Shown: piece after piece, positions 1-64,000 of the stretch | How the letters are laid out: the number at the start of each line of letters is the position of its first letter | Numbering within the stretch: position 1 is the stretch's first letter | DNA from: Elusimicrobiota bacterium | GTDB lineage: Bacteria; Elusimicrobiota; Elusimicrobia; UBA1565 | Assembly: GCA_041661185.1 (NCBI GenBank) | Contig: JBAZUV010000004.1 | Coordinates: 9,987-73,986 of the forward strand | Length of the DNA stretch: 64,000 nucleotides | Reading direction: 5' to 3' | Translations under genes and position numbers: made by a program | The notes under the pieces: generated by a model | Told to the model about the DNA's origin: nothing | Databases searched by the model: none | The model's input: the letters and a program-made list of their open reading frames with translations, nothing else

Positions 1-256
1 GCAACGGAATAATATGACCAACTGGGAGGCCCGGCTTTGAGGCGAATTCGAGGCGCGAGGAAAGAGCATAGCTTGAGCTATGTGAGTGACGAGCAACGAA
101 GAAGGCGGCCAAAGAGGGGCCTCCCCAAAGGGCCAGGGCGCTATTGGGCTGTGACTTCGTCTCTCGTCGCTCACATACCTCCAGGTATGCTCGCTCCTCG
201 ATCCTTGTCTCGCTCCAACATCGCCCTGGCCAGTGGGTCATATTATTCCGTTGCGA
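1..256. repeat. Segment bounded by a 25-bp inverted repeat (19 perfect + 1 mismatch + 5) enclosing ~204 bp; the repeat touches the window edge
   Basis: Positions 1-19 (gcaacggaataatatgacc) are the exact reverse complement of 236-254, and pairing extends over 21-25/230-234. The AT-rich arms sit in GC-rich DNA, and internal complementary segments (tatgtgagtgacgag / ctcgtcgctcacata) are present. Confidence 0.4.
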
Positions 257-260
257 CCCC

Positions 261-641
261 TTAGCGTCCGCCCACGCGCAGGATCGCTTCCGCCTTGAGC
301 AGGAGCAATTCCAGGTCCACCGGCTTGGTCAGGTAGTCGTCGGCGCCGACCTCCAAGCCGAGGGCTTTATCCTCGGGCGACATGCGCGCGCCCGAGAGCA
401 TGATCACCGGCACCTGGCGGGCCAGTTCGTCGGACTTGATGGTCCGGCAGACGTTCCAACCCGTGGTATTCGGAAAGTTCACGTCCAGCAGGATCAGGTC
501 CGGATGCACCGAGCGAGCCTTCCCCACCGCTTCCTCGGGCTCCGCCGTGGAATCGAACTCCCAGCCCTTGAGCTCCACGTAGCGCCCGACGGCTCGCGAG
601 AGCTCTACGTCGTCGTCGATCATCAGTATCGTCTTACGCAT
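261..641 (-). CDS. Single-domain response regulator (CheY-like receiver)
   Basis: 126 aa with MRKTILMIDDD acidic pocket, LILLDVNFP phospho-Asp, MLSGA and DDYLTKP motifs. Confidence 0.85.
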   Translation of the reverse strand: MRKTILMIDDDVELSRAVGRYVELKGWEFDSTAEPEEAVGKARSVHPDLILLDVNFPNTTGWNVCRTIKSDELARQVPVIMLSGARMSPEDKALGLEVGADDYLTKPVDLELLLLKAEAILRVGGR

Positions 642-772
642 TTTCGTTTTCCCCCGGTCTTATATAACCGTCTATGCTTAGGATAAAGCCCGGGAGTTTC
701 AACCCGGTTTCAAACGGGTTTCAAACGCGTATATATAGGAAGCGACAAAGGTCACACGATGAACGACTGATC

Positions 773-950
773 CGTCATTCCGGCGGAAACCGTAATCCAG
801 GAACTATCGTCGGCTGGACCCCGGCCTCCGCCGGGGTGACAAAAAAACGTCATCCCAGCGGAAGCTGGGATCCAGGTTCCTGGGTCCCGGGTCAAGCCCG
901 GGATGACGACGGGGTTTCGTCTTTCCGGCGGAGGCCGGAACCCAGGGACT
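773..950. repeat. Cluster of ~28-bp GC-rich hairpin units in alternating orientation (REP/BIME-like), cluster 1
   Basis: Units match GTCATYCCGGCGRAAGCCGGGAYCCAGG and its reverse complement five times. Each unit folds into an ~8-bp stem with a GNRA or GAA loop. Confidence 0.6.
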
Positions 951-973
951 GCCGTCGACGGATAGGTAAGAGG

Positions 974-1660
974 TCAGGGACTGTGGAAGCGGAAGCCGAA
1001 GCCGGGAAGAGTCTCTATGCAGGAGCCCATCTTGCCCAGCTTGCGGCGAAGGCGGCAAAGGGTGAGGTCCACGACCTTCGGACGCACGGCCGAGCCCGCG
1101 CCCCACACGATCTCGAGGAGATAGTTTCTTTTAAGCACGCGCCCGGGCCTGCGCAGAAAGGTCTCCAGCAGCGCGAATTCCTTGGGCGTAAGCCTGAGCG
1201 GCTTTCCATCGACGGAGACAAGCCCTTGTTCGCTGTCCAAACTCATATGTTCGCAGCAGACTACCGCCTCCGGCTTGGGAGCGTAGTTCTCATAGCGCCT
1301 CAGGAGTCCGCGCACGCGCCAAAGCAGCTCCATGGCATGGAAAGGCTTGGCCAGGAAATCATCCGCCCCGCAGCGCAGGCAGGCAACCGCGTCCTCTCCG
1401 GTCGCGGCCGCCGAGACGAAGAGCACCGGGACCCTCTGCGTCCTGGGGTCGGCCTTGAATATCCGGCAGGCCTCCAGCCCGTTCATGCCCGGCAGGCGCA
1501 GTTCCAGCAGGACGCAGGCGGGCGGCCTGAGGAAAGAGCACTCCAGCGCCTTCTCGCCGGAAGACTCGAAATTGAGCACGAACTCATCGCCCGGCAAAGC
1601 CTCGCGGTAGAGCTTTCGGTGGGCTTCTTCGGGTTCAACTATCAGCAGGGGATTTTTCAT
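974..1660 (-). CDS. OmpR-family response regulator with atypical receiver (phospho-acceptor Asp replaced by Glu)
   Basis: 228 aa with a receiver fold (LFVSAA, AKPF) and a C-terminal winged-helix (LTPKEFALLETFLRRPGRVLKRNYLLEIVWG). The acidic pocket reads IVEPEE and the phospho-site reads LLELRLPGMNG. The start overlaps the upstream histidine kinase by 26 nt. Confidence 0.85.
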   Translation of the reverse strand: MKNPLLIVEPEEAHRKLYREALPGDEFVLNFESSGEKALECSFLRPPACVLLELRLPGMNGLEACRIFKADPRTQRVPVLFVSAAATGEDAVACLRCGADDFLAKPFHAMELLWRVRGLLRRYENYAPKPEAVVCCEHMSLDSEQGLVSVDGKPLRLTPKEFALLETFLRRPGRVLKRNYLLEIVWGAGSAVRPKVVDLTLCRLRRKLGKMGSCIETLPGFGFRFHSP

Positions 1661-3071
1661 GTTCTAACGGCAGCTCGATGAGAATAGTGGTCCCCCGGCT
1701 GACCTCGCTGCGCGCCTCGATGCTGCCTTCATGCGCGGCAACGATCTCCCGACAGATGGACAGACCCAGCCCTGTCCCGCTCCCAGCCACGCGCGAGCCG
1801 TCCGCATCGCGCACTTCCATGAACCGCGTAAAAAGATGCTTGAGATCCGCCGCGGGGATGCCCCGCCCGGTATCCGACACCGAGACTTCCACGCCGCGAC
1901 CCTTCGCCCGCGCCTTGAGCGTGATGGTCCCGCCCCTGGGAGTGAACTTGACGGCATTGGAAAGGAGATTGACGAAGACGCGCGTCATCATCGCGGGATC
2001 CCACTGCGCCTTCGGAAGCGAAGGGTCCACGGCATTCTCGATCTTGAGCCCCTTGTCCTGGGCCGCGGGCTTGAGCAGGCGCACGGCCTCATCGATGAGC
2101 GGATGGATGGAGATCTCCGCGCGCTGGATATGGATCTCGCCGCCTTCGCGCAGGCGCGCGCGGTCGAGGATGTCCTCGGCCATGAGCGCCATTCGCCGCG
2201 CGCTCACGAGGATGCGGTCGATGGAGTCCTGGCTCTCGGGCTTGAGCTTATCGCCCTCCTGCGCGCGCAGGAGCTGGGCATGCGCATGAATGGCGGCCAG
2301 GGGCGCCTTGAGATCATGCGTGAGGCCCGCGGTCATATGCTCGCGCGCCTCCTGCAGGAGCTGAAGACGCTCGACCATGAGGTTGAATACCCTCCCAAGC
2401 GAGCCCAGCTCATCCTTGCCGTCGGCCTTCGTCCGCACCGAAAGATCCCCCTCCCCGATGCGCAGCGCCGTCTGAGAAAGATCGTGGATGGATCGGTTGA
2501 GGCGCCAAGCCAGAAGGAACGCCCCCCCCAGCGCCAGGATGGAGACCGGCACCGCGGCCAAGGCTTGGCGCGCGATCGTGGCCTTCATGGCATCCAGAAG
2601 CTCCCGGTCGAGCGCCCCCTCGGAATAGCCGACGATGGCGAAGCCGAAGAGGACGCCGTCGACGTTCACGGGCCGCGCCCACTCCAGCATCCGCTCGCCG
2701 TTCTCCGCGCGGAGCAGCCCTTTGGAGTCCGCCAGGCGCTCCGATCCGATGAAGGAGCCGACCATGGAGCGGTCTCCGCGGAAAAGAGCGCTGTGCAGGC
2801 GCACGCGGCCGTCTTTCTCAACGAAGAGGCTGTAGCGGACCTTGGGATCCTCGGACAAGGCGCGCATGTAGTTGACGACGGGGATCTCATAGCGCCCGAC
2901 CACGGAATCCCGGCAAACCTCGGCGAAGCGCTCGACCGCGACGCCGGACTCCTGATTTCTCCGAACGAGGTTCTGCCGCCGCTGGACCACGAGCACGACG
3001 ACCATGGAGGTCAGCAGCGCGGCCTCGGTCAGGAGCAGGGCTCCAAAAGTGAACTTGGTGCGCAGAGTCAT
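1635..3071 (-). CDS. Sensor histidine kinase (TM-HAMP-HisKA-HATPase_c)
   Basis: H-box HDLKAPL and the N/G1/G2 boxes (DTGRGIP, GTGLGLSI) are present. The ORF runs to 3452, but the likely start is the ATG at 3071 (MTLRTKFTFGALLL..., which is TM1); upstream of that it would overlap the MBL gene. Confidence 0.8.
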   Translation of the reverse strand: MTLRTKFTFGALLLTEAALLTSMVVVLVVQRRQNLVRRNQESGVAVERFAEVCRDSVVGRYEIPVVNYMRALSEDPKVRYSLFVEKDGRVRLHSALFRGDRSMVGSFIGSERLADSKGLLRAENGERMLEWARPVNVDGVLFGFAIVGYSEGALDRELLDAMKATIARQALAAVPVSILALGGAFLLAWRLNRSIHDLSQTALRIGEGDLSVRTKADGKDELGSLGRVFNLMVERLQLLQEAREHMTAGLTHDLKAPLAAIHAHAQLLRAQEGDKLKPESQDSIDRILVSARRMALMAEDILDRARLREGGEIHIQRAEISIHPLIDEAVRLLKPAAQDKGLKIENAVDPSLPKAQWDPAMMTRVFVNLLSNAVKFTPRGGTITLKARAKGRGVEVSVSDTGRGIPAADLKHLFTRFMEVRDADGSRVAGSGTGLGLSICREIVAAHEGSIEARSEVSRGTTILIELPLEHEKSPADS

Positions 3072-3111
3072 GGGAGCGTGAAGGATTTTCTCCGGAGCGC
3101 GAGCCCGATCT

Positions 3112-3975
3112 TCACAGGCGGATCTCCTGTCCCTCGCGCGCGGCGAAGCACTCGAAATCTCCGCCGAGAGAGCGCACATGGTCCTGCGCGCGTCCGACGA
3201 CCGCGTCGATCTCCTCGTCGGACCGGTCCGGATCGAGGTGGAAGAGCGCCAGGCGCCGGACCTTTGCGGCCGCGGCAAGCTCCACGGTATCGCGCCAGCG
3301 GCTGTGGCCCCAGCCGCGCTTGCTCCGATAGTCGTCGTCGTCATACTGGGCATCGCAGATGAGCAGGTCCGCTCCGGAGCAGAACTCCGCGACCTTGCGG
3401 TCCTGCCCGGAGAAGAAATCCCTGCCGTCGCCCAGGGCGCGGTGGCACTCATGGTCGGTCAGATAGACCACGCAGACGCCGGGGAAATCGAACCGATAGG
3501 CCATGTCCACGCCGGGATGATTGGTGAAGAAGGTCTTCACGGGCACGCCGCCGGCCTCGAAGTCGCCGGCGATCTTGCGGAAATCGATCTTCGCGGCCAT
3601 GTCCACGAATTCCACCGGGAAATAGTTCTTCCCCATCTGCCGCTGGAAGACTTCTTCAAAGTCGGTCCCCGCGCTCTGCGCGCTATGGATGCGGATCTTG
3701 TTGGCGGGCAGATAGGCGGGCACGAAGAAGGGCCAGCCCTGCAGATGGTCCCAATGCGTGTGCGTGATGAAAAGGTCCATATCCAGGGGCTTCTTCCCAA
3801 ACTCCCGGGACAGGCTGCGGCCGAGCTCCCGGATGCCGGTGCCGCTGTCGCAGATGAAAAGGCCTCCGGGATGCCGGATCTCCACGCAGGGCGTGTTCCC
3901 GCCGTAGCGCACGGTATGGGGACCTGGGACCGGAACGGAGCCGCGCACTCCCCAGAAGCGGACCTGGATGCTCAT
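3112..3975 (-). CDS. MBL-fold metallo-hydrolase
   Basis: 287 aa with the HxHxDH motif (FITHTHWDHLQGW) and downstream His/Asp ligands. There is a 4-nt ATGA overlap with the upstream response regulator. Confidence 0.8.
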   Translation of the reverse strand: MSIQVRFWGVRGSVPVPGPHTVRYGGNTPCVEIRHPGGLFICDSGTGIRELGRSLSREFGKKPLDMDLFITHTHWDHLQGWPFFVPAYLPANKIRIHSAQSAGTDFEEVFQRQMGKNYFPVEFVDMAAKIDFRKIAGDFEAGGVPVKTFFTNHPGVDMAYRFDFPGVCVVYLTDHECHRALGDGRDFFSGQDRKVAEFCSGADLLICDAQYDDDDYRSKRGWGHSRWRDTVELAAAAKVRRLALFHLDPDRSDEEIDAVVGRAQDHVRSLGGDFECFAAREGQEIRL

Positions 3976-4349
3976 GGTTCCAACAATTTCTTGACGGCCA
4001 GGAACAGCTCGTCGGCCGTGTAGGGTTTGGTGAGATAACCGTCCGCTCCGGCCTGGAGCGCGGCCTTGCGGTCCACGGGATAGGACTTCGCCGAGGAGAT
4101 CAGGATCTTCACGCCCTTGAATTGCTCGTCGGCGCGCAGGACCTGGCAGACCTCGAAGCCGTGCATCCCCGGCATCATGAGGTCCAGAACGATGAGATCG
4201 GGCCGGTGCGCGCGCGCCTGCGCCACGCCTTTGATCCCGTCATAGGCCGTGAAAACCTCGTAGCCGCCCGCGCGCAGGCATTCCGAGAGGAAATCAACGA
4301 TTTCCATATCATCGTCAACGACGAGGATGGTTTTCATGAAAAAAGTCAA
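3972..4349 (-). CDS. Single-domain response regulator (CheY-like receiver)
   Basis: MKTILVVDDD, LIVLDLMMPGMHG, ISSAK, DGYLTKP motifs; the start may be the MKTIL codon at 4337. Confidence 0.85.
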   Translation of the reverse strand: MTFFMKTILVVDDDMEIVDFLSECLRAGGYEVFTAYDGIKGVAQARAHRPDLIVLDLMMPGMHGFEVCQVLRADEQFKGVKILISSAKSYPVDRKAALQAGADGYLTKPYTADELFLAVKKLLEP

Positions 4350-4403
4350 TTCCAGGACGAATGGCCCAGATATGACCGCTTTATTATGGCAAAAATAGCG
4401 CGC

Positions 4404-4450
4404 TAGGAGCGTGTCACCCGATCACGAAAAGGAATTACTCGGACACGATC
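4404..4450. repeat. 46-bp hairpin element (copy 1) abutting the stop codon of the 2405-aa gene; candidate terminator
   Basis: ggagcgtgtcacccgatcacgaaaaggaattactcggacacgatcc has ~10-bp arms (ggagcgtgtc/gacacgatcc). A T-run follows on the transcribed strand (rc ...ctatttttgcc). It is ~85% identical to the copy at 11849-11894. Confidence 0.45.
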
Positions 4451-7400
4451 CTAGTGCATGGAGTGCAGTCGCTCGATGCGCTGGATCGTGTCGGGATGCG
4501 TGACGAAAAGGCGGAAGAAGATATCGTCTCCCGGCCCTACGACCCAGCGGCTGAGCCGGTCGAACTCCAGCTTCCAGCCCGCTCCCCTGAGCTGTTCAAA
4601 GGGATCGACCGTCATCCATGGAGAGCGCGCCGCGATCAACGGCAGTTCCTCGGCTCGGAGTTCGAAATTCTGCGGCTGCCAAGCCGTCAGAAGCCCCAGG
4701 CCCAGCGCGAGCGCGTCAGGATCCCGGGTCAAAAGAGCGCCGTCCTCATCCGCGCCTCCCTCCCGGATGCGCGAGGAACCCATCTGAAGAAGCTGGGCCA
4801 TGATCGGCGCCCAGAGCGCCGCGAACACCTTGAGCACGCCGAAGGCCGCGGCCGCGGAGACCGGCTCCACGGATTCAGGCTTCACTCCCGCCGAAATCTT
4901 GGGATGCTTCACGGCGGAGCTCCGATGCGCCTTGTTTCCGGTCAGGCGCGCCCAGCCCGACTCAATGCTGCCCAAGATCCACAGCACCCAGGAGGCGCTT
5001 AAAGCGACGGCGGCCGTCAGGCTCTCGGAAACGGCGCCGATCACCATATCGCGGTTCATGACATGGCTGAGTTCATGGCCGAGTATCCCGCGCAGGACCC
5101 TCACGCCCAAAGCCTTCAGCTCGGAAGGGGCAGCCTCTGCCACGGCCGCGCGCAGCGCAGCGCTCCCGGTTTGCCGCGAGACTCCGCGGATAGAATCGCT
5201 GATGGCGGAGCGGAACGCGTCGAAGGGGATTCCGGAAGGGTCGGACTGGTCGATCAAGCGCAGGAGGCCGTTCCTCAATCCCTCCGGGTCCAGGAGCATG
5301 CGCTCGATCTCCGGGGTGACGCCCACGACCGCCTTGCTCGGGCTCAGCCCCGCGGCGAAAGCATTAGGCACGTCCATGGGCGCTTCGATGATCTCCGGCA
5401 TGGGAATCGGCTTGCGGCCCTTGGCCTCCAGGCCCTTGTTGATGATGCCTCGAAGCTCCCGCACGACCTGGAACACCTCGGGAGCGTCTTCCTCCGAGAG
5501 GGGACCGGCCTTCATCATCTTCATGATCAGCTTCGGACTGAAATAGACCTGCAGGCCGATGAGCGCGGAAGCCGCGCCCAGATGCGCCAGAAAAGCGGTC
5601 CAGCCGAACACGGTCGCGCTGAGAAGAGCCCCGAAAGCGCCGAGCCCTCCCAATGCCAGAACGGTCTTGAACCAGTAATGATGCTCCGTACGAACCGTCG
5701 GGGCATGCTGGACCGGCTGCTTTGCAGGCTCGGGCCGCGTGGAAGGCGCTGGATTGCCCGCAGGCAGGAGCCGGCCAAGGAGACGCTCCATCCAGACGGC
5801 GGAACGATGAGGAAGGAGCGTCAGCACCGCGAACGTGACCGGCGCGGCGAAACCGGTCGCCGCCGACCAGAGCGCCGCGACCGTGAAGAGCGCGTCGAAG
5901 ACCCGGGTGCGGCCGAAAAGAACCCAGGCGATCACCATGGGAATGATCCCTGCCGGGGAGTAGCCCGTGGCCAGGGCGAAGATCGCTCCAAAAAGCGCCC
6001 AGGAATACTCCGGAAAGCGCATCCCCGGCATCTGGAAAGGCTTCCCGCTCTCAGCGGAGCGGATGACGGCTCCCAGGAAGAACGCGAGCGTGGCCATGGC
6101 CGGGACAGCGGTCAAAGCCGCCAAGCCCGCCGGCGTCAACGACCCGGCCGCTGAAACGCCCATGAGCATCCGAGGAAGCTTGCCGGCCAGCCAGGCAGCG
6201 GCGCTGCCGAGAATGCCCGGCGCTCCTTGGCCGATAAAGGCCTGTCCTGCGGCAGTCGCGGGACCTCCGGCTGTTATCGCCAAAGAAGAAAGCGTCGTGC
6301 CCATAAGCGCGGGCGCGAGAGCCAGAAGCGCGCCGAGGTACGCGCCGATCAGGACATCGAGCGCGAGCTTGACTCCCCCCAAGCGCGGGCTGTCCCTCAG
6401 AAAAAGACGCCAGCGCGCGTAAAGCGCCATGGGCAGGACGAAGACTCCCGGGCTTAAGGCCCAGAACGCGGCCGCGGGAACGATGCCGAAAATAGAAGGA
6501 AGGAACATCACTGCCGCGCCGTGCAGGAGATAGGCCGCCGCGGCCGCGGCCAGGGCCCGCGCCAATGAGAGACGGGCTTCAGCTCCGGGGCTGAGCCTGG
6601 CCGTGGAAACAACAGGCTCCGCCTTGGCCGCGGGCCCGACATGTCCGCCGTGATAAGCCTGGAACTGGAAAGCCTCGGAACGGCCGGGAACCGCTTGGGA
6701 AACAGGCGCAAGCGCATCGCGCAGGTCCGCGTCATCCAAGAGCGCGGAACGATCCGGGAGCAGGCCTTGCAAGAAGCGAGTCGTGGACTCGGGGCCTGAA
6801 TCGGCCAGCAGATGGACATTGGACAACCGCGGGTCCGCGGACTCGCCTACGGCCAGAGCCGTTGCCCGCGGCAGAGCCCGGGCCATAGCGGCATCCTGGC
6901 CCCGGGGACCGAAATCATCGCCGAAGATCAGGATGTCTTTCCGGGAGATGAGCTTCTGCTTCTGCGCCAGCCAAAAGATTTCGCGCGCCCCTCCCCCTTT
7001 GTCGGCGCGCGCCACCCAGATCTCAGGCGCGCCGCGTCCCTGCGCAGGATAGCTGAGCACCACGCGATAATCCAGGGGATAGCCCGCCGCCAGGAACGCG
7101 GGAGAGAACGCCTCATAGAGCCGCAGGACCTTCTGGTCGTCGTACCAGTCTTCGTCGGTCATCTTCAAGGCGCGGGCATGCTCCTTGAGCAACGCCTCGA
7201 TGCGCAGAGCCTCCGGGCCCTTGTCCGCGGGCCTTGAAAGGACCGGCCCTCGCGGCCGCTCGCCGCCGGCCCCGTACTGATAGAGCTCCGCCCCTCCGTC
7301 CGTGGACAAGATCATGCCGGCCCGGACGTCCGGCGGCAAGCGGTCCATGAGCAGGCTCGAAAGCCCCCAGCCCCCGCCCGTGAGCGGACGATTGCTGGCG

Positions 7401-10400
7401 AATGCTATACGAACCCCCGCGGCCTTGAGCCGCCGCAGGAGTTCGACGCGCTCGTCGGATACCGGCGAGCCGATGCCGTCGGGATTATCCATGAAGGTCT
7501 TGTCGTAGTCGAGGATCACCAAGGCCGGCGGATGAGCGCGGAAGCTCTTGATGAGCGCTCCCTGGTCCGCCTGAGGAAGGCGGGGAGAAGAGACCGCCAA
7601 GCCCAGCCCCGCGAGCAGGGCGGCCAAGCCCTTCTTGGCGCGATAAGCCCAGGAGATGGACGTAGGCGCCTCTCCGGTGCGCTCGTGCATGGAGTTCCAA
7701 ATGAAGAATGCCGCGACGGAGAGCCACACGAGCACGCCCACGGCGACGGCAGCCGCCGTCGGCAGGAAAGCTGCCGAAAGCGTCAAGGGCAGGGCCGCGG
7801 CCCATGCCCCGAGCTTCACGGCCCCCGAAGCCTTGCGCGCCAGGAACTTCCCTTCCGCGAAGTCCACCTCCACGCTGTCGCCTTCCTGGATGCGGCCTTC
7901 AAGCTCCGCGTCCACGAACGCGTCGTAGACCTGGCGCTCGATCATCTGCTTAAGAGGCCTCGCGCCGTAGATGCGGTTCGCGTCGCTGGAAGCCTCGTCG
8001 ATGATGCGCTTGCGCGCGGCCTCGGTGAGGGAGGCCGTCATCCTCTTGAGCCCGAGGATCTTGGAGAAGTCGGCCAAACGCAGGTCGAGGATCTTCTCGT
8101 AGCCGGCCCGGTCCAGATCCGAGAAGACCAGGACGTTGTCCGCGCCGATGCGGTTGAAGAACTCGGGGGGCACGGCCTTCTTGAACGCATCCAGATAGCG
8201 CTGATGCCGCAGTTCGCCGACGGGCGGCGTGGACATGGGACCCGGCTGAGAGATGCTTCCTCCGAGGTTCGAGGTCATCAGGATGATGGTGTTGGAGAAA
8301 TCCACCACATGCCCCTGCCCGTCGGTCATGCGGCCGTCCTCGAGCACCTGGAGGAATATCTTGAGCACGTCGGGATGCGCCTTCTCCACCTCGTCGAGCA
8401 GGATGACCTGATAAGGGTTGCGGCGCACGGGCTCGGTGAGCTGGCCTCCGTCCTCGTAGCCCACGTAGCCGGGCGGAGCGCTGATGAGCCGGCTGACGTT
8501 CTGCTTCTCCATGTACTCGGACATGTCCAGCCGGGTCATGCTGGCCTCGGACTGGAAAAGGAAGCGCGCCAGGGAGCGCGCCAACTCGGTCTTGCCGACG
8601 CCCGTGGGGCCGAGGAAGGCGAAGACGCCGATGGGCTGCTTGGGATCCTTATAGCCCATGCGCGCGCGCCGCACGGCGCGCACCACGGATTCCACGGCCG
8701 CATCCTGGCCGATCACCGCTTTCTTGAGATCCTCGTCCAAGCGCCCCAGCATGGCCTTATCATCCTTCGAGAGCTCTTGGACCGGGATGCCGGTGCGCAG
8801 GAACACCTCGAAAGCCGCGTCCGCGGGCAGGACCTCCTTCTTGCGGCTCTCCTTGCCTGAACGGCCGGATTCCTCGACCTGGAGCTGGACCTCGCCGGCC
8901 GCGTCGTCCATGAGATCGAGCGCGGAGTCCGGAAGGCTCCGGTCCTTGAGATAGCGCGCAGCCAGACGCACGATCTCCCGGACGGTCTCCGCGGGGATGG
9001 AGACTCCGTGCTTGTCCTCATAGCGGAACTTGACGCCGGAGAGGATGTCGACGGCCTCCTGCTCGCTGGGAGCATCGAGCCGCACCTCTTGGAAGCGGCG
9101 GGCCAAGGCGCCGTCCGCCTCGATCTTGCGGTATTCCGAAAGCGTGGTGGCGCCGATAACCGAAACCTCGCCGACGAGCGCTTCCTTGAGCATGCTCGCC
9201 GCGTCGGTCGAGCCCTCGCTGTTCCCAAGCCCAAGAATGGTATGGAGTTCGTCGATGAAGAGGATGACGCGGCCGTGGGAGTTCTTGGCCTCCCGGAGCA
9301 CGTCCTTCATTCTCTGCTCGAACTGCCCGCGCAGAGTGGTCCCGGCCAGCATCGCGCCCAGATCGAGCTTGACGATGGACTTGCCGTAGAGCGAAGGGAT
9401 CTCCCCGGCCGCGATGCGCTGCGCCAAACCCTCCACGATCTTGGTCTTGCCCACGCCCTTCTCTCCCGTGACCACGGGATTGTTCTTCTCCACCCGGCCC
9501 AGGACCTTGACCATCTGCCGGATCTCCTGGTCGCGGCCGATGAGCGGGTTCAAGCGTCCCGCAGCGGCTAAAGCCGTGAGGTCCACTCCGAATTTGTTCA
9601 GGTTCGGGAACTCCGAGAGCCCGAGCTTGGGATAGCCCTTATCCGTTCCGGCCGGGACGATCGGCGGAGCCTTCTTCTCAGGAATCGGCGCGAAGCTGCC
9701 TTCCTCTCCCACGATGAGGTCGTCATCATCGACAAACGCAGACGGATCCTCGGGCTGCAGAAACGCTTCATCGGCATGGCCCAATTCCGAGATCGCGAAC
9801 TCCCGCAGATGCTCGAAACTCCTGCGCGCCTCCAGCGACCCGGCTCCCTGCCCGGGCTTCGCCGCATCCAAGAGCTGGACCATCGACGTCAAAACATCCT
9901 TTGAAGGCGGCTGAGGCGCCGCCCCGACGGAATAAGAAGCCCCGTTCAGGTATTCCCTCAGCCTCGACATCTGGTCCCGGGTCTGGACCACGCCCGTCTC
10001 TCCCAGAGGGCGCCCGGCCAATCCCTTTTCAAAGAAGCTCAGCAGGTCGGAGATCACCCACAGCGCCGCGTTCCCGCGCAATGCCGAGGCCTGCCCCTCA
10101 TTGGGATGCGCCCGCCCGAAGAGCCCCCGGTAGCGCTCCAGCATGCCCACGGCCTGTTCGGCGCGGTAGAAGGCCTGCAGATGAGCGTTCTTGCCGTTCT
10201 CGTTGAGAAGGATCGCGACATGGATCAGCAGGGAGTTGGCTGTTTCATCGTCAAAATGCAAGTTCACGGCGCCGGGCACGCGGAGATTGCCGAGCGATTG
10301 AATCTCCACGATCATCTTCGCGCCGTTATGCAGACGGACCCGCCTTCCCGTTTTATGGGATCCCGCCTCACCCGCCGCATGCTCCTGGAGCAGAACCATC

Positions 10401-11668
10401 AGCGCGCCGTAGGCTTCCAGGCGGTATCGCCCTTCGGAAGAAGCGGAATCCTCGTTCTTGGCCAAGGCCGTCAGCATCCCTTGGAAAGATTCAACAGCCC
10501 CGCGAGAGAAGCGGGCCGGCGCATGGCCGAGGTCTTCATACGCATCCTGGATCTGGGAGCGCAAGGACTGGAACAGCTCGCGCTCCTTGGAACCCGCGGG
10601 CAGTCCCTCAACGTGGGCCGCGCTCAGATCCATCAGCGCATTGAGCGCCGCGGCATTGAAGAGGATCTCCGCCTGCTCCTGGTCGGGATGCTGCTCTCCG
10701 AATATCTCCCGGTAGCGTTCATAGTCTTCTCTCGCGCCGGCGAAAAATAGCATGGCGGACAACGCTCCTTTCGCGCCGGCGGCCATGCCCGCGATCCCCT
10801 TGCGCACCTCGGCGCGCACGGATCGTCCGTCGAAGACCTCTTTTCCTGAACGCTCGACCTTCCCTTCGCTCAGGTCGAGCAAAAGGAAATCGCCGCTGCG
10901 CAGCGCCGCCAAGCGTCCCTCTCCAGCCAGTATCGCGAGCATCCGCCGGAGCTTGTCCCTGCCCCAGCCGGCGGACACTGCCGCAGACTGCGCCGCCAGC
11001 ATGACCGGCGAACCGGGTTTGACCCGATTGCTCAGGTCCATGTAAAGTATCCGCGCATCGCGCGCGTCATAGGAGGAAGCCTCCGGCGCATCGCCCGAGA
11101 CCGCGCCGGGAGTCAGGTCCCCCGGCAGCGGCTCGGGCTGAGCATCCTTGACCGCATCGAAGAGGGCTCCGGCCGCGGTCTTCGCAGTCGAGAGGTCCGC
11201 GCGAAGGATGGAAGGCAGAGAGTTCACGAACGCCTGCAGCCGACGGACGCTTGCGGCGCCGCGCGTCTTTGCGAAGATCAGCGCCTTCGCATCCGCGCTC
11301 GCCGCCGGCGCTTCGACCGCGGGAGCGAGCAGCGTCGGCGATCCCTCCCTGGGAACAAACCCCTGCGGCAGGACCCCAGGGGCCTTGACGTCGACTCTCT
11401 GGATCGGAAGGATGGAAGACCTCTCAAAAAATGAACTCTCCGGCATGATCTTGACGCCCTGCATAGGCGCGCCCGACATCGCCCCATTCCCAAACGTCCC
11501 GGGAACCGCCAAAGGAATGACCATTACGTCCGCAGCCGGAAGTTTGACGGTCTGGGCGGCGGCTTGCAGCGCGCCCAGGCCCGGACAGGTCCAGATCAGC
11601 GCGGCGCACATGATGATGGAAACAGCTCGAGGAATCTCCGCCCGGATCTTCAGAAAATATGGCTTCAT
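4451..11668 (-). CDS. 2405-aa multidomain protein: N-terminal hydrophobic segment, Clp_N-like repeats, ClpA/B-type double AAA+ (D1+D2), 2 TM, HAD-like phosphatase domain, ~8 TM, C-terminal HtpX/M48 zinc-peptidase domain
   Basis: A single stop-free frame of 7218 nt. D1 has Walker A GEKGVGKT (aa 735) and Walker [10 protein letters not shown]2 has Walker A GPTGVGKT (aa 1019), Walker [12 protein letters not shown] and sensor [10 protein letters not shown]. The HAD motifs are ILDYDKT, ASNRP and FGDDFG..DAAM. The M48 motifs are [28 protein letters not shown] and a C-terminal [11 protein letters not shown]. Confidence 0.7.
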
Positions 11669-11848
11669 GGCATCCCTTGGAACGGTTCGCGCAATAGACG
11701 TTCAGGCGCGCGCGTACGCTAACAAATGAAACCGTGAAACAATCAGGTCCAGGGTGCCTGATTTTGGCGGGCGAAAAGTCCTACATCCTATAGGTCTGAT
11801 GACCCAATTTGAGAGGCCTTTCCGTGTGGAGAAAATATCTCGAATTCA

Positions 11849-11894
11849 GGAGCGTGTCACCAGATCACGACAAAGGATTATTCAGACACGCTCC
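11849..11894. repeat. 46-bp hairpin element (copy 2), overlapping the last codons and stop of the amidase gene
   Basis: ggagcgtgtcaccagatcacgacaaaggattattcagacacgctcc has the same arms as the 4404-4450 copy; the amidase stop codon lies inside the loop. Confidence 0.45.
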
Positions 11895-13830
11895 TGGCGG
11901 CTTTGCGCTCGGCGGGATCCGTCAATTGGAGATTCCGGTAGGCGTCATAATATCCGCGGAGTCCCTCGACCAAGGTCTTGGCGAAGCGGTCCTGCCAGAC
12001 AGGGTCCAAGAGCATCTCCTCCTGCTCGGGCAGCATCACATACGCGGACTCCGTGAGCACCGCGGGCATCTGCGGAATGCGGCAGACCGCGAGATCTCCC
12101 CAGCGCAGAGCATCGTCGAAAAGCGGGATGTCCTTGCGGTGAGCGGCCTGCATGGACTCGGCCAGGAACCGGCTCTGCGGATGATAGTAGAGCATCATGA
12201 ATCCGCGGGGCGCCTCGAAGGGGTCGTCGCTCGCGCCCAAGGCATTGTGATGGATGCTCACCAGCACGTCGCCCTTGGCATCCCACGCCAAGGCCGGCCG
12301 CTCCGTGAGCGCGGGCCCCGCGGAACTCGCGCGCGTGAGGTAAACCTGCGCGCCCTCGGCCTCCAGCAGGGCTTTGACCCGGAAGGCCGTTTCGAGGTTC
12401 ACGTCTTGCTCCTCGGTGCCCAAAGGGCCGAGTCCGCCGTGATCCGGCCCGTGCCCGGGGTCCAAGACCACGCGCCGCCCCTTCAAGACCTTGTCGGAGG
12501 CCGTCAGGTCCGGAGCCCGACGGATATCGAAGAGGAATCGCCCCTTCTCGTAGCGGGCATCATAGCCCGCGCTCCAGCGGATGCGCGTGCGCACGGTCAT
12601 GAGCACGGTCTGGGAATCCTCCTGCCGCCAGACCACCTCGCGGATGATGGGATCGTCGGAAGCATAGCGCAGGCGGTCGATGCGCTGATAGGCGCCGAAG
12701 AAGCGGATCTCGAATTCCAAGGGATCGAGCCGATGCGTCACGGAGAACGGCACGGGCCGCTCCACGGACACGGCCAGGCGCACGGAATCGGAAGACACGG
12801 AGGTGTTCAGATATCGGCCGATGAGGCCGCTGGGCGGCGCGGCGCCCTCGGGCAGCATGCGCACCTGCCCCGGGTCCACCCAGGCGTCATAGCCCGGAGC
12901 CAAGGATACTCGCAAACGGTCTCCAGAACGCCCGGTGACCGCGAGCTGGACCCCGGGAGGGATGAGGATATCGTATCCTCCGGCCAAGGTCTTGAGGATG
13001 GTGCTTCTCGCGGTGCTGATCGCGGTCTCATAAGCCTGCGGGTCCAGGATGCTCACGCGTCCCTGCGCATGCTCCGACCAGGAGCCTGCCTTGCAATGCA
13101 AGGAGACCTTCACGCGATGAGACTTGCCGTGAGCAGAGTCGCCCACGCGCCAGCGCCCGTCGTAGATCCCCGGGCTCGTTTCAAAGAGCGGCATGCCTTC
13201 GACGAGGTCTTCGACGCTGAAGTTCGCTTCCCCGCCCGCAGGCCCCTTGGCCCGGACGGCGACCCAATCGCCTGAGCGGACCCACTGGCTCTCGCGCGGC
13301 TCCAGGACCGCGATGCCGGATGTCCGGGCCTCCTCCGGTCCGTCCACGAGGACATTGCGCGCGAGCGAAGCCGAAGCCCCCGCGCGTTCGGCCAGAAAAT
13401 GAAGGACGAACGCGCCGCTGGAAAAATCCACCATGGACAAGAATGCTCCGTTGCCGCGCACGGGCAGGGAGATCCCGTTGACGGTCAGCGTGGAGCCGGG
13501 AGTGACGCTGCCGAACGCGAAAGCTCGCTTCAAAAAAGGATAGCGCATCCCTTCCTCGGGCCAAACCACGCGCAGTTCAGGAGCCGCTGCGGCTGGAGCG
13601 ACGGCCGTACCAGCGCTCGACACAGCGACAACAACGGCGCTCGATGTCTCAACAGAAGCCGTGACCGTAGACACGGCCTGCACCGTTGTCGTTGAGGAAA
13701 CATTCTGCGGGACCCGCATACCAGCGGGGAGTGCCGCATCCGAAGTTTGTTGGGACGCGGCCTGCGCCCGCGCCGGAGCGCATGCGAGCGCGAGCGCTGC
13801 GAAAAGCCAGCCTGCCGTCTGGAAATTCAT
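11878..13830 (-). CDS. N-acetylmuramoyl-L-alanine amidase (Amidase_3, AmiC-like) with N-terminal signal peptide and beta-rich targeting domains
   Basis: Catalytic domain motifs are VVLDPGHGPDHGG, EEQDVNLETAFRVKALLE and VLVSIHHNAL. The signal peptide is MNFQTAGWLFAALALACAPARA, from the ATG at 13830; the ORF runs to 13878. Confidence 0.85.
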   Translation of the reverse strand: MNFQTAGWLFAALALACAPARAQAASQQTSDAALPAGMRVPQNVSSTTTVQAVSTVTASVETSSAVVVAVSSAGTAVAPAAAAPELRVVWPEEGMRYPFLKRAFAFGSVTPGSTLTVNGISLPVRGNGAFLSMVDFSSGAFVLHFLAERAGASASLARNVLVDGPEEARTSGIAVLEPRESQWVRSGDWVAVRAKGPAGGEANFSVEDLVEGMPLFETSPGIYDGRWRVGDSAHGKSHRVKVSLHCKAGSWSEHAQGRVSILDPQAYETAISTARSTILKTLAGGYDILIPPGVQLAVTGRSGDRLRVSLAPGYDAWVDPGQVRMLPEGAAPPSGLIGRYLNTSVSSDSVRLAVSVERPVPFSVTHRLDPLEFEIRFFGAYQRIDRLRYASDDPIIREVVWRQEDSQTVLMTVRTRIRWSAGYDARYEKGRFLFDIRRAPDLTASDKVLKGRRVVLDPGHGPDHGGLGPLGTEEQDVNLETAFRVKALLEAEGAQVYLTRASSAGPALTERPALAWDAKGDVLVSIHHNALGASDDPFEAPRGFMMLYYHPQSRFLAESMQAAHRKDIPLFDDALRWGDLAVCRIPQMPAVLTESAYVMLPEQEEMLLDPVWQDRFAKTLVEGLRGYYDAYRNLQLTDPAERKAARSVSE

Positions 13831-14393
13831 ATTTTCGCCGACCTCCATTCCCCCGGCCTGAGCCCTTCCAAAGTCCACGCGCCCACGCGCACGCGCACCA
13901 GACGCAGGGTCGGATGTCCGATCGCGGCCGTCATCCTGCGCACCTGCCGGTTGCGGCCCTCGGTCAGGGTCATCTCAAGCCAGACCGCGGGAACGTTCTT
14001 GCGAAATCGTATCGGAGGATCGCGCGGCTCCGACACCGGCTCGCCTTCGATCAGTCGCACGCGGCAAGGCTTCGTCGGACCGTCTCGCAGGGTCACTCCG
14101 CGCGCCAAACGCTCCAGCGCCTCGGCCGACGGCAGACGCTCGACCTGCGCGAGATAAGTCCGCTCATGCCCGAAACGCGGATCGCTGAGGCGATGGTTCA
14201 ATTCCCCATCCGCGGTCAGGACCAGCAGCCCTTCGCTGTCATGATCGAGACGCCCCACCGGATAGATTCCCTTGGGCAGCCCGAACTCCGAAAGAGAACG
14301 ATGCCCGTCGCGCGCAGTGAACTGCGAGAGCACCCCATACGGCTTATAAAACAATACGACTCCGCCCGCCCAAGATATGCTCATGAACCGCAA
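13827..14393 (-). CDS. RsuA/RluE-family rRNA pseudouridine synthase
   Basis: 188 aa with catalytic VGRLDHDSEGLLVLT motif and a RluE-like C-terminus; its stop overlaps the amidase start by 4 nt. Confidence 0.85.
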   Translation of the reverse strand: MRFMSISWAGGVVLFYKPYGVLSQFTARDGHRSLSEFGLPKGIYPVGRLDHDSEGLLVLTADGELNHRLSDPRFGHERTYLAQVERLPSAEALERLARGVTLRDGPTKPCRVRLIEGEPVSEPRDPPIRFRKNVPAVWLEMTLTEGRNRQVRRMTAAIGHPTLRLVRVRVGAWTLEGLRPGEWRSAKI

Positions 14394-14432
14394 CCTATCT
14401 TATAAACTATTGGTATTGGCGGCAGTAGTATT

Positions 14433-14512
14433 GGTGCCAGGCGTCAACTTGATTGAAATTCAACTTGCTCGGCCGAGCAAGTTGAATTTCAATCAAGTTG
14501 ACGCCTGGCACC
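14433..14512. repeat. 80-bp perfect palindromic element (copy 1) with GGTGCCAGG / CCTGGCACC termini
   Basis: ggtgccaggcgtcaacttgattgaaattcaacttgctcgg|ccgagcaagttgaatttcaatcaagttgacgcctggcacc is exactly self-complementary and identical to 59681-59760. It lies between the pseudouridine synthase and the kinase genes. Confidence 0.8.
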
Positions 14513-14533
14513 GGCATTCGGCATACTGGCGGC

Positions 14534-15844
14534 ATGTTCCGGCTTGCATTCCTCCTTCTGGCTGGACTCGCCCAAGCCTCGCCCCCGGCTGGGTCCAACA
14601 GTCTTTCTCTCATCCGCGATTCGTCGGAGCCCTCGGAAACAGCCTCCAGCCGGACCCCTGACGCCGGGAACGCGGTCAGCCCCGAAGATAAGGAAAGCTC
14701 GGAAGTCCCCCTGGAGAGAGCCAGGACGCTGCTCCCGAATGCGCCGCTGCTCAGCGGCGCACGCGTCGAATTGCCGCAGACGCCCCAGTCCTCCCACCCC
14801 CCTTCCCAGCCTCCGCCGCCTCGCAGCGGCTTCGCGGCCGCGCCCTCGGATGCCTGGCAGCTGCTCGATGCCGTGGCCGAGCCGCGTCCCGACGCGGCTC
14901 CATGGACCATTCTCGCGCTCCTGAGCCTGTCGACTCTCGCTTGCCTGGGACTTTCCCGGATCCGCCGCAGGCCGGTTGAAGAACCGGCGTCCGCGTCCCC
15001 GGCGGACAACGATCTCCTCGCCGGGAAATACGAACTTTTGCGCATCATCGGCAAAGGCGCGATGGCCGATGTCTGGGAAGCCGCGGACCGTTCGCTCGCC
15101 CGCCGAGTGGCCGTCAAGAAGATCACCTCGCAGCAAGCGCATCCTATCGATGAGGCCCGCGCCTTGGCCTCCCTTCATCATCCTCATATCCTGAGCATCT
15201 ATGAGGTGCTCGATGTCCCCCAAGGGCTCTACCTGGTCTTCGAATTCGTCTCGGGAAAGACCCTTCAGCAGCTACTCGTGGAAGAACACCGCTTGGATCT
15301 TGAGCGCGCCAAAGCCGTGCTCCTGCCGGTCTGCTCGGCCCTGGCGGCCGCTCACGACCGCTGCATCGTGCACCGGGACCTCAAACCCGCAAACATCATG
15401 CTTTCCGACGATGGGAATATCAAGGTGATGGATTTCGGCATCGCCTTGAGGATCGGGACATCGCAAGCTCCTGCCGTTGGAACGGATGGAGTTTCCCATC
15501 CCGGCAGCAGGGCTTCCTCCTTCGAAGGGACGCCGGCCTACATGGCCCCGGAAGCGCAAGACGGCTGCGTGAGCCCGTCCTGCGACGTCTATTCCCTGGG
15601 AGTCTGCCTCTACGAGCTCTTATCCGGCGAGCGTCCTTTCGGGCAGGTCTCCCTGCCCCAGAAGCTCGTGCGCGCCTATCCCCGACTCAGCACGCGCGTC
15701 CCGGGCCTGCCGAAGGACGCGGATGCGCTCATCGACGCGGTCTTGGACCCGGATCCCCGCACGCGGATGAAGGATGTCCGCGCTTTCCGCCGAGTATTGG
15801 AATCTATCGTGTTGGAAACAGAAACAGTCCGGCCGCGCCCATGA
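14534..15844 (+). CDS. Hanks-type Ser/Thr protein kinase, membrane-anchored
   Basis: Kinase motifs are GKGAMADVWEA, VAVKK, HRDLKPANIML, DFGIA and APE. It has an N-terminal signal/TM, a Pro-rich spacer and a TM (WTILALLSLSTLACLGL) ahead of the kinase domain. The ATG at 14534 (MFRLAFLLL) is preferred over the ORF start at 14498, which lies inside the palindrome. Confidence 0.85.
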   Translation: MFRLAFLLLAGLAQASPPAGSNSLSLIRDSSEPSETASSRTPDAGNAVSPEDKESSEVPLERARTLLPNAPLLSGARVELPQTPQSSHPPSQPPPPRSGFAAAPSDAWQLLDAVAEPRPDAAPWTILALLSLSTLACLGLSRIRRRPVEEPASASPADNDLLAGKYELLRIIGKGAMADVWEAADRSLARRVAVKKITSQQAHPIDEARALASLHHPHILSIYEVLDVPQGLYLVFEFVSGKTLQQLLVEEHRLDLERAKAVLLPVCSALAAAHDRCIVHRDLKPANIMLSDDGNIKVMDFGIALRIGTSQAPAVGTDGVSHPGSRASSFEGTPAYMAPEAQDGCVSPSCDVYSLGVCLYELLSGERPFGQVSLPQKLVRAYPRLSTRVPGLPKDADALIDAVLDPDPRTRMKDVRAFRRVLESIVLETETVRPRP

Positions 15845-18800
15845 CCCAGCGCTTGAAGACGTCCCTCACGGCCTGCCGCCAGCCCCGCGCCGGCGGAAGG
15901 TCCGCGGACCTTGCCGCGAAAAACCCGTAACGCTCCCGCGCCCGGCTCATCATATCCCGCGACTGCGCGATCACCCGCTCCGGTTCCTTGAGTTCCTCTT
16001 CCAGCGCCGCAAGCGCGCGCTTCTCGTCGATGAGCCCCGCCCCAGCCTCCAGAAGACCCTGTCCGGCCAAAGGAGCGGCGGTGCGGGCGATCAAGGACTC
16101 CAGGTAGAAGCTGTAGCCGTCGGGCAATCCATCGGCCTTCTCCCGAAGCACCGCCGCCATCTTCTCGATGAGCAGCGCGAATTTCCCGGTGGTATGTTCG
16201 GCCGCGACCGAAGTCCCGGAGAACGTGCGGTAAAGAGGCTTCCCCTGCCACAAGACCGTGGTGGGAGCGTCCTTGGCTTGCTGGGCGAGCTTGGAAGCGA
16301 AGGCCGAGGCGATCTCATAGGGATTGGGCATGCCGAACGCCACGGCTCCGCCGTAGTCCACCCAGGAAAGCGCCGCGGAATCCGCGGAACCCCTTGCCGA
16401 ATAGAAAGCCAGGGCCCCGGATTTATCCACGGCTCCCACGCGGATGGCGAGTTCGGCCTTGGCCGGGACATCCAGGCTTCCGGGCGAGGGCCCTTCATTG
16501 CCCGCCGCGGCGATCACCGTGATGTTCTTGAGCCTGAGCGCATCCACGAGCCTGGCGAACGGAGAATCCGCCCTCCCCTGACCGCCGAGGCTCAGGTTCA
16601 CGATCATCGGAGTCTTAAGCGGGTCTTGGACCAGGCTCGCGGCCCATTCCAGCCCGGCCATGACCATGGCATCGGTCCCGCCGTCCGCGCTCAGGACTTT
16701 CCCGACCGCGAAGTCCACGTCGGGCGCCATGCCCTCGTAGGGAGAGCCCTCCACGCTGCGTCCGCCCACGATGCCCATGCCGTACGTCCCGTGGCCGAGA
16801 GCCTCTCCATCGACCGCGTTCCCCGGAGCCGTAAAATTCCTCTTGCCCTTGATGCGGTCCCCGGCCAAGGCCGGATGCGAAAGATCCGCGCCCTCGTCGA
16901 GATAAGCCACGAGCACGCCCCGGCCCGTCAGGCCCGAAGCCGCCCGTATCTCCGGGATGCCGGAAAGAGGGCCGGTCTCATTGAGCAGAGGATAGACCGG
17001 CCGCGCCTTATGCACCCTCCAGCCCTTGGACTCCAGCTCCGCGGTGAAGGCCAGGACCTGCGTATCCGGGACATTCACCCATAGCGCCTGCGCATTCGGG
17101 AAAGCCGCCTGCAAATCCGCCTCGAAACGCTCCATGACGGCCGGCTCCAAGCCGTAACCCGCGGCCGCGCTGAGCGCCGCGCTCTTGGCTCCGCCGCGAA
17201 GATCCTGGAAGCGCTCCACGCGCGGCGCAAGAAGGCCTTCTTTCGTGTTCGCGCGCGGAAGCTCGAGTATCAGATGCAGAGGCCCAAGATTCGGGTCCAC
17301 GCCCGCCACGCCCGCGCCGCCGCGGTCCTGGACCGGAGTGGGAAGATCGAGCGGGATATCCAGGATCTTGGCCAGCGTCGAGACCAGCTCGCCCAAAGCC
17401 CCCGGCCGGCCCGCCGCGGCCTTATGCGCCTGGACGAAGCCCGCGGCGCTCTCGCGCAGAGGCGGCTTCTTCAACCGCGTCTTGAACGCCGCGGACCGGT
17501 TCGCGGTCCGGAAGAACTTCGAGATCGTGCGCGTCAGCGCGAGGTTCCCAGGACCCGCCGCAGCCAAGAGAGCGCAAACGGCTCCGTCCGTGATCAGGGC
17601 CTGGTTCAGGTTGGCGAGCTCCGTGAGCGACGCCGCGGCCAGATGGCGGATATTGCCGCGCTCCGAGGCGTCCGCGACGCGGCCGGCCAAAGCCTCCACG
17701 ACCTCCGGCGAAGCGCGCCCGCCCAGCTGTCCGGCCAGCCACACGGCCGTAAATCGCGTCTTCTTATCAGGATTCGTCATCTCCGCGCGGATCCTGGGCA
17801 GGCCGGAGACATCCCCATGCCGGGCCAGAGCATAGGCGGCATAAAGCCCGACGTCGGGCCGCTCATCGCCGCACGCCTTGCGCAGAAGTTCATCGGCGCC
17901 GTAATGCGGGATCTCGGCCAAAGCCAGGAAAGCCGTCTGCCGCACGCGGCCGTCCTCATCGCTCAACGCCGCCGCGGCCAAGTCCAGCACGGCCTCCGGC
18001 GCCTTGAGGTTCATGAGCGTGAAGGCCGCATAGAAGCGGACCACCCAGACCTCGTCTTTGAGCGCCTGCCTCAGTTCCGGGGCCGCCTGCGCCCGGAGCT
18101 GCGCGAAGCGGGCCTGGACCGACTGCTCATCCTGCGCGGAAACAGCCTCAGGGACCGCCTCATCATCATCCTCGGAAGGTTCTTCGGAGGCGCCTTCCGC
18201 GCGAGCGTCGCGCGAGCGAGCCGCGTTCTGCCGGCCGACCTCCGCGGCGCCATTAAAGACCCGGTCCTCCAGGCGCTGGACCTGCGCGGCGCGGTCGATC
18301 CAAGCCCAGGAAGGAACAGGGCTCGCCGCGGCCAATCCCGCGGCAGCGGCGAGCACCCTGAAAAGCTTAAAGCGCGAAACGCCCGGCGCCGGGCCGAAAG
18401 TCTCTGCCGCGAGCTTGACGGCCGCCAGCGCGTCCACGAAACCCGCCCCCTGGAAAAAAACAGGGACGCGCATATCCACCGCGGAACGCATAAGCAGCAT
18501 CTTCACGCAGAAAGACAGCTGATCGCGGAAATACTCGTACGCCGCGGAGCCGGCGCCGATGACCTTGCGGACGGCCTGCTTGACCAGCAATGCGATGGCC
18601 GCCACCTGGGGATTGGCCATGGAGGACCCGGCCATGCGGGTATGGAGCCCGTCCTCCGTATTGGAAGGGCCCGGCGGCATATCCTTGGAACGGACCGAGG
18701 TGATGCCCTGCGAATAGACGTCCTTGTTCCCCGGAAGAGTGGTCACGTCCCCGCCCAGCGCCGTGATGTCCGGCTTGAGGACCCAGCGCGTGAGTCCGTA

Positions 18801-21800
18801 GCGCTTGAAGCGGCCGTCCAATGCCGGCCCCACCGAAGAGTAGAACGCGGTCTCCGGTACGCCGTCGTCGAGGCTTTTGGCCGCGGCGCCCACGTCGATC
18901 ATGTTCCGGGCGTTGGCGGGCTGGCTCAAGGTCTTATTGAACGGACCCGCGTTCCCGCTCGATCCCGTGCCGATGAGCGGCTCCCCGGAAGCGCTCTTCT
19001 GCTCCAAGAGATGCGAGAAAAACTCAGCCAAGGGCGCATCGCTGTCCCCGGGACTGCCGAGGCTGACGCTGACGACGTCCGAACCCCACTTCATGGCATC
19101 CACGGCCGCGGCCATGATGTCGCCGTCGGAAGCGCCCTGCCCGGCCTGGGAGAAGACCTTGCCCATGCGTCCCTCGGCCGCGGGCGCCATGCCCTTGTAA
19201 AGAGGCCCGTTGGCATAGGAGATGCCGGCCTTATGCGTGCCGTGCCCGCTCCAATCCTCGGGTCCCTCGCCCACGAAATCGATGCACTGCAGGATGCGGT
19301 CCGCGAAATCAGGATGCGTCACATCGAGCCCGGTGTCGATATCGTAGATGCGTCCGCCTTCGCCCCGGATGCGGAGCTTCCAGACCGGCACGACGTCCTG
19401 GATGATCCCGCTCTCGAGGAGCTGGACGCGGTAGCCTCCGCGGGAAGCTCCGAAGCGCACGCCGCGCGCGCCGGAAAGCCGCTTGAGCACCTTCGAGTAG
19501 GCCTTGAGCACGCTGACATAGATGCGGTTGTCTCCCACGTCCCGGCCGAAGACATGTCGGACCCGCAAGCCCGCCTGGACGAAGCGCGCGCGCTCCTGGT
19601 CGTTGAAGCCGAAGGAGCGCAGAAGATCGTCCTGGGCCGGCGCGGAAGGGTCCGTATCGAGGTTGAGCTGCGAATGAGGAAGGCTCACCCCTTTGGCGGG
19701 AGTCAGCCACAGGTTCAGGCGCGGCTCCATCTTTCGCGCCACGATCACGTGCCCGCCCTCGGCAAGGTCCACGCGCTGGACCTGGAACTCGCCGTTGTCC
19801 GAGGAAGTCCAGAACCGGAAAACCCTTTCGACCAGCGCGACTCCGGGATCGGAGGAATGGAAAGGAAGGAGCACGATCCCATGGTCCTGCAGCCCCGCGT
19901 ACAAAGCCTGCAAATAGTCTGCCAGGCCCACGTCCTGGAGCTGGGTCCCGGAGAACTCGTTCATCATCTTGTTCAAGGCCGCGGAGACTCCCTCGACCGA
20001 TCCATTGCCCCCCACATGCACTCCGATGTTGTCGCCCAGAGTCTTCAATCGCAGAGCCAGCGGCCCGCCGGACTTGAACCCTTCGCGCGAGCTCGAGCGG
20101 TTGCGCTGTTCGAGCCGATAGGCCTCGTCGATGGAGCGCAGGGCCTGCTCAAGCCGTCGGTTCTCCGCGGAGTCCTCCAAAGGCAAGGAGAGATGGACGT
20201 TCGGGAGCACGATCACCCGGTAGCGGCCGGCATGCTCGGGCGCCTGGAGGAGCCTCTTGAGCTCCGAAGGCTCCACGCGGGCGTTCTCCCGGGATGCGAA
20301 CCCGGTCATGTCCGCAGGATCGGCGACCACGAGCCCTTTCTCCGGCAGACCGGTATAAAGACCCCGCACGCGCGCCCGTCCCTCGGAGAGCACGTCATAG
20401 GCCGAGGGGTTCAGGAGCTCCGAGCTGGAAGGCTCGACGATGAGCACGGGATAAGGAGCCCCCAGACGCAGGGAGACCTGCGCCTCCTTCAAGACGCGTT
20501 CGAGCACCGGGATGCGCAAGGACTTGAGCCACTGCCGGCTGTGCCATTCCCCGGCGCGGGCCAAGGCCTCGTCGCTCAGTCCGCGGAAGAATCCCCCGAG
20601 TCCCTTGCTGCGCCGAGCCAAGGGTTCGCGCCGGCCGTTCTGCAGATAATGCCCCATCTCGTGCTTGAGCACGGCCTGGAAGAGCCCGGGCGCGCGCGCA
20701 AGCTCGGGCCGCAGATAGATCGCATCGCCCTGCGACACGCCGAAAGCGAAACCGGAGAAGCGCCCCCTCTGCGGCCGGTAGATCCGCAGGATGCCGCGGC
20801 CGGGAGCGTATCCCAGCAATCCGGAGATCACGCTCGGATGCAGGCCCATCTCCAGGAGCTGGGCTTTGGCGAAATCCCAGAACTCGCGGTCCGAGATATC
20901 GGCCCGAAAGAAAACAGCCCAAGAGAACACGGCAAGGTCATAGAGCGCCCAGCCTGAGAAGACCGCGCCCATCACCCCCGCGGCCGCCATCGTGACCCGC
21001 AAAGGCTCCGCGAACGCGGCAAGAGCCTCCACCAGCCAGGGGGAGTGGATCAGCGCCGCATGCGCAAGGACCCAGCCGGACCCAAAGAACACGGCTGCGG
21101 CCGTTATGAAAACCGCGGCCGACAACGCCGCCAGCACCGCCGGGAACAGCACTCTGCGATACCGGATCTCCTGCTGCGCGGACTTCCGAGCCGCAAGCGC
21201 CGGGACCTGCCCGGAAGTCCGGCCCGCGCCTACAACTCCGTCATCCCGGTCCACGTCTACAACTCCGTCATCCCGGCTGACGACAGCGCCCTGCTCGTCA
21301 TTCCGGCGAAAGCCGGAATCCAGGATAAGGCTGGACCCCGGGTCAAGCCCGGGGTGACGACGGCCGACTGCACCCCGCCCTTCGCCGGGAGTCTGAATCT
21401 CCAGACCCCCTGCTTGGCCAAGTTCTCCTTGCCCGCCGAGACGGCGCGTGAAATCCTCGGCCGCGGCCTGCTGGGAAGCTTCGATCCCTCCATCCGCAGC
21501 CTGATCCAAGAATGAAGACGGCCCGCGCAGAGCCTTCCATAAACGCCCGGCTCCGCGGACGAACAAACGCACGACCCCTTTGCTCGCTTCATCCTTGCGG
21601 CCAACTTCGTCATCTCTGCTCGCGTCTACAACTCCGTCATCCCGGCGAAAGCCGGGACCCAGCAGTAGCCTGGACCCCGGGTCAAGCCCGGGGTGACGAG
21701 AGTAAAGGGTCTTGCCATTCACTGCGCCGGAAGCTTCCTGCTTATCGGGAAAGATCTCCATCTTTGGGACATCCACAGATACGCCCACGCCTGAACCCGC

Positions 21801-22085
21801 AAGCGGCTGGAGCTCGTTGGACACAGGAAGCGTCAGCAGAAAAGGCAGTGCGTTCCGGGGAAGAAAGATGGCCGGACCGGAAGGGATGCCGGCAGCCGCG
21901 ATCTGCTGGACGGGAAGCGCTTGACCTGCGGGAACGGCCTGCGCAGCGCCGGAAACCGCGCTCTGCGCCCAAAGCTCATAGGAGCGCGCTCCGGGAGACA
22001 GCAGTATGAGCGCCGCGCAGAGCGTGCCCGCGACTGTCTTTTTACAACGGACTGCGAAATTATTCCTATCCAATGCCCGGCCCAA
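15804..22085 (-). CDS. Giant membrane-anchored multi-protease: HExxH metallopeptidase-like motif, two subtilisin S8 domains, HEAT repeats; true start probably near ~21100
   Basis: S8 #1 has the triad DIDTG, SGHGTHKAG, GSSMANPQVAAIA. S8 #2 has LDEGAD, LGHGTYG, AAGNEG, SGTSVAAEHTTG. HEAT/PBS repeats lie between them (VRQTAFLALAEI..., TRFTAVWLAGQLG...). KHEMGHYLQNG follows a 2-3 TM block. N-terminal residues ~60-300 translate the hairpin-repeat DNA (RHPGLDPGS...GFRRDD twice). Confidence 0.7.
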   Translation of the reverse strand: MGRALDRNNFAVRCKKTVAGTLCAALILLSPGARSYELWAQSAVSGAAQAVPAGQALPVQQIAAAGIPSGPAIFLPRNALPFLLTLPVSNELQPLAGSGVGVSVDVPKMEIFPDKQEASGAVNGKTLYSRHPGLDPGSRLLLGPGFRRDDGVVDASRDDEVGRKDEASKGVVRLFVRGAGRLWKALRGPSSFLDQAADGGIEASQQAAAEDFTRRLGGQGELGQAGGLEIQTPGEGRGAVGRRHPGLDPGSSLILDSGFRRNDEQGAVVSRDDGVVDVDRDDGVVGAGRTSGQVPALAARKSAQQEIRYRRVLFPAVLAALSAAVFITAAAVFFGSGWVLAHAALIHSPWLVEALAAFAEPLRVTMAAAGVMGAVFSGWALYDLAVFSWAVFFRADISDREFWDFAKAQLLEMGLHPSVISGLLGYAPGRGILRIYRPQRGRFSGFAFGVSQGDAIYLRPELARAPGLFQAVLKHEMGHYLQNGRREPLARRSKGLGGFFRGLSDEALARAGEWHSRQWLKSLRIPVLERVLKEAQVSLRLGAPYPVLIVEPSSSELLNPSAYDVLSEGRARVRGLYTGLPEKGLVVADPADMTGFASRENARVEPSELKRLLQAPEHAGRYRVIVLPNVHLSLPLEDSAENRRLEQALRSIDEAYRLEQRNRSSSREGFKSGGPLALRLKTLGDNIGVHVGGNGSVEGVSAALNKMMNEFSGTQLQDVGLADYLQALYAGLQDHGIVLLPFHSSDPGVALVERVFRFWTSSDNGEFQVQRVDLAEGGHVIVARKMEPRLNLWLTPAKGVSLPHSQLNLDTDPSAPAQDDLLRSFGFNDQERARFVQAGLRVRHVFGRDVGDNRIYVSVLKAYSKVLKRLSGARGVRFGASRGGYRVQLLESGIIQDVVPVWKLRIRGEGGRIYDIDTGLDVTHPDFADRILQCIDFVGEGPEDWSGHGTHKAGISYANGPLYKGMAPAAEGRMGKVFSQAGQGASDGDIMAAAVDAMKWGSDVVSVSLGSPGDSDAPLAEFFSHLLEQKSASGEPLIGTGSSGNAGPFNKTLSQPANARNMIDVGAAAKSLDDGVPETAFYSSVGPALDGRFKRYGLTRWVLKPDITALGGDVTTLPGNKDVYSQGITSVRSKDMPPGPSNTEDGLHTRMAGSSMANPQVAAIALLVKQAVRKVIGAGSAAYEYFRDQLSFCVKMLLMRSAVDMRVPVFFQGAGFVDALAAVKLAAETFGPAPGVSRFKLFRVLAAAAGLAAASPVPSWAWIDRAAQVQRLEDRVFNGAAEVGRQNAARSRDARAEGASEEPSEDDDEAVPEAVSAQDEQSVQARFAQLRAQAAPELRQALKDEVWVVRFYAAFTLMNLKAPEAVLDLAAAALSDEDGRVRQTAFLALAEIPHYGADELLRKACGDERPDVGLYAAYALARHGDVSGLPRIRAEMTNPDKKTRFTAVWLAGQLGGRASPEVVEALAGRVADASERGNIRHLAAASLTELANLNQALITDGAVCALLAAAGPGNLALTRTISKFFRTANRSAAFKTRLKKPPLRESAAGFVQAHKAAAGRPGALGELVSTLAKILDIPLDLPTPVQDRGGAGVAGVDPNLGPLHLILELPRANTKEGLLAPRVERFQDLRGGAKSAALSAAAGYGLEPAVMERFEADLQAAFPNAQALWVNVPDTQVLAFTAELESKGWRVHKARPVYPLLNETGPLSGIPEIRAASGLTGRGVLVAYLDEGADLSHPALAGDRIKGKRNFTAPGNAVDGEALGHGTYGMGIVGGRSVEGSPYEGMAPDVDFAVGKVLSADGGTDAMVMAGLEWAASLVQDPLKTPMIVNLSLGGQGRADSPFARLVDALRLKNITVIAAAGNEGPSPGSLDVPAKAELAIRVGAVDKSGALAFYSARGSADSAALSWVDYGGAVAFGMPNPYEIASAFASKLAQQAKDAPTTVLWQGKPLYRTFSGTSVAAEHTTGKFALLIEKMAAVLREKADGLPDGYSFYLESLIARTAAPLAGQGLLEAGAGLIDEKRALAALEEELKEPERVIAQSRDMMSRARERYGFFAARSADLPPARGWRQAVRDVFKRWVMGAAGLFLFPTR
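21225..21362. repeat. GC-rich GNRA-hairpin cluster 2 (includes a 3x direct repeat of tctacaactccgtcatcccgg extending into cluster 3)
   Basis: It contains gtcatcccggc..., gtcattccggcgaaagccggaatccagg and ctggaccccgggtcaagcccggggtgac. Confidence 0.55.
21625..21690. repeat. GC-rich GNRA-hairpin cluster 3
   Basis: gtcatcccggcgaaagccgggacccag ... ctggaccccgggtcaagcccggggtgac (an inverted pair). Confidence 0.55.
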
Positions 22086-22090
22086 AAACG

Positions 22091-23314
22091 TCAGCGCATG
22101 AAATAAAAGCCCGACTCATCTGCGCGCGGCTCTTCGTCCAAGACCGTTTGCGGACGCGTCCGGGACTTCCCGGGCGCCGCCCTCTGCGTCCGCACGGGAG
22201 CGGGTCCGAAGCTCTCGCGCGTGCGCCGCCGACGGAAAGAATCCGAATCGCGATCCTCCGCATCAGACCGCAAGGCCGGCTCCTCCTCCGCATCCCCCTG
22301 CTCCCCATGCGCGTGCGAATGCCGCTTGGACAGAAGCGTGCTGTCGGCTCCGATGCGGAAAGGCGCGGCCACGCCCACCATCAGTATGAAGCTCTTGTAG
22401 GACTGCGTCCCATAGGCCTTGACCTCCCCGTTGAAGAAATAGCTGGGGAAGCTCCCTTCATGCTGCACGCCGAAGAGCAGCCGGCTCTGAAAAGGCTCGG
22501 GCTTGCCGCTGGCCTCGCCGTAGGAAGGCGTGATGGCTGTCTTCCAATCCGAACGCATCCAGCCGTAGACGGAGCCGGTCATGTGATTGAGCCCCACTCC
22601 GCCGAAGGGCGTCCAATGCCCGTAGGTCTGGCTGAGCATCGCGTTGACGCCGTAGCTGCGCACGTCCCACTGCAGATGCCCGGTATTGAGGCTGTCGGCC
22701 GTGAATCCCTGGGCCAGCTCCATATTGCTGAACTCGTTGTGGAAATCGAAGCGGCCGAACACGCGGTTGAAGGCGCCGCTCACGCTCAAAAGCGGCAGGC
22801 TGCCGCCGAAGAAGTGCTTGCGCACGGAGAGTCCGACGGTGTTGATCTGCCCGCCCCCCTGCGTGGATTCCGAGAGCTTGTAGCCCTTGGGAATGGTGAC
22901 GTTGACCAGGCGCAAACCCATGTCCATGCGCGAGGGCAGGCCCATGCGCATGTGCATGGTCAGATTCGGGAATATGACCTTGTCCGGGAGCATGGCCCCG
23001 GGATTCTTCTCCGCCAAGGCCCGGACCTTCATCTCCGGGAAGGACTTTTTGTCATAGGGAAGCATGCCGATACCGAAGCTCAGATCCGGCTGCACGCGCC
23101 AGGGCCGCATCTCATTGGGCGGATCGAAAGTGGAACCGGCATTGAAGGCCAAGCCTTCCGCGGTCTGCCGCGTGATCCAGGTCATGATCTGCGCGTAATC
23201 ATCCGACATGCTGGGGTTCGCCGCTCTACATACGGGCGCGCGCGCGTATAAAAAAGTCAAAAGCAGGAGAACCGCCAAAGCACGAACAGGCAGGCTGTTG
23301 CGGATATTCTTCAT
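22091..23314 (-). CDS. Hypothetical exported beta-rich protein (possible outer-membrane beta-barrel) with acidic/basic low-complexity C-terminus
   Basis: 407 aa with signal peptide MKNIRNSLPVRALAVLLLLTFLYARAPVCRA, alternating amphipathic strands, and no recognised catalytic motifs. Confidence 0.55.
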   Translation of the reverse strand: MKNIRNSLPVRALAVLLLLTFLYARAPVCRAANPSMSDDYAQIMTWITRQTAEGLAFNAGSTFDPPNEMRPWRVQPDLSFGIGMLPYDKKSFPEMKVRALAEKNPGAMLPDKVIFPNLTMHMRMGLPSRMDMGLRLVNVTIPKGYKLSESTQGGGQINTVGLSVRKHFFGGSLPLLSVSGAFNRVFGRFDFHNEFSNMELAQGFTADSLNTGHLQWDVRSYGVNAMLSQTYGHWTPFGGVGLNHMTGSVYGWMRSDWKTAITPSYGEASGKPEPFQSRLLFGVQHEGSFPSYFFNGEVKAYGTQSYKSFILMVGVAAPFRIGADSTLLSKRHSHAHGEQGDAEEEPALRSDAEDRDSDSFRRRRTRESFGPAPVRTQRAAPGKSRTRPQTVLDEEPRADESGFYFMR

Positions 23315-23346
23315 GCCTTAGCGTTCATCACAAGTTCTTTTTCTTT

Positions 23347-23470
23347 CGTCATCCCGGCGAAAACCGGGACCCAGCCATCCGTCTCCCCGGCGAAAGCCGG
23401 GGTCCAGCTGATCCTAGATCCCGGCTTCCGCCGGGATGACGGCCTTACCGGCTCTCGCCGGAATGACGGG
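23347..23470. repeat. GC-rich GNRA-hairpin cluster 4
   Basis: gtcatcccggcgaaaaccgggacccag, ccccggcgaaagccggggtccag, ccggcttccgccgggatgac, ctctcgccggaatgac. Confidence 0.6.
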
Positions 23471-23802
23471 ATGCATGCGGACATCAGCGGGGAAGGGATG
23501 CGGGCCGGCTCCGGTCCGTCTGCCAAAGGAAGGCGCGTCTATCCGAACGGCACTGCAGGGACACCCGAGGGCGCAGGAGCAGCTCCAGCGAAGCCCAACG
23601 CGGGAAAGCCGCGCTCTGCTGTCCTTTTTTTCCGTGTTTTCTCATATTTTCTCCGATGGCCGACACCTGCCTGCCATCACTGCTATTATAAAGGGACCGG
23701 CGCCATCATGCCTGTGCCGCCGGACCCACCCCCCTCGAAGCAAAGGACCCAGCCCCACCCACCCCAAAAGACCCATACGGACCCGCCTCCAGCATAAGAC
23801 AA

Positions 23803-23834
23803 GGGAGCCGGACCTTTTTCAAGGCCCGGCTCCC
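23803..23834 (-). terminator. Possible intrinsic terminator after the LuxR-type regulator gene
   Basis: gggagccggacc-tttttcaa-ggcccggctccc forms a ~12-bp stem 25-55 nt past the stop, followed on the transcribed strand by the U-containing stretch uugucuuaug. Confidence 0.35.
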
Positions 23835-23859
23835 TTGTATAGATGGAAGGCGGCGTATT

Positions 23860-24537
23860 TTACGCGAAAGTACCTTCCTCCGCGGATATGATGCCCATCT
23901 CGATGCCTTTGACCACGGCTTCGGTGCGGTTGCTGACATCGAGCTTCTGGAAGATGCTGTTGAGGTGGTTCTTGACCGTCTTGACGCTGCAGCCCAGGGT
24001 CGCGGCGATCTCCTTATTGGACTGCCCGCGTCCGAGCAGGGCCAACACCCGGATCTCGGTCTTCGTCAGGGCCACCAAGGTCGCCTCGGCCGTGGCGCTC
24101 GACATCTGCCGCAGGCCCTGGATGAGCTTGCCCATGACCGGCTGAGGGATCATGACGCCTTCGTTGGCGAAGGTCTTCAAAGCATTGACGAGCTCGGAAG
24201 CCGGGAGCATCTTTGAGAGATACCCGTTGGCCCCGGCCTGGATGGACTCCATGACGTGCGCCTCGTCCTCATAGGAGGAAAGGATGAGGACGTTCGTGTC
24301 CGGGCACTCCTTGCGGATCTGCCGCGTGGCGCTGACGCCGTCCATATGCGGGAGCTTGATGTCCATGAGGATGACGTTGGGCTTGAGCTTCTTGGCCATG
24401 CGGACCGCTTCCGCTCCGTCGGCGGCTTCGCCGATGACCTGGATGGATTTCTCGTTCTCGAGAAGATCCTTGATTCCCTCGCGGAACAAAGTCTGGTCAT
24501 CCGCAATAAGGACCGTCAGTCGCTTCTTGGCTGCCAT
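23860..24537 (-). CDS. NarL/FixJ-family response regulator (REC + LuxR-type HTH)
   Basis: VLIADDQ, ILMDIKLPHMDG, SSYED and an HTH (LTKTEIRVLALLGRGQSNKEIAATLGCSVKTVKNHLNSIFQKL). Confidence 0.9.
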   Translation of the reverse strand: MAAKKRLTVLIADDQTLFREGIKDLLENEKSIQVIGEAADGAEAVRMAKKLKPNVILMDIKLPHMDGVSATRQIRKECPDTNVLILSSYEDEAHVMESIQAGANGYLSKMLPASELVNALKTFANEGVMIPQPVMGKLIQGLRQMSSATAEATLVALTKTEIRVLALLGRGQSNKEIAATLGCSVKTVKNHLNSIFQKLDVSNRTEAVVKGIEMGIISAEEGTFA

Positions 24538-24582
24538 TCTTCCCCCCTATCCAACGCGTACGATACAAAAAAATCAACACGC

Positions 24583-24645
24583 CGTCATCCCGGCGGAAGC
24601 CGGGACCCAGCAGTTGCCTGGACCCCGGCTTTCGCCGGGGTGACG
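24583..24645. repeat. GC-rich GNRA-hairpin cluster 5 (inverted pair)
   Basis: gtcatcccggcggaagccgggacccag-cagttgc-ctggaccccggctttcgccggggtgac. Confidence 0.6.
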
Positions 24646-24658
24646 ATGACGCGCCGCA

Positions 24659-25789
24659 CTAGGCCTTGGCGCGCCCTTCCTTCTTGGCGGCCGGGACCGC
24701 GAAATAAAACGTCGCGCCCTTGCCCGCGCCGGCCGACTCCACCCAGAGCCGCCCGCCGTGACTTTGGAGGATCTCCTTGGAGATCGAGAGCCCGAGCCCC
24801 AGACGGCCCTGGTTGCCGCCGCTGGACTGATAGAAGCTCTCGAATATCCTGGGCAGGTCCTCCTTCGATATGCCGTCGCCGGTGTCTCGCACCGCGAAGC
24901 AAACCTCGCTGTCCTTGGCCGTGACCTCGACGGTGACGCAGCCGCCCTTGGGCGTATGCCGCAGGGCGTTCTCCAGAAGATTCAGGAGCACCTGCCCCAG
25001 CCTCCGCTTATCCGCATGGATGTCCGGCAGCCCGGACGCGATCTTCGCGGAGAGTTCCAGCCCTCTTTGCTGCGCCTTGGCCTGGGGGCCGGCCAGCAGG
25101 TCCTCGATGAGCTTGCCGGGCTGCAGCGCCGTGCGCTCCAGGCGGAACTTCCCCTGCTCGATGGCGGCCCAGTCGACCAAGTCTTCGATGAGCCGGGAGA
25201 GCTGGGACAAGCCTCCGGAGATGTAGGTGAGCCTCTTCTTCTGCTCCGCGTCGGGCTTCAAGTTCTGCTGGAGCATGTCGAAGGAGACCTGCAGAGTCAT
25301 CAGGGCGTTGGAGAGGTCGTGCGAGGACATCGAAAGGAACTTGGACTTCATGTTGGACAGATAGAGCAGCTGCTCGTTGGCCTTGCGCAGGTCCTCGAGA
25401 AGCCGCTTATTGTCCTGCTGAAGGCGCAGCTGGTCCACGCACTTGTTGATGACGCGCTTGAGATGGTCGAAGTCCACGGGCTTGACGTGGAAGTCGTAGA
25501 CCGACTCCTGGATGGCCTTGAGCGCCGTGTCCAGGGAGGCGTGCGCGGTCAGCATGAGGATCTGGCTGTCCTTGTTGATCTTGCGGATCTGCCGGATGAC
25601 CTCGATGCCCGTGGTGTCGGGCAGGTTGTAGTCCATGAGGATCACGTCGAAGAAGTCCGTGACCACGGCCTTCATGGCCTCCGCGCCCGAGCCCGCCTCG
25701 GACACGGTGCAGCCTTCGAGCTCCAGGTTGTCCCGGATGCTGTCGCGAAGATGCGCGTCGTCGTCTACGATAAGGATCTTGGCATTCAT
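24659..25789 (-). CDS. Hybrid signalling protein: N-terminal receiver + HisKA + HATPase_c
   Basis: ILIVDDDAHLRD, ILMDYNLPDTTG, H-box LSMSSHDLSNAL, DTGDGIS, LGLGLSISKEI. The start overlaps the upstream histidine-kinase stop by 4 nt. Confidence 0.85.
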   Translation of the reverse strand: MNAKILIVDDDAHLRDSIRDNLELEGCTVSEAGSGAEAMKAVVTDFFDVILMDYNLPDTTGIEVIRQIRKINKDSQILMLTAHASLDTALKAIQESVYDFHVKPVDFDHLKRVINKCVDQLRLQQDNKRLLEDLRKANEQLLYLSNMKSKFLSMSSHDLSNALMTLQVSFDMLQQNLKPDAEQKKRLTYISGGLSQLSRLIEDLVDWAAIEQGKFRLERTALQPGKLIEDLLAGPQAKAQQRGLELSAKIASGLPDIHADKRRLGQVLLNLLENALRHTPKGGCVTVEVTAKDSEVCFAVRDTGDGISKEDLPRIFESFYQSSGGNQGRLGLGLSISKEILQSHGGRLWVESAGAGKGATFYFAVPAAKKEGRAKA

Positions 25790-27813
25790 GTGGGTCGCGC
25801 CTGTGTATCGGGGATGATGCGCGCCGTTTCAGGAGGCGCGCCGCCGGAGATCGAGTCGGGAATGGTCGGAAGCGGGCCGGGAGCGGGCAAGCGCGAGAGC
25901 TGCGCCGCGGAGCGGACCGCTCCGGGAGCCCCCGCCGCGCCGGCCAGCGGCAGATAGATATTGAAGGTCGTGCCCTTGCCCACCTCGCTCTGCACGTCCA
26001 CCTTGCCCTGGTGGCGGTCGACGACCTTGCGCACCACGGCCAGTCCCAAGCCCGTGCCGCGCGCCTTGGTGGTGAAGAAGGGCGCGAAGATCTTTTCGAG
26101 GATGTCGGGCGGGATTCCGGGCCCGGTGTCCGAGATGTCGATGCGCACCCAGCGGTTGTCGAGGACCTTCGTGGCCAGGCGCACGGATCCGCGCGCGGGC
26201 ATGACCTCCACGCCGTTGCCCACGAGATTGCGCAGAGCCTGGCGCATCTCGTCGGGGTCGATATGGACCGTCGGGTCGATCGGATCGAAGCTGCGGACCA
26301 CCTCGATGTGCGGCGGGAAGGGGTAGACGGAGAGCAGCTCCTCAAGGAAATAATTAAGCTTCATGTCCTCGCACTTGAGATCTTTCGAGCGGGAATAGGT
26401 CAGGATCTCGCTGATGATGCTGTTGGCCTGCTTGATCTCGCTCTCGATGATGGCGATATGCTTCTCCACCTTCGGGTCCATGGGCGCTTCGGACTTGCTC
26501 AGCTTGGCCTTGATGAAGAACGTGGAATTGTTGATGACGGCCAGGGGATTGCGGATCTCATGCCCGACGACCGAGGCCATCTGCCCGATGGCGGCCAGCC
26601 GCTCCTTCTTGATGAGCTCGTCCTGCGCGGCCTTGAGTTCGCGGGTGCGGGCCTCCACGCGCTTCTCCAGGAAGCGGGCGAACTTCTCCAGCTCCTCCTT
26701 GGCATGAACGAGCTCGCCCGTCTTTTCCTTGAGCGCCTCGCTCATGCGCATGAAGGATTGGGCCAAGTCGCCGATCTCGTCGTTGGTCGTGATCATCTCG
26801 GGCATGTCCTCGAACTGCCCGGCCTTGAGGCGGTCGGCGGCCTGCTTGAGCATGCTGATGGGCTGGGTGATGTGGTTGGCCACGGCCAAGGAAAGAAGGA
26901 TGGTCACGCAGACGACCCAGAAGATCACGCGGAAGATCTGCCGGCGCATCTCCTCGGCGGCCATGTAGGCCGTCTCCACGGGCTGCTGGATGTAGACGGC
27001 CCAGCCCAGGTCCTTGACGATGGCATAGGAACCCAGCACCATGCTGCCGTCCTTCATCTGGATGCGTCCGCCGCCCTTCTCGGCCACCTGGGTGGTGATG
27101 ACGTCCAGAATCTCCTTGGGCAAGCGGGCGTTGGGCCGCCAAGCCTCGCTGGGATTGGAGTGCGCGACCAGGAACCCGTCGACGGCCACGACGCTGGCCA
27201 CCATACGCCCGTTCTCGGGGAACTGCTGGTGCAGCATCTGCGAGAGCCCGTTGAGGCTGATCTTTCCCAACAGCACGCCCTTGGCCACGTTGCTCTGGGC
27301 CGAACTCGCGTCCTTGACCGGGACCGCGATGGTCACGGTGGGGTAGAGCCCCTGGAAGCGCTCCAGGGAGCCCACGTATTCGCCGGACTTCATCGCGATC
27401 TGGAAGGCCGCCTGCCCCCCGAAGTCGCGCATCTCCGGCTCCGGGCCCAGGAAGCGGCCCATGCGCAGGGTCTCCTTCCCGTTCTGGTCGAAGACCGAAA
27501 GCTCCAGGAAGGCCGCGTGCTGCTGCATGACGCGGTTGAGATGCCGCTGCTGCTGGACCGGGTCCATGGTGGAGAACCCTTCCAGGCGGGAGGCCACGGC
27601 CAGCACGCCCTTGAAAGTGGAAACGTAGTTGTAGACCGTCTCCGAGAATCCCACGGCCTGGGATTCCTGGCTCCGGATGGATTCGTCCTTGAGCACGTTC
27701 TGGGAGATGTTGACGAGCTGCCACCCCACCACCGCGATGGGCGCGATGGAGATCATCAAGAACCAGAAGATGAACTTATAGGCGAGCCGTCCCCGCCGCG
27801 GGGCTTCCATCAT
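25786..27813 (-). CDS. Sensor histidine kinase with ~250-aa periplasmic sensor domain, HAMP, HisKA, HATPase_c
   Basis: TM1 at aa 12-35, TM2 at ~290-312, HAMP (ITQPISMLKQAADRLKAGQF...), H-box VVGHEIRNPL, DTGPGIP, GLGLAVVRKVV. Confidence 0.85.
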   Translation of the reverse strand: MMEAPRRGRLAYKFIFWFLMISIAPIAVVGWQLVNISQNVLKDESIRSQESQAVGFSETVYNYVSTFKGVLAVASRLEGFSTMDPVQQQRHLNRVMQQHAAFLELSVFDQNGKETLRMGRFLGPEPEMRDFGGQAAFQIAMKSGEYVGSLERFQGLYPTVTIAVPVKDASSAQSNVAKGVLLGKISLNGLSQMLHQQFPENGRMVASVVAVDGFLVAHSNPSEAWRPNARLPKEILDVITTQVAEKGGGRIQMKDGSMVLGSYAIVKDLGWAVYIQQPVETAYMAAEEMRRQIFRVIFWVVCVTILLSLAVANHITQPISMLKQAADRLKAGQFEDMPEMITTNDEIGDLAQSFMRMSEALKEKTGELVHAKEELEKFARFLEKRVEARTRELKAAQDELIKKERLAAIGQMASVVGHEIRNPLAVINNSTFFIKAKLSKSEAPMDPKVEKHIAIIESEIKQANSIISEILTYSRSKDLKCEDMKLNYFLEELLSVYPFPPHIEVVRSFDPIDPTVHIDPDEMRQALRNLVGNGVEVMPARGSVRLATKVLDNRWVRIDISDTGPGIPPDILEKIFAPFFTTKARGTGLGLAVVRKVVDRHQGKVDVQSEVGKGTTFNIYLPLAGAAGAPGAVRSAAQLSRLPAPGPLPTIPDSISGGAPPETARIIPDTQARPT

Positions 27814-27934
27814 GCGGAAACTCTTTCCATAAAATCGTTCATGCGCCCGATAGAAGCCTCGCGCAAAATTGTGCCTCGCTCATCCAACTGAAACCACTCA
27901 ACGTTCCTCTTTCCTATTCAATGGTCCCACAAAG

Positions 27935-27963
27935 GTTGTAGCATCCGCGCGCGACATTTTCAA
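27935..27963 (-). promoter_or_regulatory. Candidate sigma70-type promoter for the histidine-kinase/hybrid-kinase/LuxR operon
   Basis: On the minus strand TTGAAA-17 nt-TACAAC sits ~115 nt upstream of the ATG at 27813. The match is weak and unverified. Confidence 0.2.
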
Positions 27964-27976
27964 TGCCCGGCCGGTT

Positions 27977-28028
27977 ACAAAAAAACCGGAGGATTGGATG
28001 TTGCAATTCGCAACATCCAATCCTCCGG
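27977..28028 (-). terminator. Rho-independent terminator of the CheY-like gene
   Basis: A 19-bp perfect stem (ccggaggattggatgttgc / gcaacatccaatcctccgg, 5-nt loop) is immediately followed on the transcribed strand by UUUUUUU (plus-strand A-run 27979-27985), ~15 nt after the stop. Confidence 0.75.
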
Positions 28029-28042
28029 AGAGAAGAGAGGGT

Positions 28043-28423
28043 TCAGCCCCTTCCGCGCGCAAGCAGCTGCCTTATGCGCACGGTCAACTCCTGCAGGTCG
28101 AAAGGCTTGGTGATGTACTCGTCGGCCCCGAGCTGAAAGCCCTGCGTCTTCTCCTCGGCGGAGAGGAAGCGGCCTGTCATCATGATGAGGATGGTTTCGC
28201 GAGAGTCCTTGCGCAGGGTCTGGAGTATCTGGAAACCACTGGAATCCGGCAGCTGGATGTCCATGATGACGACCTTCGGATCATGCTTCTTGGCCGCGTC
28301 GATGCCGTCCTTGGCGTTGCCGGCCTGGACGCAGTCGAAGCCTTCCATCTCCAGGACCTCGGCCAGACTTTCGCTCAGGTGGGCGTCGTCGTCGATGATC
28401 AGCAGCTTGGTGGGGGCATTCAT
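28043..28423 (-). CDS. Single-domain response regulator (CheY-like receiver)
   Basis: LLIIDDDAHL, VVIMDIQLPDSSG, MMTGR, DEYITKP. Confidence 0.85.
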   Translation of the reverse strand: MNAPTKLLIIDDDAHLSESLAEVLEMEGFDCVQAGNAKDGIDAAKKHDPKVVIMDIQLPDSSGFQILQTLRKDSRETILIMMTGRFLSAEEKTQGFQLGADEYITKPFDLQELTVRIRQLLARGRG

Positions 28424-28424
28424 G

Positions 28425-29231
28425 TCACACCTCGGAGCCGGGCGGAATGAGTTTATAGCCGACGCAGGGCACGGTCGTGATGAGGTCCGCGGCCTTGCCC
28501 AGCTTCTCGCGCAGGCGCCGCACGTGGACGTCCACGGTGCGCGGCGAGCCGAAGTAATTGTAGCCCCAGACGCGCTCGATGAGATAGGGCCGGCTGAGCA
28601 CGCGGTTGGGCGAACTCAGGAAGACGTAGAGCAGGTCGAGCTCCTTGGAAGTCAGCGGCACGTTCTTGCCGTTGACCTTGAGCGTGTAGCTCGTCAGGTT
28701 CAACTCGATGGGCCCCATGCGGATGATCTCTTCCTGGGGCTTGGTCATGACGCGGCTCAAGACGGCCTTGACGCGGGCCAGGCACTCGGCCACGTCCTGA
28801 TCGAGCGAGAGGCACTCATCGGCCCCGGCTTGGAAGAAGGCCAGGCGCACCGAAGTCTTCGAGGCCCCGCCGGAGGCCGGCGTGAACGGCGTGCCGCGTC
28901 CGGCCGCGCCGGCGGAACCGTAGGCCGGCAGGCGCCGCACGAGCACCGGCTCCGAGCCCGAGTATTGAGAGGGCGCGGGGTCCACGAGCGCCACGATGGG
29001 GAGCTGGCGCGTGGGACCGCGAGAACGCAAGGTCTTGACTAAGGCGAGGCCGTCCTCGTCGGCAAGGGTCTGTCCCACCAGCAGCATGTCGCAGCCGCGC
29101 TGGGCCAACAGTCCATGGACCTCTTTGGCCCTCTGGACCACGGTGAGCACGTAGCCGTTGCGTCCGAGAGCCTCCAGAAGCACGCCGACGCGATTAGGAT
29201 CGCGCGCGACGCAGACGATGCTTACACGCAT
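28425..29231 (-). CDS. OmpR-family winged-helix regulator with degenerate (pseudo-)receiver
   Basis: The C-terminus has an OmpR-type wHTH (LTSKELDLLYVFLSSPNRVLSRPYLIERVWG...RTVDVHVRRLREKL). The N-terminal receiver-like fold lacks the acidic pair (VCVARDP) and has Gly at the phospho-site (MLLVGQTLADEDG), with a Gly/Ala-rich linker. Confidence 0.8.
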   Translation of the reverse strand: MRVSIVCVARDPNRVGVLLEALGRNGYVLTVVQRAKEVHGLLAQRGCDMLLVGQTLADEDGLALVKTLRSRGPTRQLPIVALVDPAPSQYSGSEPVLVRRLPAYGSAGAAGRGTPFTPASGGASKTSVRLAFFQAGADECLSLDQDVAECLARVKAVLSRVMTKPQEEIIRMGPIELNLTSYTLKVNGKNVPLTSKELDLLYVFLSSPNRVLSRPYLIERVWGYNYFGSPRTVDVHVRRLREKLGKAADLITTVPCVGYKLIPPGSEV

Positions 29232-29233
29232 CC

Positions 29234-29656
29234 TTAGGAGCCTGTCGGGCCGGTGGCGTCGATGTCCAACTCGATGCCTCCGCAGACGGAACTGAAGGCG
29301 TTATAGAGCGCCGCCACCACGAGGATAAGCGCGTCCATGAGCACCATATAAAGGACGGTGAATAGCAGCGTGGAGAGCAGCTTATAGCCGAAGGACATGC
29401 CGACCGTGTTCACGTTGGGCATGAGCACGAAGGTGACCAGCCCGCCGAAAAAACCCAGGCAGCCCAACACGCCCGTGAGCACCGGCTTGGCGGCCATGAT
29501 CACTCCGACGGACATGAGCACCGCGCCGCCCGCGGCCACCGGCAGGATCCCCCGAGCATAGCCGAACGCAGCGGCCAAGGCGCCGATGACTCCAAGTCCG
29601 ATGACCACGGGCCCCGGCTTCCAGAACGGATCGATCCTGCGGATGTGATAGCTCAT
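29234..29656 (-). CDS. Small integral membrane protein (4 predicted TM)
   Basis: 140 aa of hydrophobic helices (VVIGLGVIGALAAAF..., LTGVLGCLGFFGGLVTFVL..., LILVVAALYNAF). Confidence 0.55.
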   Translation of the reverse strand: MSYHIRRIDPFWKPGPVVIGLGVIGALAAAFGYARGILPVAAGGAVLMSVGVIMAAKPVLTGVLGCLGFFGGLVTFVLMPNVNTVGMSFGYKLLSTLLFTVLYMVLMDALILVVAALYNAFSSVCGGIELDIDATGPTGS

Positions 29657-29744
29657 CGTCCCTCCAAAAACTGAAAATAGCGCGTCCTACCCATGTTTTT
29701 TAGCAGTTAATCGCCTTTTTCGCAAGTAGAAAGGCTCTCGACAT

Positions 29745-29896
29745 CACCCACTTTTTCCGGCGGGTCCTGGAGCCGAGGGGAAACACCCTCCCTTCCCCCG
29801 CGCCCCTGGGAACTGGTTCCCCCCAAGCCGTGGGGCCCCCTTCACGGGAGCTGGAGGGTGTTTCCCCTCGGCTCCACCCGCCGTTTTCATTGGGTG
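29745..29896. repeat. MITE-like structured element, copy A (TIR cgacatcaccc / gggtgatgtcg; conserved core cttcccccgcgcccctgggaac..gttcccc...ggggccccc.tcacgggagc)
   Basis: It shares its architecture and core with 50156-50347 and 50456-50650. The inner stem ggagccgaggggaaacaccctcc / ggagggtgtttcccctcggctcc covaries with the other copies. Confidence 0.65.
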
Positions 29897-30005
29897 ATGT
29901 CGATTTGTGTGCGTGGGTAATACCCAAGGAAGGCCGCAGCTTTGGAGGTTCTTCTTCCCCGTTGAAAAGAGGCCTGGACTCCCGACATCGCCGAGCAACG
30001 AGACA

Positions 30006-31649
30006 TCACCGGATAGGCACGGCGGTCTCCAGGGCCCAGAAGGCGAAGGCTGGACTCTCTCTGCGGAGCGCGAGCCGCCGCACGCCGAAGCGGCGCAATC
30101 GCCCTGCGACCGAGGAGACCGCCTGAGGCTCCCTCAAGGTCACGACCACATCCGTCCTGCGGTCGATCTTCTTGAGCTGCTCAATGAGGACGACGCCGCC
30201 CGTTATCTCCGAACGGGGGATCCCGGTGCGCAGGGACTTATAATGAGGATCCGAATAAAGCCAGATGGGCGGACGTATCCACCACTGCATCGGGCCGCTG
30301 GCCCCGTCGGAAGCCACGATCAGGCGGCTGTTCTCGTCCTGGACGGCGGCGATGTCCTCGGGCGCGGCGAAGTTCCCCTCTTGGATGAGCGCCTCCAGCC
30401 GAAAACTCTCCCAGGCCGAAACCGCCATAAGGAAAAGAAGCCCAAGTACTATCCGCAGCCTCCATGCCCGAGAATCGATCCAACGCGACCGGAAAGCCTC
30501 CAGGGTCCCCGCGAGCAGCAGCACATAGCCGAGTCCGATGTACCATTGGTGATAATGGTGGCTGAAGCTGAGATTGCGGAACACCGTGATCCACGCCAGC
30601 CCGGAGAAAAGAGAGATCCCGCCGAGCGCCGCCAAAGGCGTCCGCAAAAAACGCCGCGCTCCCGCGCACCAGCCAAGGACAAGGACCGCCAAAAGCGCCA
30701 TGCCCGTCCGGGAGAAATTCATGCCCAAGAACCCCCACTGGCTCTTCATCCAGCCCAGCAAGGTCAGAGCGCTCATATCTTTGTTCATGCGGTAGAGCGC
30801 CTGGCTCTGCGCGACCTTCCCGCTGAACCCCAGGTGGTAGAGTATCCAAACGTTCAGCAGCATGCTGACGACGCCGACCGCCAGGAGGCCGTACAGGAAT
30901 CTCCGGTCCTCGCGCGGCCGGGTCGAGAACAGGTACGCCCAAAGTCCGACGCCCACGGCGTAAACCGCCCACTCGGCCTGAAAGAGCAAGAAGAACGCCG
31001 CCAAGAAAGCGATCCTCCGGAGCCGGCTCCCATCGAGTCTCATGGCCAGGCAATAGTTGAGCAAGACCACGAACGTCGCCACGATCTCGTGCTTCCAGGC
31101 ATCCTGATAATTGAAGTTCAGCGGCAAAACGACATAAAGGAAGGTCAGCGCCGCCGAAAGCTCCACGCTGCCCAGAACGCCGCGCAGCAGCAGGAAAAGA
31201 AGGACCGTGATCCCCATTGAGAAGAGCAGCGCGAAGCTCCGCGGGACCCAATGCTCGAAGCCCGCCGCGCCCGCATACGCCCTATAGAGCGTCGAGGCCA
31301 AGACCGGATGATGCGAGTAATGCTGCAGCCCAGTCTCCCGCCCGGACTCATCGTACGCATACCGAGTAAGCCCGAACACCTTCCAAGGATCCGACACCGC
31401 CGGATCCAAGGAATGCATCGCCATCAGCGTAAAATAAGCGTCATCCGCCGTCCAATGCGCCCGCCCCTCAAGGAATGGCTTATTGATCCGCGGCAACGAG
31501 ATGAGCAGCTGCAGGAACACTATTCCCGCGACAAACAGAACCCCTCGATGCCTTGAGATTTTTTCAATCACATCGGATGCCCATTCACTTGAGATGATAC
31601 AAGGCATAGCCGTCCTGCCCTGCCGCCCGAAGCTCCAGCCCATATCCAT
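30006..31649 (-). CDS. Polytopic membrane glycosyltransferase (PMT_2/ArnT-like, GT39/GT83-type); start uncertain
   Basis: 547 aa with ~11 TM helices, a periplasmic loop after TM1 carrying DDAYF, and a C-terminal soluble domain. The ORF start overlaps the upstream gene by 65 nt, so an internal start is likely. Confidence 0.55.
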   Translation of the reverse strand: MDMGWSFGRQGRTAMPCIISSEWASDVIEKISRHRGVLFVAGIVFLQLLISLPRINKPFLEGRAHWTADDAYFTLMAMHSLDPAVSDPWKVFGLTRYAYDESGRETGLQHYSHHPVLASTLYRAYAGAAGFEHWVPRSFALLFSMGITVLLFLLLRGVLGSVELSAALTFLYVVLPLNFNYQDAWKHEIVATFVVLLNYCLAMRLDGSRLRRIAFLAAFFLLFQAEWAVYAVGVGLWAYLFSTRPREDRRFLYGLLAVGVVSMLLNVWILYHLGFSGKVAQSQALYRMNKDMSALTLLGWMKSQWGFLGMNFSRTGMALLAVLVLGWCAGARRFLRTPLAALGGISLFSGLAWITVFRNLSFSHHYHQWYIGLGYVLLLAGTLEAFRSRWIDSRAWRLRIVLGLLFLMAVSAWESFRLEALIQEGNFAAPEDIAAVQDENSRLIVASDGASGPMQWWIRPPIWLYSDPHYKSLRTGIPRSEITGGVVLIEQLKKIDRRTDVVVTLREPQAVSSVAGRLRRFGVRRLALRRESPAFAFWALETAVPIR

Positions 31650-33081
31650 CGAAAAAGCGCCGCCATTCGGGCGAGGAAAGCACTTTGGATGTGACGAATA
31701 TCTCCCCTCCGGACATCCTCGCCTGCTCGATCCGATCTTTAAGTTCAGGAAGACGTGAATGGTAAAATCCGATCGTCAGCGGTTTCCTTTGAGCGAAATA
31801 CGGGATGTAAAGCTCATCTCCTCCCCCTTCTCCCGTGACCCAATCTGCTTCCGTCGTATTGGCTTTAATAAGCGCCATATGCGTCAGATTCGGATTATTG
31901 GAAAAAAATGACCTCGGATATATTTCCGCGGAAAAATTCGCGGCCCCGAGCAGGGCGGCAAGACAAACTCCGGCCAACGGAGACATCCAGCTTCGCGGCA
32001 GGGTTTGAGCCGCCAGGAAGAACAGCGTCACCAGCGGAACCAAGTCGGAGACGCGATACACCATGGTTCGAGGCTCCCAGGACGTGAATACCGCGGCATA
32101 GGCGCCCAGCCAGATCAGGCAGCCTATGGCCGTCGTCCGCTGGGATCCCTCCAGCTTCTTGAATCGCACCGCCGTCAAAATGAAGAAAGCCAGGCATGCC
32201 GATCGCCCGGCATAAGACAAGAACGCGGACGGCGCCCAAGCCGCCGGACTCTGAAACCCAGGCAAAAAAGAGACGAAAATATTGAGCGTCATCTTAGCCC
32301 ACGCCGCAAAGCCGCCCGGTCCCAGCGCGCCGTGCCAGACCAGGCTTTGCCCTCCGCCGCTGGCGCTGCCCAAGAGCCAATGCAGCGCGGCCGCCATGTT
32401 CGAGGGTCTCACGATGAGAGCGAGCGCCGCGGCATAGACCGCGCACAATAAAACGCCCAGGGACAGCGCATAGGCGAGAATCAGCCGCCGCCCATTGCGA
32501 GGATCGCAGGAGAAGAGGAACCATGCCCCGACCGCGACGAAAACGACATTCACGATATGCCCCGACACGGCCAGTCCATGAAGCAGGGCCAGGCCGTACG
32601 GCGACAATCTCTTGGTCATGCTCGAAAAAATCAAATAGGAGAACAGGAGGATCAGCAGGCATGTGGAAAAAATATAGTTCTCCGCGTCCGTGCTCCAATT
32701 CCAATAGCCCAGGCTGAGCGCCAAAACGGCGGACCACGCCGCCGCCGAGGCCCGTGTCGCTCCGATACAACGCAGCGTCAAGAAATAACAGCAAAGCCCC
32801 AAGCCTCCTATCAGCGCATCCATGACTTGCAGCGAGATAAGCGCGAGTCCCGCGCAGCCGAGGAGCTTCAGCACGCCGTGGAAACAAAAACCCGCGAACC
32901 CATACGCCAGATGATTCCCATTGAACAAGCCCCGAAAACTCCCCAATTCGATCGGCATCGCCCGAGCCAAACCTTCAAAAACATACGTCTTCGACAGGAA
33001 TCCCAGGTAGAGGGCGGCTGCGGCAAGCCCCAGCCCTATCCCGCAATAAAAATCGAGACTGCCGATCTTATGTTTATCCAT
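31585..33081 (-). CDS. Polytopic membrane protein, probable glycosyltransferase (PMT-like)
   Basis: 498 aa with ≥10 TM helices and a C-terminal ~100-aa soluble domain; it is paired with the neighbouring glycosyltransferase-like gene. Confidence 0.5.
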   Translation of the reverse strand: MDKHKIGSLDFYCGIGLGLAAAALYLGFLSKTYVFEGLARAMPIELGSFRGLFNGNHLAYGFAGFCFHGVLKLLGCAGLALISLQVMDALIGGLGLCCYFLTLRCIGATRASAAAWSAVLALSLGYWNWSTDAENYIFSTCLLILLFSYLIFSSMTKRLSPYGLALLHGLAVSGHIVNVVFVAVGAWFLFSCDPRNGRRLILAYALSLGVLLCAVYAAALALIVRPSNMAAALHWLLGSASGGGQSLVWHGALGPGGFAAWAKMTLNIFVSFLPGFQSPAAWAPSAFLSYAGRSACLAFFILTAVRFKKLEGSQRTTAIGCLIWLGAYAAVFTSWEPRTMVYRVSDLVPLVTLFFLAAQTLPRSWMSPLAGVCLAALLGAANFSAEIYPRSFFSNNPNLTHMALIKANTTEADWVTGEGGGDELYIPYFAQRKPLTIGFYHSRLPELKDRIEQARMSGGEIFVTSKVLSSPEWRRFFDGYGLELRAAGQDGYALYHLK

Positions 33082-33472
33082 CAGAGCTCCCTTCGCAGTG
33101 TAAAGTCTGCCATTTTTAATTCCCCTCGGTTATGTTCCAGATTTAGAAGGCGATAGAAAGCGACATCCGATGGGCAATAAAATACGCGCTGAGCTACGCA
33201 AAACATGCGCAACTCAGAAATACCGCGAAGCGTCGAGCTCTCCAATCCCTTCATCAGGGTGCCGAACACGGTGCCGTGGGACAAGGGATATGGGTCCGCG
33301 GGGCGTCTCGGAGCGCGCGCAGCCCTCTGCGCGCGCGAGAGCCGAGCGGACGCCGACGACAGAGGCGGACCGCGTACCCGCGAACCCATATCCCTTGGCG
33401 CACGGCGCACAAGCCACGACTTACCTTTCTGAGGGACCTGAGAATCTTTCTACGTGGGGTTTTACGACCGCG

Positions 33473-34684
33473 CTAGGATAGCGCGGAAGATTTCTTGGGC
33501 TCGAAGAGGATGAGGGTGCGCCTCAACTCCCCCTCCTCTTCGAGATGAACGGCGCGCACATGGCAGGCTTCCTGGCGGAACATCGTGTCCGTCTCCACGA
33601 CCTGGTTGGGCCTATCGAGCGCCACGCCGACCAATCGCAGCACGTCCTGCTGCTGACTGTCGATGACGTCCAGCAGGTGCAGGCGCGCATTCGGGTCGAC
33701 GGACGAGGTCACCGGGAAATTGGTGTAGAGCACGGTATTGTCCTCGTCGACTACGATGGCCCGGTGCGCCTTGGTCACGATGGTCGTCAGGATAGACTGC
33801 CACCAGCGCTGCTCGGCCACGCCCCGCTGCTTCTCGCGGACCATGGTATTGGCGCGGTCGGCCTTCACCTTCTGAAGGAACACGCCGAGCACGCCGGCCA
33901 AATCCCCGATCTCGTCCTTGCGCGGAGAGAACTTGATGTCCAGGTTCTTGAAAGAGATCGCCTCCACCGCGTCGCGCAGGTGCAGGAGCGGATTGACCAC
34001 GAAATGGTGCAGGAAAAAATAGAGCGGGATGCCCAGGAGGAAGAGCACGCCGATGGCGCCCAGCACATACTTGCGCATGGCCTGCGCGATCAAGTCCTTG
34101 ACCCCCTCGCGGGAGACCTGCATGTCCACGATGCCCATGACCTCGCCCCGCACGGCCAAGGGGATCGCGATCTCATAGAGCGGCTGGCCCGGCACGTTGC
34201 GGACCTTCGGGAGCTTGGAGAGATAGGCCTGCTCCACCGCGTCGGTGGGCAGCGGCAGGGCCTTGGTGAACTCATCGAAGGTCTTGCCGATGTAGCCCGG
34301 GTCCTTGAACCAGCGCACCTCGCCGTAGCGGTTGAAGTAGACCAAGGCCGCCACGCGCTCGTCTCGCGAGAGGCTTTCGCTGACGATCTGAAACTCCTCC
34401 ATCTTGATCGAGCTCTGGCGCTCGCTCAAGCCCCGGATGAGCTGATAGGCCTGCACCTTGACCAGGTCGATGGCCTCCTGCTTGAGCTTCTCGTCGAAAG
34501 TCCACTTGAAAAGGTTGTAGTAGAAGATCCCGCCCAGGAACATCACGTAGACGCCGATGGACAGATACCACAAGAACCACTTGGTGGAGAGCCTCACTGC
34601 GCTCCCCCGTAGGTCTGGTCGATCCTCTGCAGGCCCGCGGAACAGTCGGAGTTGGTGGGATCGAACTGAACGCAGAGCCTCCAC
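33473..34684 (-). CDS. Membrane sensor protein with extracytoplasmic domain, HAMP and C-terminal PAS-like domain (no output domain)
   Basis: TM1 is WFLWYLSIGVYVMFLGGIFYY and TM2 is YVLGAIGVLFLLGIPLYFFL; HAMP is LHLRDAVEAISFKNLDIKFSPRKDEIGDLAGVLGVFLQKV. The ORF start overlaps the TPR gene by 90 nt, so the true start is probably internal. Confidence 0.65.
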   Translation of the reverse strand: MEALRSVRSHQLRLFRGPAEDRPDLRGSAVRLSTKWFLWYLSIGVYVMFLGGIFYYNLFKWTFDEKLKQEAIDLVKVQAYQLIRGLSERQSSIKMEEFQIVSESLSRDERVAALVYFNRYGEVRWFKDPGYIGKTFDEFTKALPLPTDAVEQAYLSKLPKVRNVPGQPLYEIAIPLAVRGEVMGIVDMQVSREGVKDLIAQAMRKYVLGAIGVLFLLGIPLYFFLHHFVVNPLLHLRDAVEAISFKNLDIKFSPRKDEIGDLAGVLGVFLQKVKADRANTMVREKQRGVAEQRWWQSILTTIVTKAHRAIVVDEDNTVLYTNFPVTSSVDPNARLHLLDVIDSQQQDVLRLVGVALDRPNQVVETDTMFRQEACHVRAVHLEEEGELRRTLILFEPKKSSALS

Positions 34685-35946
34685 TCATCGCGCGCCTTGG
34701 CGTAGTCGTTGCGCTGATAGGCCACCAGGCCCTGCTGCCAGTGCCGGACCGCGTTCTTCTTGTTCTCGTCGGCCGCGGTCCCCGCGCCCTGGACCTGGAC
34801 ATCGCCGGGAGCGCTCGCCGCGGCGGCCTCGGCCTTGGCCTTATCCGCCTCCTCCTGCTTCTTGCGCTCCTCTTCATCCTTCTTGCGCTGCTCCTCCTCC
34901 TCGGCGTCCCGCTTGGCCTGCTCGGCCTTGCGGCGGCGGGCCTCCGACTCCCTCTGCATCTGCTCCTTGGCGCGAGCGATGAGCACGTTGGCGCGCCGAG
35001 GGTCATAGCCGTAGTCCACGGCCTTATTCCAAGAGTCCACGGCCTGCTTGTACTGCCGCTCCTTATATTGATTGCGGCCCTCGGCCACGTGCTGGCTGGC
35101 GATCTCCAGACGGATCTCGTTGATGAGCTTCTGGGCCTTGGCCTCGCCGGGCTCGATGCGCAGGACCTCATCGAGCAATTTAAGCGCGGAGGCGCTCTGC
35201 CCCTGCCCGTAGAGGGCGAGGGCCTGCTGAAGCTTGTCGTTGGCCTCCTGCCTGCGCAGCTCGGACTCGACGCGCGCGATAGTCCCCATCAGGCGCGGGT
35301 ATTTCGGATTGAGCACCAGCGCCGAATACCACTGATCGAGGGACTCGCGCAGACGGTGCAGCTGGTAGGCGCGCTGTCCGCGGCGGAAGTGCTCATCGGC
35401 CAGCTCGCCGCGCGCCTTCCTGAGCCAATAGCGGGCCTTGAGGTTCCCGGGAGAGAGCTTCGTGGCCTCCTCCCAGCGCTGGGTCGCCTCGACCAAGCGT
35501 CCCTGGCGATAGAGCGTCATTCCTTCCTCGAAGCGGTCCTCGACCAAGCGCCGCTCGGAGAGCCCGGGCTTGGGAGCCCCGTCGAGCTCCACGGAGGCGC
35601 GGTGCAGGATGGCCGCATCCTGAAAGCCGGGATCCATGGACAGGATCTTGGCGGTCAGCTCCCGGGAGCCGTCGAAGTCTCCCTCCTTGTAGAGGTCATA
35701 GGCGTTCTCATAGACCGTGCGCAGGAGCCTGTGCATCATGCGCGACTTCTCAAGCTGGATGGTGTAGAGGTATTTCTTCTTGGCCTCATGCGAGGAAAGC
35801 GTGCCCAGCTGAGTCTTGGAAAAATCCAGGAACAGGCCTTCGAGGGTCGGGGCCTTCTCCTCGTCCGGCTTGGCCGCGGCCGGCCGCGCGAAGACCGCCG
35901 GCCAAGCCAGCAGCATTGCGAGCCCCAACCGTTTCATCCAGGCCAT
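34594..35946 (-). CDS. Secreted TPR-repeat protein with Lys/Glu-rich coiled-coil tail (TadD-like candidate)
   Basis: Signal peptide MAWMKRLGLAMLLAWPAVFARPAAA, multiple TPR units (AIARYWLRKA..., ALALYGQGQSASALKLLDEVLRIEPGEA), and KKDEEERKKQEEADKAKAE. Confidence 0.75.
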   Translation of the reverse strand: MAWMKRLGLAMLLAWPAVFARPAAAKPDEEKAPTLEGLFLDFSKTQLGTLSSHEAKKKYLYTIQLEKSRMMHRLLRTVYENAYDLYKEGDFDGSRELTAKILSMDPGFQDAAILHRASVELDGAPKPGLSERRLVEDRFEEGMTLYRQGRLVEATQRWEEATKLSPGNLKARYWLRKARGELADEHFRRGQRAYQLHRLRESLDQWYSALVLNPKYPRLMGTIARVESELRRQEANDKLQQALALYGQGQSASALKLLDEVLRIEPGEAKAQKLINEIRLEIASQHVAEGRNQYKERQYKQAVDSWNKAVDYGYDPRRANVLIARAKEQMQRESEARRRKAEQAKRDAEEEEQRKKDEEERKKQEEADKAKAEAAAASAPGDVQVQGAGTAADENKKNAVRHWQQGLVAYQRNDYAKARDEWRLCVQFDPTNSDCSAGLQRIDQTYGGAQ

Positions 35947-36839
35947 TAGAAACCCATCCCTCCTTTCTTGAAGATGTTGAGGACCATCGGGCTGAGCATG
36001 AGGATGAAGACCGTGGGGAAGATGAAGAAGAATATGGGGATGAGCATCTTGGTGGAGGCCTGCGCGGCCGCCTTCTCCGCGTTATTGAGCCGCCGAAAGC
36101 GCATGTCCGAGGAGAAGTTCCGCAAGAGGTCCACCAGGCTCGTACCCAGTTCGTCGGACTGGATGATGAGCCCCACGAAGGAGCGCACGTCCTGCAGGCC
36201 CGTGCGCATGGCCAGCCTGCGCAGAGCGTCGCGGCGGGAATAGCCGAGTCCGACCTCGCTGATGGCGCGCTCGACCTCGCGCTCGAGCTCCGTCTTCTTG
36301 ATGGCGACCGAGATGATGCGGTCGAAAGCGGTCATGTAGTCCAGCCCGGACTCGATGGTGAGCGCGGCTAGGTCGACCAAAGAAGGGAAGTTGCGCAGGA
36401 TCTCTCTCTGGCGCTCCTGGATGCGGCCCTTGAAATAGAAATCCGGCATGTAGAAGGCCACGGGCGCGGCGAGGACGCCCAAGAACACGCTCTCGGACAT
36501 GAAGTAGACGAAGCCCGCCGCCACTACGCAGCAGAGCTCCTTGTAGTGGAGTATCTGCAAGGCATTGGGCTTCTCCGGCTTGCCCAAGAGCATGTGCAGG
36601 TTCTCCAGCCGCGCGCCCATCTTGGCCTGATGCACGAGGAAGAAGTCCAGGCGCTCCAGGAGCCCGCCCTGGGGATTGAGCTTCTCGAAAGGAGAGACGT
36701 CCCCCTCCCGCTTGCCCGCGATGCGCGCCAGCGAGTCCGCGTCCTCCTCGGGAGAGGAGAACATCCGCTGCACCAGGGTGAAGACGGCCATGGACCCCAG
36801 GAAGCCGATGATGAGCAGCAATATCTGCATCAGTGCCAT
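35946..36839 (-). CDS. tadC: Tad pilus inner-membrane platform protein TadC (T2SSF family)
   Basis: 297 aa with the T2SSF domain pattern (LDFFLVHQAKMGARLEN..., SLVDLAALTIESGLDYMTAFDRI) and N- and C-terminal TM helices. Confidence 0.8.
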   Translation of the reverse strand: MALMQILLLIIGFLGSMAVFTLVQRMFSSPEEDADSLARIAGKREGDVSPFEKLNPQGGLLERLDFFLVHQAKMGARLENLHMLLGKPEKPNALQILHYKELCCVVAAGFVYFMSESVFLGVLAAPVAFYMPDFYFKGRIQERQREILRNFPSLVDLAALTIESGLDYMTAFDRIISVAIKKTELEREVERAISEVGLGYSRRDALRRLAMRTGLQDVRSFVGLIIQSDELGTSLVDLLRNFSSDMRFRRLNNAEKAAAQASTKMLIPIFFFIFPTVFILMLSPMVLNIFKKGGMGF

Positions 36840-36840
36840 A

Positions 36841-38364
36841 TCAAACCTGGATGTCCGCGAGCTTGCGGACGACCCCCATGCCGATCGACATCCACACCGC
36901 GCAGAAGCCGATGGTGATGACGCCGATGACGCTGAAATAGTAGGCGTTCATGACCTCGGGCTGGAAGGCCCACATGAGCCCCATCATGGCCCAAGGCATG
37001 ATGCCCACGACCACGGCCTGGATGCGCTGCTGCGCGGTCAAGGACTGCGCCTTCTCCTCGAGCTTGCCCTCGTCGCGGATGTTCTCCACGATGCGGTCGA
37101 AGAGCTTGGTGAGGTTTCCTCCCACCGCGCGCTGGATGATGACGGCCTTGATGAGATAGGAGAGCAGGCGGCTGGCGATGCGCTCCTCCATGCCGAGCAG
37201 GGCCTTCTCGAAGGGCGTGCCGAGCTGGTAGTTCTTGAGCACGAGTCCGAACTCCTCGGAGATGGGAGGCACGAGATCGCGCTGGACGAGCTCGAAGCCC
37301 TGCACGATGTCCAAGCCCGACTTGAGCGCGTTGGACATGAGGATCATGGCGTCCATGAGCTGGGCCTCGACGCGCTTGCCTCGGCGCAGCCTCAGCGTAT
37401 TGAGTATCCATTCCGGCGCCTTGATCCCCAGATAGACGCCCGCGCAGGAGAAGATCATGAACCCGAAAATATTGAACGAAAGCACCCCGAGCATCAAGCC
37501 CACGATCATGGGCGTGAGGATGAGGTACTGGACCTTCATGGCCATGAACTGGCGGTTGAATTCATTGGCCCAATGCTTCGCCTTCTGCGCATGCTGCTCA
37601 AAGAGCCCGTAGACCGCGTCGGACTTGGCCTGTCCGTAGAGCCAGCCTGCCAGGAAAACGAACAGAGAGCCCAGCATCATGAGGAAGAGTATCCCGCCCT
37701 GGGAAGCCGGCGCGTCCTTGCCCGGAGGATTGAAGCCGCGCGGAGAACTGCGCAGGATCTGAAAGGCCTGGTTGGTGAGCGTGCCTACGGCCATCACGGA
37801 TTCCTGATAGCGCCGGGCGTCCTGGCTGGTCAGGGCGTCCAAGACGGATTCCATCTCGCGCAGGATGAGATCGTAGACGGCCAGGAGCGCGCGGCCGCGG
37901 CCGCCCAGGGAATCTCCCAGCTTCGCGCGGTAGAGACGGTCCAGCGACATCTGGAAGCGGATGCGGCTGTCCTCATAGTCCTTGACCAGCGCGCCCGGCG
38001 GGGTGAGCTGGCCGTTGAACTCCGGCGGGAAGGTCTTGCGCGTGTGCTCGAAGAACTCATAGAGCACCGAGACCGGCGCCTGCCAAAGCTGGGCCTCGTT
38101 GAGCACTCCCTCGTCGGGATCCTGCCAGACAGGCCGGCTGACCATGGCCTCCAGGATGCCGTCGATCCACGCCGGAACCTGGAGGTTCGGGTCCCGGTCC
38201 TTCTTGAAATAGTGGTAGATGTACTGGGCGCGCGCCTCGGCCCCGTTGTCGGAGTTGACCAGATAGTCGATCTGCTTCTTGCTGAACTGCGCGCACGCCG
38301 GCGCGGGCGCCAGCGCCGCCAAAAGCCCCGCCAGCACAAAGAAGCAGGCCGCCTGGGGATACAT
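36841..38364 (-). CDS. tadB: TadB-like T2SSF platform protein with ~330-aa N-terminal signal peptide + periplasmic extension
   Basis: The start is reassigned to the ATG at 38364 (MYPQAACFFVLAGLLAALAPAPACAQ), because the ORF upstream of it translates hairpin repeats. The C-terminal 180 aa carry T2SSF motifs (SNALKSGLDIVQGFELV..., QRAVGGNLTKLFDRIVENIRD). Confidence 0.75.
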   Translation of the reverse strand: MYPQAACFFVLAGLLAALAPAPACAQFSKKQIDYLVNSDNGAEARAQYIYHYFKKDRDPNLQVPAWIDGILEAMVSRPVWQDPDEGVLNEAQLWQAPVSVLYEFFEHTRKTFPPEFNGQLTPPGALVKDYEDSRIRFQMSLDRLYRAKLGDSLGGRGRALLAVYDLILREMESVLDALTSQDARRYQESVMAVGTLTNQAFQILRSSPRGFNPPGKDAPASQGGILFLMMLGSLFVFLAGWLYGQAKSDAVYGLFEQHAQKAKHWANEFNRQFMAMKVQYLILTPMIVGLMLGVLSFNIFGFMIFSCAGVYLGIKAPEWILNTLRLRRGKRVEAQLMDAMILMSNALKSGLDIVQGFELVQRDLVPPISEEFGLVLKNYQLGTPFEKALLGMEERIASRLLSYLIKAVIIQRAVGGNLTKLFDRIVENIRDEGKLEEKAQSLTAQQRIQAVVVGIMPWAMMGLMWAFQPEVMNAYYFSVIGVITIGFCAVWMSIGMGVVRKLADIQV

Positions 38365-38382
38365 CCTACGTTCCTTCTTTTT

Positions 38383-38490
38383 CGTCACCCCGGGCTTGAC
38401 CCGGGGGCCAGGAGCACGGCCAAACGACTTCCCCTGGATCCCGGCTTCCGCCGGGATGACGAATTTATGGGCTTTCGCCGGGATGACGAG
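38383..38490. repeat. GC-rich hairpin cluster 6
   Basis: gtcaccccgggcttgacccggggg, ctggatcccggcttccgccgggatgac, gggctttcgccgggatgac. Confidence 0.6.
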
Positions 38491-38515
38491 GAGCGCGAAG
38501 GAGACGGCCTCGCGC

Positions 38516-40897
38516 TCAAAGCGCATTGCGGGCCTCGTATTGCGCGTACTCCGGATGCTTCTTGAAGAGCTCGGGCGGGATGTTGAGCCCGGCCAGGCGG
38601 AACTCCTCGTAGAACTTCGGCGGCTTTCCGCAGCCGCTGAAGAAGCCCTGGGTCTTCCCGTCGGCATCGACGCCCGTGGCCACGTATCGGAACAAGTCGT
38701 TGGTGAGGATGGTGTTCTGGTCGCGGCCCGTGACCTCCGTGACCCAGGTGCAGCGGCGCTTGCCGTCCGGGAAGCGGGTGATCTGCACGACCAAGTGCAC
38801 GGCGGAAGCGATCATCTCGCGCAGGGCCCAGATAGGCAGGTCCGCGGAAGCCATCATGCACATGGCCTCCAAGCGCGTGAGCGCGTCGCGCGGGCTGTTG
38901 GCGTGGATGGTGGCCAAGGAGCCTTCATGGCCGGTGTTCATGGCCTGGAGCATGTCCAAGGCCTCGGAACCGCGGCACTCGCCGACGACGATGCGGTCCG
39001 GACGCATGCGCAGGCAGTTCTTGACCAGGTCGCGGATGGTGACCTCGCCCTTGCCCTCGATGTTGGGCGGGCGGCTCTCCAGCCGGATCCAGTGCTCCTG
39101 CAGAAGCTTGAGCTCCGCGGTGTCCTCGACGGTGATGATGCGCTCGTCCTCCGGGATGGAGGAGGAGAGCATGTTCAGGAAAGTGGTCTTTCCGGTGCCG
39201 GTTCCGCCGGAGATGATGATGCTCTTGCGCACGCGCACGCAGGCCTGCATGAAATCCAGGAGCTCCTCGTTGACGGAGCCGAAGCGGATAAGGTCCTTGC
39301 CGGAGAACGGGGTCTTGGAGAAGCGCCGGATGGTGAGCGTGGGACCGCTGACCGCCAGGGGCGGGATGATGGCGTTGACGCGAGAGCCGTCCTTCAAGCG
39401 AGCGTCGACCAGCGGCACCGACTCGTCGATGCGCCGTCCGATGGGCGCCACGATGCGCTTGATGACCTGGATGATCTGCTCGTCGTCGCGAAAGCGCAGC
39501 GAGGTCAAGACCAGCTTGCCGCCCCGTTCGATATAGACCTTGTCCGGGGCATTGACCATGATCTCGTTGACCGCGCTGTCGCGCATGAGCTCTTCGAGCG
39601 GGCCCAAACCCAGTATCTCGTCGAGGAGTTCGGCCACGAAGCGCTGGCGCAGGTCGCGAGAGAGCGGGAGGTTGGCCTCCTTCTGCAGAAGGCTCTCGAT
39701 GATGGCCGCGATCTTCTGGCGGACCTCCGCATTGCGCTCGTCGGAGTCGCTGATGCGGATGCGCTCGGTCTCCATGGCCGCCACCACGTGGCCGTGCATC
39801 TTCATCTTGAGCTCGTCCCAGAAGGCCGGCAGGTCCGTGGGCCGCGCGATAGGCTTGGCCTTGGCTTCGCCGCCCGGGCCGGCCATGGAAGAGGCCGTGG
39901 GTTTCCAGAGCAGGTTCGAGCCCTCGGAGAACTCATGCTCCTCCACCGCGGAGTGGCCCCAGGCCTTGGGACCCGAAGGGGTTTCCAGCATCTTGCCCAA
40001 GAGCGGGCGCAAGGCCTTGGCCCAGTCCGAATGCGGCTGCTCCACGACGAGGATGCGCCCCGTGTTCGCGAACTCGGGCAGAAGGTCTTCCCACGGCATG
40101 TAGGAAAGGACCCGCTTGTTCATGTTCGCGAAGAAGCGGTCGACTTCCTTGGGCGCCAGGGCGCCGGGCAGGTTCGCCTCGTTGAGCACGACCTCGAAGC
40201 GCTCCAAGGGGAAGTGCAGGGCCTTGAACTCCTGGAAGAGCGCGTAGGTGGACTCGAAGTGCCCGCGCTGAGGCAGGCAGGTCCAGAACACCAGGTCCGC
40301 CAGGTCGAAGGAGAAGACCTGCATCGGGAAATAGGGGTCCACGTCCAGGAAGAGGTCGTAGGACTGCGAAAGGCTCTCCAGGATGGGCACGATCACGTGC
40401 GGGGAGGTCTGCAGGACCTCCGAGCGCTTGCTTCCCAAGGGGAGCACGCCCACTCCCCACTGGGAGAGCGGGATGCGGCCCTTGAGCAGCTTGCTGAGCA
40501 CGGCCACGTCCTTGCCCACGAACTGCGTCAGGCTGGCCAAGGTCGGAGGCTGGAGCCCAAGCTGAAAGGAAAGGTCCGAGCGGCAAAGAGGGTCGAGCTG
40601 GACGATGAGCACGTTGCGGCTCTGCGTCCCGGCCCAAGCCAGGGCGAGATTGAGCGCGATGGAGGACTTCCCGACGCCTTCCTTGGGACCGGAGAACACC
40701 ACCACTCGGCCCGAGGACCGCGGCGTGGAGCCGGTCAGAGTCTTCGGCGCCGGAACCGTCGGAAACGGCGTGCCCGCAGAGGCCGGAGGAGCGGGGAAAG
40801 ACACGAGCTCCCCAGCCGGCGCCGGCGGCGTGGGCCTTTTCCCGGGGCCCGTGGGGAGCCCCGGAGTGCCGATGAACGGCGGAAGGTCGCTGGCCAT
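38516..40897 (-). CDS. Fused CpaE/TadZ-like (MinD/ParA-fold) domain + CpaF/TadA secretion ATPase
   Basis: The N-terminal ~330 aa carry a deviant Walker A (VVFSGPKEGVGKSSIALNLA) typical of CpaE. The C-terminal ~450 aa are CpaF (GGTGTGKTT, VTVEDTAELKL, VGECRGSEALDML, GHEGSLATIHAN). Confidence 0.85.
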   Translation of the reverse strand: MASDLPPFIGTPGLPTGPGKRPTPPAPAGELVSFPAPPASAGTPFPTVPAPKTLTGSTPRSSGRVVVFSGPKEGVGKSSIALNLALAWAGTQSRNVLIVQLDPLCRSDLSFQLGLQPPTLASLTQFVGKDVAVLSKLLKGRIPLSQWGVGVLPLGSKRSEVLQTSPHVIVPILESLSQSYDLFLDVDPYFPMQVFSFDLADLVFWTCLPQRGHFESTYALFQEFKALHFPLERFEVVLNEANLPGALAPKEVDRFFANMNKRVLSYMPWEDLLPEFANTGRILVVEQPHSDWAKALRPLLGKMLETPSGPKAWGHSAVEEHEFSEGSNLLWKPTASSMAGPGGEAKAKPIARPTDLPAFWDELKMKMHGHVVAAMETERIRISDSDERNAEVRQKIAAIIESLLQKEANLPLSRDLRQRFVAELLDEILGLGPLEELMRDSAVNEIMVNAPDKVYIERGGKLVLTSLRFRDDEQIIQVIKRIVAPIGRRIDESVPLVDARLKDGSRVNAIIPPLAVSGPTLTIRRFSKTPFSGKDLIRFGSVNEELLDFMQACVRVRKSIIISGGTGTGKTTFLNMLSSSIPEDERIITVEDTAELKLLQEHWIRLESRPPNIEGKGEVTIRDLVKNCLRMRPDRIVVGECRGSEALDMLQAMNTGHEGSLATIHANSPRDALTRLEAMCMMASADLPIWALREMIASAVHLVVQITRFPDGKRRCTWVTEVTGRDQNTILTNDLFRYVATGVDADGKTQGFFSGCGKPPKFYEEFRLAGLNIPPELFKKHPEYAQYEARNAL

Positions 40898-40912
40898 ATA
40901 TTATAGACGGCT

Positions 40913-41719
40913 TTATTTCACGATCTCGAACGTCACGAAAAGGAACAACGATTTCTGCTCTTCCAAGACGCTCGTGGTCGTGAAAAGCAGCCCGAGGATC
41001 GGGATGCGGCCCAAGAACGGGACGCGGGTCTTGGTCACGTTCTTGTTGCTGGACTTGAGTCCGCCGATGACGATGGTCTCACCGCTCTTGATCTCGACCT
41101 CGGTCTGGATCTGCCGCGTGACCATGGAAGGCACCGAAGTGTTCCCGACCGTCACGGGCTTCGAGTAGTCCGGGTTCGAGACCTCCAGCTGAAGCTGCGC
41201 GTCGATATAGTCCTTCTTGTTCGGATTGACCACGGGCAGGATGTTCAAGATCACGCCGAATTTCTTGTACTCCACGCCCACTCCCTGGTTATTGGCGACC
41301 GGATAAGGCTGCTCGCCGCCCACCACGAAGTTTGCCTGGGTGGCGGACTTGGTGATGACCTTGGGATTCGAGAGCAGCTGGGCCTTGCCCTCGGTCTCCA
41401 GAAGCTTGAGCGCGGTCTGCAGCTGGGTCAAGCGCTCGAAGTCGCCGATCCTGATGATGCCCGGGATAGGCGCCTTCTCCGCGAAGTTGATGCCGGTCTG
41501 GAAAGGCCCCCAGCTGAATCCCACGTCCTTGGAGATCGAGCCGCTGATCTCCACGACGTCGGCGCTGACCGCGATCATCACATTCTGCGCGTCGTCCTCG
41601 GCGGCCGCCTCCTCCTGCTGAGCCCTCAGGACTCCCGGAGCGAGAGCGAGCAATCCGGCAAGCAACACCCCTGTGAGGGCGCTTGGCCTTCCCGTTGAAC
41701 TTCGCTGTTGTCGTTCCAT
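40913..41719 (-). CDS. Minimal secretin (CpaC/RcpA-like; secretin C-domain only)
   Basis: 268 aa with a signal peptide and the secretin signature (LLSNPKVITKSATQANFVVGGEQPY, GVILNILPVV, GETIVIGGL, TRVPFLGRIPILGLLF); no N0-N3 domains. Confidence 0.8.
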   Translation of the reverse strand: MERQQRSSTGRPSALTGVLLAGLLALAPGVLRAQQEEAAAEDDAQNVMIAVSADVVEISGSISKDVGFSWGPFQTGINFAEKAPIPGIIRIGDFERLTQLQTALKLLETEGKAQLLSNPKVITKSATQANFVVGGEQPYPVANNQGVGVEYKKFGVILNILPVVNPNKKDYIDAQLQLEVSNPDYSKPVTVGNTSVPSMVTRQIQTEVEIKSGETIVIGGLKSSNKNVTKTRVPFLGRIPILGLLFTTTSVLEEQKSLFLFVTFEIVK

Positions 41720-41762
41720 GGTTGTCGTACCGTTTCTTACATCCCGCTAAACAACGCCCCGT

Positions 41763-42518
41763 CTATCTAAATAGTCTCCTGAAGCTCGCCATCTCCAAGG
41801 GGTGCATCTCAACATCCCCCAGGCCGCGCAGGATCACCGTGATGTCTCCCTGCTTCATGGCCAGAGAGAGATACTGCGCCTCCACCGCGTTGAGCGCCAC
41901 GCTCAGGATGCCCTTTTCCGCGAAAGCCGCCGACTGTTCGTCCTTCTTCTCTTTGTCCGCGAAATCCTTGGCCGCCATCCCCTGTCCGAGATTGCTGCCC
42001 ACGCCCAGCACGAGCGTGTTCTGCAGGATGGTGGCCGTGACCTTCTCCTTGCGGTTGTCGGCCATGAGCGCGTCGAAGGTCACCATCACGTCCACGCGGT
42101 CGCCGGGCTTGATGAGCTTGAGGAGCTCGTTCTCCACCGGGATGACGGCCCCGCGGTAGCCGGAGGGGATCTTCACGCTCAGTCCCGTGGTGGGCGAGAG
42201 CGGCGTGACGATCGAATGCGAGAGCTGGTTGCCCTTGGGAATGCGCACGCGCGTGACCAAGTTCGTGATCAGCTCGATGTCCGAGGGCGTCTTGACCTCG
42301 AAGGAATCCTGCGCCATGTATTTGCGCGGGATCTGCATGCCCTGCACGAGGTCCTTCTTAAGGAGAGTGCGCTCGGGCAAGTCCACGCGGGCCACGAGCA
42401 CCGTGGTGTTCTCGTGCGACTTGGCCAGCTGCTTCTCACGGCTGGTCAGGACCAGCAGGTAGAGAGCCGCGGCCGCCACGGCCAGGACCAGAGGGATCAG
42501 GACGCTCTTTTTTTCCAT
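41763..42518 (-). CDS. cpaB: Flp pilus assembly protein CpaB/RcpC (SAF-domain)
   Basis: 251 aa with an N-terminal TM anchor and CpaB-like beta-rich domains (VLVARVDLPERTLLKKDLV..., GDRVDVMVT). Confidence 0.8.
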   Translation of the reverse strand: MEKKSVLIPLVLAVAAAALYLLVLTSREKQLAKSHENTTVLVARVDLPERTLLKKDLVQGMQIPRKYMAQDSFEVKTPSDIELITNLVTRVRIPKGNQLSHSIVTPLSPTTGLSVKIPSGYRGAVIPVENELLKLIKPGDRVDVMVTFDALMADNRKEKVTATILQNTLVLGVGSNLGQGMAAKDFADKEKKDEQSAAFAEKGILSVALNAVEAQYLSLAMKQGDITVILRGLGDVEMHPLEMASFRRLFR

Positions 42519-42555
42519 GGTGCGTCTCCTTTGAACAACGACGTCAACACCGGTG

Positions 42556-43050
42556 CTATTTGAAAAGCGGCCGTTCTATCGGCATCCTTACGATGGCCCG
42601 CAAAAGCCTCGCCTTCTTTCCCGGCTGATCGGCCAAGACCACTCCCGTCATCGGGAAGACCATGGGCACCACGCGCCGGACCTCGACCTGCACGTCGTAG
42701 TTCATGCAGCCTTCCTGCGGATCCAGGAGCGTCGGGATCGGACCCTGGACCGATGCGAACGCCGGCGTCGGCGCCTTGAACATCTGAGCCACCACCTGCT
42801 GGGCCTTGGCCGGATCGAGCGAGGGCACCGCGCAGGAGGCCGAAGGCGTGCTTTTCGCCGTCAAAGAAGCGATGCGCGCGGCCTCGTAGGCCGCATGGTG
42901 GAGGAGGATGGTCTGGAAAGCCAGGAACCCGATCTCCATGATCATGAACATCAGGAACAGGAAGATCGGCAAGATGAGCAGGACCTCCACGAGCACCTGC
43001 CCCTCCTGCGCGCCCGAAAACTTCGGCGCGCGAACCGATCTCCAGACCAC
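42556..43050 (-). CDS. TadE/TadF-like pseudopilin
   Basis: TadE N-terminal motif GQVLVEVLLILPIFLFLMFMIMEIGF. The start is reassigned to the GTG at 43050, preceded by AGGAGGAGGGG; the ORF upstream of it overlaps flp in another frame. Confidence 0.6.
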   Translation of the reverse strand: MVWRSVRAPKFSGAQEGQVLVEVLLILPIFLFLMFMIMEIGFLAFQTILLHHAAYEAARIASLTAKSTPSASCAVPSLDPAKAQQVVAQMFKAPTPAFASVQGPIPTLLDPQEGCMNYDVQVEVRRVVPMVFPMTGVVLADQPGKKARLLRAIVRMPIERPLFK

Positions 43051-43100
43051 CCCCCTCCTCCTGCCGCCGGCGCTTCGTCCGGCGGACTGACGCCTTGCTG

Positions 43101-43292
43101 TTAGTTCGGCGATCCGACCGTGCTGGCGGCTCCGGAGATCATCTGCATGATCTGGTTGAAGATGCCGCTGATCTGCGGCTTGAACATCTTGCCGATCACG
43201 AGGATGACGCCCACGATGACGGCCAGCATCATCAGATACTCCACCGTGTTCTGGCCGCGCTTGCTGCGAAGGAACTCCTTCCATTTCTTCAT
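43101..43292 (-). CDS. flp: Flp-family type IVb pilin (flp-1)
   Basis: 63 aa; MKKWKEFLRSKRG|QNTVEYLMMLAVIVGVILVIG has a prepilin-peptidase G|Q site and a TVEY hydrophobic core. An SD-like AAAGGGGAG lies upstream. Confidence 0.8.
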   Translation of the reverse strand: MKKWKEFLRSKRGQNTVEYLMMLAVIVGVILVIGKMFKPQISGIFNQIMQMISGAASTVGSPN

Positions 43293-43368
43293 TCCATTCT
43301 CCCCTTTACGGATATTCTTCCACCCTTAAACAAACACCCCTTTCCGTTCTTAGACGACCCGGCATCCC

Positions 43369-43391
43369 GGGGAACCCTGCCAGGGTTCCCC
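43369..43391 (-). other. Stem-loop between the two flp genes (possible attenuator/processing hairpin)
   Basis: ggggaaccctg-cc-agggttcccc forms a 10-bp stem ~25 nt after the flp-2 stop; there is no U-tract. Confidence 0.3.
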
Positions 43392-43413
43392 CTACCTGAC
43401 GCGCAGGGGCCTC

Positions 43414-43569
43414 CTAAAAGTACGCAGTCAGAATCGCGATGCCGGCATTCGTGAACAGCCGCTTCGTCTGGCCCTGCAAGATCCGGTAGAGCGTGGTGAA
43501 GATGAACAAAAGCATCACGGTCATGAGCAGGTATTCCACCAGCGCCTGTCCGCGTCGTCGACGATGCAT
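43414..43569 (-). CDS. flp: Second Flp-family pilin (flp-2), 51 aa, below the ORF-track cutoff
   Basis: Hand translation gives MHRRRRG|QALVEYLLMTVMLLFIFTTLYRILQGQTKRLFTNAGIAILTAYF*, from the ATG at 43569 to the TAG at 43416-43414. It has the Flp G|Q-x-x-VEY motif. Confidence 0.7.
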   Translation of the reverse strand: MHRRRRGQALVEYLLMTVMLLFIFTTLYRILQGQTKRLFTNAGIAILTAYF

Positions 43570-43587
43570 CGTTCATCTCCAAGCCTA

Positions 43588-44568
43588 TCAGAATTTCACC
43601 TTGAGAGACAGCATGTCCGCCGTCCCCAAAGCGCCCATCGAAACCAGCGAATAATCGAAAGCGATGCCGTAGCCGAAGGCCTGCGCGGTATAGAGTCCGA
43701 TGCCGAAGCTCCAGCGCGGGGACCCGATCAAGGGATACATGAAGCTGCGGTCTTTCTCCATGACCTGCCCCATGTCGTCGGCGTTATAGAAGCCCGCGCG
43801 CAATTGGACCTGCCCGATCTGCAGAAGGTCTTCCGGCAAGGTGAATTCCGCGCCGGCTCCCAGCCGCGCGGAGTTGTCGCTGGCCTTGCTGATCTCTCCG
43901 GTCAGGGTCAAGAGCTCCAGTATCCGGCCCGAGGCGCCGACGCGGGTGACGGAGGCGACCTTCGCGGTCCCGGCGCCGATGTTCTGGACGGAGGCGCCCA
44001 AGGTCCAGCCCTGGGCCGGACGCAGGAGCAAGCCCGCGTCGCCCACCACGGAGCTGCGCGCGGAGCCCGCGTTGTCCTCGTGCACGCCCTTGGCGCTGAC
44101 GCCCAGGAAGAGCCGCTCATACCAGAAGGAGCGCGCGAGGCTCAAGGTCGCGAAGCCGTTCTGCACGCGGATATCCGAGGAATCCATGGGACGCCCCTGG
44201 TCGTCGCGCGCATCGAACCCGTCCACGGACATGTAGGCGACGTTGGCTCCCGCCACGGTGCGGCCGAAAGGATGGGCATAGCCCATGTAGAAGGGAGAAT
44301 CGATCTCCTGGACATACCGGTAATAGGAGTAGACGAACTCCTTCTGCTGGGCCAAGGCCAAGCCCGCGGGATTCCAAGTCAGGGCGTCGGCGCCCTCGGC
44401 CAAGGACACATAGGCCCGGCCCAAGGCCATGGCGCGCGCGCTGCCCAGGCCCAGCTTCATGAAATTGGCTCCGCCCGTGCCCGCGGAAGAGTCGATAGCG
44501 GCCGCAGGAGCAGCGGCCGCGAAAGCCAGAACGCATGCCATCGCCGCGCCGCTCATCTTCGTTCTCAT
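43588..44568 (-). CDS. Outer-membrane beta-barrel protein (PorV/PorP-SprF/TraF-like N-terminal motif)
   Basis: 326 aa with signal peptide MRTKMSGAAMACVLAFAAAAPAAA, the motif GLGSARAMALGRAYVSLAEGADALTWNPAGLA, alternating beta-strands and a C-terminal Phe. Its start overlaps the upstream gene's stop (ATGA). Confidence 0.65.
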   Translation of the reverse strand: MRTKMSGAAMACVLAFAAAAPAAAIDSSAGTGGANFMKLGLGSARAMALGRAYVSLAEGADALTWNPAGLALAQQKEFVYSYYRYVQEIDSPFYMGYAHPFGRTVAGANVAYMSVDGFDARDDQGRPMDSSDIRVQNGFATLSLARSFWYERLFLGVSAKGVHEDNAGSARSSVVGDAGLLLRPAQGWTLGASVQNIGAGTAKVASVTRVGASGRILELLTLTGEISKASDNSARLGAGAEFTLPEDLLQIGQVQLRAGFYNADDMGQVMEKDRSFMYPLIGSPRWSFGIGLYTAQAFGYGIAFDYSLVSMGALGTADMLSLKVKF

Positions 44569-47500
44569 GGGATGAGCACCTTGCGCACGACCTGCAGGGG
44601 CGTCTTTTCTCCGCGGTTGGGCTCCTCACGGATGAGCACGAAGTACACGCCGGGCGCCACGGTCCGGCCGGCGCTGTTGGTCTTCGTCCAGACATAATCC
44701 ACATAAGTGTCCGAGGCCTGCACGCCGAAGTCCCGGCTGAAGACGACCTCGCCGGAGAGCGTGTAGATCTTCATCGTGACCTTGGACTGGACCGGCACGT
44801 AGATGTGCGTGCTCATGCTCGTTCCGCGCACGGGGTTCGGATAAAGGATCGTATTGTTGGCGAAGTCCGCCTCGGGATCGACCGAACCGCTGCGCACCAC
44901 CGGGACCTCCGCGATGATGAGGTCCTCGGCCAGGGACGCTCCCAAGCCCACCCCGCCGGAGATGCTGTCGATGGCCCGGATATCGGTGGAGGCCACGATC
45001 TTGAAGAGATAGTTGCCGTCCGGCACGATGGTCAGCCGTTCGTCGGTCCCGTCCCAGATATCCGTGATCTCCGTGCGCGCGGGCCGCACGCCAATGATGC
45101 GCTTGACCAAGCTCTGCGACTCCGGAGGCGTGGCATTGCCGTTGCGGTCGAAATTCGTCCCGGGTTTATAGATTTTGATGCCCACCTTCATGGTCTCGGA
45201 GACCTGATAGGCGATGAGCGCGGTGCCCGCGTCCGGCCGCAAGGGGCTGACCGCCACATCATAGACCCGCAAGGGGTTGGCTGAGATGGTCATCTGCGCC
45301 GTGGAACCCGAGGAGAGCACGGAAGCCAAGTCCTCGGCGATGGCCTGCACGGTATAGAAGCCCGGGCTCACGAAGTTCCCGGAATCATCGCGCGCATCCC
45401 AGAACTCGCGGTTGACGATGCCGGCGTCGCGCACCTGCCCCAAGACCAGGGTCCTGACCACCTGCGGCGAGATGGACGTGCTCAGTATCTGGATGGTGAC
45501 CGAGGACTGCCGGGTCAGGGAGTATTCCACCTGATAAGGAGGCAGCGAAATGGTCTGGCTGGAATTGAAGAGCGTGGGGACCGTGGGAGTGACGTTGAAG
45601 ATCGGGAACACGATGGAGCCGCGCGCGACGGTCACATTGCCCACGATCTGGTCCGTGGCGAAGTAGCGGGGCGTGGTCGTGGACTGCGCCGCCAGCACGA
45701 ACACATAGGTCCCGTCCGGCACAAAGAGGCCGTTGTGGTCGCGTCCGTCCCAGAACTCCGTGATCTTCATGCGTCCGGGCCGCATGCCCTTGATGACGAC
45801 CAAGGGAGTGGTCGGAGAACCGTTGCTGGTGACCTGCGCGCAGGCGCCGGGCTCGATGCTGCGGCACGGCGGCCATGTCGCCGTCGAGCCCGTGATCACG
45901 GTCCCGGGAGGATAGAGGCTCCAAGCCGCCTGCATGGGCTGGGAGAGCTGGTAGCTGATGGTGACCACGTCCGTGGACCCGGTCAAAAGCGGGGTCACGA
46001 CCACGTCCGTGATGCGAAAGAGATTGACCGAGAAGAGCGCGGTCACCGTCGAGACCTTGGACGGCACGAAAGGATCCGCGGCGGTCAGCTGCGCCAGATA
46101 GGTGCCGGAAGTCACCCAGAGCCCGCGGTCGTCGATGGGGATGTTCCAGCGGTCGCGGTTGGCGAAGTTCGCGGGCCTCGATTCATTGGCCACGAGGGTC
46201 TTGACCAGATTGATCCCGGTCTCGTCGTAGATCTTGAGATTGACGACGGCGTCGCGCGAAAGCGTGTAGCCGAAAGTAAAGGGGTCCAGGCCGGCTACGG
46301 AGGGCGAGGAGCCGATGACCGTGGAGGAAGGCCCCACCTGGCTGATGGTGACCATGCCGCGGCTGACCGTGATGAAGCCGCTTCGCGCGTTCGTAGACCA
46401 GATGCGCTGATCAGCAGGGTTCCCATTGAAGGAATAGCCGTTCTGTGAAGGCAGGGAGGCATACAGGACGAAGACATAGTCCCCATCCGGCAGGATATTG
46501 CCTGCGGTATCGCGGCCGTCCCAGATGCTGAGCACGCTCTTGCGAGAATCCTTCTGCTCCTCAATATGCCGCAACAGCGTCGTGGAAGGACCGAAGTTCT
46601 TAGGCACAACCCCCGCAAGATCTCCGAGAGAATTGACGCTATTGAGCCCCTGAGTGAACTCCGTGCCTGGAGCATAGATATCAATATAAACCGTGGCCGG
46701 TTCCGTGATCTGGTAGCTCAGCACCGCCAGGGAGGTGGAAAGGTCCATGAGCGGCTGGACCCGGATATCCGTGATCTGCAAGGTATCTAAGGAAATCTGC
46801 CGGGTGGCTGCCGCTCCCAGATCGAAGCCGAACTGATCTCGCACCATGGGCTGCAAGGTCGCCAAATACACGCCCGGAGGAGCCAAGTCCCCGTTATCCC
46901 AACGCCCGTTCCAAGAGTCCCCATTCTGCAGGCTCCCGTTCGGAACGCCTTCGCCCACGCGAGGAATCCCCGGAACTACGGTACGGATGACGGGGAAACT
47001 CAAGGCCGGATTCGCGGTATTATGGATAGTGAGATACATGGTGGCGTCTTTGGAGAGCCGGTAGGTCAGGTTATAGGGCTCTGCGGCCACGCCCGTAAGC
47101 TCGCCCACGACCGTGGGCGTGGAACGAACCACATGGACATTCGCCACGTCCATGGTGATAGGCGCTTGGTCTACGAATATTCCATTTGCTCCGGTATCGT
47201 CGCAATTCCCCGCGCTATCCAAAGCTTTGGTCGCGCCTGAAGGATACGCCCGAGTCTGCGTGATATTGATGTTCCCGCTGGCCCCGGTTTGGTTCGTGGC
47301 AACGGTCCCGCGGAACCCGAACTGCCCGTTCGTTTTTCCAAACTCACCCAAAATGTTATAGGCCCCGTCCCAAAGCACGCAGGTCGTGGGTACTGCCGCG
47401 TCGGCGGCGGGGTTGTCCGAGTTCGTATCCCCTGGAATGATGCCGGGGTTATCAACAAAAAAAGTACGGATCGGCGGCGCGGATTGCGGATCAAGAGGAT

Positions 47501-47963
47501 TGGTGCCTTGAGCGAATTTGAATATCTCGAAATTGATGTAATCGAGGGCGATGTCCGTGTCAGCAGTGGTCGTGCTTTGGTTGTTGTTCCAGCCCACCTT
47601 GAGGCACAAGAATATCTCCTTGTTGCAGACGTTCCAGACATCGTCTGATTCAGGAAAATTGGGACTGCTGGAGCACGTCGCAGACACCGCCTGATCGAAC
47701 TCGATGCGCGGATCATTGGAGATGTCGCCGTGGTTGGGACAGCGCGCCGTAGGAGTGCAGGTGAATCTCCCGGTCGCGGTAGTAAATGTGCAGACATCTG
47801 GACGAGCAACGAATATCTTCTTGATGAAGATCTGCTGCGCCATTGCCGGACCGGCTGCCGCGAAGAAGAACGCCGCGGCCAGCGCGGCCAAGCGCGCGCC
47901 GACGGAGAAACAACTCCCTCGCCTAAAAGACAGGAGCGCTCCCGGCTCTGCAGGGCTCATCAT
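44565..47963 (-). CDS. ~1130-aa secreted multi-repeat protein: multiple FlgD-Ig-like repeats and a T9SS-type (Por_Secre_tail-like) C-terminal domain
   Basis: Signal peptide starts at the MM codons at 47963 (MMSPAEPGALLSFRRGSCFSVGARLAALAAAFFFAAAGPAMA). The repeat motifs are WDGRDTAGNILPDGDYVFVL, WDGRDHNGLFVPDGTYVFVL, WDARDDSGNFVSPGFYTV and WDGTDERLTIVPDGNYLFKI. The C-terminus reads LYPNPVRGTSMSTHIY...MKIYTLSGEVV...PGVYFVLIREE...KVLIP. Confidence 0.75.
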   Translation of the reverse strand: MMSPAEPGALLSFRRGSCFSVGARLAALAAAFFFAAAGPAMAQQIFIKKIFVARPDVCTFTTATGRFTCTPTARCPNHGDISNDPRIEFDQAVSATCSSSPNFPESDDVWNVCNKEIFLCLKVGWNNNQSTTTADTDIALDYINFEIFKFAQGTNPLDPQSAPPIRTFFVDNPGIIPGDTNSDNPAADAAVPTTCVLWDGAYNILGEFGKTNGQFGFRGTVATNQTGASGNINITQTRAYPSGATKALDSAGNCDDTGANGIFVDQAPITMDVANVHVVRSTPTVVGELTGVAAEPYNLTYRLSKDATMYLTIHNTANPALSFPVIRTVVPGIPRVGEGVPNGSLQNGDSWNGRWDNGDLAPPGVYLATLQPMVRDQFGFDLGAAATRQISLDTLQITDIRVQPLMDLSTSLAVLSYQITEPATVYIDIYAPGTEFTQGLNSVNSLGDLAGVVPKNFGPSTTLLRHIEEQKDSRKSVLSIWDGRDTAGNILPDGDYVFVLYASLPSQNGYSFNGNPADQRIWSTNARSGFITVSRGMVTISQVGPSSTVIGSSPSVAGLDPFTFGYTLSRDAVVNLKIYDETGINLVKTLVANESRPANFANRDRWNIPIDDRGLWVTSGTYLAQLTAADPFVPSKVSTVTALFSVNLFRITDVVVTPLLTGSTDVVTISYQLSQPMQAAWSLYPPGTVITGSTATWPPCRSIEPGACAQVTSNGSPTTPLVVIKGMRPGRMKITEFWDGRDHNGLFVPDGTYVFVLAAQSTTTPRYFATDQIVGNVTVARGSIVFPIFNVTPTVPTLFNSSQTISLPPYQVEYSLTRQSSVTIQILSTSISPQVVRTLVLGQVRDAGIVNREFWDARDDSGNFVSPGFYTVQAIAEDLASVLSSGSTAQMTISANPLRVYDVAVSPLRPDAGTALIAYQVSETMKVGIKIYKPGTNFDRNGNATPPESQSLVKRIIGVRPARTEITDIWDGTDERLTIVPDGNYLFKIVASTDIRAIDSISGGVGLGASLAEDLIIAEVPVVRSGSVDPEADFANNTILYPNPVRGTSMSTHIYVPVQSKVTMKIYTLSGEVVFSRDFGVQASDTYVDYVWTKTNSAGRTVAPGVYFVLIREEPNRGEKTPLQVVRKVLIP

Positions 47964-48176
47964 GACACAGGTTCTACGCACACAAGAGAGTTTAATATCA
48001 GCCCTTTTCTGATTTGTTGATTCGCTGTTAAAAAGATGTTGCGCCGGCCCGTTCCTGAGGCCTGTCTGAATAATGGTATCAGCGCTCATAGGCTCGGGCA
48101 TGGGCCCTTCTGCTCACCCCTCCCCCGCCATAGGACCCACCAGAACCTAGGACCAAAGACTATCTGGTGCCTATCT

Positions 48177-48246
48177 GGTGCCAGGGGTCATTTTGTTCGC
48201 GTAACTTTCCGCGGAAAGTTACGCGAACAAAATGACCCCTGGCACC
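48177..48246. repeat. 70-bp perfect palindromic element sharing GGTGCCAGG / CCTGGCACC termini with the 80-bp elements
   Basis: ggtgccaggggtcattttgttcgcgtaactttccgcgg|aaagttacgcgaacaaaatgacccctggcacc is preceded by the tandem duplication ctatctggtgc-ctatctggtgc. Confidence 0.75.
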
Positions 48247-48247
48247 A

Positions 48248-50092
48248 TCAGCGAAGGAGGAAGCGTTTTAGGCTGGAGGACTGCTCGCCGGGGGCGGGGG
48301 CGGCCAAGGCCCAGAGTTCGAGATTCGAGCGCCCGTTCTCAACGGGAGCGAACACGAAGGAAAGGCTCTGCAAAGCCGAGGTGAAGGGGGCGTTCTTGGA
48401 CTGGACGAAGATCTTGCCTTCCAGGCGGAGCACGAGCAATTCGCGCGTCTTGGCGTCGTAGACCCAGAGCTCGCCGTTGTGCCAAGCCATGGCCCCGGGC
48501 ACAAGCTCGCGGTCCGAGTGATAATCCTCGGTCGCGGAATCCGCGCCTTCGCCCAAGTGCCGATAGAAGACGCGCGTGACCGCGTCATAGGACCAGAGAT
48601 TCTTGCCGTCGTGCGCGAGCGCCGTGGGCGCGGGCCCGGGCGTGGGCCAGACGTAGCGGATATCCGAGGGTTTGCCGAGCGCATGGCGCACGATGCGGCT
48701 CTGCGCGGAGTCGAGAGAATACATGCCGTCTCCTGAGAGCGCGAGCGCGGACGGATGATAGCTCCCCTCGGGCCGGACCTTGAAGCGTTCGATCACGCGC
48801 GAAGGATCGGCCGGATCGAGCAGCAGGAACTCCCCGTTCCAGTCGCAGACCCACAAGAGCGAGCCGTCATAAGCCATGGCCGTGGGCGTCGTGGAGGACA
48901 AAATCATCGACGAGATCGGCTTGACCGAAAGCAGGCGGCGCCATCGCATGACCGGGAACCAGGCTCCTGCCAGGACTCCTGCGATCAAGACTCCGGCGAT
49001 GATCGCGCGCCAAGGCCTGGCCGGCGCGCGCACGACTTCCACGGCCGGCGCAAGCGCCGCAGACGCCGCCGCAGGAGCAGACGCGGGCATGAAACGGCTG
49101 GAGGCATCGCGCATCCAGCTCGCGATGCGCTCTCCGGCCTCGGAGGACTTGCGCAAAGCCTCGGCCATCTGCGTGGCGTAGCGCGTCTCCCGGGACTCGA
49201 CATCCTGGAGCTGCGTGTGCCAGGTCTCGCGCTCCTTGCGAAGGCGCTCCTCCCAAGAGGTGAACTCCTGGCGCTGGGCCTCCCACGTGGAGCGCTCGCG
49301 ATCCCAGAGCTCCTGCCACTGCTTGCGCTCCTCCTGCCAGACATTCTCCATGCGCTGGAGACGATCCTCGGCCTCGCCCAGCCGCTTGACGGCTTCGGCG
49401 CGGGCCGTCTCGGCGGCCTCTCGGTCATGGCGCTCCTGCAGGAGTTCGGACAAGGTCTTCTCGACTACGCCCTTGGCCTGCTTGAGGTCCGCAGCGTCCT
49501 TGCGCGACTGCTCCTGCTGTCCGCCGCAGGAACGCTCCGCGCGCTCGGTTGACGAACGCAGTTCCTGCAGATCCAAAAGGTATTGCTGTTCCCGCTCGTT
49601 GAACTGCCGCTCCAACTCGCGAAAGCGCCCGGCCTCGGCGGCCAAACGCGCATGCGCCTGCTCGGCCATGGCGCGCAGGGTGCTGCGCTCCTCGTCGAAG
49701 CGCGCCTCCTGGGCCTTGAAGGCCTTCTGCGCCTGTTCGAGCTGCACGGAAAGATCGAAGGTCTTCTGATAGACGACGGAGTCGTCGCGCTGGGCCCTGC
49801 GCCGCAAGGCCGTGAGCTCCTGCTCGGATGAAGCGAGCCTCTCGCGCAGCTCGCGCAAAGCCAGCTCCTTGGCGTCGACGAGCCGGCGGAAATCATCGAG
49901 GCGGCCGCGATGCCGATTCTTCATCCACTCGAAGGTCTCCATGGAGACCTCGCTGGTGATGGAGGGTTCCTCAAAGGACGCGGGCATGCCCAAGGACGGC
50001 GCGCTCATGCCAGGGGCCTCCGGCATCCCGGAGGTCACGCGCGACCAGAGCCCGTCGAGCTCTTTCTGGAGGTCGTCCGAATTCATAGGCAT
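48248..50092 (-). CDS. Bitopic membrane protein: cytoplasmic coiled-coil (~330 aa), one TM, periplasmic beta-propeller-like repeats
   Basis: Long heptad-rich segments (LRELRERLASSEQELTALRRRAQ...), TM AIIAGVLIAGVLAGAWFPV, and C-terminal repeats with W/Y-x-YD (LLWVCDWNGEFLLLD, LWSYDAVTRVFYRH, LWVYDAKTRELLVL). Confidence 0.6.
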   Translation of the reverse strand: MPMNSDDLQKELDGLWSRVTSGMPEAPGMSAPSLGMPASFEEPSITSEVSMETFEWMKNRHRGRLDDFRRLVDAKELALRELRERLASSEQELTALRRRAQRDDSVVYQKTFDLSVQLEQAQKAFKAQEARFDEERSTLRAMAEQAHARLAAEAGRFRELERQFNEREQQYLLDLQELRSSTERAERSCGGQQEQSRKDAADLKQAKGVVEKTLSELLQERHDREAAETARAEAVKRLGEAEDRLQRMENVWQEERKQWQELWDRERSTWEAQRQEFTSWEERLRKERETWHTQLQDVESRETRYATQMAEALRKSSEAGERIASWMRDASSRFMPASAPAAASAALAPAVEVVRAPARPWRAIIAGVLIAGVLAGAWFPVMRWRRLLSVKPISSMILSSTTPTAMAYDGSLLWVCDWNGEFLLLDPADPSRVIERFKVRPEGSYHPSALALSGDGMYSLDSAQSRIVRHALGKPSDIRYVWPTPGPAPTALAHDGKNLWSYDAVTRVFYRHLGEGADSATEDYHSDRELVPGAMAWHNGELWVYDAKTRELLVLRLEGKIFVQSKNAPFTSALQSLSFVFAPVENGRSNLELWALAAPAPGEQSSSLKRFLLR

Positions 50093-50155
50093 AGAAGCAT
50101 CCCGAAAAAAGAGTAACAGGCTTCCTCAGGATTTCTATGAAGGAATTGTTGCGGC

Positions 50156-50347
50156 TCGACCTCGCCCATTTTTCCTGACGGGTGGAGCAGAGGGAGAAGT
50201 CCCTCCCTTCCCCCGCGCCCCTGGGAACTCCGTTCCCCCCGATCCCGTCGTTGGAGCGATCCGGGACCCATTGGGGCCCCCCTCCACGGGAGCGGGAGGG
50301 ACTCCTCCCTCTGCTCCACCCTCCGTTTCTTAGGGCGAGGTCGAATT
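50156..50347. repeat. MITE-like structured element, copy B (forward)
   Basis: TIR ctcgacctcgcccat / agggcgaggtcgaa, the same conserved core as copy A, and an inner stem ggagcagagggagaagtccctcc / ggagggactcctccctctgctcc. Confidence 0.65.
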
Positions 50348-50455
50348 TTGATGCGTGAAGTGGACTCAAGGAAAGCCGGTGCTGAAACTTCCGTATCCCC
50401 GGGTGCTGGAAACGGCTTGACTGAGGCTTTCCTCAACGAACAGCCCCTATCTCCA

Positions 50456-50650
50456 GACTCGACCTCACCCATCAGAACAGCGGGAGGCGCGCAGGGGATG
50501 CACTCTCCCGCTCCCGTAGAGGGGGGCCCCGCCATCGCCCGAATTGCTCACACCGCGGGTTTGGGGGGAACTGGTTCCCAGGGGTGCGGGGGAAGGGAGA
50601 GTGCATCCACTGAGCGTCGGGTCCCGCCAGAAAAATGGGTGAGGTCGAGG
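50456..50650. repeat. MITE-like structured element, copy C (reverse orientation)
   Basis: Its reverse complement aligns to copies A/B: ctcgacctcacccatttttctggcggg...cttcccccgcacccctgggaaccagttcccccc...ggggcccccctctacgggagcggg...gggtgaggtcgag. The inner stem gatgcactctcc/ggagagtgcatc is compensatory. Confidence 0.65.
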
Positions 50651-52060
50651 TTAACGCCGCTGCAGGCGCTGGTACTCGAGATTGGCCTCGCCGAGGTCCA
50701 CTTCCGTTCCCTTGTAGTCGGCCAGGATGCGCTTGAGGCGCTCGGCCAGCACCAGTTCGGACGCGCCCTGAAGCTTGAGGTCCTGATAGGCGCGCCAATC
50801 ATCGGAGAACCTGAGCTTCACATCCGCCCGGCGCAGGCGTTCCTGCTCCTCCTGCATCTTCTCAAGCTTGCGCTGGGCCTCGACCCGGCGCCGCTCCATG
50901 GCCTTGAGTTGGATCTCCCGCTCCAAAAGCCTGGCCCTGAGTTCAGCCTCTCCCCGACCCGCGGCATCCTCCGCGGACTGCTTGCGCAGGGCTTCCATCT
51001 CCTCGCGCAGGAGCTTGAGCTCCTCGGCCAGGCGCCACTGCTTGAGCTCCGCGGATTCCAAGGCCTTGCCCAGCTCCCGGCGGGAAGACATCTCGGATTT
51101 AAGCAGGGTCTCGTACTCCGTCTCCGGGTTCCAGGAGCCGAAGCGCCAGCTCATGCTCACGACATGGCTCCAGCGCGTGCCGCTCGAAAGCGGGATGCGC
51201 AGGGCATAATCCACTCGCGCGCCCAGACGCTTGAATCCCGCGCCCAAGCTCCAGGAGCGCGCCAAGCCTCCGAGCGTGAGTCCGCTCCTGGCCAGGAAGG
51301 TGCCGAAGCCCGCGGTGCTCCAGGAGCACTCGCTGGCCAAGGTCGCGGCATAGGCCGTACGCCGGCCCGAGGAAGGCTCTCTGCCCGCCCAGTCCATGAG
51401 GACCTTGTAGCGCCGGACCTGCTGGGCGAAACCGAAACGCATGGTGAGCGGCGCTCGGTCCGGGATCCCGGGAAGATCCAGGCGCGGAGCATTCAGATTG
51501 AGGAAGGAGAGTCCCAAGGAACGATCATCGGAAAGCTTAAGAGAAAAACCCAGGTCCCCGGCCGCGCGGGTCAAGCCTCCTCCCGTTCTTCGCCCCGAGC
51601 GGGAAAGCCCTCGGACGCCCACGCCCAGGTTCAGTATCGCGGGCCCGATCTCGCGCCAGTTGCGCGTGCCGTAGGCAAAGCCGAACTGCCGGTCCAAGGC
51701 CGTGTTCCCCAGGATATCGTGGGTCCAGTAGGCGGCTAAGCCGCCTTCGAGCGGCCCATGGAGCTGGGTCCCGGCCGCAGCAGTCATGCCCTCCATGTCC
51801 GTCTCCGCGGCCGCGGCATGGAAAAGCCTTCGCGCCGAGAGCTCCACGTCCGTGCGTTCCAGGGAGCCGGCCGCGGCCGGATTGATGGACACGACCTCGG
51901 CATCGTCGGATAGAGCCGTCACCGCGTCGCCCAATCCGGCCGCGCGCGCGCCCAAACCCACGTCCTCGAAAGCCGCCCGCGCGGGCGCAGCAGCAGAGAG
52001 GAACGCAGCCATGAGTCCAAGTCTGATGTCCATTCCCCGCCGGCTCTTGATAAGACTCAT
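50651..52060 (-). CDS. Outer-membrane beta-barrel-like protein (same N-terminal motif family as 43588-44568) with C-terminal coiled-coil extension
   Basis: Signal peptide, then GLGARAAGLGDAVTALSDDAEVVSINPAAAG, and a ~130-aa Glu/Arg-rich heptad tail (LRKQSAEDAAGRGEAELRARLLEREIQLKAMERRRVEAQRKLEKMQEEQERLRR). Confidence 0.6.
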   Translation of the reverse strand: MSLIKSRRGMDIRLGLMAAFLSAAAPARAAFEDVGLGARAAGLGDAVTALSDDAEVVSINPAAAGSLERTDVELSARRLFHAAAAETDMEGMTAAAGTQLHGPLEGGLAAYWTHDILGNTALDRQFGFAYGTRNWREIGPAILNLGVGVRGLSRSGRRTGGGLTRAAGDLGFSLKLSDDRSLGLSFLNLNAPRLDLPGIPDRAPLTMRFGFAQQVRRYKVLMDWAGREPSSGRRTAYAATLASECSWSTAGFGTFLARSGLTLGGLARSWSLGAGFKRLGARVDYALRIPLSSGTRWSHVVSMSWRFGSWNPETEYETLLKSEMSSRRELGKALESAELKQWRLAEELKLLREEMEALRKQSAEDAAGRGEAELRARLLEREIQLKAMERRRVEAQRKLEKMQEEQERLRRADVKLRFSDDWRAYQDLKLQGASELVLAERLKRILADYKGTEVDLGEANLEYQRLQRR

Positions 52061-52076
52061 CGAAAACCTCTTTCCA

Positions 52077-53126
52077 CTATCGATGCCAACTGCGCACGGG
52101 CATGGAAGGGTCCACGGCCAAGCGTCCGCCGGACTTCCCCCGCCTGAGCCTCTGCTCTCCTACGAAAGCGATCATGGCCGCGTTGTCCGTGCACAAGGAC
52201 ATGGGCGGAAAGAACACGCGCAGCCCTTTCGCGCGTTCCATGAACGCGGACCGCAAACGGCCGTTGGCCGCCACGCCTCCGCCCACGACCACGCGCCGGA
52301 CCTTCAAGCGCTCGGCCGCGGCCAAGGTCTTGGCGGTCAAGGTGTCCACGACCGCTTCCTGAAAAGAGGCGCACACGTCCGCGCAAAAGCGCTCCGAATA
52401 CGGCGGAGCCCCGCCTGAGTCCCGCACATGGTAGAGCACCGCGGTCTTAAGCCCCGAAAAAGAGAAATCCCAAGTCCCGGGCAAGAGCGGACGAGGGAAG
52501 CGCACGGCCGCGGGATCTCCCTTGCGCGCCAAGCGATCCACGATGGGCCCGCCCGGATAGCCGAGGCGCAGGAGCTTGGCCGTCTTGTCGAAGACCTCTC
52601 CAGCCGCATCGTCGCGCGTGCGGCCCAGCACGCGGTAGCTCCCCACGGCGCGCACGTGCACAAGCTCCGTATGTCCGCCGGAGACGATGAGCGCGAGATA
52701 GGGATACGCGGGACGGGCCAAGGCCTTAGATCCCGAAGAGGAGAGCTCCACGCCTGCGGCGAGTGCGTGCGCTTCCAAGTGATTGACTCCGACCAGAGGC
52801 TTGCGCGCGGACCATGCCAGGGTCTGCGCCGCGACCTTGCCCACCAGGAGCGCCCCGGCCAAGCCCGGACCCTGCGTGAAAGCCACGCCGTCGAGCTTGG
52901 AGAGCGCTTCACGCCAAGGCAAGGGACCGAAGGCGTCCTTCAAGGCCCGGCCCACGACCGCGCGCACGCGCTCCATATGCGCGCGGCTGGCCAGTTCCGG
53001 CACCACGCCGAAGAAAACCTCGTGCAGGTCCGCCTGCGAGGAGACGATGTTCGAGAGGACCCGGCCGCGGTCGATGACCGCGGCCGAGGTCTCATCGCAG
53101 GACGTCTCGATTGCCAGGACTTTCAA
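52077..53126 (-). CDS. tsaD: tRNA N6-adenosine threonylcarbamoyltransferase TsaD
   Basis: MKVLAIETSCDETSAAV, GGVAANGRLRSAF and the Kae1/TsaD His/Asp ligand pattern, spanning the full-length ASKHA fold. Confidence 0.9.
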   Translation of the reverse strand: MKVLAIETSCDETSAAVIDRGRVLSNIVSSQADLHEVFFGVVPELASRAHMERVRAVVGRALKDAFGPLPWREALSKLDGVAFTQGPGLAGALLVGKVAAQTLAWSARKPLVGVNHLEAHALAAGVELSSSGSKALARPAYPYLALIVSGGHTELVHVRAVGSYRVLGRTRDDAAGEVFDKTAKLLRLGYPGGPIVDRLARKGDPAAVRFPRPLLPGTWDFSFSGLKTAVLYHVRDSGGAPPYSERFCADVCASFQEAVVDTLTAKTLAAAERLKVRRVVVGGGVAANGRLRSAFMERAKGLRVFFPPMSLCTDNAAMIAFVGEQRLRRGKSGGRLAVDPSMPVRSWHR

Positions 53127-53139
53127 TCCGCTATCCGAA

Positions 53140-54513
53140 TCAGCCGTCCGTGGGCTTGAGGCTGCCCAAGACCTCGCGCGCTTTCAAAAGCTCCACGGCG
53201 CGCTCGAGCACCACGTCCTTGACCGGCTCCTTCTCCTTGGCGCCGGGCTTATCCTTGGAGCCTTCCTTGGCCGCGGGCTTGGCATCCTTAGCATCCTTGG
53301 CGTCCTTGACAGGAGGCGTGAATACCTCGTCGTTCTGGGAGATCTGGAGCTTGATCTCGGTCTCGCGGTCCACGGGCACCACGATATCCGGCGTGATGCC
53401 GCCCGTGTTCTTCTTCTCGTCGCGCTGGATCGAGCGCCCGTTGGGCGTGTAGTACTTGGCCACGGTCAGGCGCAGGCCCGAGCCGTCGCCCAGCGGAATG
53501 ACGGACTGCACGCTCGCCTTTCCGAAGGTCCGGTCTCCCACGATCACGGCGCGGCGATGGTCCTGCAATGCGCCGGAGACGATCTCGCTGGCCGAGGCGG
53601 AACCCTCGTTGACCAGCACTACCATGGGCAGATTCCCGAAAGGAGCCTTGCTCCCTCCGCGGAAATCCTGCCGGCTCTCCGGCCGCCGGCCCTGCGTATA
53701 GACGATGAGCTTGTTGTCCCCAAGGAAGTCCGAAGACACGTCCACGGCCGCGGTGAGCAGGCCGCCCGGATTGTTGCGCAAGTCCAACACCAGGGAGCTG
53801 GCTCCATCCTTGACGAGCTTCGAGAGCCCCTTGTAGACGTCCTCCGAGGTGTGCGCGCTGAACTCGATGATGCGCAGATAGCCGACCTTGTCCGAGAGCA
53901 GGCGCGACTGCACGCTCTCGATCTTGATGACCTCGCGCACCAGCGTGAAGTCCTGGGTGGTCCACTCCTTCTTCGAGTCCTTGCCGTCCTCCTCGGGAGC
54001 GCGCGCCACGGTGAAGGCGACCTTGGTCCCCGGCGCTCCGCGGAGCTTCTTGACCGCCTCGACGAGGGAAAGTCCCTTGGTGCTCTCCGCCTCGATCTTG
54101 ATGATGCGGTCCTCCGGCAGGACGCCGGCCTTGAAGGCGGGCGTGCCCGGCATGGGCGTGATGACCGTCAGCCAGTCCTCGCGCATGCCGATGCGGATGC
54201 CCAGCCCGCCGAATTGTCCCTCAGTCTCGGTCTTGAGGTCCTTGTGGAGTTCGGGGTCCATGAACTGGGAGAAGGGGTCGAGAACCTTGACCATGCCCGC
54301 GGCGGCGCCGTAGATGAGCTTCTTGGTCTCGATTTCCTCGACGTAGTTCTCCTGGATGTAGTCCAGGATGTCCACAAGGATCTTGAGCTGCTCATAAGTC
54401 CTGTCCACGGCCGCGGCCGTGCGCGGCAGGGCCCATACACCGGCGAACCCTAGAACGAAGGCCAGCCCTGCGCACTTCAATCTCCGGACAAGCTTTCCAT
54501 CGTTCATCGTCAT
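53140..54513 (-). CDS. Carboxyl-terminal processing protease (S41, CtpA/Prc-like) with PDZ domain
   Basis: Signal peptide, PDZ (GGLGIRIGMREDW...KAGVLPEDRIIKIEA), and an S41 catalytic region (GYLRIIEFS, LVLDLRNNPGGLL, LVNEGSASASEIVSGALQD, TFGKASVQ). Confidence 0.9.
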   Translation of the reverse strand: MTMNDGKLVRRLKCAGLAFVLGFAGVWALPRTAAAVDRTYEQLKILVDILDYIQENYVEEIETKKLIYGAAAGMVKVLDPFSQFMDPELHKDLKTETEGQFGGLGIRIGMREDWLTVITPMPGTPAFKAGVLPEDRIIKIEAESTKGLSLVEAVKKLRGAPGTKVAFTVARAPEEDGKDSKKEWTTQDFTLVREVIKIESVQSRLLSDKVGYLRIIEFSAHTSEDVYKGLSKLVKDGASSLVLDLRNNPGGLLTAAVDVSSDFLGDNKLIVYTQGRRPESRQDFRGGSKAPFGNLPMVVLVNEGSASASEIVSGALQDHRRAVIVGDRTFGKASVQSVIPLGDGSGLRLTVAKYYTPNGRSIQRDEKKNTGGITPDIVVPVDRETEIKLQISQNDEVFTPPVKDAKDAKDAKPAAKEGSKDKPGAKEKEPVKDVVLERAVELLKAREVLGSLKPTDG

Positions 54514-54517
54514 CCCC

Positions 54518-56425
54518 CTATTGGACAGTGAGCACCGTCAGCGGATCCAGGGGCATCTGCCCCTGCCGCACTTCGAAATAGACCCCGCCCTCCTCTCCCG
54601 AGGAGGAGGCGATATCCGCGCCCGCGGCCACGCGCTCGCCCACGCGCGCGCTCGACTGCTCCAAATGGCCGTATATCCCGTAAAAACCCGCGTCATGGTC
54701 CACGATCAAAACGTTCCCATAAGAGCGGAAGGTTCCCGCGAAGATCACCTTGCCGGCCGCGACCGCGCGCACGCGCGTCCCGGGAGCGGTCTCGATGCTG
54801 ATTCCGTTGTGGAACGTCCAGGTCCCGAGCCCCGGCACCTGGGTCTTGCCGAAGCGCTGGGTCACCCGTCCTTCCACGGGCCACGGCAGGGAATGCAAAG
54901 GCACGGGCGCGCGCCGGACAGGCTCTTTCGCGCCGGCCGCGGCGCGCCGCTTGCGCTCGATAGCGTCGATGACGCTGGCCATCGCCCGCGCGGACTCTTC
55001 AAGCTCGGCCACCTCTTTCTGAAGGGCCGCGGCGCGCGCGCCGGTCTCGCGCAGGACCTGCCGGCGTCCCTGATAAGCTTCTTCCTTCTCATTGATCCGA
55101 CCCTTGGCCTGATCGGCCTTCGAGCGCATGATGAGTTCGTCGACGCGGGCGTTCTCATGCTGATGGCTGGCGCGGCCCTCGGCTTCCCGCAGGCCGCCGA
55201 GCAGCCCCGCGCGGCGCAGATAGACCCGCCGCCGCAAGGCTTGCCGCCAGAGGTCCGCGCGGCCGTAGCGAGGCTCCGAGGAAGCCAGAGCCAAGGCATA
55301 GGCCCGCAAGTCCTGGCCCAGCAAACGGCGGTCGCGCTCGCGCGCATTGCGCAGCAGGCCCGCTTCCCGGCGCATCCTTTCAGCGCGTTCGGAAGCGGCC
55401 CTGCGCTGTTCCGAAAAGCGCAGGTAGCTGCGCTGAGCCTTCTGCTTCTCGTCGAGGATCTCAGAGATCTCCTTCTTCGTGCGCTGCTGGCGTTCCTGGA
55501 GTTCGCGGGCCTCCTGCTTCTTGTGCTCGATCTGCTCCTGCAGGCGCTCCAGATCCTTGCGCCGGCTATTGGCGCCCGCCGCGCTCGCCGGGACCGCGGA
55601 AGAGAGCAGTATCGCGCACATCACCGAGAGAGCCGCCGCCTTTCCCGCTTCCCGGTGATGATGTTCCTCCCGCGAGGACCCGGGCAGGAGCAGCCCGGTC
55701 AAGCCGGAAAGCAGTATCCAGAGGATCTGCGGCCACACGCCCACCTCCAAAGAAGCCGTCCCGCTGCGATGCGCGGGCCAGAGCGCCAAGGCCATGAGCA
55801 AGAGCCCCAGAACGCAGCCCGCGGACGCTGCCGCGGGATTGCGCCAAGACCCGCGCAAGCGCAGATCCCCAAAGACAAAAGGAGAAAGCCGCAGCGCCAG
55901 GAACAGGAACCATATCCCCGCGCAGAAAGAGAGCGCCAGCGTCGTCAGGCGTTCGCACAGACGAAGACGCATAAGAGCTTCGAGCTGCAGCGGCTTATAA
56001 AGGATGTCCCCGGTCTCCGGGATCGCGGAGACCGCATGCAGGATGTCCGCGAAGGAATTCATGCCGGACTCGGAGAGCTCCAGCTCCGCGGCATCCGGCA
56101 AAGGGTTCTCCCCCAGGAATGCGGCCGCACGAAGAAGGTCAGGGTCCTCCTGGGCATAGGCCTTGAGTCCCTCGGAGGGAGGGATGGAGCGCAAGGACAG
56201 GACGCCCGGCAGGATGCGCAGCTTCTCCGAGACAACGCTTCGCCGGGCGGAGTCGACTCCGTCGCGCAGATAGACCAGCACGCGGAAATCCTCGCGCAGC
56301 TGCGCGGCGGCGTCCGCGGCTTGGCCGCGCGTCCAAAGCAAGGTCCGGCCGAGCACGCCCAAGGTCAGTCCCAGAAGGAAAAACGAGACCGCCGGCCGCA
56401 AAGCCGCATATTCCCTTAACCGCAT
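54518..56425 (-). CDS. Single-polypeptide FtsX-like module (TM1-periplasmic domain-3 TM) joined to EnvC-like coiled-coil + M23/LytM peptidase domain
   Basis: The N-terminus is FtsX-like (AVSFFLLGLTLGVLG, ECD FRVLVYLRDGVDSARRSVVSEKLRILPGV...LGENPLP, then 3 TM). It continues in frame into a signal-like AALSVMCAILLSSAVPASAAG, ~230 aa of coiled-coil, and M23 motifs (HNGISIETAPGTRVRAVAAGKVIFAG, YGNVLIVDHDAGFYGIYGHL). Confidence 0.7.
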   Translation of the reverse strand: MRLREYAALRPAVSFFLLGLTLGVLGRTLLWTRGQAADAAAQLREDFRVLVYLRDGVDSARRSVVSEKLRILPGVLSLRSIPPSEGLKAYAQEDPDLLRAAAFLGENPLPDAAELELSESGMNSFADILHAVSAIPETGDILYKPLQLEALMRLRLCERLTTLALSFCAGIWFLFLALRLSPFVFGDLRLRGSWRNPAAASAGCVLGLLLMALALWPAHRSGTASLEVGVWPQILWILLSGLTGLLLPGSSREEHHHREAGKAAALSVMCAILLSSAVPASAAGANSRRKDLERLQEQIEHKKQEARELQERQQRTKKEISEILDEKQKAQRSYLRFSEQRRAASERAERMRREAGLLRNARERDRRLLGQDLRAYALALASSEPRYGRADLWRQALRRRVYLRRAGLLGGLREAEGRASHQHENARVDELIMRSKADQAKGRINEKEEAYQGRRQVLRETGARAAALQKEVAELEESARAMASVIDAIERKRRAAAGAKEPVRRAPVPLHSLPWPVEGRVTQRFGKTQVPGLGTWTFHNGISIETAPGTRVRAVAAGKVIFAGTFRSYGNVLIVDHDAGFYGIYGHLEQSSARVGERVAAGADIASSSGEEGGVYFEVRQGQMPLDPLTVLTVQ

Positions 56426-56475
56426 ACCGGCATTATAAGATATCGCGAGGAGCGCGCGATATCAGAAGATGGAGC

Positions 56476-57492
56476 TCAGTCTTTTTTGGAGCGCAGGAGC
56501 GCGGAGACAGCCACGATCAGCGTGAGCAGAAAGGTCCCAAGAAGAAGCGTCGGCCTCTGGGAAACAGCATACTTCAGGAAGCGCTTGGACATCGGCCCGG
56601 AGGATTCTTCTTCAGGGACAGGCACGCTGTCCGGAGAGGGCACGATCTTGACCACCGCGGGATCGCGCAAGACCCGTTCAAGATAAGGCACGGGCACTCG
56701 CGCGGAAAGGATAAGCGCCATCTGGCTGGTCCCGGGGATCATCTGATAGCCCACGATGCGCCGCAGTCGGAAGGCGGCGCGCTCGGACAGCCGCGAAAGG
56801 ACCTGGGCCAGGACCGCGCTGGGAGACTCTCCCGCGGGCACGCGCACTCCCACGAGGATGTCCGTAGTGGACATGTCGGGCAGGCTGCGCATGACCGGGG
56901 AGCGCTCCACGTTGACCCGTTGGACCTCGGCGCCGAAGATGTCGCCTAAGCGCGAAGGGAATATCCAGCCCCGCACGGTCACGCGGCGGCGCGTATCATC
57001 GGCGAACGCCGGCGCATAGCGTTGGTCGAGCCTGAGCCCCGAGCGGGCGCTGACCTCGGCCACTGCGTCGCGGTACTCTCCCGGATGCGCGGAGATGTCG
57101 ATATCCACGGACACGAAAAGCCCGTCCTCGGAGACGGGCTCCCGATCCAAAGAGGCGATCGCCGCCGGGATCCCCCGATCCGCGCGCCGCAAAGCATCGG
57201 CGGAGGGGACTCGTCCGCCCTGCAGGAGCGTGGGCGCGGCCGGCCCGCTCCAGAGAGCGTAGCGCATGGCTCCGCTCGGGGCATCGCGCAGATCGTCTTC
57301 CGCGGAAACCGGGCCCGTGGAGCGGACCACGTCCGTCTTGCGCATCTGAGCCTCGGAGATCGTCAGGCCCGGAACGTCCTTGGAGAAGAATGTCTTCACA
57401 TCCGCGGCATCGACACGAGAGGAAGGCCGCATGAACGCCCACGCCGCGATATAGACGAGCAAAACAACCAGCGCGCGCCGCCAAGCCCTCAT
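56476..57492 (-). CDS. Hypothetical exported protein with C-terminal TM anchor
   Basis: Start is reassigned to the ATG at 57492 (MRAWRRALVVLLVYIAAWAFMRPSS); the ORF extension to 57549 covers the palindrome-fragment region. C-terminal TM is TLLLGTFLLTLIVAVSALL. Confidence 0.5.
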   Translation of the reverse strand: MRAWRRALVVLLVYIAAWAFMRPSSRVDAADVKTFFSKDVPGLTISEAQMRKTDVVRSTGPVSAEDDLRDAPSGAMRYALWSGPAAPTLLQGGRVPSADALRRADRGIPAAIASLDREPVSEDGLFVSVDIDISAHPGEYRDAVAEVSARSGLRLDQRYAPAFADDTRRRVTVRGWIFPSRLGDIFGAEVQRVNVERSPVMRSLPDMSTTDILVGVRVPAGESPSAVLAQVLSRLSERAAFRLRRIVGYQMIPGTSQMALILSARVPVPYLERVLRDPAVVKIVPSPDSVPVPEEESSGPMSKRFLKYAVSQRPTLLLGTFLLTLIVAVSALLRSKKD

Positions 57493-57556
57493 GAAGCCAT
57501 TGTATTCGAGCCCAGCTATGAAGTCAACGACATTGACGCCAGGCGTCAACTGCGAG

Positions 57557-57665
57557 TCGTCATCCCGGCGAAAGCCGGGACCCAGGGACTGCCGTTCTGC
57601 CGTGATCCTGGATTCCGGCTTCCGCCGGAATGACGGCTGTAGGCTTCAGCCGGAATGACGTAACG
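57557..57665. repeat. GC-rich GNRA-hairpin cluster 7, flanked by fragments of the GGTGCCAGG palindromic family (57533-57551, 57680-57697)
   Basis: gtcatcccggcgaaagccgggacccagg, ctggattccggcttccgccggaatgac, cttcagccggaatgac. Nearby lie ttgacgccaggcgtcaa and gtgacgcctggcacc. Confidence 0.6.
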
Positions 57666-57709
57666 GCGGCTAACGCGCTGTGACGCCTGGCACCGCCGTT
57701 CGTTGGCTG

Positions 57710-58297
57710 CTAACGCTTTGGAGAATCCTTCAGCGCCGGCGGACACCACACGGCGATCTCTTCCTTGATGAGGCCGGCGTCCGCGGAACCCTGGTTCTCG
57801 TGCAGGATGCGCACCTTGGTCACATCCAAGCCCGAAGGCAGGTTCGGGTCAGGGACGATATCGATGGAGAACTCCCGCATCGACGACTCTCCCGGCCGGA
57901 GATCCTCCACGATCCACTCCTTCATCGGCCCGATCTCCATGCCCAAAGCGCCGTTGGTCTCGAGCACGCGGTTGAGCGCCTGCACGCGCACGCGGAAAGG
58001 CTTCTCTCCCTTGACCGCGGTATTGGACAAGCGCACCTGAAAGCGCATGGCCTGCCCCACGAAATAAAGCGGGAAAGATCCCCAGTACGGCTGCGGGTAT
58101 ATCTTGGGTTCCGTATAGGACCACCCTCCTGACTGATAGGTGATGCCTTGAGCGTCCGTCCTCGTCGTGCCGGCAGGACTCAAGAAGCTCACTTCCGCGG
58201 AGATCTTCGCGGCCTCCCCCGCATGCTTCCCTTGCGTCTGCACCACCACCGGGACTCCGACGAGCAGAAGGCTGAAGACCAGCAAGGAATTCCGCAT
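57710..58297 (-). CDS. Hypothetical secreted protein
   Basis: Signal peptide starts at the ATG at 58297 (MRNSLLVFSLLLVGVPVVVQTQG) and is followed by a beta-rich ~170-aa domain with no known motifs. Confidence 0.5.
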   Translation of the reverse strand: MRNSLLVFSLLLVGVPVVVQTQGKHAGEAAKISAEVSFLSPAGTTRTDAQGITYQSGGWSYTEPKIYPQPYWGSFPLYFVGQAMRFQVRLSNTAVKGEKPFRVRVQALNRVLETNGALGMEIGPMKEWIVEDLRPGESSMREFSIDIVPDPNLPSGLDVTKVRILHENQGSADAGLIKEEIAVWCPPALKDSPKR

Positions 58298-58383
58298 ACC
58301 CACCTCCGAATAGATTGATGCGACGCCGGACACCGAATGGTATAAGCGGGAATCGCCCGCCCGTCAATACCTTGGTGCCAGGA

Positions 58384-59664
<1,281 letters not shown>

Positions 59665-59680
59665 AAGAAACCCCCTATTC

Positions 59681-59760
59681 GGTGCCAGGCGTCAACTTGA
59701 TTGAAATTCAACTTGCTCGGCCGAGCAAGTTGAATTTCAATCAAGTTGACGCCTGGCACC
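59681..59760. repeat. 80-bp perfect palindromic element (copy 2), identical to 14433-14512
   Basis: It exactly fills the gap between the purA start and the neighbouring gene's stop. Confidence 0.8.
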
Positions 59761-59764
59761 GGGA

Positions 59765-60721
59765 TCACGGCAAAAGCCTCCGCCACCAAGGACTGCGGCC
59801 TCCTTTGGGCCGGATCTTGAAGCGCTCATCCTGGGCGCACACCGCATCCCCGCAAAGGCCCGCGGAGAACCGCACCCGCAGATGCACGCCGTCGGAACCG
59901 TTCTCCACGGATTCCACGGGGACGGGAAGCGGCGTCGATCCCTCGCCCGCATGCGTGCCGAAAAGCTTGGCCAGATACTGGGCTATGTCGCGGCTGTCCG
60001 TGATCGAAGTGAACACCACGTCCCCGGCGCGGATCTTCCCGGCCGGCGTACCGCCCCCATCAGGCTCCAAGGCCACGCGCAGGATCAAGGGGCCTGAACT
60101 GGCCCGCTCCGGTCCCGGTGCGCCGGCAGGCCCTTCGCCGGAACGGTGGCCGTTGGGACGGACCTCCTGGAACTGCCCCATATCCAGGAGCTCGGGCCGG
60201 AACTGAAGCTCGGCCTCGGCCAAACGAGCCGGGAATCCGGAGCGCAGGCGCTCCACGGCCGCGGACCCGGTCTTCGGCTTCTCCGAATAGAACTCCACGG
60301 CCTCGCTCGATGAGAAGAACTCGCTGAGCCGATGTTCGACTTCCTGGCTGAAGTCCGGAAGCGCGCCTGCCCACAGGCGGCAGGCATAGAGACGCCCCTC
60401 GAAATCGAACCAGTGCGCGTTCAAGTCCGCGGTGAACACGGCCGGGTTGCAGGAGACCACTGCCCGGGCGCGCAGAAGAGAGCGGTCCTTGAGATTGAGG
60501 ATGACCAGCCAGAGCCCGTAGAGCGTCTGCGCGTCCGCGCGGATGCGCCCCTTGAGCACAAGGATGTTCTGGAACAGCCTCGGCACGGCCTGCACCGCGG
60601 ACTGGAGGTCGTAGGCGCAAAGTTCGAGCGCGAGCTCCGCCTCGGCCCGGTCGCAGCCCGTCTCCTCCATAAGAAGGGCGATCTTATCCTGCACCGCGTC
60701 CTCGCGGGTGAGCCTTCTCAT
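59765..60721 (-). CDS. Hypothetical protein with UBA-like N-terminal helix bundle
   Basis: 318 aa; the N-terminal KIALLMEETGCDRAEAELALELCAYDLQSAV resembles UBA/EF-Ts-N-like domains, and the rest is unrecognised. The start overlaps the xer stop by 38 nt. Confidence 0.5.
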   Translation of the reverse strand: MRRLTREDAVQDKIALLMEETGCDRAEAELALELCAYDLQSAVQAVPRLFQNILVLKGRIRADAQTLYGLWLVILNLKDRSLLRARAVVSCNPAVFTADLNAHWFDFEGRLYACRLWAGALPDFSQEVEHRLSEFFSSSEAVEFYSEKPKTGSAAVERLRSGFPARLAEAELQFRPELLDMGQFQEVRPNGHRSGEGPAGAPGPERASSGPLILRVALEPDGGGTPAGKIRAGDVVFTSITDSRDIAQYLAKLFGTHAGEGSTPLPVPVESVENGSDGVHLRVRFSAGLCGDAVCAQDERFKIRPKGGRSPWWRRLLP

Positions 60722-61586
60722 AGACGCGGCGGATCATCTCCAAGGAGGCGTGCGTATAGATCTGCGTCGTGGACAGCGATCGGTGGCCCAAAAGCTCCTG
60801 CAGCGTGCGGACGTCGCAGCCTCGGCCCAGCATCTGCGTGGCGAAGCTGTGGCGCAGGGCGTGCGGCGTCAGGGACTTGAGCAGGCCGGCCTTGCGCGCG
60901 CAGCGCCGGACGATGAGGGCCACTCCGCCGACGCCGAGGCGTGCGCCGCGGGCATTGATCCAAAGAGGCTTCGATCCGCCGGTCGTTCCCGCGGGCCGCG
61001 CGTCAAGATAATCCTTGATCGCCTTGAGCGCGGCCTTCCCCACCGGGACCATGCGCTCGCGAGAGCCCTTGCCGAAGACGCGCACGGTGCCGCCCACGAG
61101 GTCCACGTCGCCCACGCTCAGGCGCGCGAGCTCTCCGCGGCGCAGGCCGCTGGAGAAGAGAAGTTCGATGACGGCCCGATCGCGAAGCTCGGTGAGCCGG
61201 TCTCCGAGGGCGCCCTTCTCCATGAGAGCGTCGGTTTCGGTCTCGCTCAAAAAACGCGGCAGACGGCTCTCCTTGCGCGGCATGGGAAGGTTCTGGAAAG
61301 GGTCCCGCCCGAGGACATCCTCATCCATCAGGAAGCGGATGAGCGAGCGCAGGGCCGCGATCTTGTGCAGGACGCTGCTTCGCCGCAGAGGCCGCGCCGC
61401 GACCTCCGCCAGCCACGAACGGGCAAAAGCCCGGTCGAACTTGGAGACGTCCTCATCGGATCCTCCCTTCGCGTCCCAAAAGCGCTCGAATTCCGCCAAG
61501 TCCGCGCGATAAGCGCGCAGGGTGTGCTCGGAGAGATTGCGCTGCGCGCGCAAGTACGCCAGGAAACGCTGGATCCAAAGCCTCAT
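60684..61586 (-). CDS. Tyrosine recombinase XerC/XerD family
   Basis: The N-terminal SAM-like core-binding domain (LRAQRNLSEHTLRAYRADL) and catalytic R..HxxR..Y (HALRHSFATQML, LGHRSLSTTQIYTH) are present. Confidence 0.85.
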   Translation of the reverse strand: MRLWIQRFLAYLRAQRNLSEHTLRAYRADLAEFERFWDAKGGSDEDVSKFDRAFARSWLAEVAARPLRRSSVLHKIAALRSLIRFLMDEDVLGRDPFQNLPMPRKESRLPRFLSETETDALMEKGALGDRLTELRDRAVIELLFSSGLRRGELARLSVGDVDLVGGTVRVFGKGSRERMVPVGKAALKAIKDYLDARPAGTTGGSKPLWINARGARLGVGGVALIVRRCARKAGLLKSLTPHALRHSFATQMLGRGCDVRTLQELLGHRSLSTTQIYTHASLEMIRRVYEKAHPRGRGAG

Positions 61587-61595
61587 CAGAGGTCG

Positions 61596-64000
61596 TTACG
61601 ACCCCTTCGGATCGATCGGAGCCGGCGCGGCCGGAGTCTCCGTCTGCATCTTCTCAGCGTCCTCCTTGGAGAGCGGCTTGATGTTTCGGCACTTGGGAAA
61701 GGCCGAACAAGCCAGGAAATGCCCCCGCTTGCCCAAGCGCATCCACATGGGGCTGGAGCACTTGTTGCACTTGCGCGAGGTCAGCACCGGCCTGGAGCCC
61801 TCGATCTTGCGTCCTTCCTCGTCGAGCGAATAGGTGTTGCGGCAGGCCGGATAGCCCGAGCAGGCCAGAAAGCGCCCCTTTCGGCCGGTCCGGATGACCA
61901 TGCCCTTGCCGCAAAGCTCGCACTTCTCGCCGGTCTCTTGAGGCACCACGCGCTTGCCTTCCGCGTCGAGCTGGCCCTTGCCCTTGCACTTCGGGAAGTG
62001 AGAGCAGGAGAGATACTTGCCGAAGCGGCTCTCGCGGATGAGCATCTTCTCTCCGCAGAGCGGACACTTCTCGTCGGTCTCCTGCGGCTGCGTGCGGGAG
62101 TCCTCCATGTGGTCCTGCGCCTGGGCCAAGGCCTTCATGAGCGGCGCGTGGAAATTCCCCACGATGACCTGCCAAGGCTGCTTGCCCTCGGCCACGTCGT
62201 CGAGCTGTTCCTCGACCTGGGCGGTGTAGCTCAGGCTCACCTGGTCCGGGAAATGGCTGTTGAGCTTCTCCACCACGATCTTTCCAAGGTCCGTGGGCGT
62301 GAGCCGCCGGTCCTTGATGCCGCGCTTGGCGTAGTCGCGCTTGAGGATGGTCATGATGGTCGGCGCGTAGGTGGAAGGACGGCCGATGCCGTGCTTCTCC
62401 AAGGCGCGGATCAAGCTCGCCTCGTTGTAATAAGGAGGCGGGTTGGTCTTGTGCTCCTCGCTGAGCAGCGCCTCCGCGCCGTCGAGCTTGAGCACGTCGC
62501 CGGCTTCCAGCTCGGGCAGGCGGCTGGTCTCCTCCTGCTCGGATGCGTCCTCTTCCTCAAGGGACTCTTCCTCGCCGCGGGCGGCGTCGCTGCGCCAAGC
62601 GCGCAGGAAGCCCTCGAAGCGCAAGACCCTTCCGTTGGCGCGGAAAAGCGCCTCGCCGCTGCGGATATCCGCGGAAACGGTGTCATAGACCGCGTCGGCC
62701 ATCTGGCTGGCGATGAAGCGCCGGAAGATGAGGTCGTAGAGCTTGAACTGCTCGGGACTCAGATGCTGGCGCAGGCTCTCGGGCGGACGCATGCCGGTGG
62801 GACGGATGGCCTCGTGCGCTTCCTGCGCGCCGCGGACCTTGCTCACGTACACTGGAGAGGTCTCAGGCATGAACTCGGCGCCGAAGCGGGAGGCGAGGAA
62901 CTTGCGGGCCTCTTCCTGAGCCACGGTCGCCACGGTCACGGAGTCCGTACGCATGTAGGTGATCAAGCCCACGGGCTCGTTCTCGCCGATATCGACGCCT
63001 TCGTAGAGCGTCTGCGCCACCATCATGGTGCGCTCGGCCGCGAAGCCCAGGCGCTGGGAACCGGCCTGCTGGAGCGTGCTGGTGATGAAGGGCGGCTGGG
63101 GCCGGCGCCGCATCTCCTTGCGCTTGACCTCCGTGACCTCGAAAGGACCCGCGGCCGCGGCCTGCACCACCGCGGACATCTCTTCCTGGGTGCGGAAAAG
63201 GCTCGCCTTGACCCGGTACTCCTCGGAGAAGAGCGGGTAGACTCGCACGGACTCGGTCTTCTCGCCCTTCCAGTGGGTCAGCCGCGCCTCGAAGACCGGA
63301 GGATGTCCGGGCTTGTCCAAGCGGACCTTGAGTGTCCAGTACGTCTCGGACTGGAAGGCCTGCATCTCCTTGTCGCGCTCCACGAGCAGGCGCACGGCCA
63401 CGGACTGCACGCGTCCGGCCGAGAGGCCGCGCCGGATCTTGCGCCAGAGAAGCGGGGAGATCTTATAGCCCACGAGGCGGTCGATGACGCGGCGCGCCTG
63501 CTGGGCCTGCACCAGGTTCATGTCCACGTCGCGCGGGTTCTTGAGCGCTTCCTGGATGGCCTGCGGCGTGATCTCATGGAAAGTGATGCGTCGGGCGCGG
63601 GTCTCGTCGAGCCCGAGGAGTTGGGCCAGATGCCAGGCGATGGACTCTCCTTCGCGATCATGGTCAGTGGCGAGGTAGACGTAGTCGGCGTCCTTGGCCT
63701 GCTTCTTGAGTTCCGGAAGCATCTTCTTGGCGCGCGCCAGCGGGACATAGGTGGGCTCGAAGCCGTTCTTCTCATCGACGCCCAGGCTCTTCTCCGGCAG
63801 GTCGCGCACGTGGCCGTAAGAGCTGGCCACGATATAGCCCTTCTTAAGGAAGCGGGAGATGGTCTTCTGCTTGGCCGGCGACTCGACGATGACGAGGCTC
63901 TGTCCGGAGCCGCCCTTGGCAGAAGCCGGGACAGGAGCGGACTTGGTCTTGGGAGTGCGGGACGCAGGCGTCTTCGGCGAAACAGCTTTCTTGGCAGCCA
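61596..64000 (-). CDS. topA: DNA topoisomerase I (N-terminus runs off the window edge)
   Basis: Toprim LVIVESPAKQKTI, GHVRDLP, DREGE, the catalytic-Tyr region YMRTDSV and four C-terminal C4 zinc ribbons. The frame stays open upstream of 63830 to position 64000 as a Lys/Pro-rich N-terminal extension. Confidence 0.9.
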   Translation of the reverse strand, partial: AAKKAVSPKTPASRTPKTKSAPVPASAKGGSGQSLVIVESPAKQKTISRFLKKGYIVASSYGHVRDLPEKSLGVDEKNGFEPTYVPLARAKKMLPELKKQAKDADYVYLATDHDREGESIAWHLAQLLGLDETRARRITFHEITPQAIQEALKNPRDVDMNLVQAQQARRVIDRLVGYKISPLLWRKIRRGLSAGRVQSVAVRLLVERDKEMQAFQSETYWTLKVRLDKPGHPPVFEARLTHWKGEKTESVRVYPLFSEEYRVKASLFRTQEEMSAVVQAAAAGPFEVTEVKRKEMRRRPQPPFITSTLQQAGSQRLGFAAERTMMVAQTLYEGVDIGENEPVGLITYMRTDSVTVATVAQEEARKFLASRFGAEFMPETSPVYVSKVRGAQEAHEAIRPTGMRPPESLRQHLSPEQFKLYDLIFRRFIASQMADAVYDTVSADIRSGEALFRANGRVLRFEGFLRAWRSDAARGEEESLEEEDASEQEETSRLPELEAGDVLKLDGAEALLSEEHKTNPPPYYNEASLIRALEKHGIGRPSTYAPTIMTILKRDYAKRGIKDRRLTPTDLGKIVVEKLNSHFPDQVSLSYTAQVEEQLDDVAEGKQPWQVIVGNFHAPLMKALAQAQDHMEDSRTQPQETDEKCPLCGEKMLIRESRFGKYLSCSHFPKCKGKGQLDAEGKRVVPQETGEKCELCGKGMVIRTGRKGRFLACSGYPACRNTYSLDEEGRKIEGSRPVLTSRKCNKCSSPMWMRLGKRGHFLACSAFPKCRNIKPLSKEDAEKMQTETPAAPAPIDPKGS

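What the first reader, a model, noticed from the sequence alone, without database searches (positions are those of the whole stretch)
29745..29896. MITE-like repeat family whose internal stem covaries between copies, a candidate structured ncRNA (copy A)
Three copies share ~12-14 bp terminal inverted repeats (cgacMtcRccca...tgggYgaKgtcg) and conserved core blocks (CTTCCCCCGCRCCCCTGGGAAC-NN-GTTCCCC, GGGGCCCCCYTCYACGGGAGC). A stem just inside the termini has different sequences in each copy but keeps perfect complementarity: A ggagccgaggggaaacaccctcc/ggagggtgtttcccctcggctcc, B ggagcagagggagaagtccctcc/ggagggactcctccctctgctcc, C gatgcactctcc/ggagagtgcatc. Compensatory change of this kind is the hallmark of a functional RNA secondary structure, not of protein coding. 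All copies are intergenic.
Basis: seen in the sequence. Interest (0 to 1): 0.8.

Follow-up and report, generated by a model that had tools for sequence, protein, structure and literature searches.

The report
Hairpin-forming miniature transposon (MITE) family
The three repeats are copies of a small, non-coding mobile DNA element (a MITE) that folds back on itself and is abundant in a few uncultivated Elusimicrobiota; its matching stem changes are real, but they show a palindromic transposon keeping its two arms alike, not a new RNA gene.

Summary
The window has three copies: A 29737-29904 (+), B 50155-50345 (+) and C 50458-50649 (-). Each has 13-14 nt terminal inverted repeats, shared core blocks and a long stem that differs between copies yet stays complementary.

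Public data add 26 core-bearing copies, all from one metagenome. The same terminal repeat occurs in four other Elusimicrobia MAG species.

Four elements are flanked by perfect 8-bp direct duplications of differing sequence, against none in 200 shifted controls. Three of these are convergent pairs like B-spacer-C. The family is therefore a MITE, and the pair moves as one unit.

Covariation is strong: 18 pairs change on both sides. However:
- it also covers the terminal repeats;
- stem mismatches show no G-U preference on either strand;
- the "conserved core" is replaced entirely in other subfamilies;
- Rfam gives nothing, and no promoter or terminator was found.

An RNA gene is not supported. 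Palindrome upkeep at the DNA level is the simpler reading.

One unexpected extra: element ends sit 11-15 nt upstream of outward-facing sigma-70-like promoters far more often than chance.

The parts
29737..29904 (+). Unit A (168 nt, A-type). 5' terminal repeat 29737-29750; T-rich loop; short stem GGCGGG 29759-29764 with CCCGCC 29877-29882; variable stem 29769-29791 with 29853-29875; core 29792-29852; 3' terminal repeat 29891-29904.
   Evidence: Sequence; fold z = -10.4; profile match E = 1e-39; 92.7% identical to L013 copy at a different locus.
29905..30008 (+). Tail of unit A: remnant of the inter-unit spacer, carrying the CAAGGAAGGCC motif. No partner unit is left. It ends at the stop codon of the 547-aa ORF (30006).
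   Evidence: Aligns with the L013 and L010 spacers up to about 29984. Similarity up to about 30008 is by eye only.
29697..29725 (-). Weak sigma-70-like promoter of the 140-aa DUF3566 gene (29234-29656, minus strand). TTGCGA at 29720-29725, 17 nt spacer, TAAAAA at 29697-29702. It starts 11 nt outside the 5' terminal repeat of unit A and reads away from it.
   Evidence: Read by eye. It does not pass the consensus scan. The geometry matches 13 strong cases at other loci.
50155..50345 (+). Unit B (191 nt, B-type), left arm of the composite. Its 5' terminal repeat faces the 614-aa gene, whose start is at 50092.
50346..50457 (.). Conserved spacer of the composite (112 nt) between the two 3' terminal repeats. 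It carries AAGGAAAGCC and its inverted copy GGCTTTCCT.
   Evidence: Conserved along with the units in L001, L007 and L022.
50458..50649 (-). Unit C (192 nt, C-type), right arm of the composite, inverted relative to B. Its 5' terminal repeat begins one base after the TAA stop (50651-50653) of the 469-aa gene.
50155..50649 (.). The composite element: unit B, spacer, inverted unit C (495 bp). It is the repeat that recurs, and equivalent pairs at other loci carry target-site duplications. No duplication is left around this copy.
   Evidence: 91% identity over 451-503 bp to L022, L007 and L001. 8-bp duplications flank the equivalent pairs in L001 and L010.

Best explanation
These are copies of a non-autonomous DNA transposon (MITE) family found in a few uncultivated Elusimicrobiota.

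Anatomy. The basic unit is 146-195 nt and forms a foldback:
- a 13-14 nt terminal inverted repeat (CTCGACCTCACCC);
- a T-rich internal loop on the same strand at both ends;
- a short stem, then a long stem of 20-25 bp whose sequence is specific to each subfamily;
- a non-palindromic core.

Units usually come as convergent pairs of different subfamilies around a spacer of about 113 nt, giving a 440-495 bp composite. The window pair B-spacer-C is one such composite. Copy A is a pair that has lost its partner.

Shown:
- A transposase supplied in trans inserts the element with an 8-bp staggered cut. This follows from the 8-bp target duplications of differing sequence.
- Both composites and solo units have moved.

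Inferred:
- The two arms of each unit, terminal repeats included, are kept complementary by a DNA-level process. Candidates are copying of one arm from the other when the palindrome folds during replication or transposition (template switching), or a need for a DNA hairpin in transposition. On this reading, single mutations are either left as mismatches or copied to the other arm. That would produce the observed mix of random-looking mismatches and many exact double changes.
- Insertion is aimed at, or survives only in, the few bases just upstream of the -35 hexamer of promoters.
For: Family and spread:
- 26 further core-bearing copies at 22 loci of one metagenome.
- The terminal repeat plus T-run occurs in 21 loci of four other Elusimicrobia MAG species. 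The 8 non-Elusimicrobia hits match the number expected by chance, which I estimated at about 9.
- The organism was assigned by PurA: 100% to a JGI protein, next best 71-73% to Elusimicrobia.

Mobility:
- Perfect 8/8 direct duplications flank the L001 pair (CCTTGAAT), the L010 pair (AAAATCCA), the L006 composite (ATAAAAAA) and the L009 solo unit (ACGAGTAG).
- None of 200 shifted-flank control replicates gave an 8/8 match.
- The duplications all differ in sequence, so this is transposition and not site-specific recombination.
- The orthologous intergenic site in the nearest relative is 104 bp with no element.

No coding capacity is conserved: open frames differ between copies.

Same design with unrelated interiors:
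- F-type: 146 nt, 21-bp perfect stem, different core.
- G-type, in another species.

Evolution of the arms:
- 18 pairs change on both sides. Two of these lie in the terminal repeats, for example CGACATC/GATGTCG in copy A.
- About nine independent exact double changes occur within subfamilies, several through transversions (read).
- Remaining mismatches show no wobble preference: about 4 G.T, 10 A.C and 12 other.

A second, unrelated palindromic family in the window shows the same pattern of shared ends with different, perfectly self-complementary interiors. It is palindromic right through its centre, which an RNA hairpin cannot be.

Template switching is a documented one-step source of compensatory stem changes (PMC8794818).

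Promoter adjacency:
- 13 of 54 outer ends have an outward TTGAC-type -35, 16-18 nt spacer and TAnnnT -10 starting 11-15 nt from the end.
- None starts at 0-10 or 16-29 nt (binomial P about 8e-30).
Against: - No autonomous parent element or transposase carrying these terminal repeats was found. Only fragments of the relevant genomes were available.
- Only 4 of about 20 complete elements still show a duplication, and none of the window copies does.
- In subfamilies A-E the two core blocks are better conserved than the terminal repeats. Within subfamilies they are 98% and 97% identical, against about 89-92% for the terminal repeats. A neutral MITE interior does not predict this. It points to a constrained function of the core, or to homogenisation by recombination. 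Mosaic copies such as L012 do exist.
- The DNA-level explanation for arm matching is an inference. No tool here can separate it from selection on a single-stranded DNA or RNA hairpin.
- The empty-site comparison is to a distant relative, with 63% protein identity.
Confidence: 0.8

Rival explanations
1. The units are, or have become, functional structured RNAs. This could be either an independent small RNA gene family or a cis-acting structure in the 3' or 5' untranslated regions of flanking genes. In that case the stem is kept by selection on RNA folding and the conserved core is the active part.
For: - Strong covariation in the long stem.
- Core blocks more conserved than stems and terminal repeats within subfamilies A-E.
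- Very stable folds.
- A T-rich loop on the same strand at both ends, which is a strand-specific feature.
- Precedent: bcr1 repeats are transcribed and show compensatory changes (PMC3184786).
- Elements lie between a stop codon and the next promoter, so read-through transcripts would contain them.
Against: - No Rfam match.
- No promoter or terminator signal in or beside the window copies.
- Predicted core pairs never vary, so there is no covariation support for a core structure.
- The core is absent from the F, G and H types, which keep the same ends and foldback.
- The core pattern was found in no genome among 185,579 species representatives and in only one metagenome.
- Mismatches are not wobble-biased.
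- Covariation extends into the transposase-type terminal repeats.
- Units occur in both orientations relative to flanking genes, as convergent pairs.
Confidence: 0.15
2. The host has co-opted the element as a DNA-level or transcription-level module placed just upstream of promoters. It could act as an insulator or terminator against read-through from the upstream gene in a genome with almost no intergenic space, or as a common upstream binding platform that links many promoters.
For: - The fixed position 11-15 nt upstream of -35 hexamers in at least 13 cases across two or more species.
- Pre-insertion gaps between stop codon or terminator and the -35 were only 3-17 nt in the cases that could be reconstructed.
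- In the unit's + orientation the hairpin is followed by a modest T-run.
- Convergent pairs would block transcription from both sides.
- The core blocks are conserved.
Against: - T-runs are weak, and no terminator-like site passes the scan. The G-type has no T-run.
- Downstream genes are unrelated housekeeping genes (ClpC-, HrcA-, FeoB-, pilin- and RimP-like, judged by eye), so no shared regulon is evident.
- A fixed distance is explained more simply by target choice than by benefit.
- Nothing was tested experimentally.
Confidence: 0.15
3. The elements are hairpin repeats moved as single-stranded DNA by a tyrosine (Y1/HUH) transposase. That would make them REPIN/RAYT-type or IS200/IS605-derived palindromic elements, not classical MITEs.
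For: - Long hairpins whose arms evolve in concert; compensatory changes are common in REPINs (PMC3116915).
- Pairs of inverted units.
- Intergenic location.
Against: - 8-bp target duplications of variable sequence flank four elements. From my own knowledge of these families, REPINs and IS200/IS605 elements make no such duplication and have no terminal inverted repeats of this kind.
- Units are 146-195 nt, much longer than REP sequences.
Confidence: 0.03

Closest known systems
bcr1 repeats of the Bacillus cereus group (about 155-bp MITE-like elements)
   Same: Small, dispersed, intergenic and flanked by short direct repeats. Predicted to fold into a long double-stranded structure, with compensatory base changes between copies (as summarised in PMC3184786).
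   Different: bcr1 has 5-bp duplications; these have 8-bp ones. There is no sequence similarity. bcr1 is known to be transcribed, whereas nothing is known here. No convergent-pair composites or promoter-proximal position are described for bcr1 in the text I read.
Correia (NEMIS) and ERIC-type palindromic MITEs of Neisseria and enterobacteria
   Same: From my own knowledge: 100-170 bp elements with terminal inverted repeats, many copies next to genes, folding into long hairpins when co-transcribed, with reported effects on neighbouring gene expression.
   Different: From my own knowledge, those families duplicate TA. These duplicate 8 bp. Terminal repeat sequences are unrelated. The modular design here, with the same ends but interchangeable stems and cores and pairs of unlike subfamilies, is not a described feature of those families.
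REPINs (REP doublets forming hairpins, moved by RAYT transposases)
   Same: Two inverted repeats plus a spacer form a hairpin. Compensatory changes across the hairpin are common. The doublet, not the singlet, is the replicating unit (PMC3116915).
   Different: Elements here have variable 8-bp target duplications and 13-14 nt terminal inverted repeats on each unit. Units are 5-6 times longer than a REP. No RAYT gene was seen.
Nezha and other IS-derived cyanobacterial MITEs
   Same: Terminal inverted repeats, flanking direct repeats, very stable predicted folds, and filled versus empty sites between related genomes (PMC3184786).
   Different: For Nezha a parent IS with matching ends (ISNpu3) is known. 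Here no parent was found.

Membership tests
MITE (non-autonomous DNA transposon) | Small size, below about 500 bp | tested here: met
   Units are 146-195 nt and composites 438-495 bp.
MITE (non-autonomous DNA transposon) | Terminal inverted repeats | tested here: met
   CTCGACCTCACCC / GGGTGAGGTCGAG at both ends of every unit, with 95.7% of cells paired.
MITE (non-autonomous DNA transposon) | Target-site duplications of fixed length and variable sequence | tested here: met
   Four perfect 8-bp duplications with four different sequences; 0 in 200 control replicates. None is left around the window copies.
MITE (non-autonomous DNA transposon) | No transposase gene inside | tested here: met
   There is no room for one, and open frames are not conserved between composites.
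MITE (non-autonomous DNA transposon) | Many dispersed copies at unrelated, mostly intergenic sites | tested here: met
   29 core-bearing copies with different flanks, plus 21 loci in four other MAG species.
MITE (non-autonomous DNA transposon) | A parent insertion sequence with the same terminal repeats | tested here: inconclusive
   No pair of ends enclosing a transposase gene was found in the DNA held. The ORF next to the L049 end is an HNH-type protein. The full length of the high-copy H-type is unknown because contigs break inside it.
MITE (non-autonomous DNA transposon) | Filled versus empty sites between related genomes | tested here: inconclusive
   The orthologous gap in the nearest relative is 104 bp with no element, but that relative is distant at 63% protein identity.
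Structured non-coding RNA family | Match to a described RNA family | tested here: not met
   No hit at gathering score in the whole window. Only generic hairpin hits appear far below threshold.
Structured non-coding RNA family | Covariation supporting the structure | tested here: inconclusive
   Strong in the long stem and present in the terminal repeats, but none in the core helices. A DNA palindrome gives the same signal.
Structured non-coding RNA family | Strand-specific signature, with G-U tolerated and A-C avoided on the RNA strand | tested here: not met
   About 4 G.T, 10 A.C and 12 non-wobble independent mismatch events.
Structured non-coding RNA family | Conserved unpaired core across the family | tested here: not met
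   Conserved within subfamilies A-E but replaced by unrelated sequence in the F, G and H types. The core pattern is absent from 185,579 species genomes.
Structured non-coding RNA family | Own promoter and terminator, and a discrete transcript | tested here: inconclusive
   No promoter-like or terminator-like site in or beside the window copies by the consensus scans. Expression cannot be tested with these tools.
REPIN / IS200-IS605-type hairpin elements | Insertion without target duplication, moved by a Y1 transposase | tested here: not met
   8-bp duplications are present. No Y1 transposase gene was looked for beyond the ORFs scanned.
Intrinsic terminator | G+C-rich hairpin directly followed by a T-run | tested here: not met
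   No site passes the scan in 29600-30100 or 50050-50750. T-runs after the short stem have only 3-4 T.

The most novel reading that the evidence does not exclude
The family is a bacterial DNA transposon that chooses its target relative to promoters. On this reading it integrates with its 8-bp duplication 3-7 bp upstream of the -35 hexamer of sigma-70-type promoters, so the terminal repeat ends 11-15 nt from TTGAC.

One possible mechanism is that the transposase reads CTTGAC as a pseudo-end, because it resembles its own terminal CTCGAC/CTTGAC.

In addition, the element's arms would be actively homogenised by intramolecular templated repair. Every insertion would then place a 150-500 bp hairpin module directly upstream of a housekeeping promoter.
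Probability: 0.4. Interest if true: 0.65.

Novelty: new member of a known kind. Interest (0 to 1): 0.4.

Why it matters
As an RNA discovery it does not hold up. This is a useful caution: covarying stems in a multi-copy palindromic repeat do not by themselves indicate an RNA gene.

As a mobile element it is an undescribed MITE family from a poorly studied phylum, with three features worth a specialist's attention:
- It has a modular build. The ends are constant, while stems and cores are interchangeable, and units pair with unlike subfamilies.
- Its arms clearly evolve in concert, terminal repeats included. That makes it a natural data set for separating templated palindrome correction from selection.
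- It sits at a very regular distance from promoter -35 hexamers. If this reflects target choice, I know of no bacterial DNA transposon reported to aim at promoters in this way, and the family would be a ready-made marker of promoters in genomes that cannot be cultured.

Tried and rejected
- Rfam on the whole window at gathering score, and on both loci at E up to 10: nothing meaningful.
- Core pattern in the species-representative genomes: 0 hits.
- Terminal-repeat pattern in viral contigs: one hit, which is a chance match inside AT-rich coding DNA.
- The composite against plasmids (blastn): no match.
- Fetching the source contig by exact protein look-up (PurA, P0001, P0121): not on record. No same-species polymorphism test was therefore possible.
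- Promoter and terminator scans inside and beside the window copies: none.
- Conserved small ORF in the core or spacer: start codons and frames are not conserved, and frames without stops occur at about the rate expected for 70% G+C.
- A first count of stem mismatches suggested an A.C excess, which would mean G-U on the minus orientation. It was inflated by false "pairs" in the core and by inherited mismatches. The count on the structural alignment shows no convincing bias.
- A...C as the ends of a 20.9-kb composite transposon (29737-50649): no matching flanks (read).
- Integron attC sites, retron RNA, CRISPR and IS110 bridge RNA were considered and dropped. No integrase array, reverse transcriptase, spacer array or IS110 gene is nearby, and variable 8-bp duplications do not fit them.
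- Parent transposase: not found in the DNA held. The ORF beside one orphan end is an HNH-type protein.
- The other palindromic family in the window is not next to promoter-like sites, but with only 3 copies the test has low power.

Full report
**1. What is in the window**

The three copies were read directly:
- Unit A, 29737-29904 (+)
- Unit B, 50155-50345 (+)
- Unit C, 50458-50649 (-)

The core block CTTCCCCCGCRCCCCTGGGAAC occurs exactly three times, with none expected by chance. The second block also occurs three times, though copy A carries a 1-nt deletion.

Every unit starts with CTCGACMTCRCCCA and ends with its inverted complement. Inside these ends come a T-rich stretch on the same strand at both ends, a short stem (GGCGGG/CCCGCC), a long stem and a non-palindromic core.

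B has one A.C mismatch, and C's stem continues beyond the quoted 12 bp with mismatches.

Each unit folds into one long hairpin far more stable than shuffled sequence, with z = -10.4, -8.8 and -6.6. All copies are intergenic:
- A lies between a 547-aa ORF and a DUF3566 / response-regulator operon.
- B and C lie between a 469-aa and a 614-aa ORF. All of these are on the minus strand.

**2. The repeat is larger than the finding**

Similarity continues past the 3' terminal repeat. B and C are inverted relative to each other, 112 nt apart.

The whole 495-bp block, B then spacer then inverted C, is itself a repeat. It is 91% identical over 451-503 bp to blocks at three other loci.

Copy A is followed by about 80-100 nt that align with the spacer of pairs elsewhere, but its partner unit is gone.

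**3. More copies, and the organism**

Rfam gives nothing at gathering score. At relaxed thresholds only generic miRNA-hairpin models match, far below their cut-offs.

The core pattern is absent from one genome per 185,579 species. It occurs at 22 loci, 26 copies, all in a single metagenome, Ga0172379, and always with different flanks.

PurA from the window is 100% identical to a JGI protein and otherwise 71-73% identical to Elusimicrobia MAG proteins. The host is therefore an uncultivated member of Elusimicrobiota with no close sequenced relative.

By stem sequence, the copies fall into subfamilies A to E.

Beside D- and A-type units there is a sixth type, F, of 146 nt. It has the same ends, T-rich loops and short stem, and a perfect 21-bp long stem of different sequence. 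Its core is short and completely different.

A scan with the terminal repeat plus T-run found 29 loci. Of these, 21 belong to four other Elusimicrobia MAG species. The 8 others match the number expected by chance, which I estimated at about 9.

In MAG JACQWX01 two further types share only the ends:
- G-type is a 200-nt foldback with unrelated stems (z = -5.9).
- H-type is so abundant and uniform that 13 or more contigs break 137-140 nt into it.

The features common to the whole family are therefore the ends and the foldback design, not the core.

**4. It is mobile DNA**

I compared the 8 nt outside every plausible pair of ends. Four elements have perfect 8/8 direct duplications:
- the L001 pair (CCTTGAAT)
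- the L010 pair (AAAATCCA)
- an L006 composite (ATAAAAAA)
- the L009 solo unit (ACGAGTAG)

In 200 control replicates with shifted flanks no 8/8 match occurred, and 7/8 occurred 0.4 times per replicate.

The duplications differ in sequence, so this is transposition with an 8-bp staggered cut and not site-specific recombination. Three of the four are composites, so the pair moves as one unit. Solo units can move too.

No ORF is conserved inside.

The nearest relative I could fetch has 63% identity for the 614-aa protein and the same gene order. Its intergenic gap is 104 bp with no element.

No parent transposase was found in the DNA available.

Small size, terminal inverted repeats, target duplications, lack of coding capacity and many dispersed copies together define a MITE.

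**5. The covariation, and what it means**

On 23 complete units:
- The consensus structure has 45 pairs, and 94.5% of cells are paired, against 45-55% when partners are slid by 1-3 columns.
- Eighteen pairs show changes on both sides, against 2-8 when slid.
- No shuffle out of 500 reaches the observed values.

The complementarity is therefore actively maintained. Within subfamilies I count about nine independent exact double substitutions, several through transversions. Examples are L019 T:A to G:C, L022 B-type T:A to G:C, and F_L010 A:T to C:G.

Four observations argue against reading this as an RNA signature:
- The same concerted change affects the terminal repeats, such as CGACATC/GATGTCG in copy A and CGCCC/GGGCG in B.
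- The predicted core helices never vary, so they carry no evidence.
- The remaining mismatches look like unfiltered mutations. After removing alignment artefacts there are about 4 G.T, 10 A.C and 12 non-wobble events. Neither strand shows the G-U tolerance typical of RNA. An earlier cruder count that suggested a bias was misleading.
- A second, unrelated repeat family in the same window behaves the same way. It has shared ends GGTGCCAGG...CCTGGCACC and different, perfectly self-complementary interiors. It is palindromic straight through its centre, which is a property of DNA symmetry and not of an RNA hairpin.

Compensatory changes have been reported before in bacterial mobile repeats, for bcr1 (PMC3184786) and REPINs (PMC3116915). 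Replication template switching can create and maintain perfect hairpin stems in one mutational step (PMC8794818).

My preferred reading is that one arm is repeatedly copied from the other when the palindrome folds. The alternative within the same reading is that a DNA hairpin is needed for movement. This step is inferred, not shown.

**6. What speaks for function**

In subfamilies A-E the two core blocks are the most conserved parts of the element.

| Region | Identity between subfamilies | Identity within subfamilies |
|---|---|---|
| Core blocks | 93% and 89% | 98% and 97% |
| Long stems | 63-66% | about 91% |
| Terminal repeats | 89% | 89-92% |

A neutral interior does not predict this. Either the core is a constrained cis-acting site or RNA/DNA motif, or it is homogenised by recombination.

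Recombination clearly happens. Core variants are shared across C- and D-type stems, and L012 combines a B stem with a C/D core.

The element also lies where read-through transcripts from the upstream gene would include it. A role once transcribed, as hairpin, processing site or weak terminator, cannot be excluded. I give it about 0.15.

An independent small RNA gene is unlikely. There is no promoter or terminator, no conservation of the core outside one lineage, and units occur in both orientations.

**7. An unexpected regularity**

Reading outward from the element ends, I noticed TTGACA-type hexamers at a constant distance. I then tested this formally:
- Among 54 outer ends in the Elusimicrobia loci and the window, 13 have a -35 (TTGAC or 5 of 6), a 16-18 nt spacer and a TAnnnT -10 pointing away from the element and starting 11-15 nt from the end.
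- None starts at 0-10 or 16-29 nt.
- The same pattern occurs only 93 times in 679,160 strand positions overall (binomial P about 8e-30).
- TTG occurs at 11-15 nt in 23 of the 54 ends.

The cases come from two or more species, including L027, L028, L037, L042 and L047.

Where the duplication is intact (L009, L010, L006), the -35 lies 3-4 nt beyond it. Window copy A has the same geometry with a weak promoter (TTGCGA, 17 nt, TAAAAA) in front of the DUF3566 gene. That promoter does not pass the scan.

Each element has two outer ends and only one can face the promoter, so these numbers imply that most insertions sit at this position. The genes downstream are unrelated housekeeping genes, judged by eye.

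There are two explanations:
- Target choice. CTTGAC resembles the element's own terminal CTCGAC/CTTGAC, so it may be read as a pseudo-end.
- Survival only in the tiny gaps between a stop codon or terminator and the next promoter. These gaps were 3-17 nt in the cases I could reconstruct.

I lean slightly to target choice because of the sharp peak, but I could not separate the two.

**8. Comparison with known systems**

The family works like a palindromic MITE (bcr1, Correia, ERIC, Nezha) and meets the defining features I could test.

It is not a REPIN or IS200/IS605-type element, because it makes 8-bp duplications and has terminal inverted repeats. It is not in Rfam, and no similar sequence exists in the plasmid collection.

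A literature search found nothing on MITEs in Elusimicrobia, and nothing on promoter-directed insertion of this kind.

From memory only, ends that begin 5'-CT and 8-9 bp duplications recall the IS4 family. That is a lead, not a test.

**9. Verdict**

- The "MITE-like" label is correct and is now backed by duplications.
- The "structured ncRNA" interpretation is not supported.
- The finding is a new member of a known kind of element.
- Its modular foldback build, the concerted evolution of its arms and its fixed position upstream of promoters make it moderately interesting.
- Interest is 0.4. The most novel reading still open, promoter-directed transposition, has a probability of about 0.4.

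Noticed in passing
L006, L009, L010, L011, L014, L016, L019, L021, L022, L027, L028, L037, L042, L047 (outer flanks of the elements); window 29697-29725: Outward-facing sigma-70-like promoters start 11-15 nt outside the terminal repeat in 13 of 54 ends. None starts at other distances up to 29 nt (P about 8e-30). The -35 lies 3-4 nt beyond the 8-bp duplication where that is intact.
   Followed up: partly
window 14433-14517, 59681-59765, 48176-48247: A second palindromic repeat family with shared ends GGTGCCAGG...CCTGGCACC and different, perfectly self-complementary interiors. Two 85-nt copies are 99% alike and palindromic through the centre. One 72-nt copy sits right after the 614-aa gene. None is next to a promoter-like site.
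   Followed up: partly
window 773-955, 21206-21702, 23347-23470, 24583-24647, 38429-38488, 57557-57637: REP-like short hairpin repeats (CGTCATCCCGGCGAAAGCCGGGACCCAG and partner CTGGACCCCGGGTCAAGCCCGGGGTGACGA) occur in arrays of 2-4 in several intergenic regions.
   Followed up: no
alignment of 23 units; L012 7421-7597: Stems and cores assort independently. Three variants of the middle core are shared between C- and D-type stems, and L012 joins a B-type stem to a C/D-type core. This points to recombination or gene conversion between subfamilies.
   Followed up: partly
L024, L027, L031, L035, L038, L039, L040, L042, L047, L048, L050 (MAG JACQWX01): Thirteen or more contigs end 137-140 nt into an identical repeat that begins with the same terminal repeat (H-type). 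It is a high-copy, recently active element whose full length, and possible transposase, the assembly does not show.
   Followed up: partly
units, minus orientation of the core, e.g. window 29785-29812 and 50200-50227 read on the opposite strand: The core is strongly strand-asymmetric, being C-rich on the unit's + strand. In A- and B-type units the opposite strand reads GGGGCGCGGGGGAAGGGAGGG, which is a canonical G-quadruplex-type run pattern overlapping the inner end of the long stem.
   Followed up: no
window 50155-50649: Because B and C are inverted relatives, the whole composite can also fold as a single 495-nt hairpin pairing B with C (-317.5 kcal/mol, z = -14.8), as an alternative to two separate unit hairpins.
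   Followed up: no
L053 3897-4000: In the nearest relative with conserved gene order, the gap corresponding to window 50093-50650 is 104 bp and has no element. A TATAAT box lies only 9 nt before the start codon, so the mRNA would have almost no leader.
   Followed up: partly
L009 4776-4985; L010 1800-2300; L006 840-1500: Before insertion, the distance from the upstream stop codon or terminator to the next -35 hexamer was only 3-17 nt. In L009 the 8-bp duplication includes the upstream gene's stop codon, which the insertion thereby preserved.
   Followed up: partly

Follow-up and report, generated by a model that had tools for sequence, protein, structure and literature searches.

In canonical tad loci, such as those of Aggregatibacter, Caulobacter and Pseudomonas, the TadZ/CpaE protein and the TadA/CpaF motor come from separate genes, and a single gene that seems to encode both in an Elusimicrobiota genome raises the questions of whether the joining is real, how widespread it is, and what the N-terminal domain would do for the motor to which it is attached. 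We analyzed this gene within a stretch of 64,000 nucleotides, hereafter called the window; the features discussed below are collected in Table 1.

The fused tadZA-type gene is a single uninterrupted ATG-to-stop ORF of 793 codons plus the stop codon. A preliminary description of this DNA had given its coordinates exactly, down to the ends of the ORF, and its strand is here corrected to minus. The plus-strand reading of the same interval is also stop-free but carries none of the motifs quoted in that description; it was rejected as a shadow frame, as is usual at 64% GC. Read on the minus strand, all three motifs are present (Table 1), and Pfam recognizes a CbiA/ParA-MinD domain (PF01656, aa 67–279, 28.8 bits for a cutoff of 25.4) and a T2SSE domain (PF00437, aa 430–709, 221.7 bits) on the same 793-aa polypeptide. 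The HMM domain scan proposed in the preliminary description thus found a ParA/MinD-type domain and T2SSE in one chain, and its central claim, a TadZ/CpaE-like domain in frame with a complete CpaF/TadA, is supported by the single ORF and by the Pfam, NCBIfam and Foldseek scans. The deviant Walker A domain is there as described but is smaller than the ~330 aa proposed: the ATPase domain takes up ~245 aa (62–305), and the ~360 aa that precede the CpaF module consist of a 61-aa disordered leader, this domain and a 54-aa linker.

Table 1 Features of the fused gene and of the surrounding tad locus (positions are those of the window).
Feature	Position	Strand	Evidence
Whole fused gene (tadZA-type)	38516..40897	-	Single ORF; Pfam CbiA + T2SSE; 116 full-length homologues
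aa 1-61, Pro-rich N-terminal leader	40715..40897	-	Predicted disorder (pLDDT 40-47), poor conservation
aa 62-305, ParA/MinD-fold (TadZ-like) ATPase domain	39983..40714	-	PF01656, block identity, AF2, Foldseek FleN, CpaE-type profile matches
aa 68-79 FSGPKEGVGKSS, deviant Walker A (signature Lys72, P-loop Lys77)	40661..40696	-	Near-invariance in 117 sequences
aa 306-359, flexible linker	39821..39982	-	29-39% block identity; low pLDDT
aa 360-793, complete CpaF/TadA motor (N-terminal helical bundle, NTD, RecA-like CTD) and stop codon	38516..39820	-	PF00437; Foldseek CpaF/TadA structures
aa 564-572 GGTGTGKTT, motor Walker A	39182..39208	-	Conservation in 57 sequences
aa 655-667 TGHEGSLATIHAN, motor His box	38897..38935	-	Invariant residues among homologues
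Secretin (RcpA/CpaC-like), only 268 aa, directly upstream of the fusion	40913..41719	-	PF00263, 140 bits, aa 106-268
RcpC/CpaB	41763..42518	-	PF16976, 55 bits
TadE-like pseudopilin	42556..43284	-	PF07811, aa 95-137
Flp-type pilin, 63 aa (KRGQNTVEYLMMLAVIV)	43101..43292	-	Translation; small gene in synteny in L003
Second Flp-type pilin, 51 aa (RRGQALVEYLLMTVML)	43414..43569	-	Translation; small gene in synteny in L003
TadB-like platform protein, ~507 aa from an internal Met	36841..38364	-	PF00482, aa 342-464
TadC-like platform protein	35946..36839	-	PF00482, 51 bits
TPR protein with signal peptide, TadD-like position	34594..35946	-	TPR families; syntenic in L003

The C-terminal part of 430 aa is a complete CpaF/TadA motor. 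The best Foldseek matches to this module are the CpaF/TadA structures 8rjf_A, 9e24_A and 8rkd_A (E 1e-41 to 1e-42), to which it is 42–44% identical over 414–437 aligned columns that include the N-terminal helical region and the NTD. G564 to T571 of the motor Walker A are invariant and T572 nearly so in 57 sequences, and the His box residues T655, G656, H657, E658, G659, S660, T663, H665 and N667 are invariant. The best NCBIfam TadA model, TIGR03819 (TadA family conjugal transfer-associated ATPase), scored 335.2 bits, under its cutoff of 373.15, a shortfall that counts little against CpaF membership because the model covers a different TadA subfamily.

The N-terminal ATPase domain is 52–87% identical to the query per 20-residue block among 116 homologues, and its pLDDT in the full-length AF2 model is mostly 70–90. 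The motif F[ST]GPKEGVGK[ST]T is near-invariant in 117 sequences, and a LF[LI]DVDP motif containing D185 and D187 is also conserved in this set. The TadZ Walker-A-like consensus has been given as K/RGGXGXS/T (bioRxiv 10.64898/2026.07.08.737194), which the stretch K72-E-G-V-G-K-S78 matches save for the first Gly, replaced by an invariant Glu73. Lys72, Lys77, Ser/Thr78–79, Asp102 and the Walker B Asp185/187 are each conserved in 94–100% of the 117 sequences, and position 108 is Asp in 93 sequences, the other 24 having Glu. Since the domain retains its signature and P-loop lysines together with the switch aspartates and Walker B, ATP binding is most likely, as is a capacity for ATP-dependent dimerisation. 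A prediction of this domain alone, made from a 14-sequence alignment, had a mean pLDDT of 57.9, and the fold search was run with the full-length model instead; it returned FleN (8p53_A, E 5e-11, TMt 0.72). No receiver-like domain was found ahead of the ATPase domain by Pfam, alignment or AF2, only the 61-aa disordered leader.

The full-length model shows no confident packing between the two domains (pTM 0.46). The linker between them is 29–39% identical per block, with pLDDT below 50 at residues 316–318 and 323–354, and retains a few near-invariant residues (P308, K311, W313, W331, P357 and F359); across the fused proteins that were compared, linkers range from 35 to 76 aa and are unrelated in sequence. 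By block identity, both domains (52–97%) are under purifying selection, and the linker, far less conserved, is predicted to be disordered. The leader is only 5–11% identical among homologues, with gaps of 44–88%. The ATG of the fusion lies 15 nt past the secretin stop. The JGI gene call starts at V65; one public gene call for the identical protein (P0001, 729 aa) starts 64 aa downstream. R64, just upstream of V65, is kept in 110 of 117 sequences, which favours the longer start.

The gene lies in a tad locus made up of two flp genes, tadE, rcpC, the secretin gene, the fusion, tadB, tadC and a TPR gene, and the gene order in the Elusimicrobiota genome L003 is the same. The fusion fills the slot of both tadZ and tadA, right after the secretin and ahead of tadB/tadC; the functions and the order secretin, tadZ, tadA, tadB, tadC are those of the canonical loci. 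Among the large ORFs of the 64-kb window, we found no separate tadZ/cpaE, no prepilin peptidase and no other ParA-like gene. The true start of the TadE-like ORF is probably internal, because the ORF as listed overlaps a flp gene; this 63-aa product we take to be a Flp pilin on account of its G/xxxEY Flp motif. The TadB-like protein has a signal-like N-terminus and a long additional N-terminal region, and its orthologue in L003 measures 502 aa.

A missed stop or a frameshift, in the assembly or in the sequencing, might have merged a separate tadZ and tadA. A total of 214 genome stretches matched the fusion, and the best 80 of these loci, taken as species representatives, were read for continuity. 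In 65 of the 80, the frame stays open from the N-domain to the end of the CpaF His box, another 13 reach the contig end without a stop, and two are interrupted; counting only the loci readable to a stop codon, 65 of 67 are fused in frame (Elusimicrobiota, among the best 80 of 214). Both interrupted loci could speak for such a merger, as could the variable start annotation exemplified by P0001. In L042, a complete genome (CP096137.1), the frame changes within the low-complexity linker, and in L077 within CpaF. However, the CpaF frame that follows the shift in L042 has no obvious start codon, and a 1-nt indel therefore fits better than a designed split. Moreover, the 65 continuous loci come from independent genomes, and more than 100 full-length homologues, representing protein clusters from different samples, keep both domains in one architecture. 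This survey at the level of loci rules out a missed stop between the domains, a check that the preliminary description had called for, and the artefact reading, to which we give next to no credence, was rejected.

In the comparison with related phyla that the preliminary description suggested, this architecture also turned up in Omnitrophota and Myxococcota, whose fused homologues lie in tad loci as well; another clade of Elusimicrobiota has it too. Far from being unusual, the fusion is the rule in this Elusimicrobiota lineage and common in Omnitrophota and Myxococcota. The eLife paper on Myxococcus Kil, which was checked for a CpaE-CpaF fusion, mentions neither CpaE nor TadZ.

Whether the N-terminal domain is a TadZ/CpaE is a harder question, as it could instead be another ParA/MinD-family (FlhG/MinD-like) domain, acquired independently, which would regulate the motor by nucleotide-dependent switching or by tethering it to the membrane (turning it on or off, for example, or choosing between extension and retraction) instead of localising it. 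The profile matches to solved structures comprise FleN, MinD, ParA and TadZ (3FKQ), and are led by FleN and MinD (E 3e-8 to 5e-6), with TadZ well behind (a weak match, E 6e-3). FlhG/FleN and MinD, the best solved-structure matches in sequence and fold, share the deviant Walker A with the signature lysine, but they are standalone proteins with flagellar or division partners, outside tad loci. The absence of a receiver-like domain would also suit such a switch, as would a rough NJ tree of the ATPase domains, in which the receiver-less fused and standalone forms fall outside the receiver-containing CpaE-like cluster; computed at ~25% identity and without support values, this tree is suggestive, and we do not argue one versus several fusion events from it. 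Close relatives of the domain are found outside the tad context, standalone beside a response regulator or fused to TPR or Ser/Thr kinase domains, which means that the module is not exclusive to pilus motors and suggests a general switch. On the other hand, when the N-domain profile was searched against 1.84 billion representative proteins, its nearest relatives outside the family were other fused proteins and ~400-aa receiver+ATPase proteins named CpaE. Near-complete matches among the best 150, which were examined, were mostly of these two kinds; ~30 were short ParA/MinD-like proteins, eight of which were scanned and all fell under the curated MinD cutoffs. The N-domain itself reached 23 bits with the curated MinD model (cutoff 201.75). 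The canonical relatives align from residue ~125–160 on, and P0159, the only one scanned whole, has a receiver domain. The only CpaE/TadZ-specific NCBIfam model in the library is the actinobacterial Ssd model, whose cutoff no protein reached. Finally, the domain sits in the tadZ slot of the operon, with the 5' part of the tadA gene encoding it directly upstream of the motor. On balance, we regard an independently acquired switch as improbable, though it deserves more weight than the other alternatives.

The domain might also have no catalytic activity or other nucleotide-dependent function and serve structurally, as a spacer or an oligomerisation handle. The exchange of a Gly of the KGG motif for Glu73 would agree with this, as would the behaviour of canonical TadZ, which is not known to have more than a slight measurable ATPase activity. 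Nevertheless, the Walker A, switch and Walker B residues listed above are conserved, which would not be expected of a dead domain, and we hold this reading to be very unlikely.

Altogether, we think it likely that the gene encodes a vertically conserved TadZ-TadA (CpaE-CpaF) fusion of the TadZA kind, the sole cytoplasmic ATPase gene of the Elusimicrobiota Flp/Tad pilus locus, in which the N-domain positions the motor in cis. By homology, the motor would form a hexamer beneath the TadB/TadC platform and power extension and retraction of the Flp pilus, each subunit bearing a ParA/MinD-fold domain on a flexible tether of ~55 aa. The N-domain would do the usual assembly and positioning job of TadZ/CpaE, delivering the motor to the assembly site or keeping it there, and may also build a peripheral ring around it. 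The ORF, its domains, the conserved motifs, the flexible linker, the surroundings in the tad locus and the spread of the fusion across phyla are what the analysis shows; nucleotide binding, dimerisation, a localisation function (including the polar localisation attributed to the domain in the preliminary description) and ring formation are what we infer from them. The fixed 1:1 stoichiometry stated there does follow from the fusion, since domain and motor share one polypeptide.

A fusion of this kind is already known: TadZA of Bdellovibrio bacteriovorus has been described and studied, and its TadZ and linker part binds the polarity hub RomR, the linker being required for this (bioRxiv 10.64898/2026.07.08.737194). 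The fusion is said there to have been predicted earlier. Going by its description, TadZA has the same layout of TadZ region, flexible linker and TadA in one chain, and its gene adjoins tadB in the main tad locus. The window protein differs in belonging to another phylum and in its Walker A, GPKEGVGK, which departs from the TadZ consensus. When the window protein is compared with fused proteins from other Elusimicrobiota, from Omnitrophota and from Myxococcota, identity is 22–28% in the N-domain (37% for P0130, an outlying member from Elusimicrobiota) and 49–61% in CpaF. With canonical TadZ/CpaE, the N-domain shares the ParA/MinD fold and the deviant Walker A, CpaE-type proteins being its nearest unfused relatives; the differences are the covalent joining and the Pro-rich leader in place of the atypical receiver domain of TadZ/CpaE. 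The archaellum offers another parallel, FlaH being an accessory ATP-binding protein alongside FlaI, a CpaF-like hexameric motor whose structural kinship with the C-module is clear from Foldseek. FlaH and FlaI are nevertheless two separate proteins, and FlaH is RecA/KaiC-like and not known to be ParA/MinD-like. A Caulobacter cryo-ET preprint, citing FlaH-FlaI as the analogy, speculates that CpaF is surrounded by an outer cytoplasmic ring of CpaE.

What is new here is the scale, the fusion being the standard arrangement across a large Elusimicrobiota lineage and common in Omnitrophota and Myxococcota. Such a recurrent and conserved fusion argues that TadZ/CpaE works physically near the CpaF motor in a 1:1 ratio; as a natural "Rosetta stone" it hints at TadZ/CpaE acting beside the motor, and it bears on the gap left by the Caulobacter work, namely where CpaE is located and whether it makes up the outer cytoplasmic ring. 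More tentatively, and with doubts outweighing our confidence, the receiver-less TadZ-like domains fused to TadA could represent an old lineage separate from the receiver-containing CpaE/TadZ and spanning Elusimicrobiota, Omnitrophota, Myxococcota and probably Bdellovibrionota. The GPKEG-motif family would then be a divergent branch and its conserved Trp-containing linker motif a docking site, and the repeated occurrence of the fusion would serve as evidence for a peripheral TadZ/CpaE ring on the CpaF hexamer; if true, this would answer the question of the CpaE position. The fused proteins would be convenient single-chain cryo-EM targets for the TadZ-TadA complex, and the current labels of these genes, 'TadA', 'CpaF' or even 'MinD', hide their second domain.

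The fusion is encoded by a 793-codon open reading frame, which runs from ATG to stop over exactly 38516-40897 on the minus strand. With a GC content of ~64%, the window holds long open frames on either strand, and the plus-strand reading of this interval, which is stop-free too but contains none of the motifs quoted in the preliminary description, was discarded as a shadow frame. All three motifs are present in the minus-strand product (FSGPKEGVGKSS at aa 68-79, GGTGTGKTT at aa 564-572, and TGHEGSLATIHAN at aa 655-667); the motifs stand, and the strand is corrected to minus. The ATG at 40897 lies 15 nt past the secretin stop. In public annotation, the identical protein (P0001, 729 aa) starts at GTG/Val65 (window 40705-40897, minus strand), inside the first beta-strand region and past Arg64. 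As 110 of the 117 sequences keep this arginine, the longer start is favoured; it also fits the homologues better.

A Pfam scan of the fused protein identified PF01656 (CobQ/CobB/MinD/ParA) at aa 67-279 (28.8 bits, narrowly over the cutoff of 25.4) and a strong PF00437 (T2SSE) match at aa 430-709 (221.7 bits), confirming that a ParA/MinD-like domain and a CpaF/TadA ATPase share a single frame. The top NCBIfam model was TIGR03819 (TadA-family ATPase; 335 bits, under the cutoff of 373), and the N-terminal part gave MinD and ParA matches, all weak. The regions of the protein were described from an alignment of the query with 116 full-length homologues and a full-length AlphaFold2 model built from 57 sequences, and the N-terminal ATPase domain, first put at ~330 aa, is smaller (see table). 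Though poorly conserved, the linker holds a few near-invariant residues (P308, K311, W313, W331, P357, and F359). The inter-domain packing of the model carries no confidence (pTM 0.46). Its top Foldseek matches in the PDB were the CpaF/TadA structures 8rjf, 9e24, and 8rkd (42-44% identity), and since these align over 414-437 columns, the motor module is complete, as had been claimed.

Features of the fused protein (aa) and of the window (nt)
Feature	Position	Strand	Remarks
Leader	aa 1-61		Rich in Pro; length and sequence vary; pLDDT ~40-47
N-domain	aa 62-305		Compact alpha/beta; per-block identity to query 52-87%; pLDDT mostly 70-90
Linker	aa 306-359		Identity 29-39%; pLDDT <50 at 316-318 and 323-354
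Motor	aa 360-793		Helical bundle, N-terminal domain, and RecA-like ATPase domain
FlgD-Ig protein	44565-48101	-	1178 aa
Protein without Pfam match	43588-44568	-	326 aa
Flp-type pilin	43414-43569	-	
Flp-type pilin	43101-43292	-	
TadE-like pseudopilin		-	Listed between flp genes and RcpC/CpaB
RcpC/CpaB	41763-42518	-	
Short secretin	40913-41719	-	
Fused gene	38516-40897	-	Between secretin and TadB-like gene
Long TadB-like protein	36841-38364	-	
TadC	35946-36839	-	
TPR protein	34594-35946	-	
Regulator and kinase genes	23860-29231	-	Downstream of tad locus
Giant ORF	15804-22085	-	2093 aa
Giant ORF	4451-11668	-	2405 aa
Dispersed repeat	38443-38487 and 14 more sites, e.g. 774-866, 21297-21653, 23348-23467, 24584-24644, 57559-57659		

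Among 5.8 billion protein clusters, more than 100 full-length relatives were found at 62-85% identity; nearly all carry PF01656 and PF00437, and the named ones are mostly from Elusimicrobia or Elusimicrobiota. With the N-domain profile, 214 matching stretches were found in species-representative genomes; the best 80 came, by title, nearly all from Elusimicrobia or Elusimicrobiota MAGs, a few being labeled just "bacterium". In 65 of these 80, the N-domain, the CpaF Walker A, and the His box all lie in one open frame that ends at a stop, 13 reach a contig end stop-free, and 2 are interrupted. The missed stop that the preliminary description had wished to rule out, and with it an artefactual fusion, is therefore rejected. 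In the complete Elusimicrobiota genome CP096137.1 (L042, ~4860-4895), a one-base frame change separates the N-domain from CpaF within a GC-rich, low-complexity linker (GGCGGCGGAGGGGAGGAGG), with no obvious restart; the other interruption (L077) is a frame change within CpaF. Both look like indels or recent pseudogenisation rather than a designed two-gene arrangement, and in the first case either the assembly carries an indel or the gene is naturally split right at the linker.

The fusion also occurs outside this phylum. Distant fused proteins share 22-28% identity with the window protein in the N-domain and 49-61% in CpaF, an outlying Elusimicrobiota member (P0130) reaching 37% in the N-domain, and the linkers compared (35-76 aa) are unrelated in sequence. 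When an alignment of the distant fused proteins was used as the query, all 120 top matches were fused (705-763 aa); the named ones belong to Omnitrophota (many), Myxococcota, and a further Elusimicrobiota clade, the second one with the fusion. Comparison of tad loci across phyla, as had been suggested, showed the fusion in the tadZ+tadA slot both in an Omnitrophota complete genome (RcpC, secretin, fusion) and in a Myxococcota MAG (A24 peptidase, 62-aa small ORF, RcpC, secretin, fusion, T2SSF).

We then considered what the N-domain is. Its nucleotide-binding residues are conserved in the 117 sequences: the deviant Walker A F[ST]GPKEGVGK[ST]T with signature Lys72 and P-loop Lys77, Asp102, Asp108 (Glu in 24 of 117), and the Walker B stretch LF[LI]DVDP. 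This argues for a nucleotide-binding domain and against a decayed remnant, making a dead structural appendage an unlikely reading. The domain might instead be an independently recruited FlhG/MinD-like switch and no true TadZ equivalent. Against solved structures, the family profile matched FleN/FlhG best (E 3e-8) and MinD next (5e-6), with TadZ of Eubacterium rectale (3FKQ) a weak match (6e-3); FleN (8p53_A) was also a Foldseek match to the N-domain (E 5e-11, TMt 0.72). More informative was HMMER run in full against 1.84 billion representative proteins, which gave two kinds of matches beyond the tight family. Proteins of 700-760 aa matched from their first residues, and 10 of 10 tested were CbiA/ParA + T2SSE fusions. 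Many proteins of 380-430 aa matched just from residue ~125-160 on; those with names are called "pilus assembly protein CpaE", "response regulator", or "AAA family ATPase" and come from Chloroflexota and Anaerolineae. As their layout is that of canonical TadZ/CpaE, a receiver-like domain followed by an ATPase domain, the nearest unfused relatives of the N-domain appear to be CpaE-type proteins. We regard independent recruitment as the less likely reading. The TadZ/CpaE-like identity proposed in the preliminary description is supported, with the correction that the window N-domain, in contrast to canonical TadZ/CpaE, lacks the receiver-like domain. In a rough NJ tree without support values, receiver-containing proteins cluster together and receiver-less forms, fused and standalone, fall outside in two groups, which is a hint only.

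The GPKEG-type family also occurs outside pilus motors (relatives P0121, P0123, P0126 at locus L002, and P0128 at locus L001): as a standalone form of ~250 aa, in one case with a response-regulator gene next downstream, C-terminal to TPR repeats (P0121, 822 aa), and fused with a Ser/Thr protein kinase (P0123, 1014 aa). Three proteins of ~1150 aa (P0019, P0020, and P0024) align with the query over its CpaF half alone. The one that was scanned, P0019, has three T2SSE ATPase stretches in a single chain and would be three CpaF-like motors joined covalently, so that two such chains would give a hexamer.

By homology to solved CpaF, the C-module would act as the hexameric motor, engaging TadB/TadC to power the dynamics of the Flp pilus. 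A flexible stretch of ~55 aa tethers to each subunit a ParA/MinD-type domain that probably binds ATP. Read most economically, the fusion would supply TadZ function in cis at 1:1 stoichiometry, helping to assemble or position the motor or to keep it at the machine; ATP-sandwich dimers may arise among the six tethered domains, or these may make a peripheral ring. The authors of a Caulobacter cryo-ET preprint could not assign CpaE a place in the machine; drawing on the FlaH-FlaI pair as an analogy, they speculated that the CpaF ring is surrounded by an outer cytoplasmic ring of CpaE, to which PodJ and PleC might also belong. The TadZ-TadA fusion TadZA of Bdellovibrio bacteriovorus combines a Walker-A-like motif with a flexible linker, localizes dynamically, and binds the polarity hub RomR through its TadZ+linker part, which is necessary and sufficient; tadZA and other core tad genes could not be deleted and were concluded to be essential, and an earlier prediction of such a fusion is cited there (bioRxiv 10.64898/2026.07.08.737194). 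The window fusion adds to this known kind a new member that is distant in phylogeny and very widespread; our literature search found no paper tying Elusimicrobia to Tad or CpaF. Its value lies in the breadth of the fusion, in Rosetta-stone evidence for TadZ-TadA proximity, and in the GPKEG variant, which has a conserved linker motif and no receiver.

The fused gene is embedded in a tad locus of co-stranded genes, and the order is identical over the entire locus in another Elusimicrobiota genome (L003, 66% identity). The large ORFs of the window include no separate tadZ/cpaE, no second ParA-like gene, and no A24 prepilin peptidase. The tad secretin, at just 268 aa (Pfam core at aa 106-268 plus ~100 aa), looks like a minimal secretin; its L003 counterpart has 248 aa, versus 522 aa in Omnitrophota and 481 aa in Myxococcota for the secretins adjacent to the fused gene, both of which carry extra N-domains. 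The TadB-like platform protein is unusually long (~507 aa counted from an internal Met; 502 aa in L003), with a signal-peptide-like start (MYPQAACFFVLAGLLAALAPAPACAQ) and ~300 aa without a Pfam match ahead of the T2SSF domain (aa 342-464). This added segment may lie in the periplasm and may make up for the shortness of the secretin.

The 1178-aa protein, one of two encoded immediately upstream of the flp genes, has FlgD-Ig domains and weaker, below-cutoff matches to CHU_C/T9SS-type sorting tails. Together with the 326-aa protein it may be an accessory or cargo conserved with the locus; a counterpart pair (1142 and 321 aa) precedes the L003 locus. The genes downstream encode an OmpR-type response regulator, a dCache-HAMP histidine kinase, a hybrid receiver-kinase, and a LuxR-type response regulator; a similar set after the L003 locus (OmpR-type regulator, receiver, dCache kinase, hybrid kinase) suggests a conserved regulatory neighbourhood. 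The partly palindromic, REP-like repeat GTCATCCCGGCGRAAGCC has 16 copies in the window (0.01 expected), often paired on opposite strands, two of them between the fused gene and tadB. Finally, the longer giant ORF encodes ClpB-like double AAA+ modules and a C-terminal M48 peptidase domain, and the shorter an S8 subtilase domain and HEAT repeats.

Follow-up and report, generated by a model that had tools for sequence, protein, structure and literature searches.

Does the DNA between the PorV/PorQ-family gene and the 63-aa flp gene of this Elusimicrobiota locus encode a second Flp-type prepilin, and what part would such a protein play beside its neighbour? The initial annotation of the 64-kb stretch analysed here (the window) had answered the first question in the affirmative, on the basis of a 51-aa ORF translated by hand from the minus strand, and had suggested that a stem-loop between the two genes might regulate them differentially. 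In what follows, the 51-aa product is referred to as pilin A and its 63-aa neighbour as pilin B, and the coordinates of the locus are collected in Table 1. For comparison, six related loci, designated L003, L006, L007/8, L009, L010 and L011, were available, giving seven distinct loci together with the window.

Table 1. Features of the tad locus and its surroundings, in the order in which they are read on the minus strand
Feature	Position (nt)	Strand	Evidence
~610-aa protein, no Pfam match, first in operon order	within 43588-50092	-	
1178-aa FlgD_ig/CHU_C protein, second in operon order	within 43588-50092	-	
PorV/PorQ-family outer-membrane barrel	43588..44568	-	NF033709, 80.9 bits (cutoff 90)
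Spurious 97-aa ORF over pilin A in another frame, spanning the A-B spacer	43289..43582	-	GC3, codon score
Shine-Dalgarno-like GGAG, 7 nt 5′ of the pilin A ATG	43577..43580	-	sequence
Pilin A gene, predicted 51-aa Flp/Tad-type prepilin	43414..43569	-	stop codon TAG
Predicted pilin A leader, MHRRRRG	43549-43569	-	sequence
Predicted mature pilin A, 44 aa from Gln8	43417-43548	-	sequence
GC-rich stem-loop (10 bp) within the A-B spacer of 121 nt	43369..43391	-	folding; GGGGAACCCT/AGGGTTCCCC, loop GGC
Pilin B gene, 63-aa Flp1_like prepilin, leader MKKWKEFLRSKRG, mature start QNTVEY	43101..43292	-	PF16982 29.7 bits, PF04964 13.7 bits
GC-rich hairpin after pilin B, 7+2 bp, in the spacer before tadE	43064..43085	-	folding
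TadE-like pseudopilin, 164 aa	42556..43050	-	PF07811 42.4 bits; called gene
RcpC/CpaB	41763-42518	-	
Secretin	40913-41719	-	
TadZ-TadA fusion	38516-40897	-	
TadB/TadC-like T2SSF platform proteins	36841-38526 and 35946-36839	-	
TPR TadD-like protein	34594-35946	-	

The 51-codon frame is a conserved gene

The 51-aa ORF was found on the minus strand as claimed, and its translation read MHRRRRGQALVEYLLMTVMLLFIFTTLYRILQGQTKRLFTNAGIAILTAYF. The product had the layout of a prepilin, MHRRRRG/QALVEYLLMTVMLLFIFTTLY, in which the motif G/QALVEY is followed by approximately 20 hydrophobic residues. Since an in-frame TGA is located two codons 5′ of the ATG, the leader is fixed at 7 residues and cannot be longer. 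The counterpart of the Shine-Dalgarno-like site in L003 was GGAGG. In the window, which has a G+C content of 64%, the GC3 of the genes neighbouring pilin A ranged from 0.78 to 0.90; that of the pilin A frame was 0.79, and under a codon-usage score derived from those genes, it alone of the six frames had a positive value.

A search of a 5.8-billion-protein database yielded 26 homologues of pilin A, with E-values from 1e-8 to 1e-18. Alignment of the 27 members revealed a variable leader and then sharp conservation from RGQALVEY to a C-terminal AYY, directly after which the stop codon falls in 25 of them, and the mature length of 44 residues was kept in six of the seven loci. Comparison of the gene across six loci of different lineages gave 206, 133 and 328 nucleotide substitutions at codon positions 1, 2 and 3, respectively, many of them synonymous; from this excess at the third position it follows that the frame is under purifying selection. 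The region from 43414 to 43569 on the minus strand is a genuine, conserved gene. That the GC-rich DNA should carry this frame by chance alone and the spacer be non-coding, as its length of only 51 codons and the lack of any curated HMM scoring above threshold might suggest, has next to no probability, being refuted by the codon statistics, the homologues (most of which keep both length and stop position), the family alignment and the substitution pattern, to which the conserved synteny of the locus can be added.

The initial annotation had judged the overlapping 97-aa ORF to be in the wrong frame and likely spurious, and the same conclusion was reached here. The GC3 of this ORF was 0.48 overall and 0.36 over the stretch shared with pilin A, its codon score was negative, no Pfam match was obtained, and the A-B spacer that it covers is shortened or absent in the relatives. 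Together with three antisense ORFs on the plus strand (43095-43454, 43120-43329 and 43493-43654), it was rejected as a shadow of the coding frames.

The gene had been described as unannotated, which holds for an ORF track with a 60-aa cutoff and not for the public records of this genome, as standard gene callers have already called an identical protein in four archives, namely NCBI (WCU88_01200, a "hypothetical protein" of an Elusimicrobiota MAG), ENA, JGI and Logan. The ORF is uncalled in two related NCBI MAGs, namely those of L009 (GCA_016196755.1) and L010 (GCA_016195065.1), in which the homologues are located on the plus strand at about 9830-9983 and at 9821-9988, respectively, within a gap of approximately 260-280 nt that has no gene call. 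It was also noticed that GCA_016195065.1 is labelled "Proteobacteria bacterium", though its locus is Elusimicrobiota-like.

Kinship of pilin A with Flp/Tad pilins and with pilin B

The initial annotation had named the Flp HMM PF04964 as the test by which the peptide should stand or fall, and by that model alone it falls: PF04964 (Flp_Fap) matched neither pilin A nor any of the 26 homologues, even at E-values of up to 1. The same 27 proteins had no match to PF16982 (Flp1_like; cutoff 33.5 bits), and an NCBIfam scan of pilin A returned nothing. Among the models, PF04021 (archaeal class III signal peptide) alone matched pilin A, weakly and below its cutoff (12.3 bits, E 0.17; cutoff 23.7 bits), and weak matches to it were present in 11 of the 27 family members, the best having an E-value of 0.03.

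We ascribe the PF04964 miss to the reach of the model and not to non-membership, because the family profile built on pilin A finds only Tad pilins in the PDB and reaches proteins that do carry PF04964. Searched against 177,635 distinct PDB sequences, the profile matched only 8u1k (E 0.0029) and 8u2b (E 0.036), both of them Tad pilins of Caulobacter; the E-values are modest, both alignments are ungapped over residues 4-42 of 45, and a C-terminal motif, F-T-x-A-G-x-A, is common to the profile and the two pilins. Searched against 1.84 billion cluster representatives, it gave 129 matches. A Pfam scan of 119 short proteins, comprising the window protein and 118 of these 129 matches, assigned 13 to PF04964 (best E 2.7e-17), 18 to Class_IIIsignal, six to DUF4244, three to TadE and two to Flp1_like, so that the majority of those outside PF04964 belonged to families of related pilins. 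In the 27-member as well as the 119-member set, the Gly, Glu and Tyr of the motif are invariant or nearly so.

The structure predicted by AF2 from the 119-sequence alignment was one continuous helix (residues 4-50, pLDDT 92.4). A Foldseek search of the PDB with this model gave no matches, a single 50-residue helix not being searchable. According to the cryo-EM study of the Caulobacter pilin, the mature subunit of a Tad pilin, 40-60 residues long, is one uninterrupted helix that lacks a globular domain (PMC10710030); pilin A has 44 mature residues and is predicted to form such a helix. The leader-ending Gly, the XXXXEY motif with Glu at +5 and the hydrophobic stretch were all present, and homology to established Flp pilins was detectable at the sequence level. 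Based on its motif, the profile matches in the PDB, the PF04964 proteins among the other profile matches, the kinship with pilin B and the tad context, pilin A is, as far as sequence can tell, the Flp/Tad-type prepilin that the initial annotation took it for, of a divergent subfamily lying beyond the current Pfam and NCBIfam models.

Several properties place pilin A among its bacterial counterparts. As in PilA of Caulobacter crescentus (8U1K, 8U2B) and Flp-1 of Aggregatibacter actinomycetemcomitans, the leader ends in Gly and is followed by the G/XXXXEY motif with Glu at +5; as in bacterial Flp/Tad pilins generally, the gene heads a tad operon that comprises TadE, RcpC, secretin, TadZ/TadA and TadB/C. 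Unlike these pilins, pilin A is not scored by PF04964 and has Gln at +1, and its leader of 7 residues is shorter than those usual in bacterial Flp pilins. Its small, all-helical mature form without a globular domain is again that of the bacterial pilins (PMC10710030).

Features of an archaeal type were also present in pilin A, which has the class III/Epd motif, with a 7-residue leader, G7, Q8 (+1) and E12 (+5). The EppA-dependent (Epd) pilins of Methanococcus maripaludis carry a class III signal peptide of 5-13 residues, the last of which is Gly, followed by Gln at +1 and Glu at +5, and are very small, with 54-63 aa in the mature form; a minor pilin of similar size is essential for piliation beside the major one (PMC3875500). 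Pilin A resembles them in its short basic leader, Gln+1 and Glu+5, and the weak PF04021 matches fit this resemblance. It differs in that its PF04021 score is below the cutoff and no EppA homologue was identified, and the locus differs from the Epd system in being that of a bacterial diderm, with secretin, RcpC and TadZ. Tad systems are thought to be derived from an Epd-like system (PMC6668835), and the leader, Gln+1 and Glu+5 of pilin A fit this proposed origin.

The two pilins were 29% identical (BLASTP E 4e-7; hhalign probability 94.8%) and had R-G/Q-x-x-V-E-Y in common, in agreement with the earlier view of two tandem genes that are divergent paralogues. Pilin B carries PF16982 in precomputed tables, though its score here was below the cutoff of that model (29.7 versus 33.5 bits). 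It had 157 homologues, which is roughly six times the 27 detected for pilin A, and some sources name these homologues "Flp pilus assembly pilin Flp". Mature pilin B is nearly invariant across Elusimicrobiota, and its gene has a GC3 of 0.91 and a codon score of 0.92, versus 0.25 for pilin A. A search of the PDB with a pilin B profile gave no pilin match. In all seven distinct loci (the window and the six related ones), A lies directly upstream of B; in L011, a single A gene is accompanied by two copies of B. A six-frame scan of the window for prepilin ORFs with the pattern G-x4-E revealed none besides A and B.

Tad loci that begin with divergent flp genes in tandem have long been known, and paired pilin genes are common; examples are flp-1/flp-2 in A. 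actinomycetemcomitans and flp1-3 in Haemophilus ducreyi. Multiple pilA/flp paralogues also occur in Sinorhizobium meliloti (PMC10934763). The locus described here is like these in that the 5′ end of its tad operon holds a pair of neighbouring flp-type genes of divergent sequence. It is unlike them in that 1) purifying selection is clear for both A and B, which are strictly conserved together throughout a clade of phylum level, and 2) the two belong to different sequence families, B to PF16982 and A to one for which no HMM exists.

Operon context and hairpins

On the minus strand, the genes follow one another in the order ~610-aa protein, FlgD_ig/CHU_C protein, PorV/PorQ barrel, pilin A, pilin B, TadE, RcpC, secretin, TadZ-TadA, two T2SSF proteins and TPR protein. 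They make up a full tad locus, and the same gene order was found in all six related loci. The PorV/PorQ gene ends 18 nt before the ATG of pilin A, and the two are therefore probably co-transcribed. A scan for sigma-70 promoters between 42800 and 44800 gave no sites, the sigma-70 model being uninformative for this phylum.

The same three genes precede every related Tad operon, namely those for a ~610-aa protein without Pfam match, a ~1150-aa FlgD_ig/CHU_C protein (sometimes with Por_Secre_tail) and a PorV/PorQ barrel; in L003, L006, L007, L009, L010 and L011 they occupy positions of about 3400-9990. Thus, parts resembling those of type IX sorting are fused to the Tad pilus operon in Elusimicrobiota. 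This arrangement, in which PorV-like and FlgD_ig/CHU_C genes precede the operon, sets the locus apart from known Flp/Tad loci, as do the fusion of TadZ to TadA and the fact that no tadV was detected in the locus or near it.

The fusion protein is 793 aa long, with a TadZ-like CbiA/ParA domain at residues 67-279 and a TadA T2SSE ATPase domain at residues 430-709. A protein of similar size (755-870 aa) is present in the six related loci, five of which had a T2SSE match, and no Pfam match was obtained for that of L006. The secretin is unusually short, with 268 aa in the window and 251-274 aa in five related loci, and is uncalled in L011. The window ORFs that were scanned and the genes within 10 kb on either side in the seven loci contained no Peptidase_A24 domain (PF01478; TadV/CpaA). 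A peptidase encoded elsewhere would be compatible with known Tad systems, in which tadV can lie apart from the tad locus (PMC6668835).

Other parts of the window were also inspected. Downstream of the tad genes, at 30006-33081 on the minus strand, are two large ORFs without Pfam match, one of 547 aa that is hydrophobic (GRAVY 0.32) and one of 498 aa; the gene calls in 31650-34590 are uncertain. Farther away, a 2405-aa ORF (4451-11668, minus strand) has an unusual architecture, combining a ClpB-like double AAA+ region (residues ~700-1270) with a C-terminal Peptidase_M48, and a 2093-aa ORF (15804-22085, minus strand) contains two subtilase (Peptidase_S8) stretches and HEAT repeats; the protein encoded next, of 407 aa, has a single, faint match, to DUF6588. 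These large protease genes are flanked, at 261-4349 and 23860-29231 on the minus strand, by dense two-component signalling genes, including several response-regulator-like ORFs (one confirmed by Pfam) and two HAMP histidine kinases; a Ser/Thr kinase gene is located at 14498-15844 on the plus strand. Scanning of the whole 64-kb window revealed no Rfam family at the gathering threshold and no tRNA gene.

The 10-bp stem-loop between the pilin genes exists exactly at 43369-43391, as the initial annotation had it, and occurs once in the window, so that a repeated element was rejected. The stem is followed by GGGAUGCCGGG, with no U-tract, and a terminator scan reported neither this hairpin nor the one after pilin B. 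In the six related loci, the A-B spacers are 47, 65, 34, 17, 12 (L010) and -4 nt (L011, in which the genes overlap by 4 nt and there is no spacer); the hairpin is absent from all six, and their folded spacers are at most weakly structured. Of the features of an intrinsic terminator or attenuator, the element thus has the stem, and it lacks both the U-tract and a conserved position. Being unconserved and without U-tract, it cannot account in general for differential expression, and the suggestion that it regulates the two genes found no support.

A strong, GC-rich hairpin conserved in position and not in sequence was instead observed after pilin B in six of the seven loci, L011 being the one without. 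It has 9 bp in the window and from 9 to about 26 bp in L003 (at 10428-10454), L006, L007/8, L009 and L010, with no U-tract in any case. With this hairpin conserved in position and none general between A and B, the general layout seems to place the two pilin genes side by side, followed by a hairpin and only then by the genes for assembly. A "termination cascade" with graded transcription was reportedly described for the tad locus of A. actinomycetemcomitans by Kram et al. in 2008; transcription might be graded in a similar way here, by the hairpins next to the pilin genes.

Proposed roles of the two pilins

Our preferred reading, held with somewhat better than even confidence, is that pilin A is a genuine Tad prepilin co-transcribed with pilin B, that B is the major subunit and A its less abundant partner, and that the hairpin after B grades the mRNA. 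For cleavage, assembly, subunit assignment and hairpin action, we infer the following sequence of events. Pilin A would insert into the inner membrane via its hydrophobic helix and be cut between Gly7 and Gln8 by an aspartyl prepilin peptidase of the TadV/CpaA type, presumably encoded outside the window; the same peptidase would cut pilin B after Gly13, exposing Gln+1 and Glu+5 in both. The 44-residue, all-helical pilin A would then be passed to the TadZ-TadA/TadB-TadC machine encoded just downstream and polymerised, and the filament would leave through the RcpC-secretin conduit. Presumably co-transcribed with its paralogue, pilin A may serve as a minor or priming subunit or as a second structural subunit, the major subunit of the filament would be pilin B, and the hairpin after B would probably set pilin mRNA above assembly-gene mRNA. 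Pilin B is favoured as the major subunit because it is near-invariant, has the higher GC3 and codon score, has about six times as many homologues, is duplicated in L011 and is directly followed by a hairpin in six of the seven loci. We think that this assignment is the likelier one, on the conservation and codon usage of what are very short genes. Weighing against the preferred reading as a whole are the missing matches of pilin A and its homologues to PF04964 and PF16982, the modest PDB E-values and the failure to detect Peptidase_A24 in the scanned window ORFs or within 10 kb on either side in the seven loci.

The reverse assignment, with pilin A as the major subunit and pilin B as an accessory or minor one, is unlikely, though it has some points in its favour: A comes first in the pair, its 44 mature residues are close to the 45 of Caulobacter PilA, and the profile of A, unlike that of B, picks out the solved major Tad pilins of Caulobacter, the C-terminal F-T-x-A-G being part of the match. 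Against it stand the far stronger conservation and higher codon adaptation of B, the 157 homologues of B versus 27 of A, and the fact that B, not A, was duplicated in L011.

It is less likely still that A and B are obligate partners co-polymerising at fixed stoichiometry in a heteropolymeric Tad filament. The strict adjacency in seven of seven loci would be expected of such partners, spacers as short as 12 nt (L010) or overlapping by 4 nt (L011) are compatible with translational coupling, and the RGQxxVEYL(L/M)M N-terminus, which forms the filament core, is common to both. However, 121 nt and a hairpin stand between the two genes in the window, A and B occur in L011 in a ratio of one gene to two, and we know of no precedent for a two-pilin filament among solved Tad pili. 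The pili solved so far are homopolymers (PMC10710030). A broader version, in which A and B co-evolve as obligate partners and form a two-subunit filament or one with A as a dedicated primer or tip, the machine perhaps being linked in function to the FlgD_ig/CHU_C protein of ~1150 aa and the PorV-like barrel, appears about equally improbable. If such a link did exist, the locus would represent a hybrid pilus/surface-protein sorting system with Gly/Gln processing in the archaeal style.

The least credible of the roles considered would place pilin A outside the fibre, as a pilin-like small inner-membrane protein acting as an assembly or priming factor or as a regulator of the peptidase or platform. 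The fairly hydrophobic C-terminal half, ending in AGIAILTAYF, and the unusually short leader could be read in this way, but no family member departs from the cleavage motif with Glu+5, and the alignment with real Tad pilins takes in the entire mature part, so we give this role very little weight.

Pilin A is, then, an ordinary member of a tandem pilin pair, belonging to a divergent Flp subfamily for which there is no HMM. The strict pairing of A and B and the predicted, archaeal-like Gly/Gln cleavage sites add a little to the evidence for the evolutionary link that has been proposed from Epd to Tad systems, and they open no new question. The main value of the finding lies in annotation, as it concerns a conserved Flp-type subfamily without Pfam or NCBIfam model that comprises at least 27 clusters at 90% identity, with 129 profile matches among 50%-identity representatives. 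Pilin A is "hypothetical" in some Elusimicrobiota MAGs and uncalled in others, and the Tad systems of this phylum are therefore described one pilin short; a family HMM for pilin A would close this gap.

Follow-up and report, generated by a model that had tools for sequence, protein, structure and literature searches.

The sorting tails and PorV-type carriers of the T9SS are regarded as hallmarks of the Bacteroidota and the FCB group. In this system the tail of a client protein passes through SprA and then binds PorV on the extracellular side. Tails of type A are marked by a PNP motif near their start, a GxY motif and a basic-hydrophobic end. In Porphyromonas gingivalis, PorV and PorQ hold PorU and PorZ on the surface (PMC5562754), and a single general PorV serves the type A tails in the T9SS (PMC12618676). 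Clients of type B are bound by PorP/SprF proteins whose genes are linked to theirs, as in the SprB-SprF and PG1035-PorP pairs of Bacteroidota, where each client gene is accompanied by that of a tail-binding, anchoring barrel of its own (PMC9143113, PMC12618676). The T9SS has been reported from Bacteroidota/FCB only (PMC4793230, which found none outside Bacteroidetes; PMC12421860). Tad systems were noted in Elusimicrobia by Denise et al. 2019 (PMC6668835). Literature searches on Elusimicrobia with T9SS or PorV, on PorV with Tad, and on FlgD with T9SS found nothing relevant.

We analysed a 64-kb stretch of one contig of 246 kb (the window), in which the gene of a large protein, here called BIG, is followed on the same strand by the gene of an outer-membrane barrel and then by a Flp/Tad operon (Table 1). 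The earlier note on this DNA had predicted a host of the FCB group such as a member of the Gemmatimonadota. The contig is instead from Elusimicrobiota: proteins 100% identical to those encoded here carry the deposited name 'Elusimicrobiota bacterium', and each of the 61 related genome loci comes from Elusimicrobia. These loci, from 61 Elusimicrobia species genomes, served as the sample for the analysis of synteny.

Table 1. Features of the BIG-barrel-Tad locus, in positions of the window.
Feature	Position	Strand	Evidence or remark
Perfect 34-bp-stem hairpin between the upstream gene and the BIG promoter region	48177..48246	.	-70.5 kcal/mol, z -14
BIG signal peptide, aa 1-42, Sec-type, ...AGPAMA/QQ	47838..47963	-	Translation; start agrees with P0121
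BIG N-terminal head, aa 43-267, beta-rich, conserved cysteines	47163..47837	-	Family: none known
Six FlgD-Ig-type beta-sandwich domains of BIG in three a-b pairs, aa 268-1000	44964..47162	-	Pfam, self-BLAST, AF2
BIG sorting-type C-terminal domain, aa 1036-1132, YPNPV...GVYF...RKVLIP	44568..44858	-	TIGR04183; stop codon 44565-44567
PorV/PorQ-family outer-membrane barrel, 326 aa, 14-strand (AF2), C-terminus ...KVKF	43588..44568	-	Start overlaps BIG stop by ATGA
flp1 pilin, 51 aa, RRGQALVEY	43414..43569	-	18 nt after barrel stop
GC-rich 10-bp hairpin between flp1 and flp2, possible attenuator	43369..43391	-	Fold -34 kcal/mol, 68-nt context, z -1.9
flp2 pilin, 63 aa, KRGQNTVEY	43101..43292	-	G-x4-EY motif
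TadE-like pseudopilin, likely GTG start at 43049 (inferred)	42556..43049	-	Pfam TadE 1.5e-10
CpaB/RcpC	41763..42518	-	TIGR03177 91.9 bits vs cut-off 71; Pfam RcpC
Minimal secretin, 268 aa	40913..41719	-	Pfam Secretin 5.8e-41
TadZ (ParA-like)-TadA ATPase fusion	38516..40897	-	T2SSE 1.5e-65 (222 bits) and CbiA
TadB ORF	36841-38667	-	T2SSF domain
TadC	35946-36839	-	T2SSF domain
TPR protein, possible TadD-like	34594-35946	-	Syntenic in all loci reaching that far
Conserved HAMP-like membrane protein	33473-34684	-	Syntenic in all loci reaching that far

The maximal open reading frame of BIG spans 44565-48101 on the minus strand and encodes 1178 residues. A start at 47963 gives a protein of 1132 residues (44565-47963, minus strand) that equals the deposited protein P0121 with 100% identity and coverage, and the stretch upstream of this start is AT-rich and untranslated. 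From its sequence, BIG is predicted to be a secreted protein in which a novel cysteine-rich head is followed by six FlgD-Ig-type domains of alternating kind and by a sorting-type C-terminal domain. The head had no match in Pfam or NCBIfam, and in an alignment of 30 orthologues its cysteines C69, C97, C113, C120 and C195 were invariant. When the head was searched against 1.84 billion cluster representatives, 79 matched at E<=1e-3. All seven of the head-matching proteins tested carry FlgD_ig, and six of the seven also carry a C-terminal domain of the CHU_C/Por_Secre_tail type.

The Ig region of BIG matched Pfam FlgD_ig with E=6e-28 (97 bits), and its AF2 model was all-beta with a pLDDT of 76. 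By self-BLAST (E down to 9e-20) the domains fell into two alternating subtypes, d1/d3/d5 and d2/d4/d6. At least five repeats with the FlgD-Ig fold had been claimed; the fold was borne out, but the strict motif WD[GA][RT]D occurs only four times (aa 481, 738, 855 and 970), and three degenerate copies at aa 351, 606 and 1092, the last of them within the C-terminal domain, bring the number of sandwiches to seven. Foldseek with full-length BIG returned only generic multi-Ig arrays (mastigoneme, alpha-2-macroglobulin, complement) at TM <0.2 and gave no information on the head.

Orthologues of BIG are named 'flagellar hook assembly protein FlgD' in JGI. The repeats and the tail of BIG do match the Ig-like domain of the FlgD flagellar hook cap (PF13860; PDB 7bhq, E=7e-4), but this domain is the sole part that the two proteins have in common. 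Against the FlgD equivalog models the best score of BIG was 75 bits (cut-off 230), and no flagellar gene was found among the proteins of the 64-kb window scanned with Pfam and NCBIfam. We rejected a FlgD function because the match is limited to the Ig domain and the equivalog cut-off is missed by a wide margin. The JGI name is a misannotation at the level of the domain.

The C-terminus of BIG passed the T9SS type A model TIGR04183 with 34.9-35.1 bits against a cut-off of 23, over aa 1040-1112. A match to this model was present in all 30 orthologues, while the type B model matched in one of the 30. In the 30 sequences P1042, N1043, P1044, G1105 and Y1107 were invariant, and K1128 and L1130 of the K-x-L-I-P end were at least 90% conserved. 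The tail also matched the tail parts of the PorZ and PorU models. The resemblance to a Por_Secre_tail noticed earlier stands on the side of TIGR04183 and of the PNP, GxY and K-x-L motifs, but not on that of Pfam PF18962 (Por_Secre_tail) itself, for which the domain scored 17.4 bits, below the gathering score of 27.

The overlap of the barrel start with the BIG stop codon in ATGA was read directly in the sequence, as the earlier note had it, and the two genes are translationally coupled through it. Like BIG, the barrel has a Sec signal peptide. It had no match in Pfam and scored 80.9 bits (E=1.2e-22) against the NCBIfam PorV/PorQ family model NF033709, whose family cut-off is 90. All 16 of the orthologues tested matched PorV/PorQ family models (best E=3.5e-30), and some of them carry the NCBI name PorV/PorQ family. 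The scores against the equivalog models were far under the cut-offs, with 18.6 bits for PorV (NF033710, cut-off 250) and 38.7 bits for PorQ (NF033711, cut-off 220). When a profile of the 16 orthologues was searched against all PDB sequences, PorV alone was found (6h3i_F, E=1.4e-6). The AF2 model of the barrel has 14 strands at a mean pLDDT of 73; its best Foldseek match was the PorV chain 8gl6_F (E=2e-10, TMq 0.63), which belongs to a substrate-bound T9SS complex, and 6h3i_F was also among the top matches. Resemblance to PorP/SprF and TraF, which had been proposed together with PorV, was rejected because neither gave a match in NCBIfam (E<=0.01), in the 16 orthologues (E<=0.001) or in Pfam; of that proposal the PorV part was kept. 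The upstream gene u469 was considered as a near paralogue of the barrel and discarded, the relation being weak (hhalign probability 33%).

The genes after the barrel are those of a Flp/Tad (type IVc) system: two pilins with the G-x4-EY motif, a TadE-like protein, CpaB/RcpC, a secretin, TadZ, TadA, TadB, TadC and a TPR protein lie in one cluster on one strand, so that the contiguity with a Tad operon reported in the earlier note was confirmed. The cluster differs from the described systems in that its secretin is minimal, TadZ and TadA are fused, and the prepilin peptidase is not seen in it; no TadV/CpaA was found among the ORFs scanned from 22 to 48 kb, a scan in which small ORFs were partly covered. 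Against the TadA family model the fusion scored 335 bits, with the cut-off at 373. It differs further in its first two genes, which encode a tail-bearing protein with multiple Ig domains and a PorV-like barrel. No Tad system with such parts is shown in PMC6668835, PMC12307814 or PMC10499894, in agreement with the view that the arrangement is unusual.

Scans of the region 42.9-48.4 kb for the limits of the transcription unit gave no sigma-70-like promoter and, for terminators, weak terminator-like sites only, none of them clear; Rfam gave no match within the window. A z-score of just -1.9 makes the hairpin between flp1 and flp2 weak evidence for an attenuator. The perfect hairpin upstream of BIG was considered as a conserved operon boundary and rejected, being missing from 36 related loci.

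The order BIG-barrel-flp was invariant across the clade. BIG was directly upstream of the barrel in all 58 related species genomes compared, and the 4-nt overlap was retained in 53 of them. TadE followed within 2 kb downstream of the barrel in 55 of 55 related loci, where ORFs with the Flp-type G-x4-EY motif stood immediately after the barrel, two of them in 51 of the 55. In the locus L071, in which BIG and the barrel are each 38% identical to those of the window, the barrel and a flp gene were still next to BIG, and the length and architecture of BIG stayed constant down to this identity. The region upstream of BIG was more variable: u469 and another upstream gene, u614, are missing in three loci (L047, L049 and L054), and L002 has extra genes there, whereas no insertion or loss was found between BIG, the barrel and flp in the related loci. 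The median identity was 53.8% for BIG and 54.7% for the barrel, rates of change like those of TadB, TadC and the TPR gene (55-58%). BIG and the barrel evolve far more slowly than u469 and u614 (38%). The same synteny block contains the housekeeping gene tsaD, so the conserved order by itself is no proof of a functional link with Tad.

Separate loci of Elusimicrobia show the same design. At some of them a CarboxypepD_reg/FlgD_ig protein of 1836 or 2096 residues is paired with its own PorV-family barrel, and at another a 321-residue NHL protein (TIGR04183, 32 bits) has its own barrel of this family. In both types of cassette the client stop overlaps the start of its barrel by 4 nt. Another PorV-family barrel (157 bits) was found just outside the window, two genes from a protein bearing a sorting-type C-terminal domain. 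Tail-bearing clients in these bacteria are each provided with a barrel of their own, following the logic of the PorP/SprF anchors and not that of a general PorV shuttle. The cassette also occurs at loci unrelated to Tad, thus the basic function of the pair needs no pilus.

The reading we favour, to which we give a probability of about one half, is that BIG is a client with the barrel as its cognate anchor, the pair being made of T9SS-type parts and leading the Flp/Tad operon of a large clade of Elusimicrobiota. We infer the interaction of tail and barrel wholly from homology. By analogy with PorU:PorV, PorZ:PorQ and SprB:SprF, the tail domain of BIG would remain attached to the cognate barrel as a 1:1 complex, and the barrel would thereby hold a stalk of about 25-30 nm, tipped by the novel head, on the cell envelope. 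The place of the pair in the operon suggests that BIG would be produced together with Flp pili and act with them in attachment, perhaps as a short-range adhesin engaged upon pilus retraction or as a structure of the envelope where the pilus exits. Against this reading stand the barrel score just under the PorV/PorQ family cut-off and far under those of the equivalogs, the PF18962 score of the tail, and the result that no translocon was found in the window and flanks.

Both precedents agree with the pair in part. With PorU:PorV and PorZ:PorQ of P. gingivalis it shares a type A-like C-terminal Ig domain matched with a FadL-fold barrel of the PorV/PorQ family (PMC5562754), but BIG has no sortase or LPS-delivery domain, each client has a dedicated barrel coupled by ATGA, and the pair sits within a Tad operon of an Elusimicrobiota host. 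The low equivalog scores also set the barrel apart from PorV and PorQ, and no T9SS core was found in the window and flanks. The linkage of client gene and barrel gene is that of the type B pairs of Bacteroidota, but the tail is type A-like and the barrel is of the PorV/PorQ family, not of PorP/SprF.

The earlier note had taken the two proteins for a T9SS cargo and its shuttle. An ordinary cargo and PorV-type shuttle would presume a complete but unrecognised T9SS, in which SprA exports BIG, PorV-like proteins transport it and the adjacency to Tad reflects co-regulation only. That the tail passed the type A model and the barrel is PorV-like would fit, as would the several tail-bearing proteins and PorV-family barrels of these genomes, which are expected given an export route. 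However, models of SprA, GldK/L/M/N and PorU gave no match among the window proteins scanned (about 40; Pfam and NCBIfam), and none of the T9SS-core Pfam families was found among the genes in the flanks of the related loci examined. The host phylum lies outside the reported range, the literature search found no link between Elusimicrobia and T9SS, and the pairing of one barrel with one client is unlike the single general PorV that serves type A tails. We consider this explanation unlikely.

Equally tentative is the idea that a tail client with a dedicated PorV-family barrel forms, in Elusimicrobiota, a self-contained two-gene device for surface display or secretion, free of the T9SS translocon and motor, that is an independent relative or forerunner of the T9SS cargo-shuttle module and has become integral here to the pilus apparatus. 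BIG might then, for example, leave by way of the Tad secretin and dock on the barrel beside the pilus exit.

Slightly more doubtful is that BIG and the barrel belong to the structure of the Tad machine, such as an outer-membrane/periplasmic scaffold or gate offsetting the short secretin, or that BIG is a substrate which the Flp filament pushes through the secretin, in the manner of type II secretion, and which then docks on the barrel. The pair invariably opens the operon, it is conserved at the level of the machine subunits with a fixed length and architecture, the secretin has just 268 residues, and no RcpB-like gene was seen. The occurrence of the same cassette away from Tad and the lack of such parts in any known Tad system argue against it.

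A coincidental neighbourhood, in which BIG and the barrel would be an independent surface-layer or adhesin unit within the Tad synteny block, appears improbable. It draws on the synteny of tsaD and other unrelated genes, and on a gap of about 200 nt ahead of BIG which, with the strong hairpin of this genome, would make BIG the start of its own unit. Against this, genes were inserted or lost upstream yet never between BIG, barrel and flp, the barrel and flp1 are only 18 nt apart in the window, and the linkage persists at 38% identity. Finally, a barrel that is a FadL-type channel for hydrophobic compounds, functionally unrelated to BIG, is very improbable: FadL, TbuX and TodX came next after PorV in Foldseek and the barrel has an N-terminal hatch with an NPA motif, but its sequence profiles match PorV and PorV/PorQ models only, and in three unrelated cassettes a barrel is translationally coupled to a tail-bearing protein.

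Here, two hallmark parts of the T9SS are present in another phylum, with client and barrel wired one-to-one, and across about 60 species a pair of this kind keeps its place at the start of a Flp/Tad operon. Its retention in so many species of a phylum from which no T9SS is known suggests that the anchoring device of tail plus barrel also occurs beyond the bacteria it is known from, and that it is linked in this case to an adhesion pilus. If the T9SS core is absent, the recognition between tail and barrel would be older than the T9SS translocon or separable from it, some other route across the outer membrane would be needed for the 1132 residues of BIG, and a far simpler system would become available for tests of tail recognition and movement. 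Should the core turn out to be present, Elusimicrobiota would join the hosts from which the T9SS is known. In both cases, a conserved accessory pair not described before, with a near-unique head domain, accompanies the Tad pili of this clade; this bears on how uncultured Elusimicrobiota of groundwater and sediment attach to surfaces or partners.

The genes described first, in this part of the window, are all on the minus strand. The earlier note had described a large secreted protein with a sorting-type tail (BIG), a 326-aa barrel gene overlapping it by ATGA, and a contiguous Tad pilus operon in the same orientation. This observation was confirmed at the coordinates given. Within the maximal ORF of BIG, translation from the ATG at 47963 yields 1132 aa headed by a typical Sec signal peptide; the deposited protein P0121 has the same length and sequence. 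The barrel start overlaps the BIG stop codon (ccATGAgaacg), and flp1 (RRGQALVEY) begins 18 nt past the barrel stop. Next come a small hairpin and flp2 (KRGQNTVEY), then the genes for a TadE-like pseudopilin, CpaB, a secretin and a TadZ-TadA fusion, and after these TadB, TadC, a TPR protein and a HAMP-like membrane protein. The Tad cluster showed no prepilin peptidase. The Tad genes here are a regular, compact Flp/Tad set.

After its signal peptide, BIG has a beta-rich head of ~225 aa, six FlgD-Ig-type sandwiches in which two subtypes alternate (Pfam FlgD_ig, 97 bits), and a C-terminal domain that starts with YPNPV and ends with RKVLIP. At least five W-D-G-R-D repeats had been claimed; the strict W-D-G/A-R/T-D motif was present only four times, but three degenerate copies were found in addition. 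The proposed Por_Secre_tail-type C-terminus passed the NCBIfam/TIGRFAM type A sorting-domain model TIGR04183 (35 bits, cut-off 23) but stayed below the threshold of the Pfam sorting-tail model (17 bits against 27). TIGR04183 matched 30/30 aligned orthologues, and the type B model matched one of the 30. The length of BIG stays between 1100 and 1240 aa. JGI names BIG orthologues "FlgD", which is a misannotation at the level of the domain. In the AF2 model of the full-length protein (pLDDT 76), the beta-sandwiches form a row, and its structural neighbours were generic ones only.

The head had no family match, and it carries cysteines that are invariant in the alignment of BIG orthologues. When residues 44-268 were searched against 1.84 billion cluster representatives, only 79 matches were obtained at E<=1e-3, mostly N-termini of proteins of ~1000-1500 aa. 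FlgD_ig repeats were found in all seven of the matched proteins tested and a CHU_C/Por_Secre_tail-type C-terminal domain in six, the seventh, P0413, matching FlgD_ig only. The head is essentially private to the BIG protein family.

The barrel has a signal peptide and the C-terminus KVKF. It had been likened to both PorV and PorP/SprF. The evidence is for PorV kinship; PorP/SprF models gave no score. Pfam had no match, and the PorV/PorQ family model NF033709 gave 80.9 bits (cut-off 90). All 16 orthologues tested matched the PorV/PorQ and PorQ models, and most matched the PorV model. The sole relative of the orthologue profile among all PDB sequences was Flavobacterium PorV. In the AF2 model (pLDDT 73, 14 strands), the closest fold was PorV in a substrate-bound translocon complex, with FadL-type channels next. 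By homology, BIG and the barrel are assigned to the type A sorting-tail class and the PorV/PorQ superfamily, respectively; homology does not place the barrel as an orthologue of PorV or PorQ, or within PorP/SprF.

Features of the window and of fetched Elusimicrobia loci (L numbers)
Feature	Position	Strand	Description
BIG, maximal ORF	44565-48101	-	ORF reading
Barrel	43588-44568	-	PorV-like, 326 aa
TadZ-TadA and secretin	38516-41719	-	TadZ (ParA-like)-TadA fusion, 793 aa; secretin, 268 aa
Inverted repeat	48177-48246		perfect, 34-bp stem, directly after u614 stop; -70.5 kcal/mol, z -14
u614	48248-50092	-	N-terminal coiled coil, one TM helix, beta-rich C-terminal domain
u469	50651-52060	-	signal peptide, divergent PorV-like barrel, ~160-aa C-terminal coiled coil
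2405-aa protein	4451-11668	-	ClpB-like double AAA+ modules, C-terminal M48 peptidase domain
Ser/Thr protein kinase	14498-15844	+	divergently oriented, adjoins the 2093-aa protein
2093-aa protein	15804-22085	-	two subtilase domains, HEAT repeats
Second module	L065:10661-18841		just beyond window position 1, minus-strand downstream; barrel, TPR, 341-aa tail protein, fibrous protein
Tail-bearing client loci	L068:4494-10927; L070:1714-8939; L069:160-2027		unrelated to Tad
Tandem BIG-like paralogues	L071:1051-10161		more divergent lineage; 1498 and 1115 aa, then barrel, flp gene

The earlier note had predicted an FCB-group host such as Gemmatimonadota. This was wrong: the barrel, BIG and one flanking protein were 100% identical to deposited "Elusimicrobiota bacterium" MAG proteins from a contig of ~245 kb, and named homologues were all from Elusimicrobia. 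When one genome per GTDB species was scanned with the barrel profile, 61 loci were obtained, all from Elusimicrobia/Elusimicrobiota MAGs, one of them a complete 3.8-Mb genome.

Gene order at these loci was compared by tblastn with the window proteins. It was the same everywhere: tsaD, u469, u614, BIG, barrel, flp, tadE, cpaB, secretin, tadZ/A, tadB, tadC, TPR, d403. Upstream rearrangements were seen in L002, with extra genes, and in L047, L049 and L054, without u469 and u614; none was found within BIG-barrel-flp in the examined loci. BIG was immediately 5ʹ of the barrel in 58/58 loci, and in 53 of these the barrel frame had a start codon exactly 4 nt ahead of the BIG stop, an overlap also present in independent gene calls for three loci. 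Flp-type ORFs followed the barrel in 55/55 loci (two in 51, one in the other four), with TadE <2 kb 3ʹ of the barrel in 55/55. Even a distant BIG with 38% identity over its full length, including the tail, is followed by a barrel (38%) and a flp gene. Relative to the window proteins, the median identities of BIG (53.8%) and the barrel (54.7%) were near those of TadB (57.7%), TadC (55.6%), TPR (55.2%) and TsaD (56.8%), so BIG is not a fast-evolving, repeat-variable adhesin.

The upstream genes u469 and u614 are syntenic in most relatives, yet fast-evolving (median identity ~38% each). u469, which ends in SWRF, scored 31.8 bits against NF033709 on aa 33-100, and the two could form a trans-envelope pair. 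The ~560-bp gap between them (50093-50650) contained no convincing ORF or Rfam match. The ~150 nt 5ʹ of BIG are AT-rich and non-coding, and the 34-bp-stem hairpin precedes them. This hairpin has no second copy in the window and was absent from the same intergenic region of 36 relatives; a terminator, a mobile palindrome and an artefact of assembly are all possible identities.

A tail plus a PorV-like barrel is a general device in the phylum. Besides u469, a third, divergent barrel inside the window, a true member of the PorV/PorQ family (157 bits) is encoded ~300 nt outside the window start, in the L065 module. There, the 341-aa protein ends in a sorting-type domain, and the giant fibrous protein (>1622 aa, LQGN[IV]FNA repeats) had no family or PDB match. 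Homologues of this barrel are also from Elusimicrobia, some fused to TPR or OmpA domains. Examination of the contexts of three further barrel paralogues revealed the design twice more. One client has 1836 aa (2096 aa at the orthologous locus), CarboxypepD_reg/FlgD_ig domains and a PorU/PorZ-tail-like end, and such giants are preceded by a FecR-like gene; the other is a 321-aa NHL protein (TIGR04183, 32 bits). In both cases the client stop overlaps the start of its own PorV-family barrel (163-173 bits) by 4 nt. The fourth barrel stands alone, beside lptF/G and lptD.

In P. gingivalis, PorV binds substrate tails; PorU and PorZ, whose tails are retained, are anchored at the cell surface by PorV and PorQ (PMC5562754). 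One PorV serves all type A tails in Bacteroidota (PMC12618676), where each type B client has a genetically linked PorP/SprF barrel of its own that binds it (PMC9143113, PMC12618676). In Elusimicrobiota a type A-like tail is genetically paired one-to-one with a PorV-family barrel. The most economical reading, to which we give a probability of about 0.5 as a whole, begins with binding of the BIG tail to its cognate barrel at a fixed stoichiometry, as supported by the translational coupling of the genes. In the same reading, the barrel would anchor a stalk made up of the six sandwiches and tipped by the novel head, and the complex would be made together with Flp pili and function jointly with them in attachment; we infer here the interaction, surface exposure and co-transcription.

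No T9SS core genes were found in the window or the fetched locus flanks. In published surveys T9SS is confined to Bacteroidota/FCB (PMC4793230, PMC12421860), and we found no paper joining Elusimicrobia to T9SS or PorV. Either a T9SS-like translocon is encoded elsewhere in the genome, or BIG takes another path such as the Tad secretin, or it remains in the periplasm as a part of the machine. Tad systems in Elusimicrobia have been noted previously (PMC6668835), and no described Tad locus has a pair of this type (PMC6668835, PMC10499894, PMC12307814). The parts were already known; the novelty lies in the phylum, in the one-to-one wiring and in the pair's fixed position as the first genes of a pilus operon.
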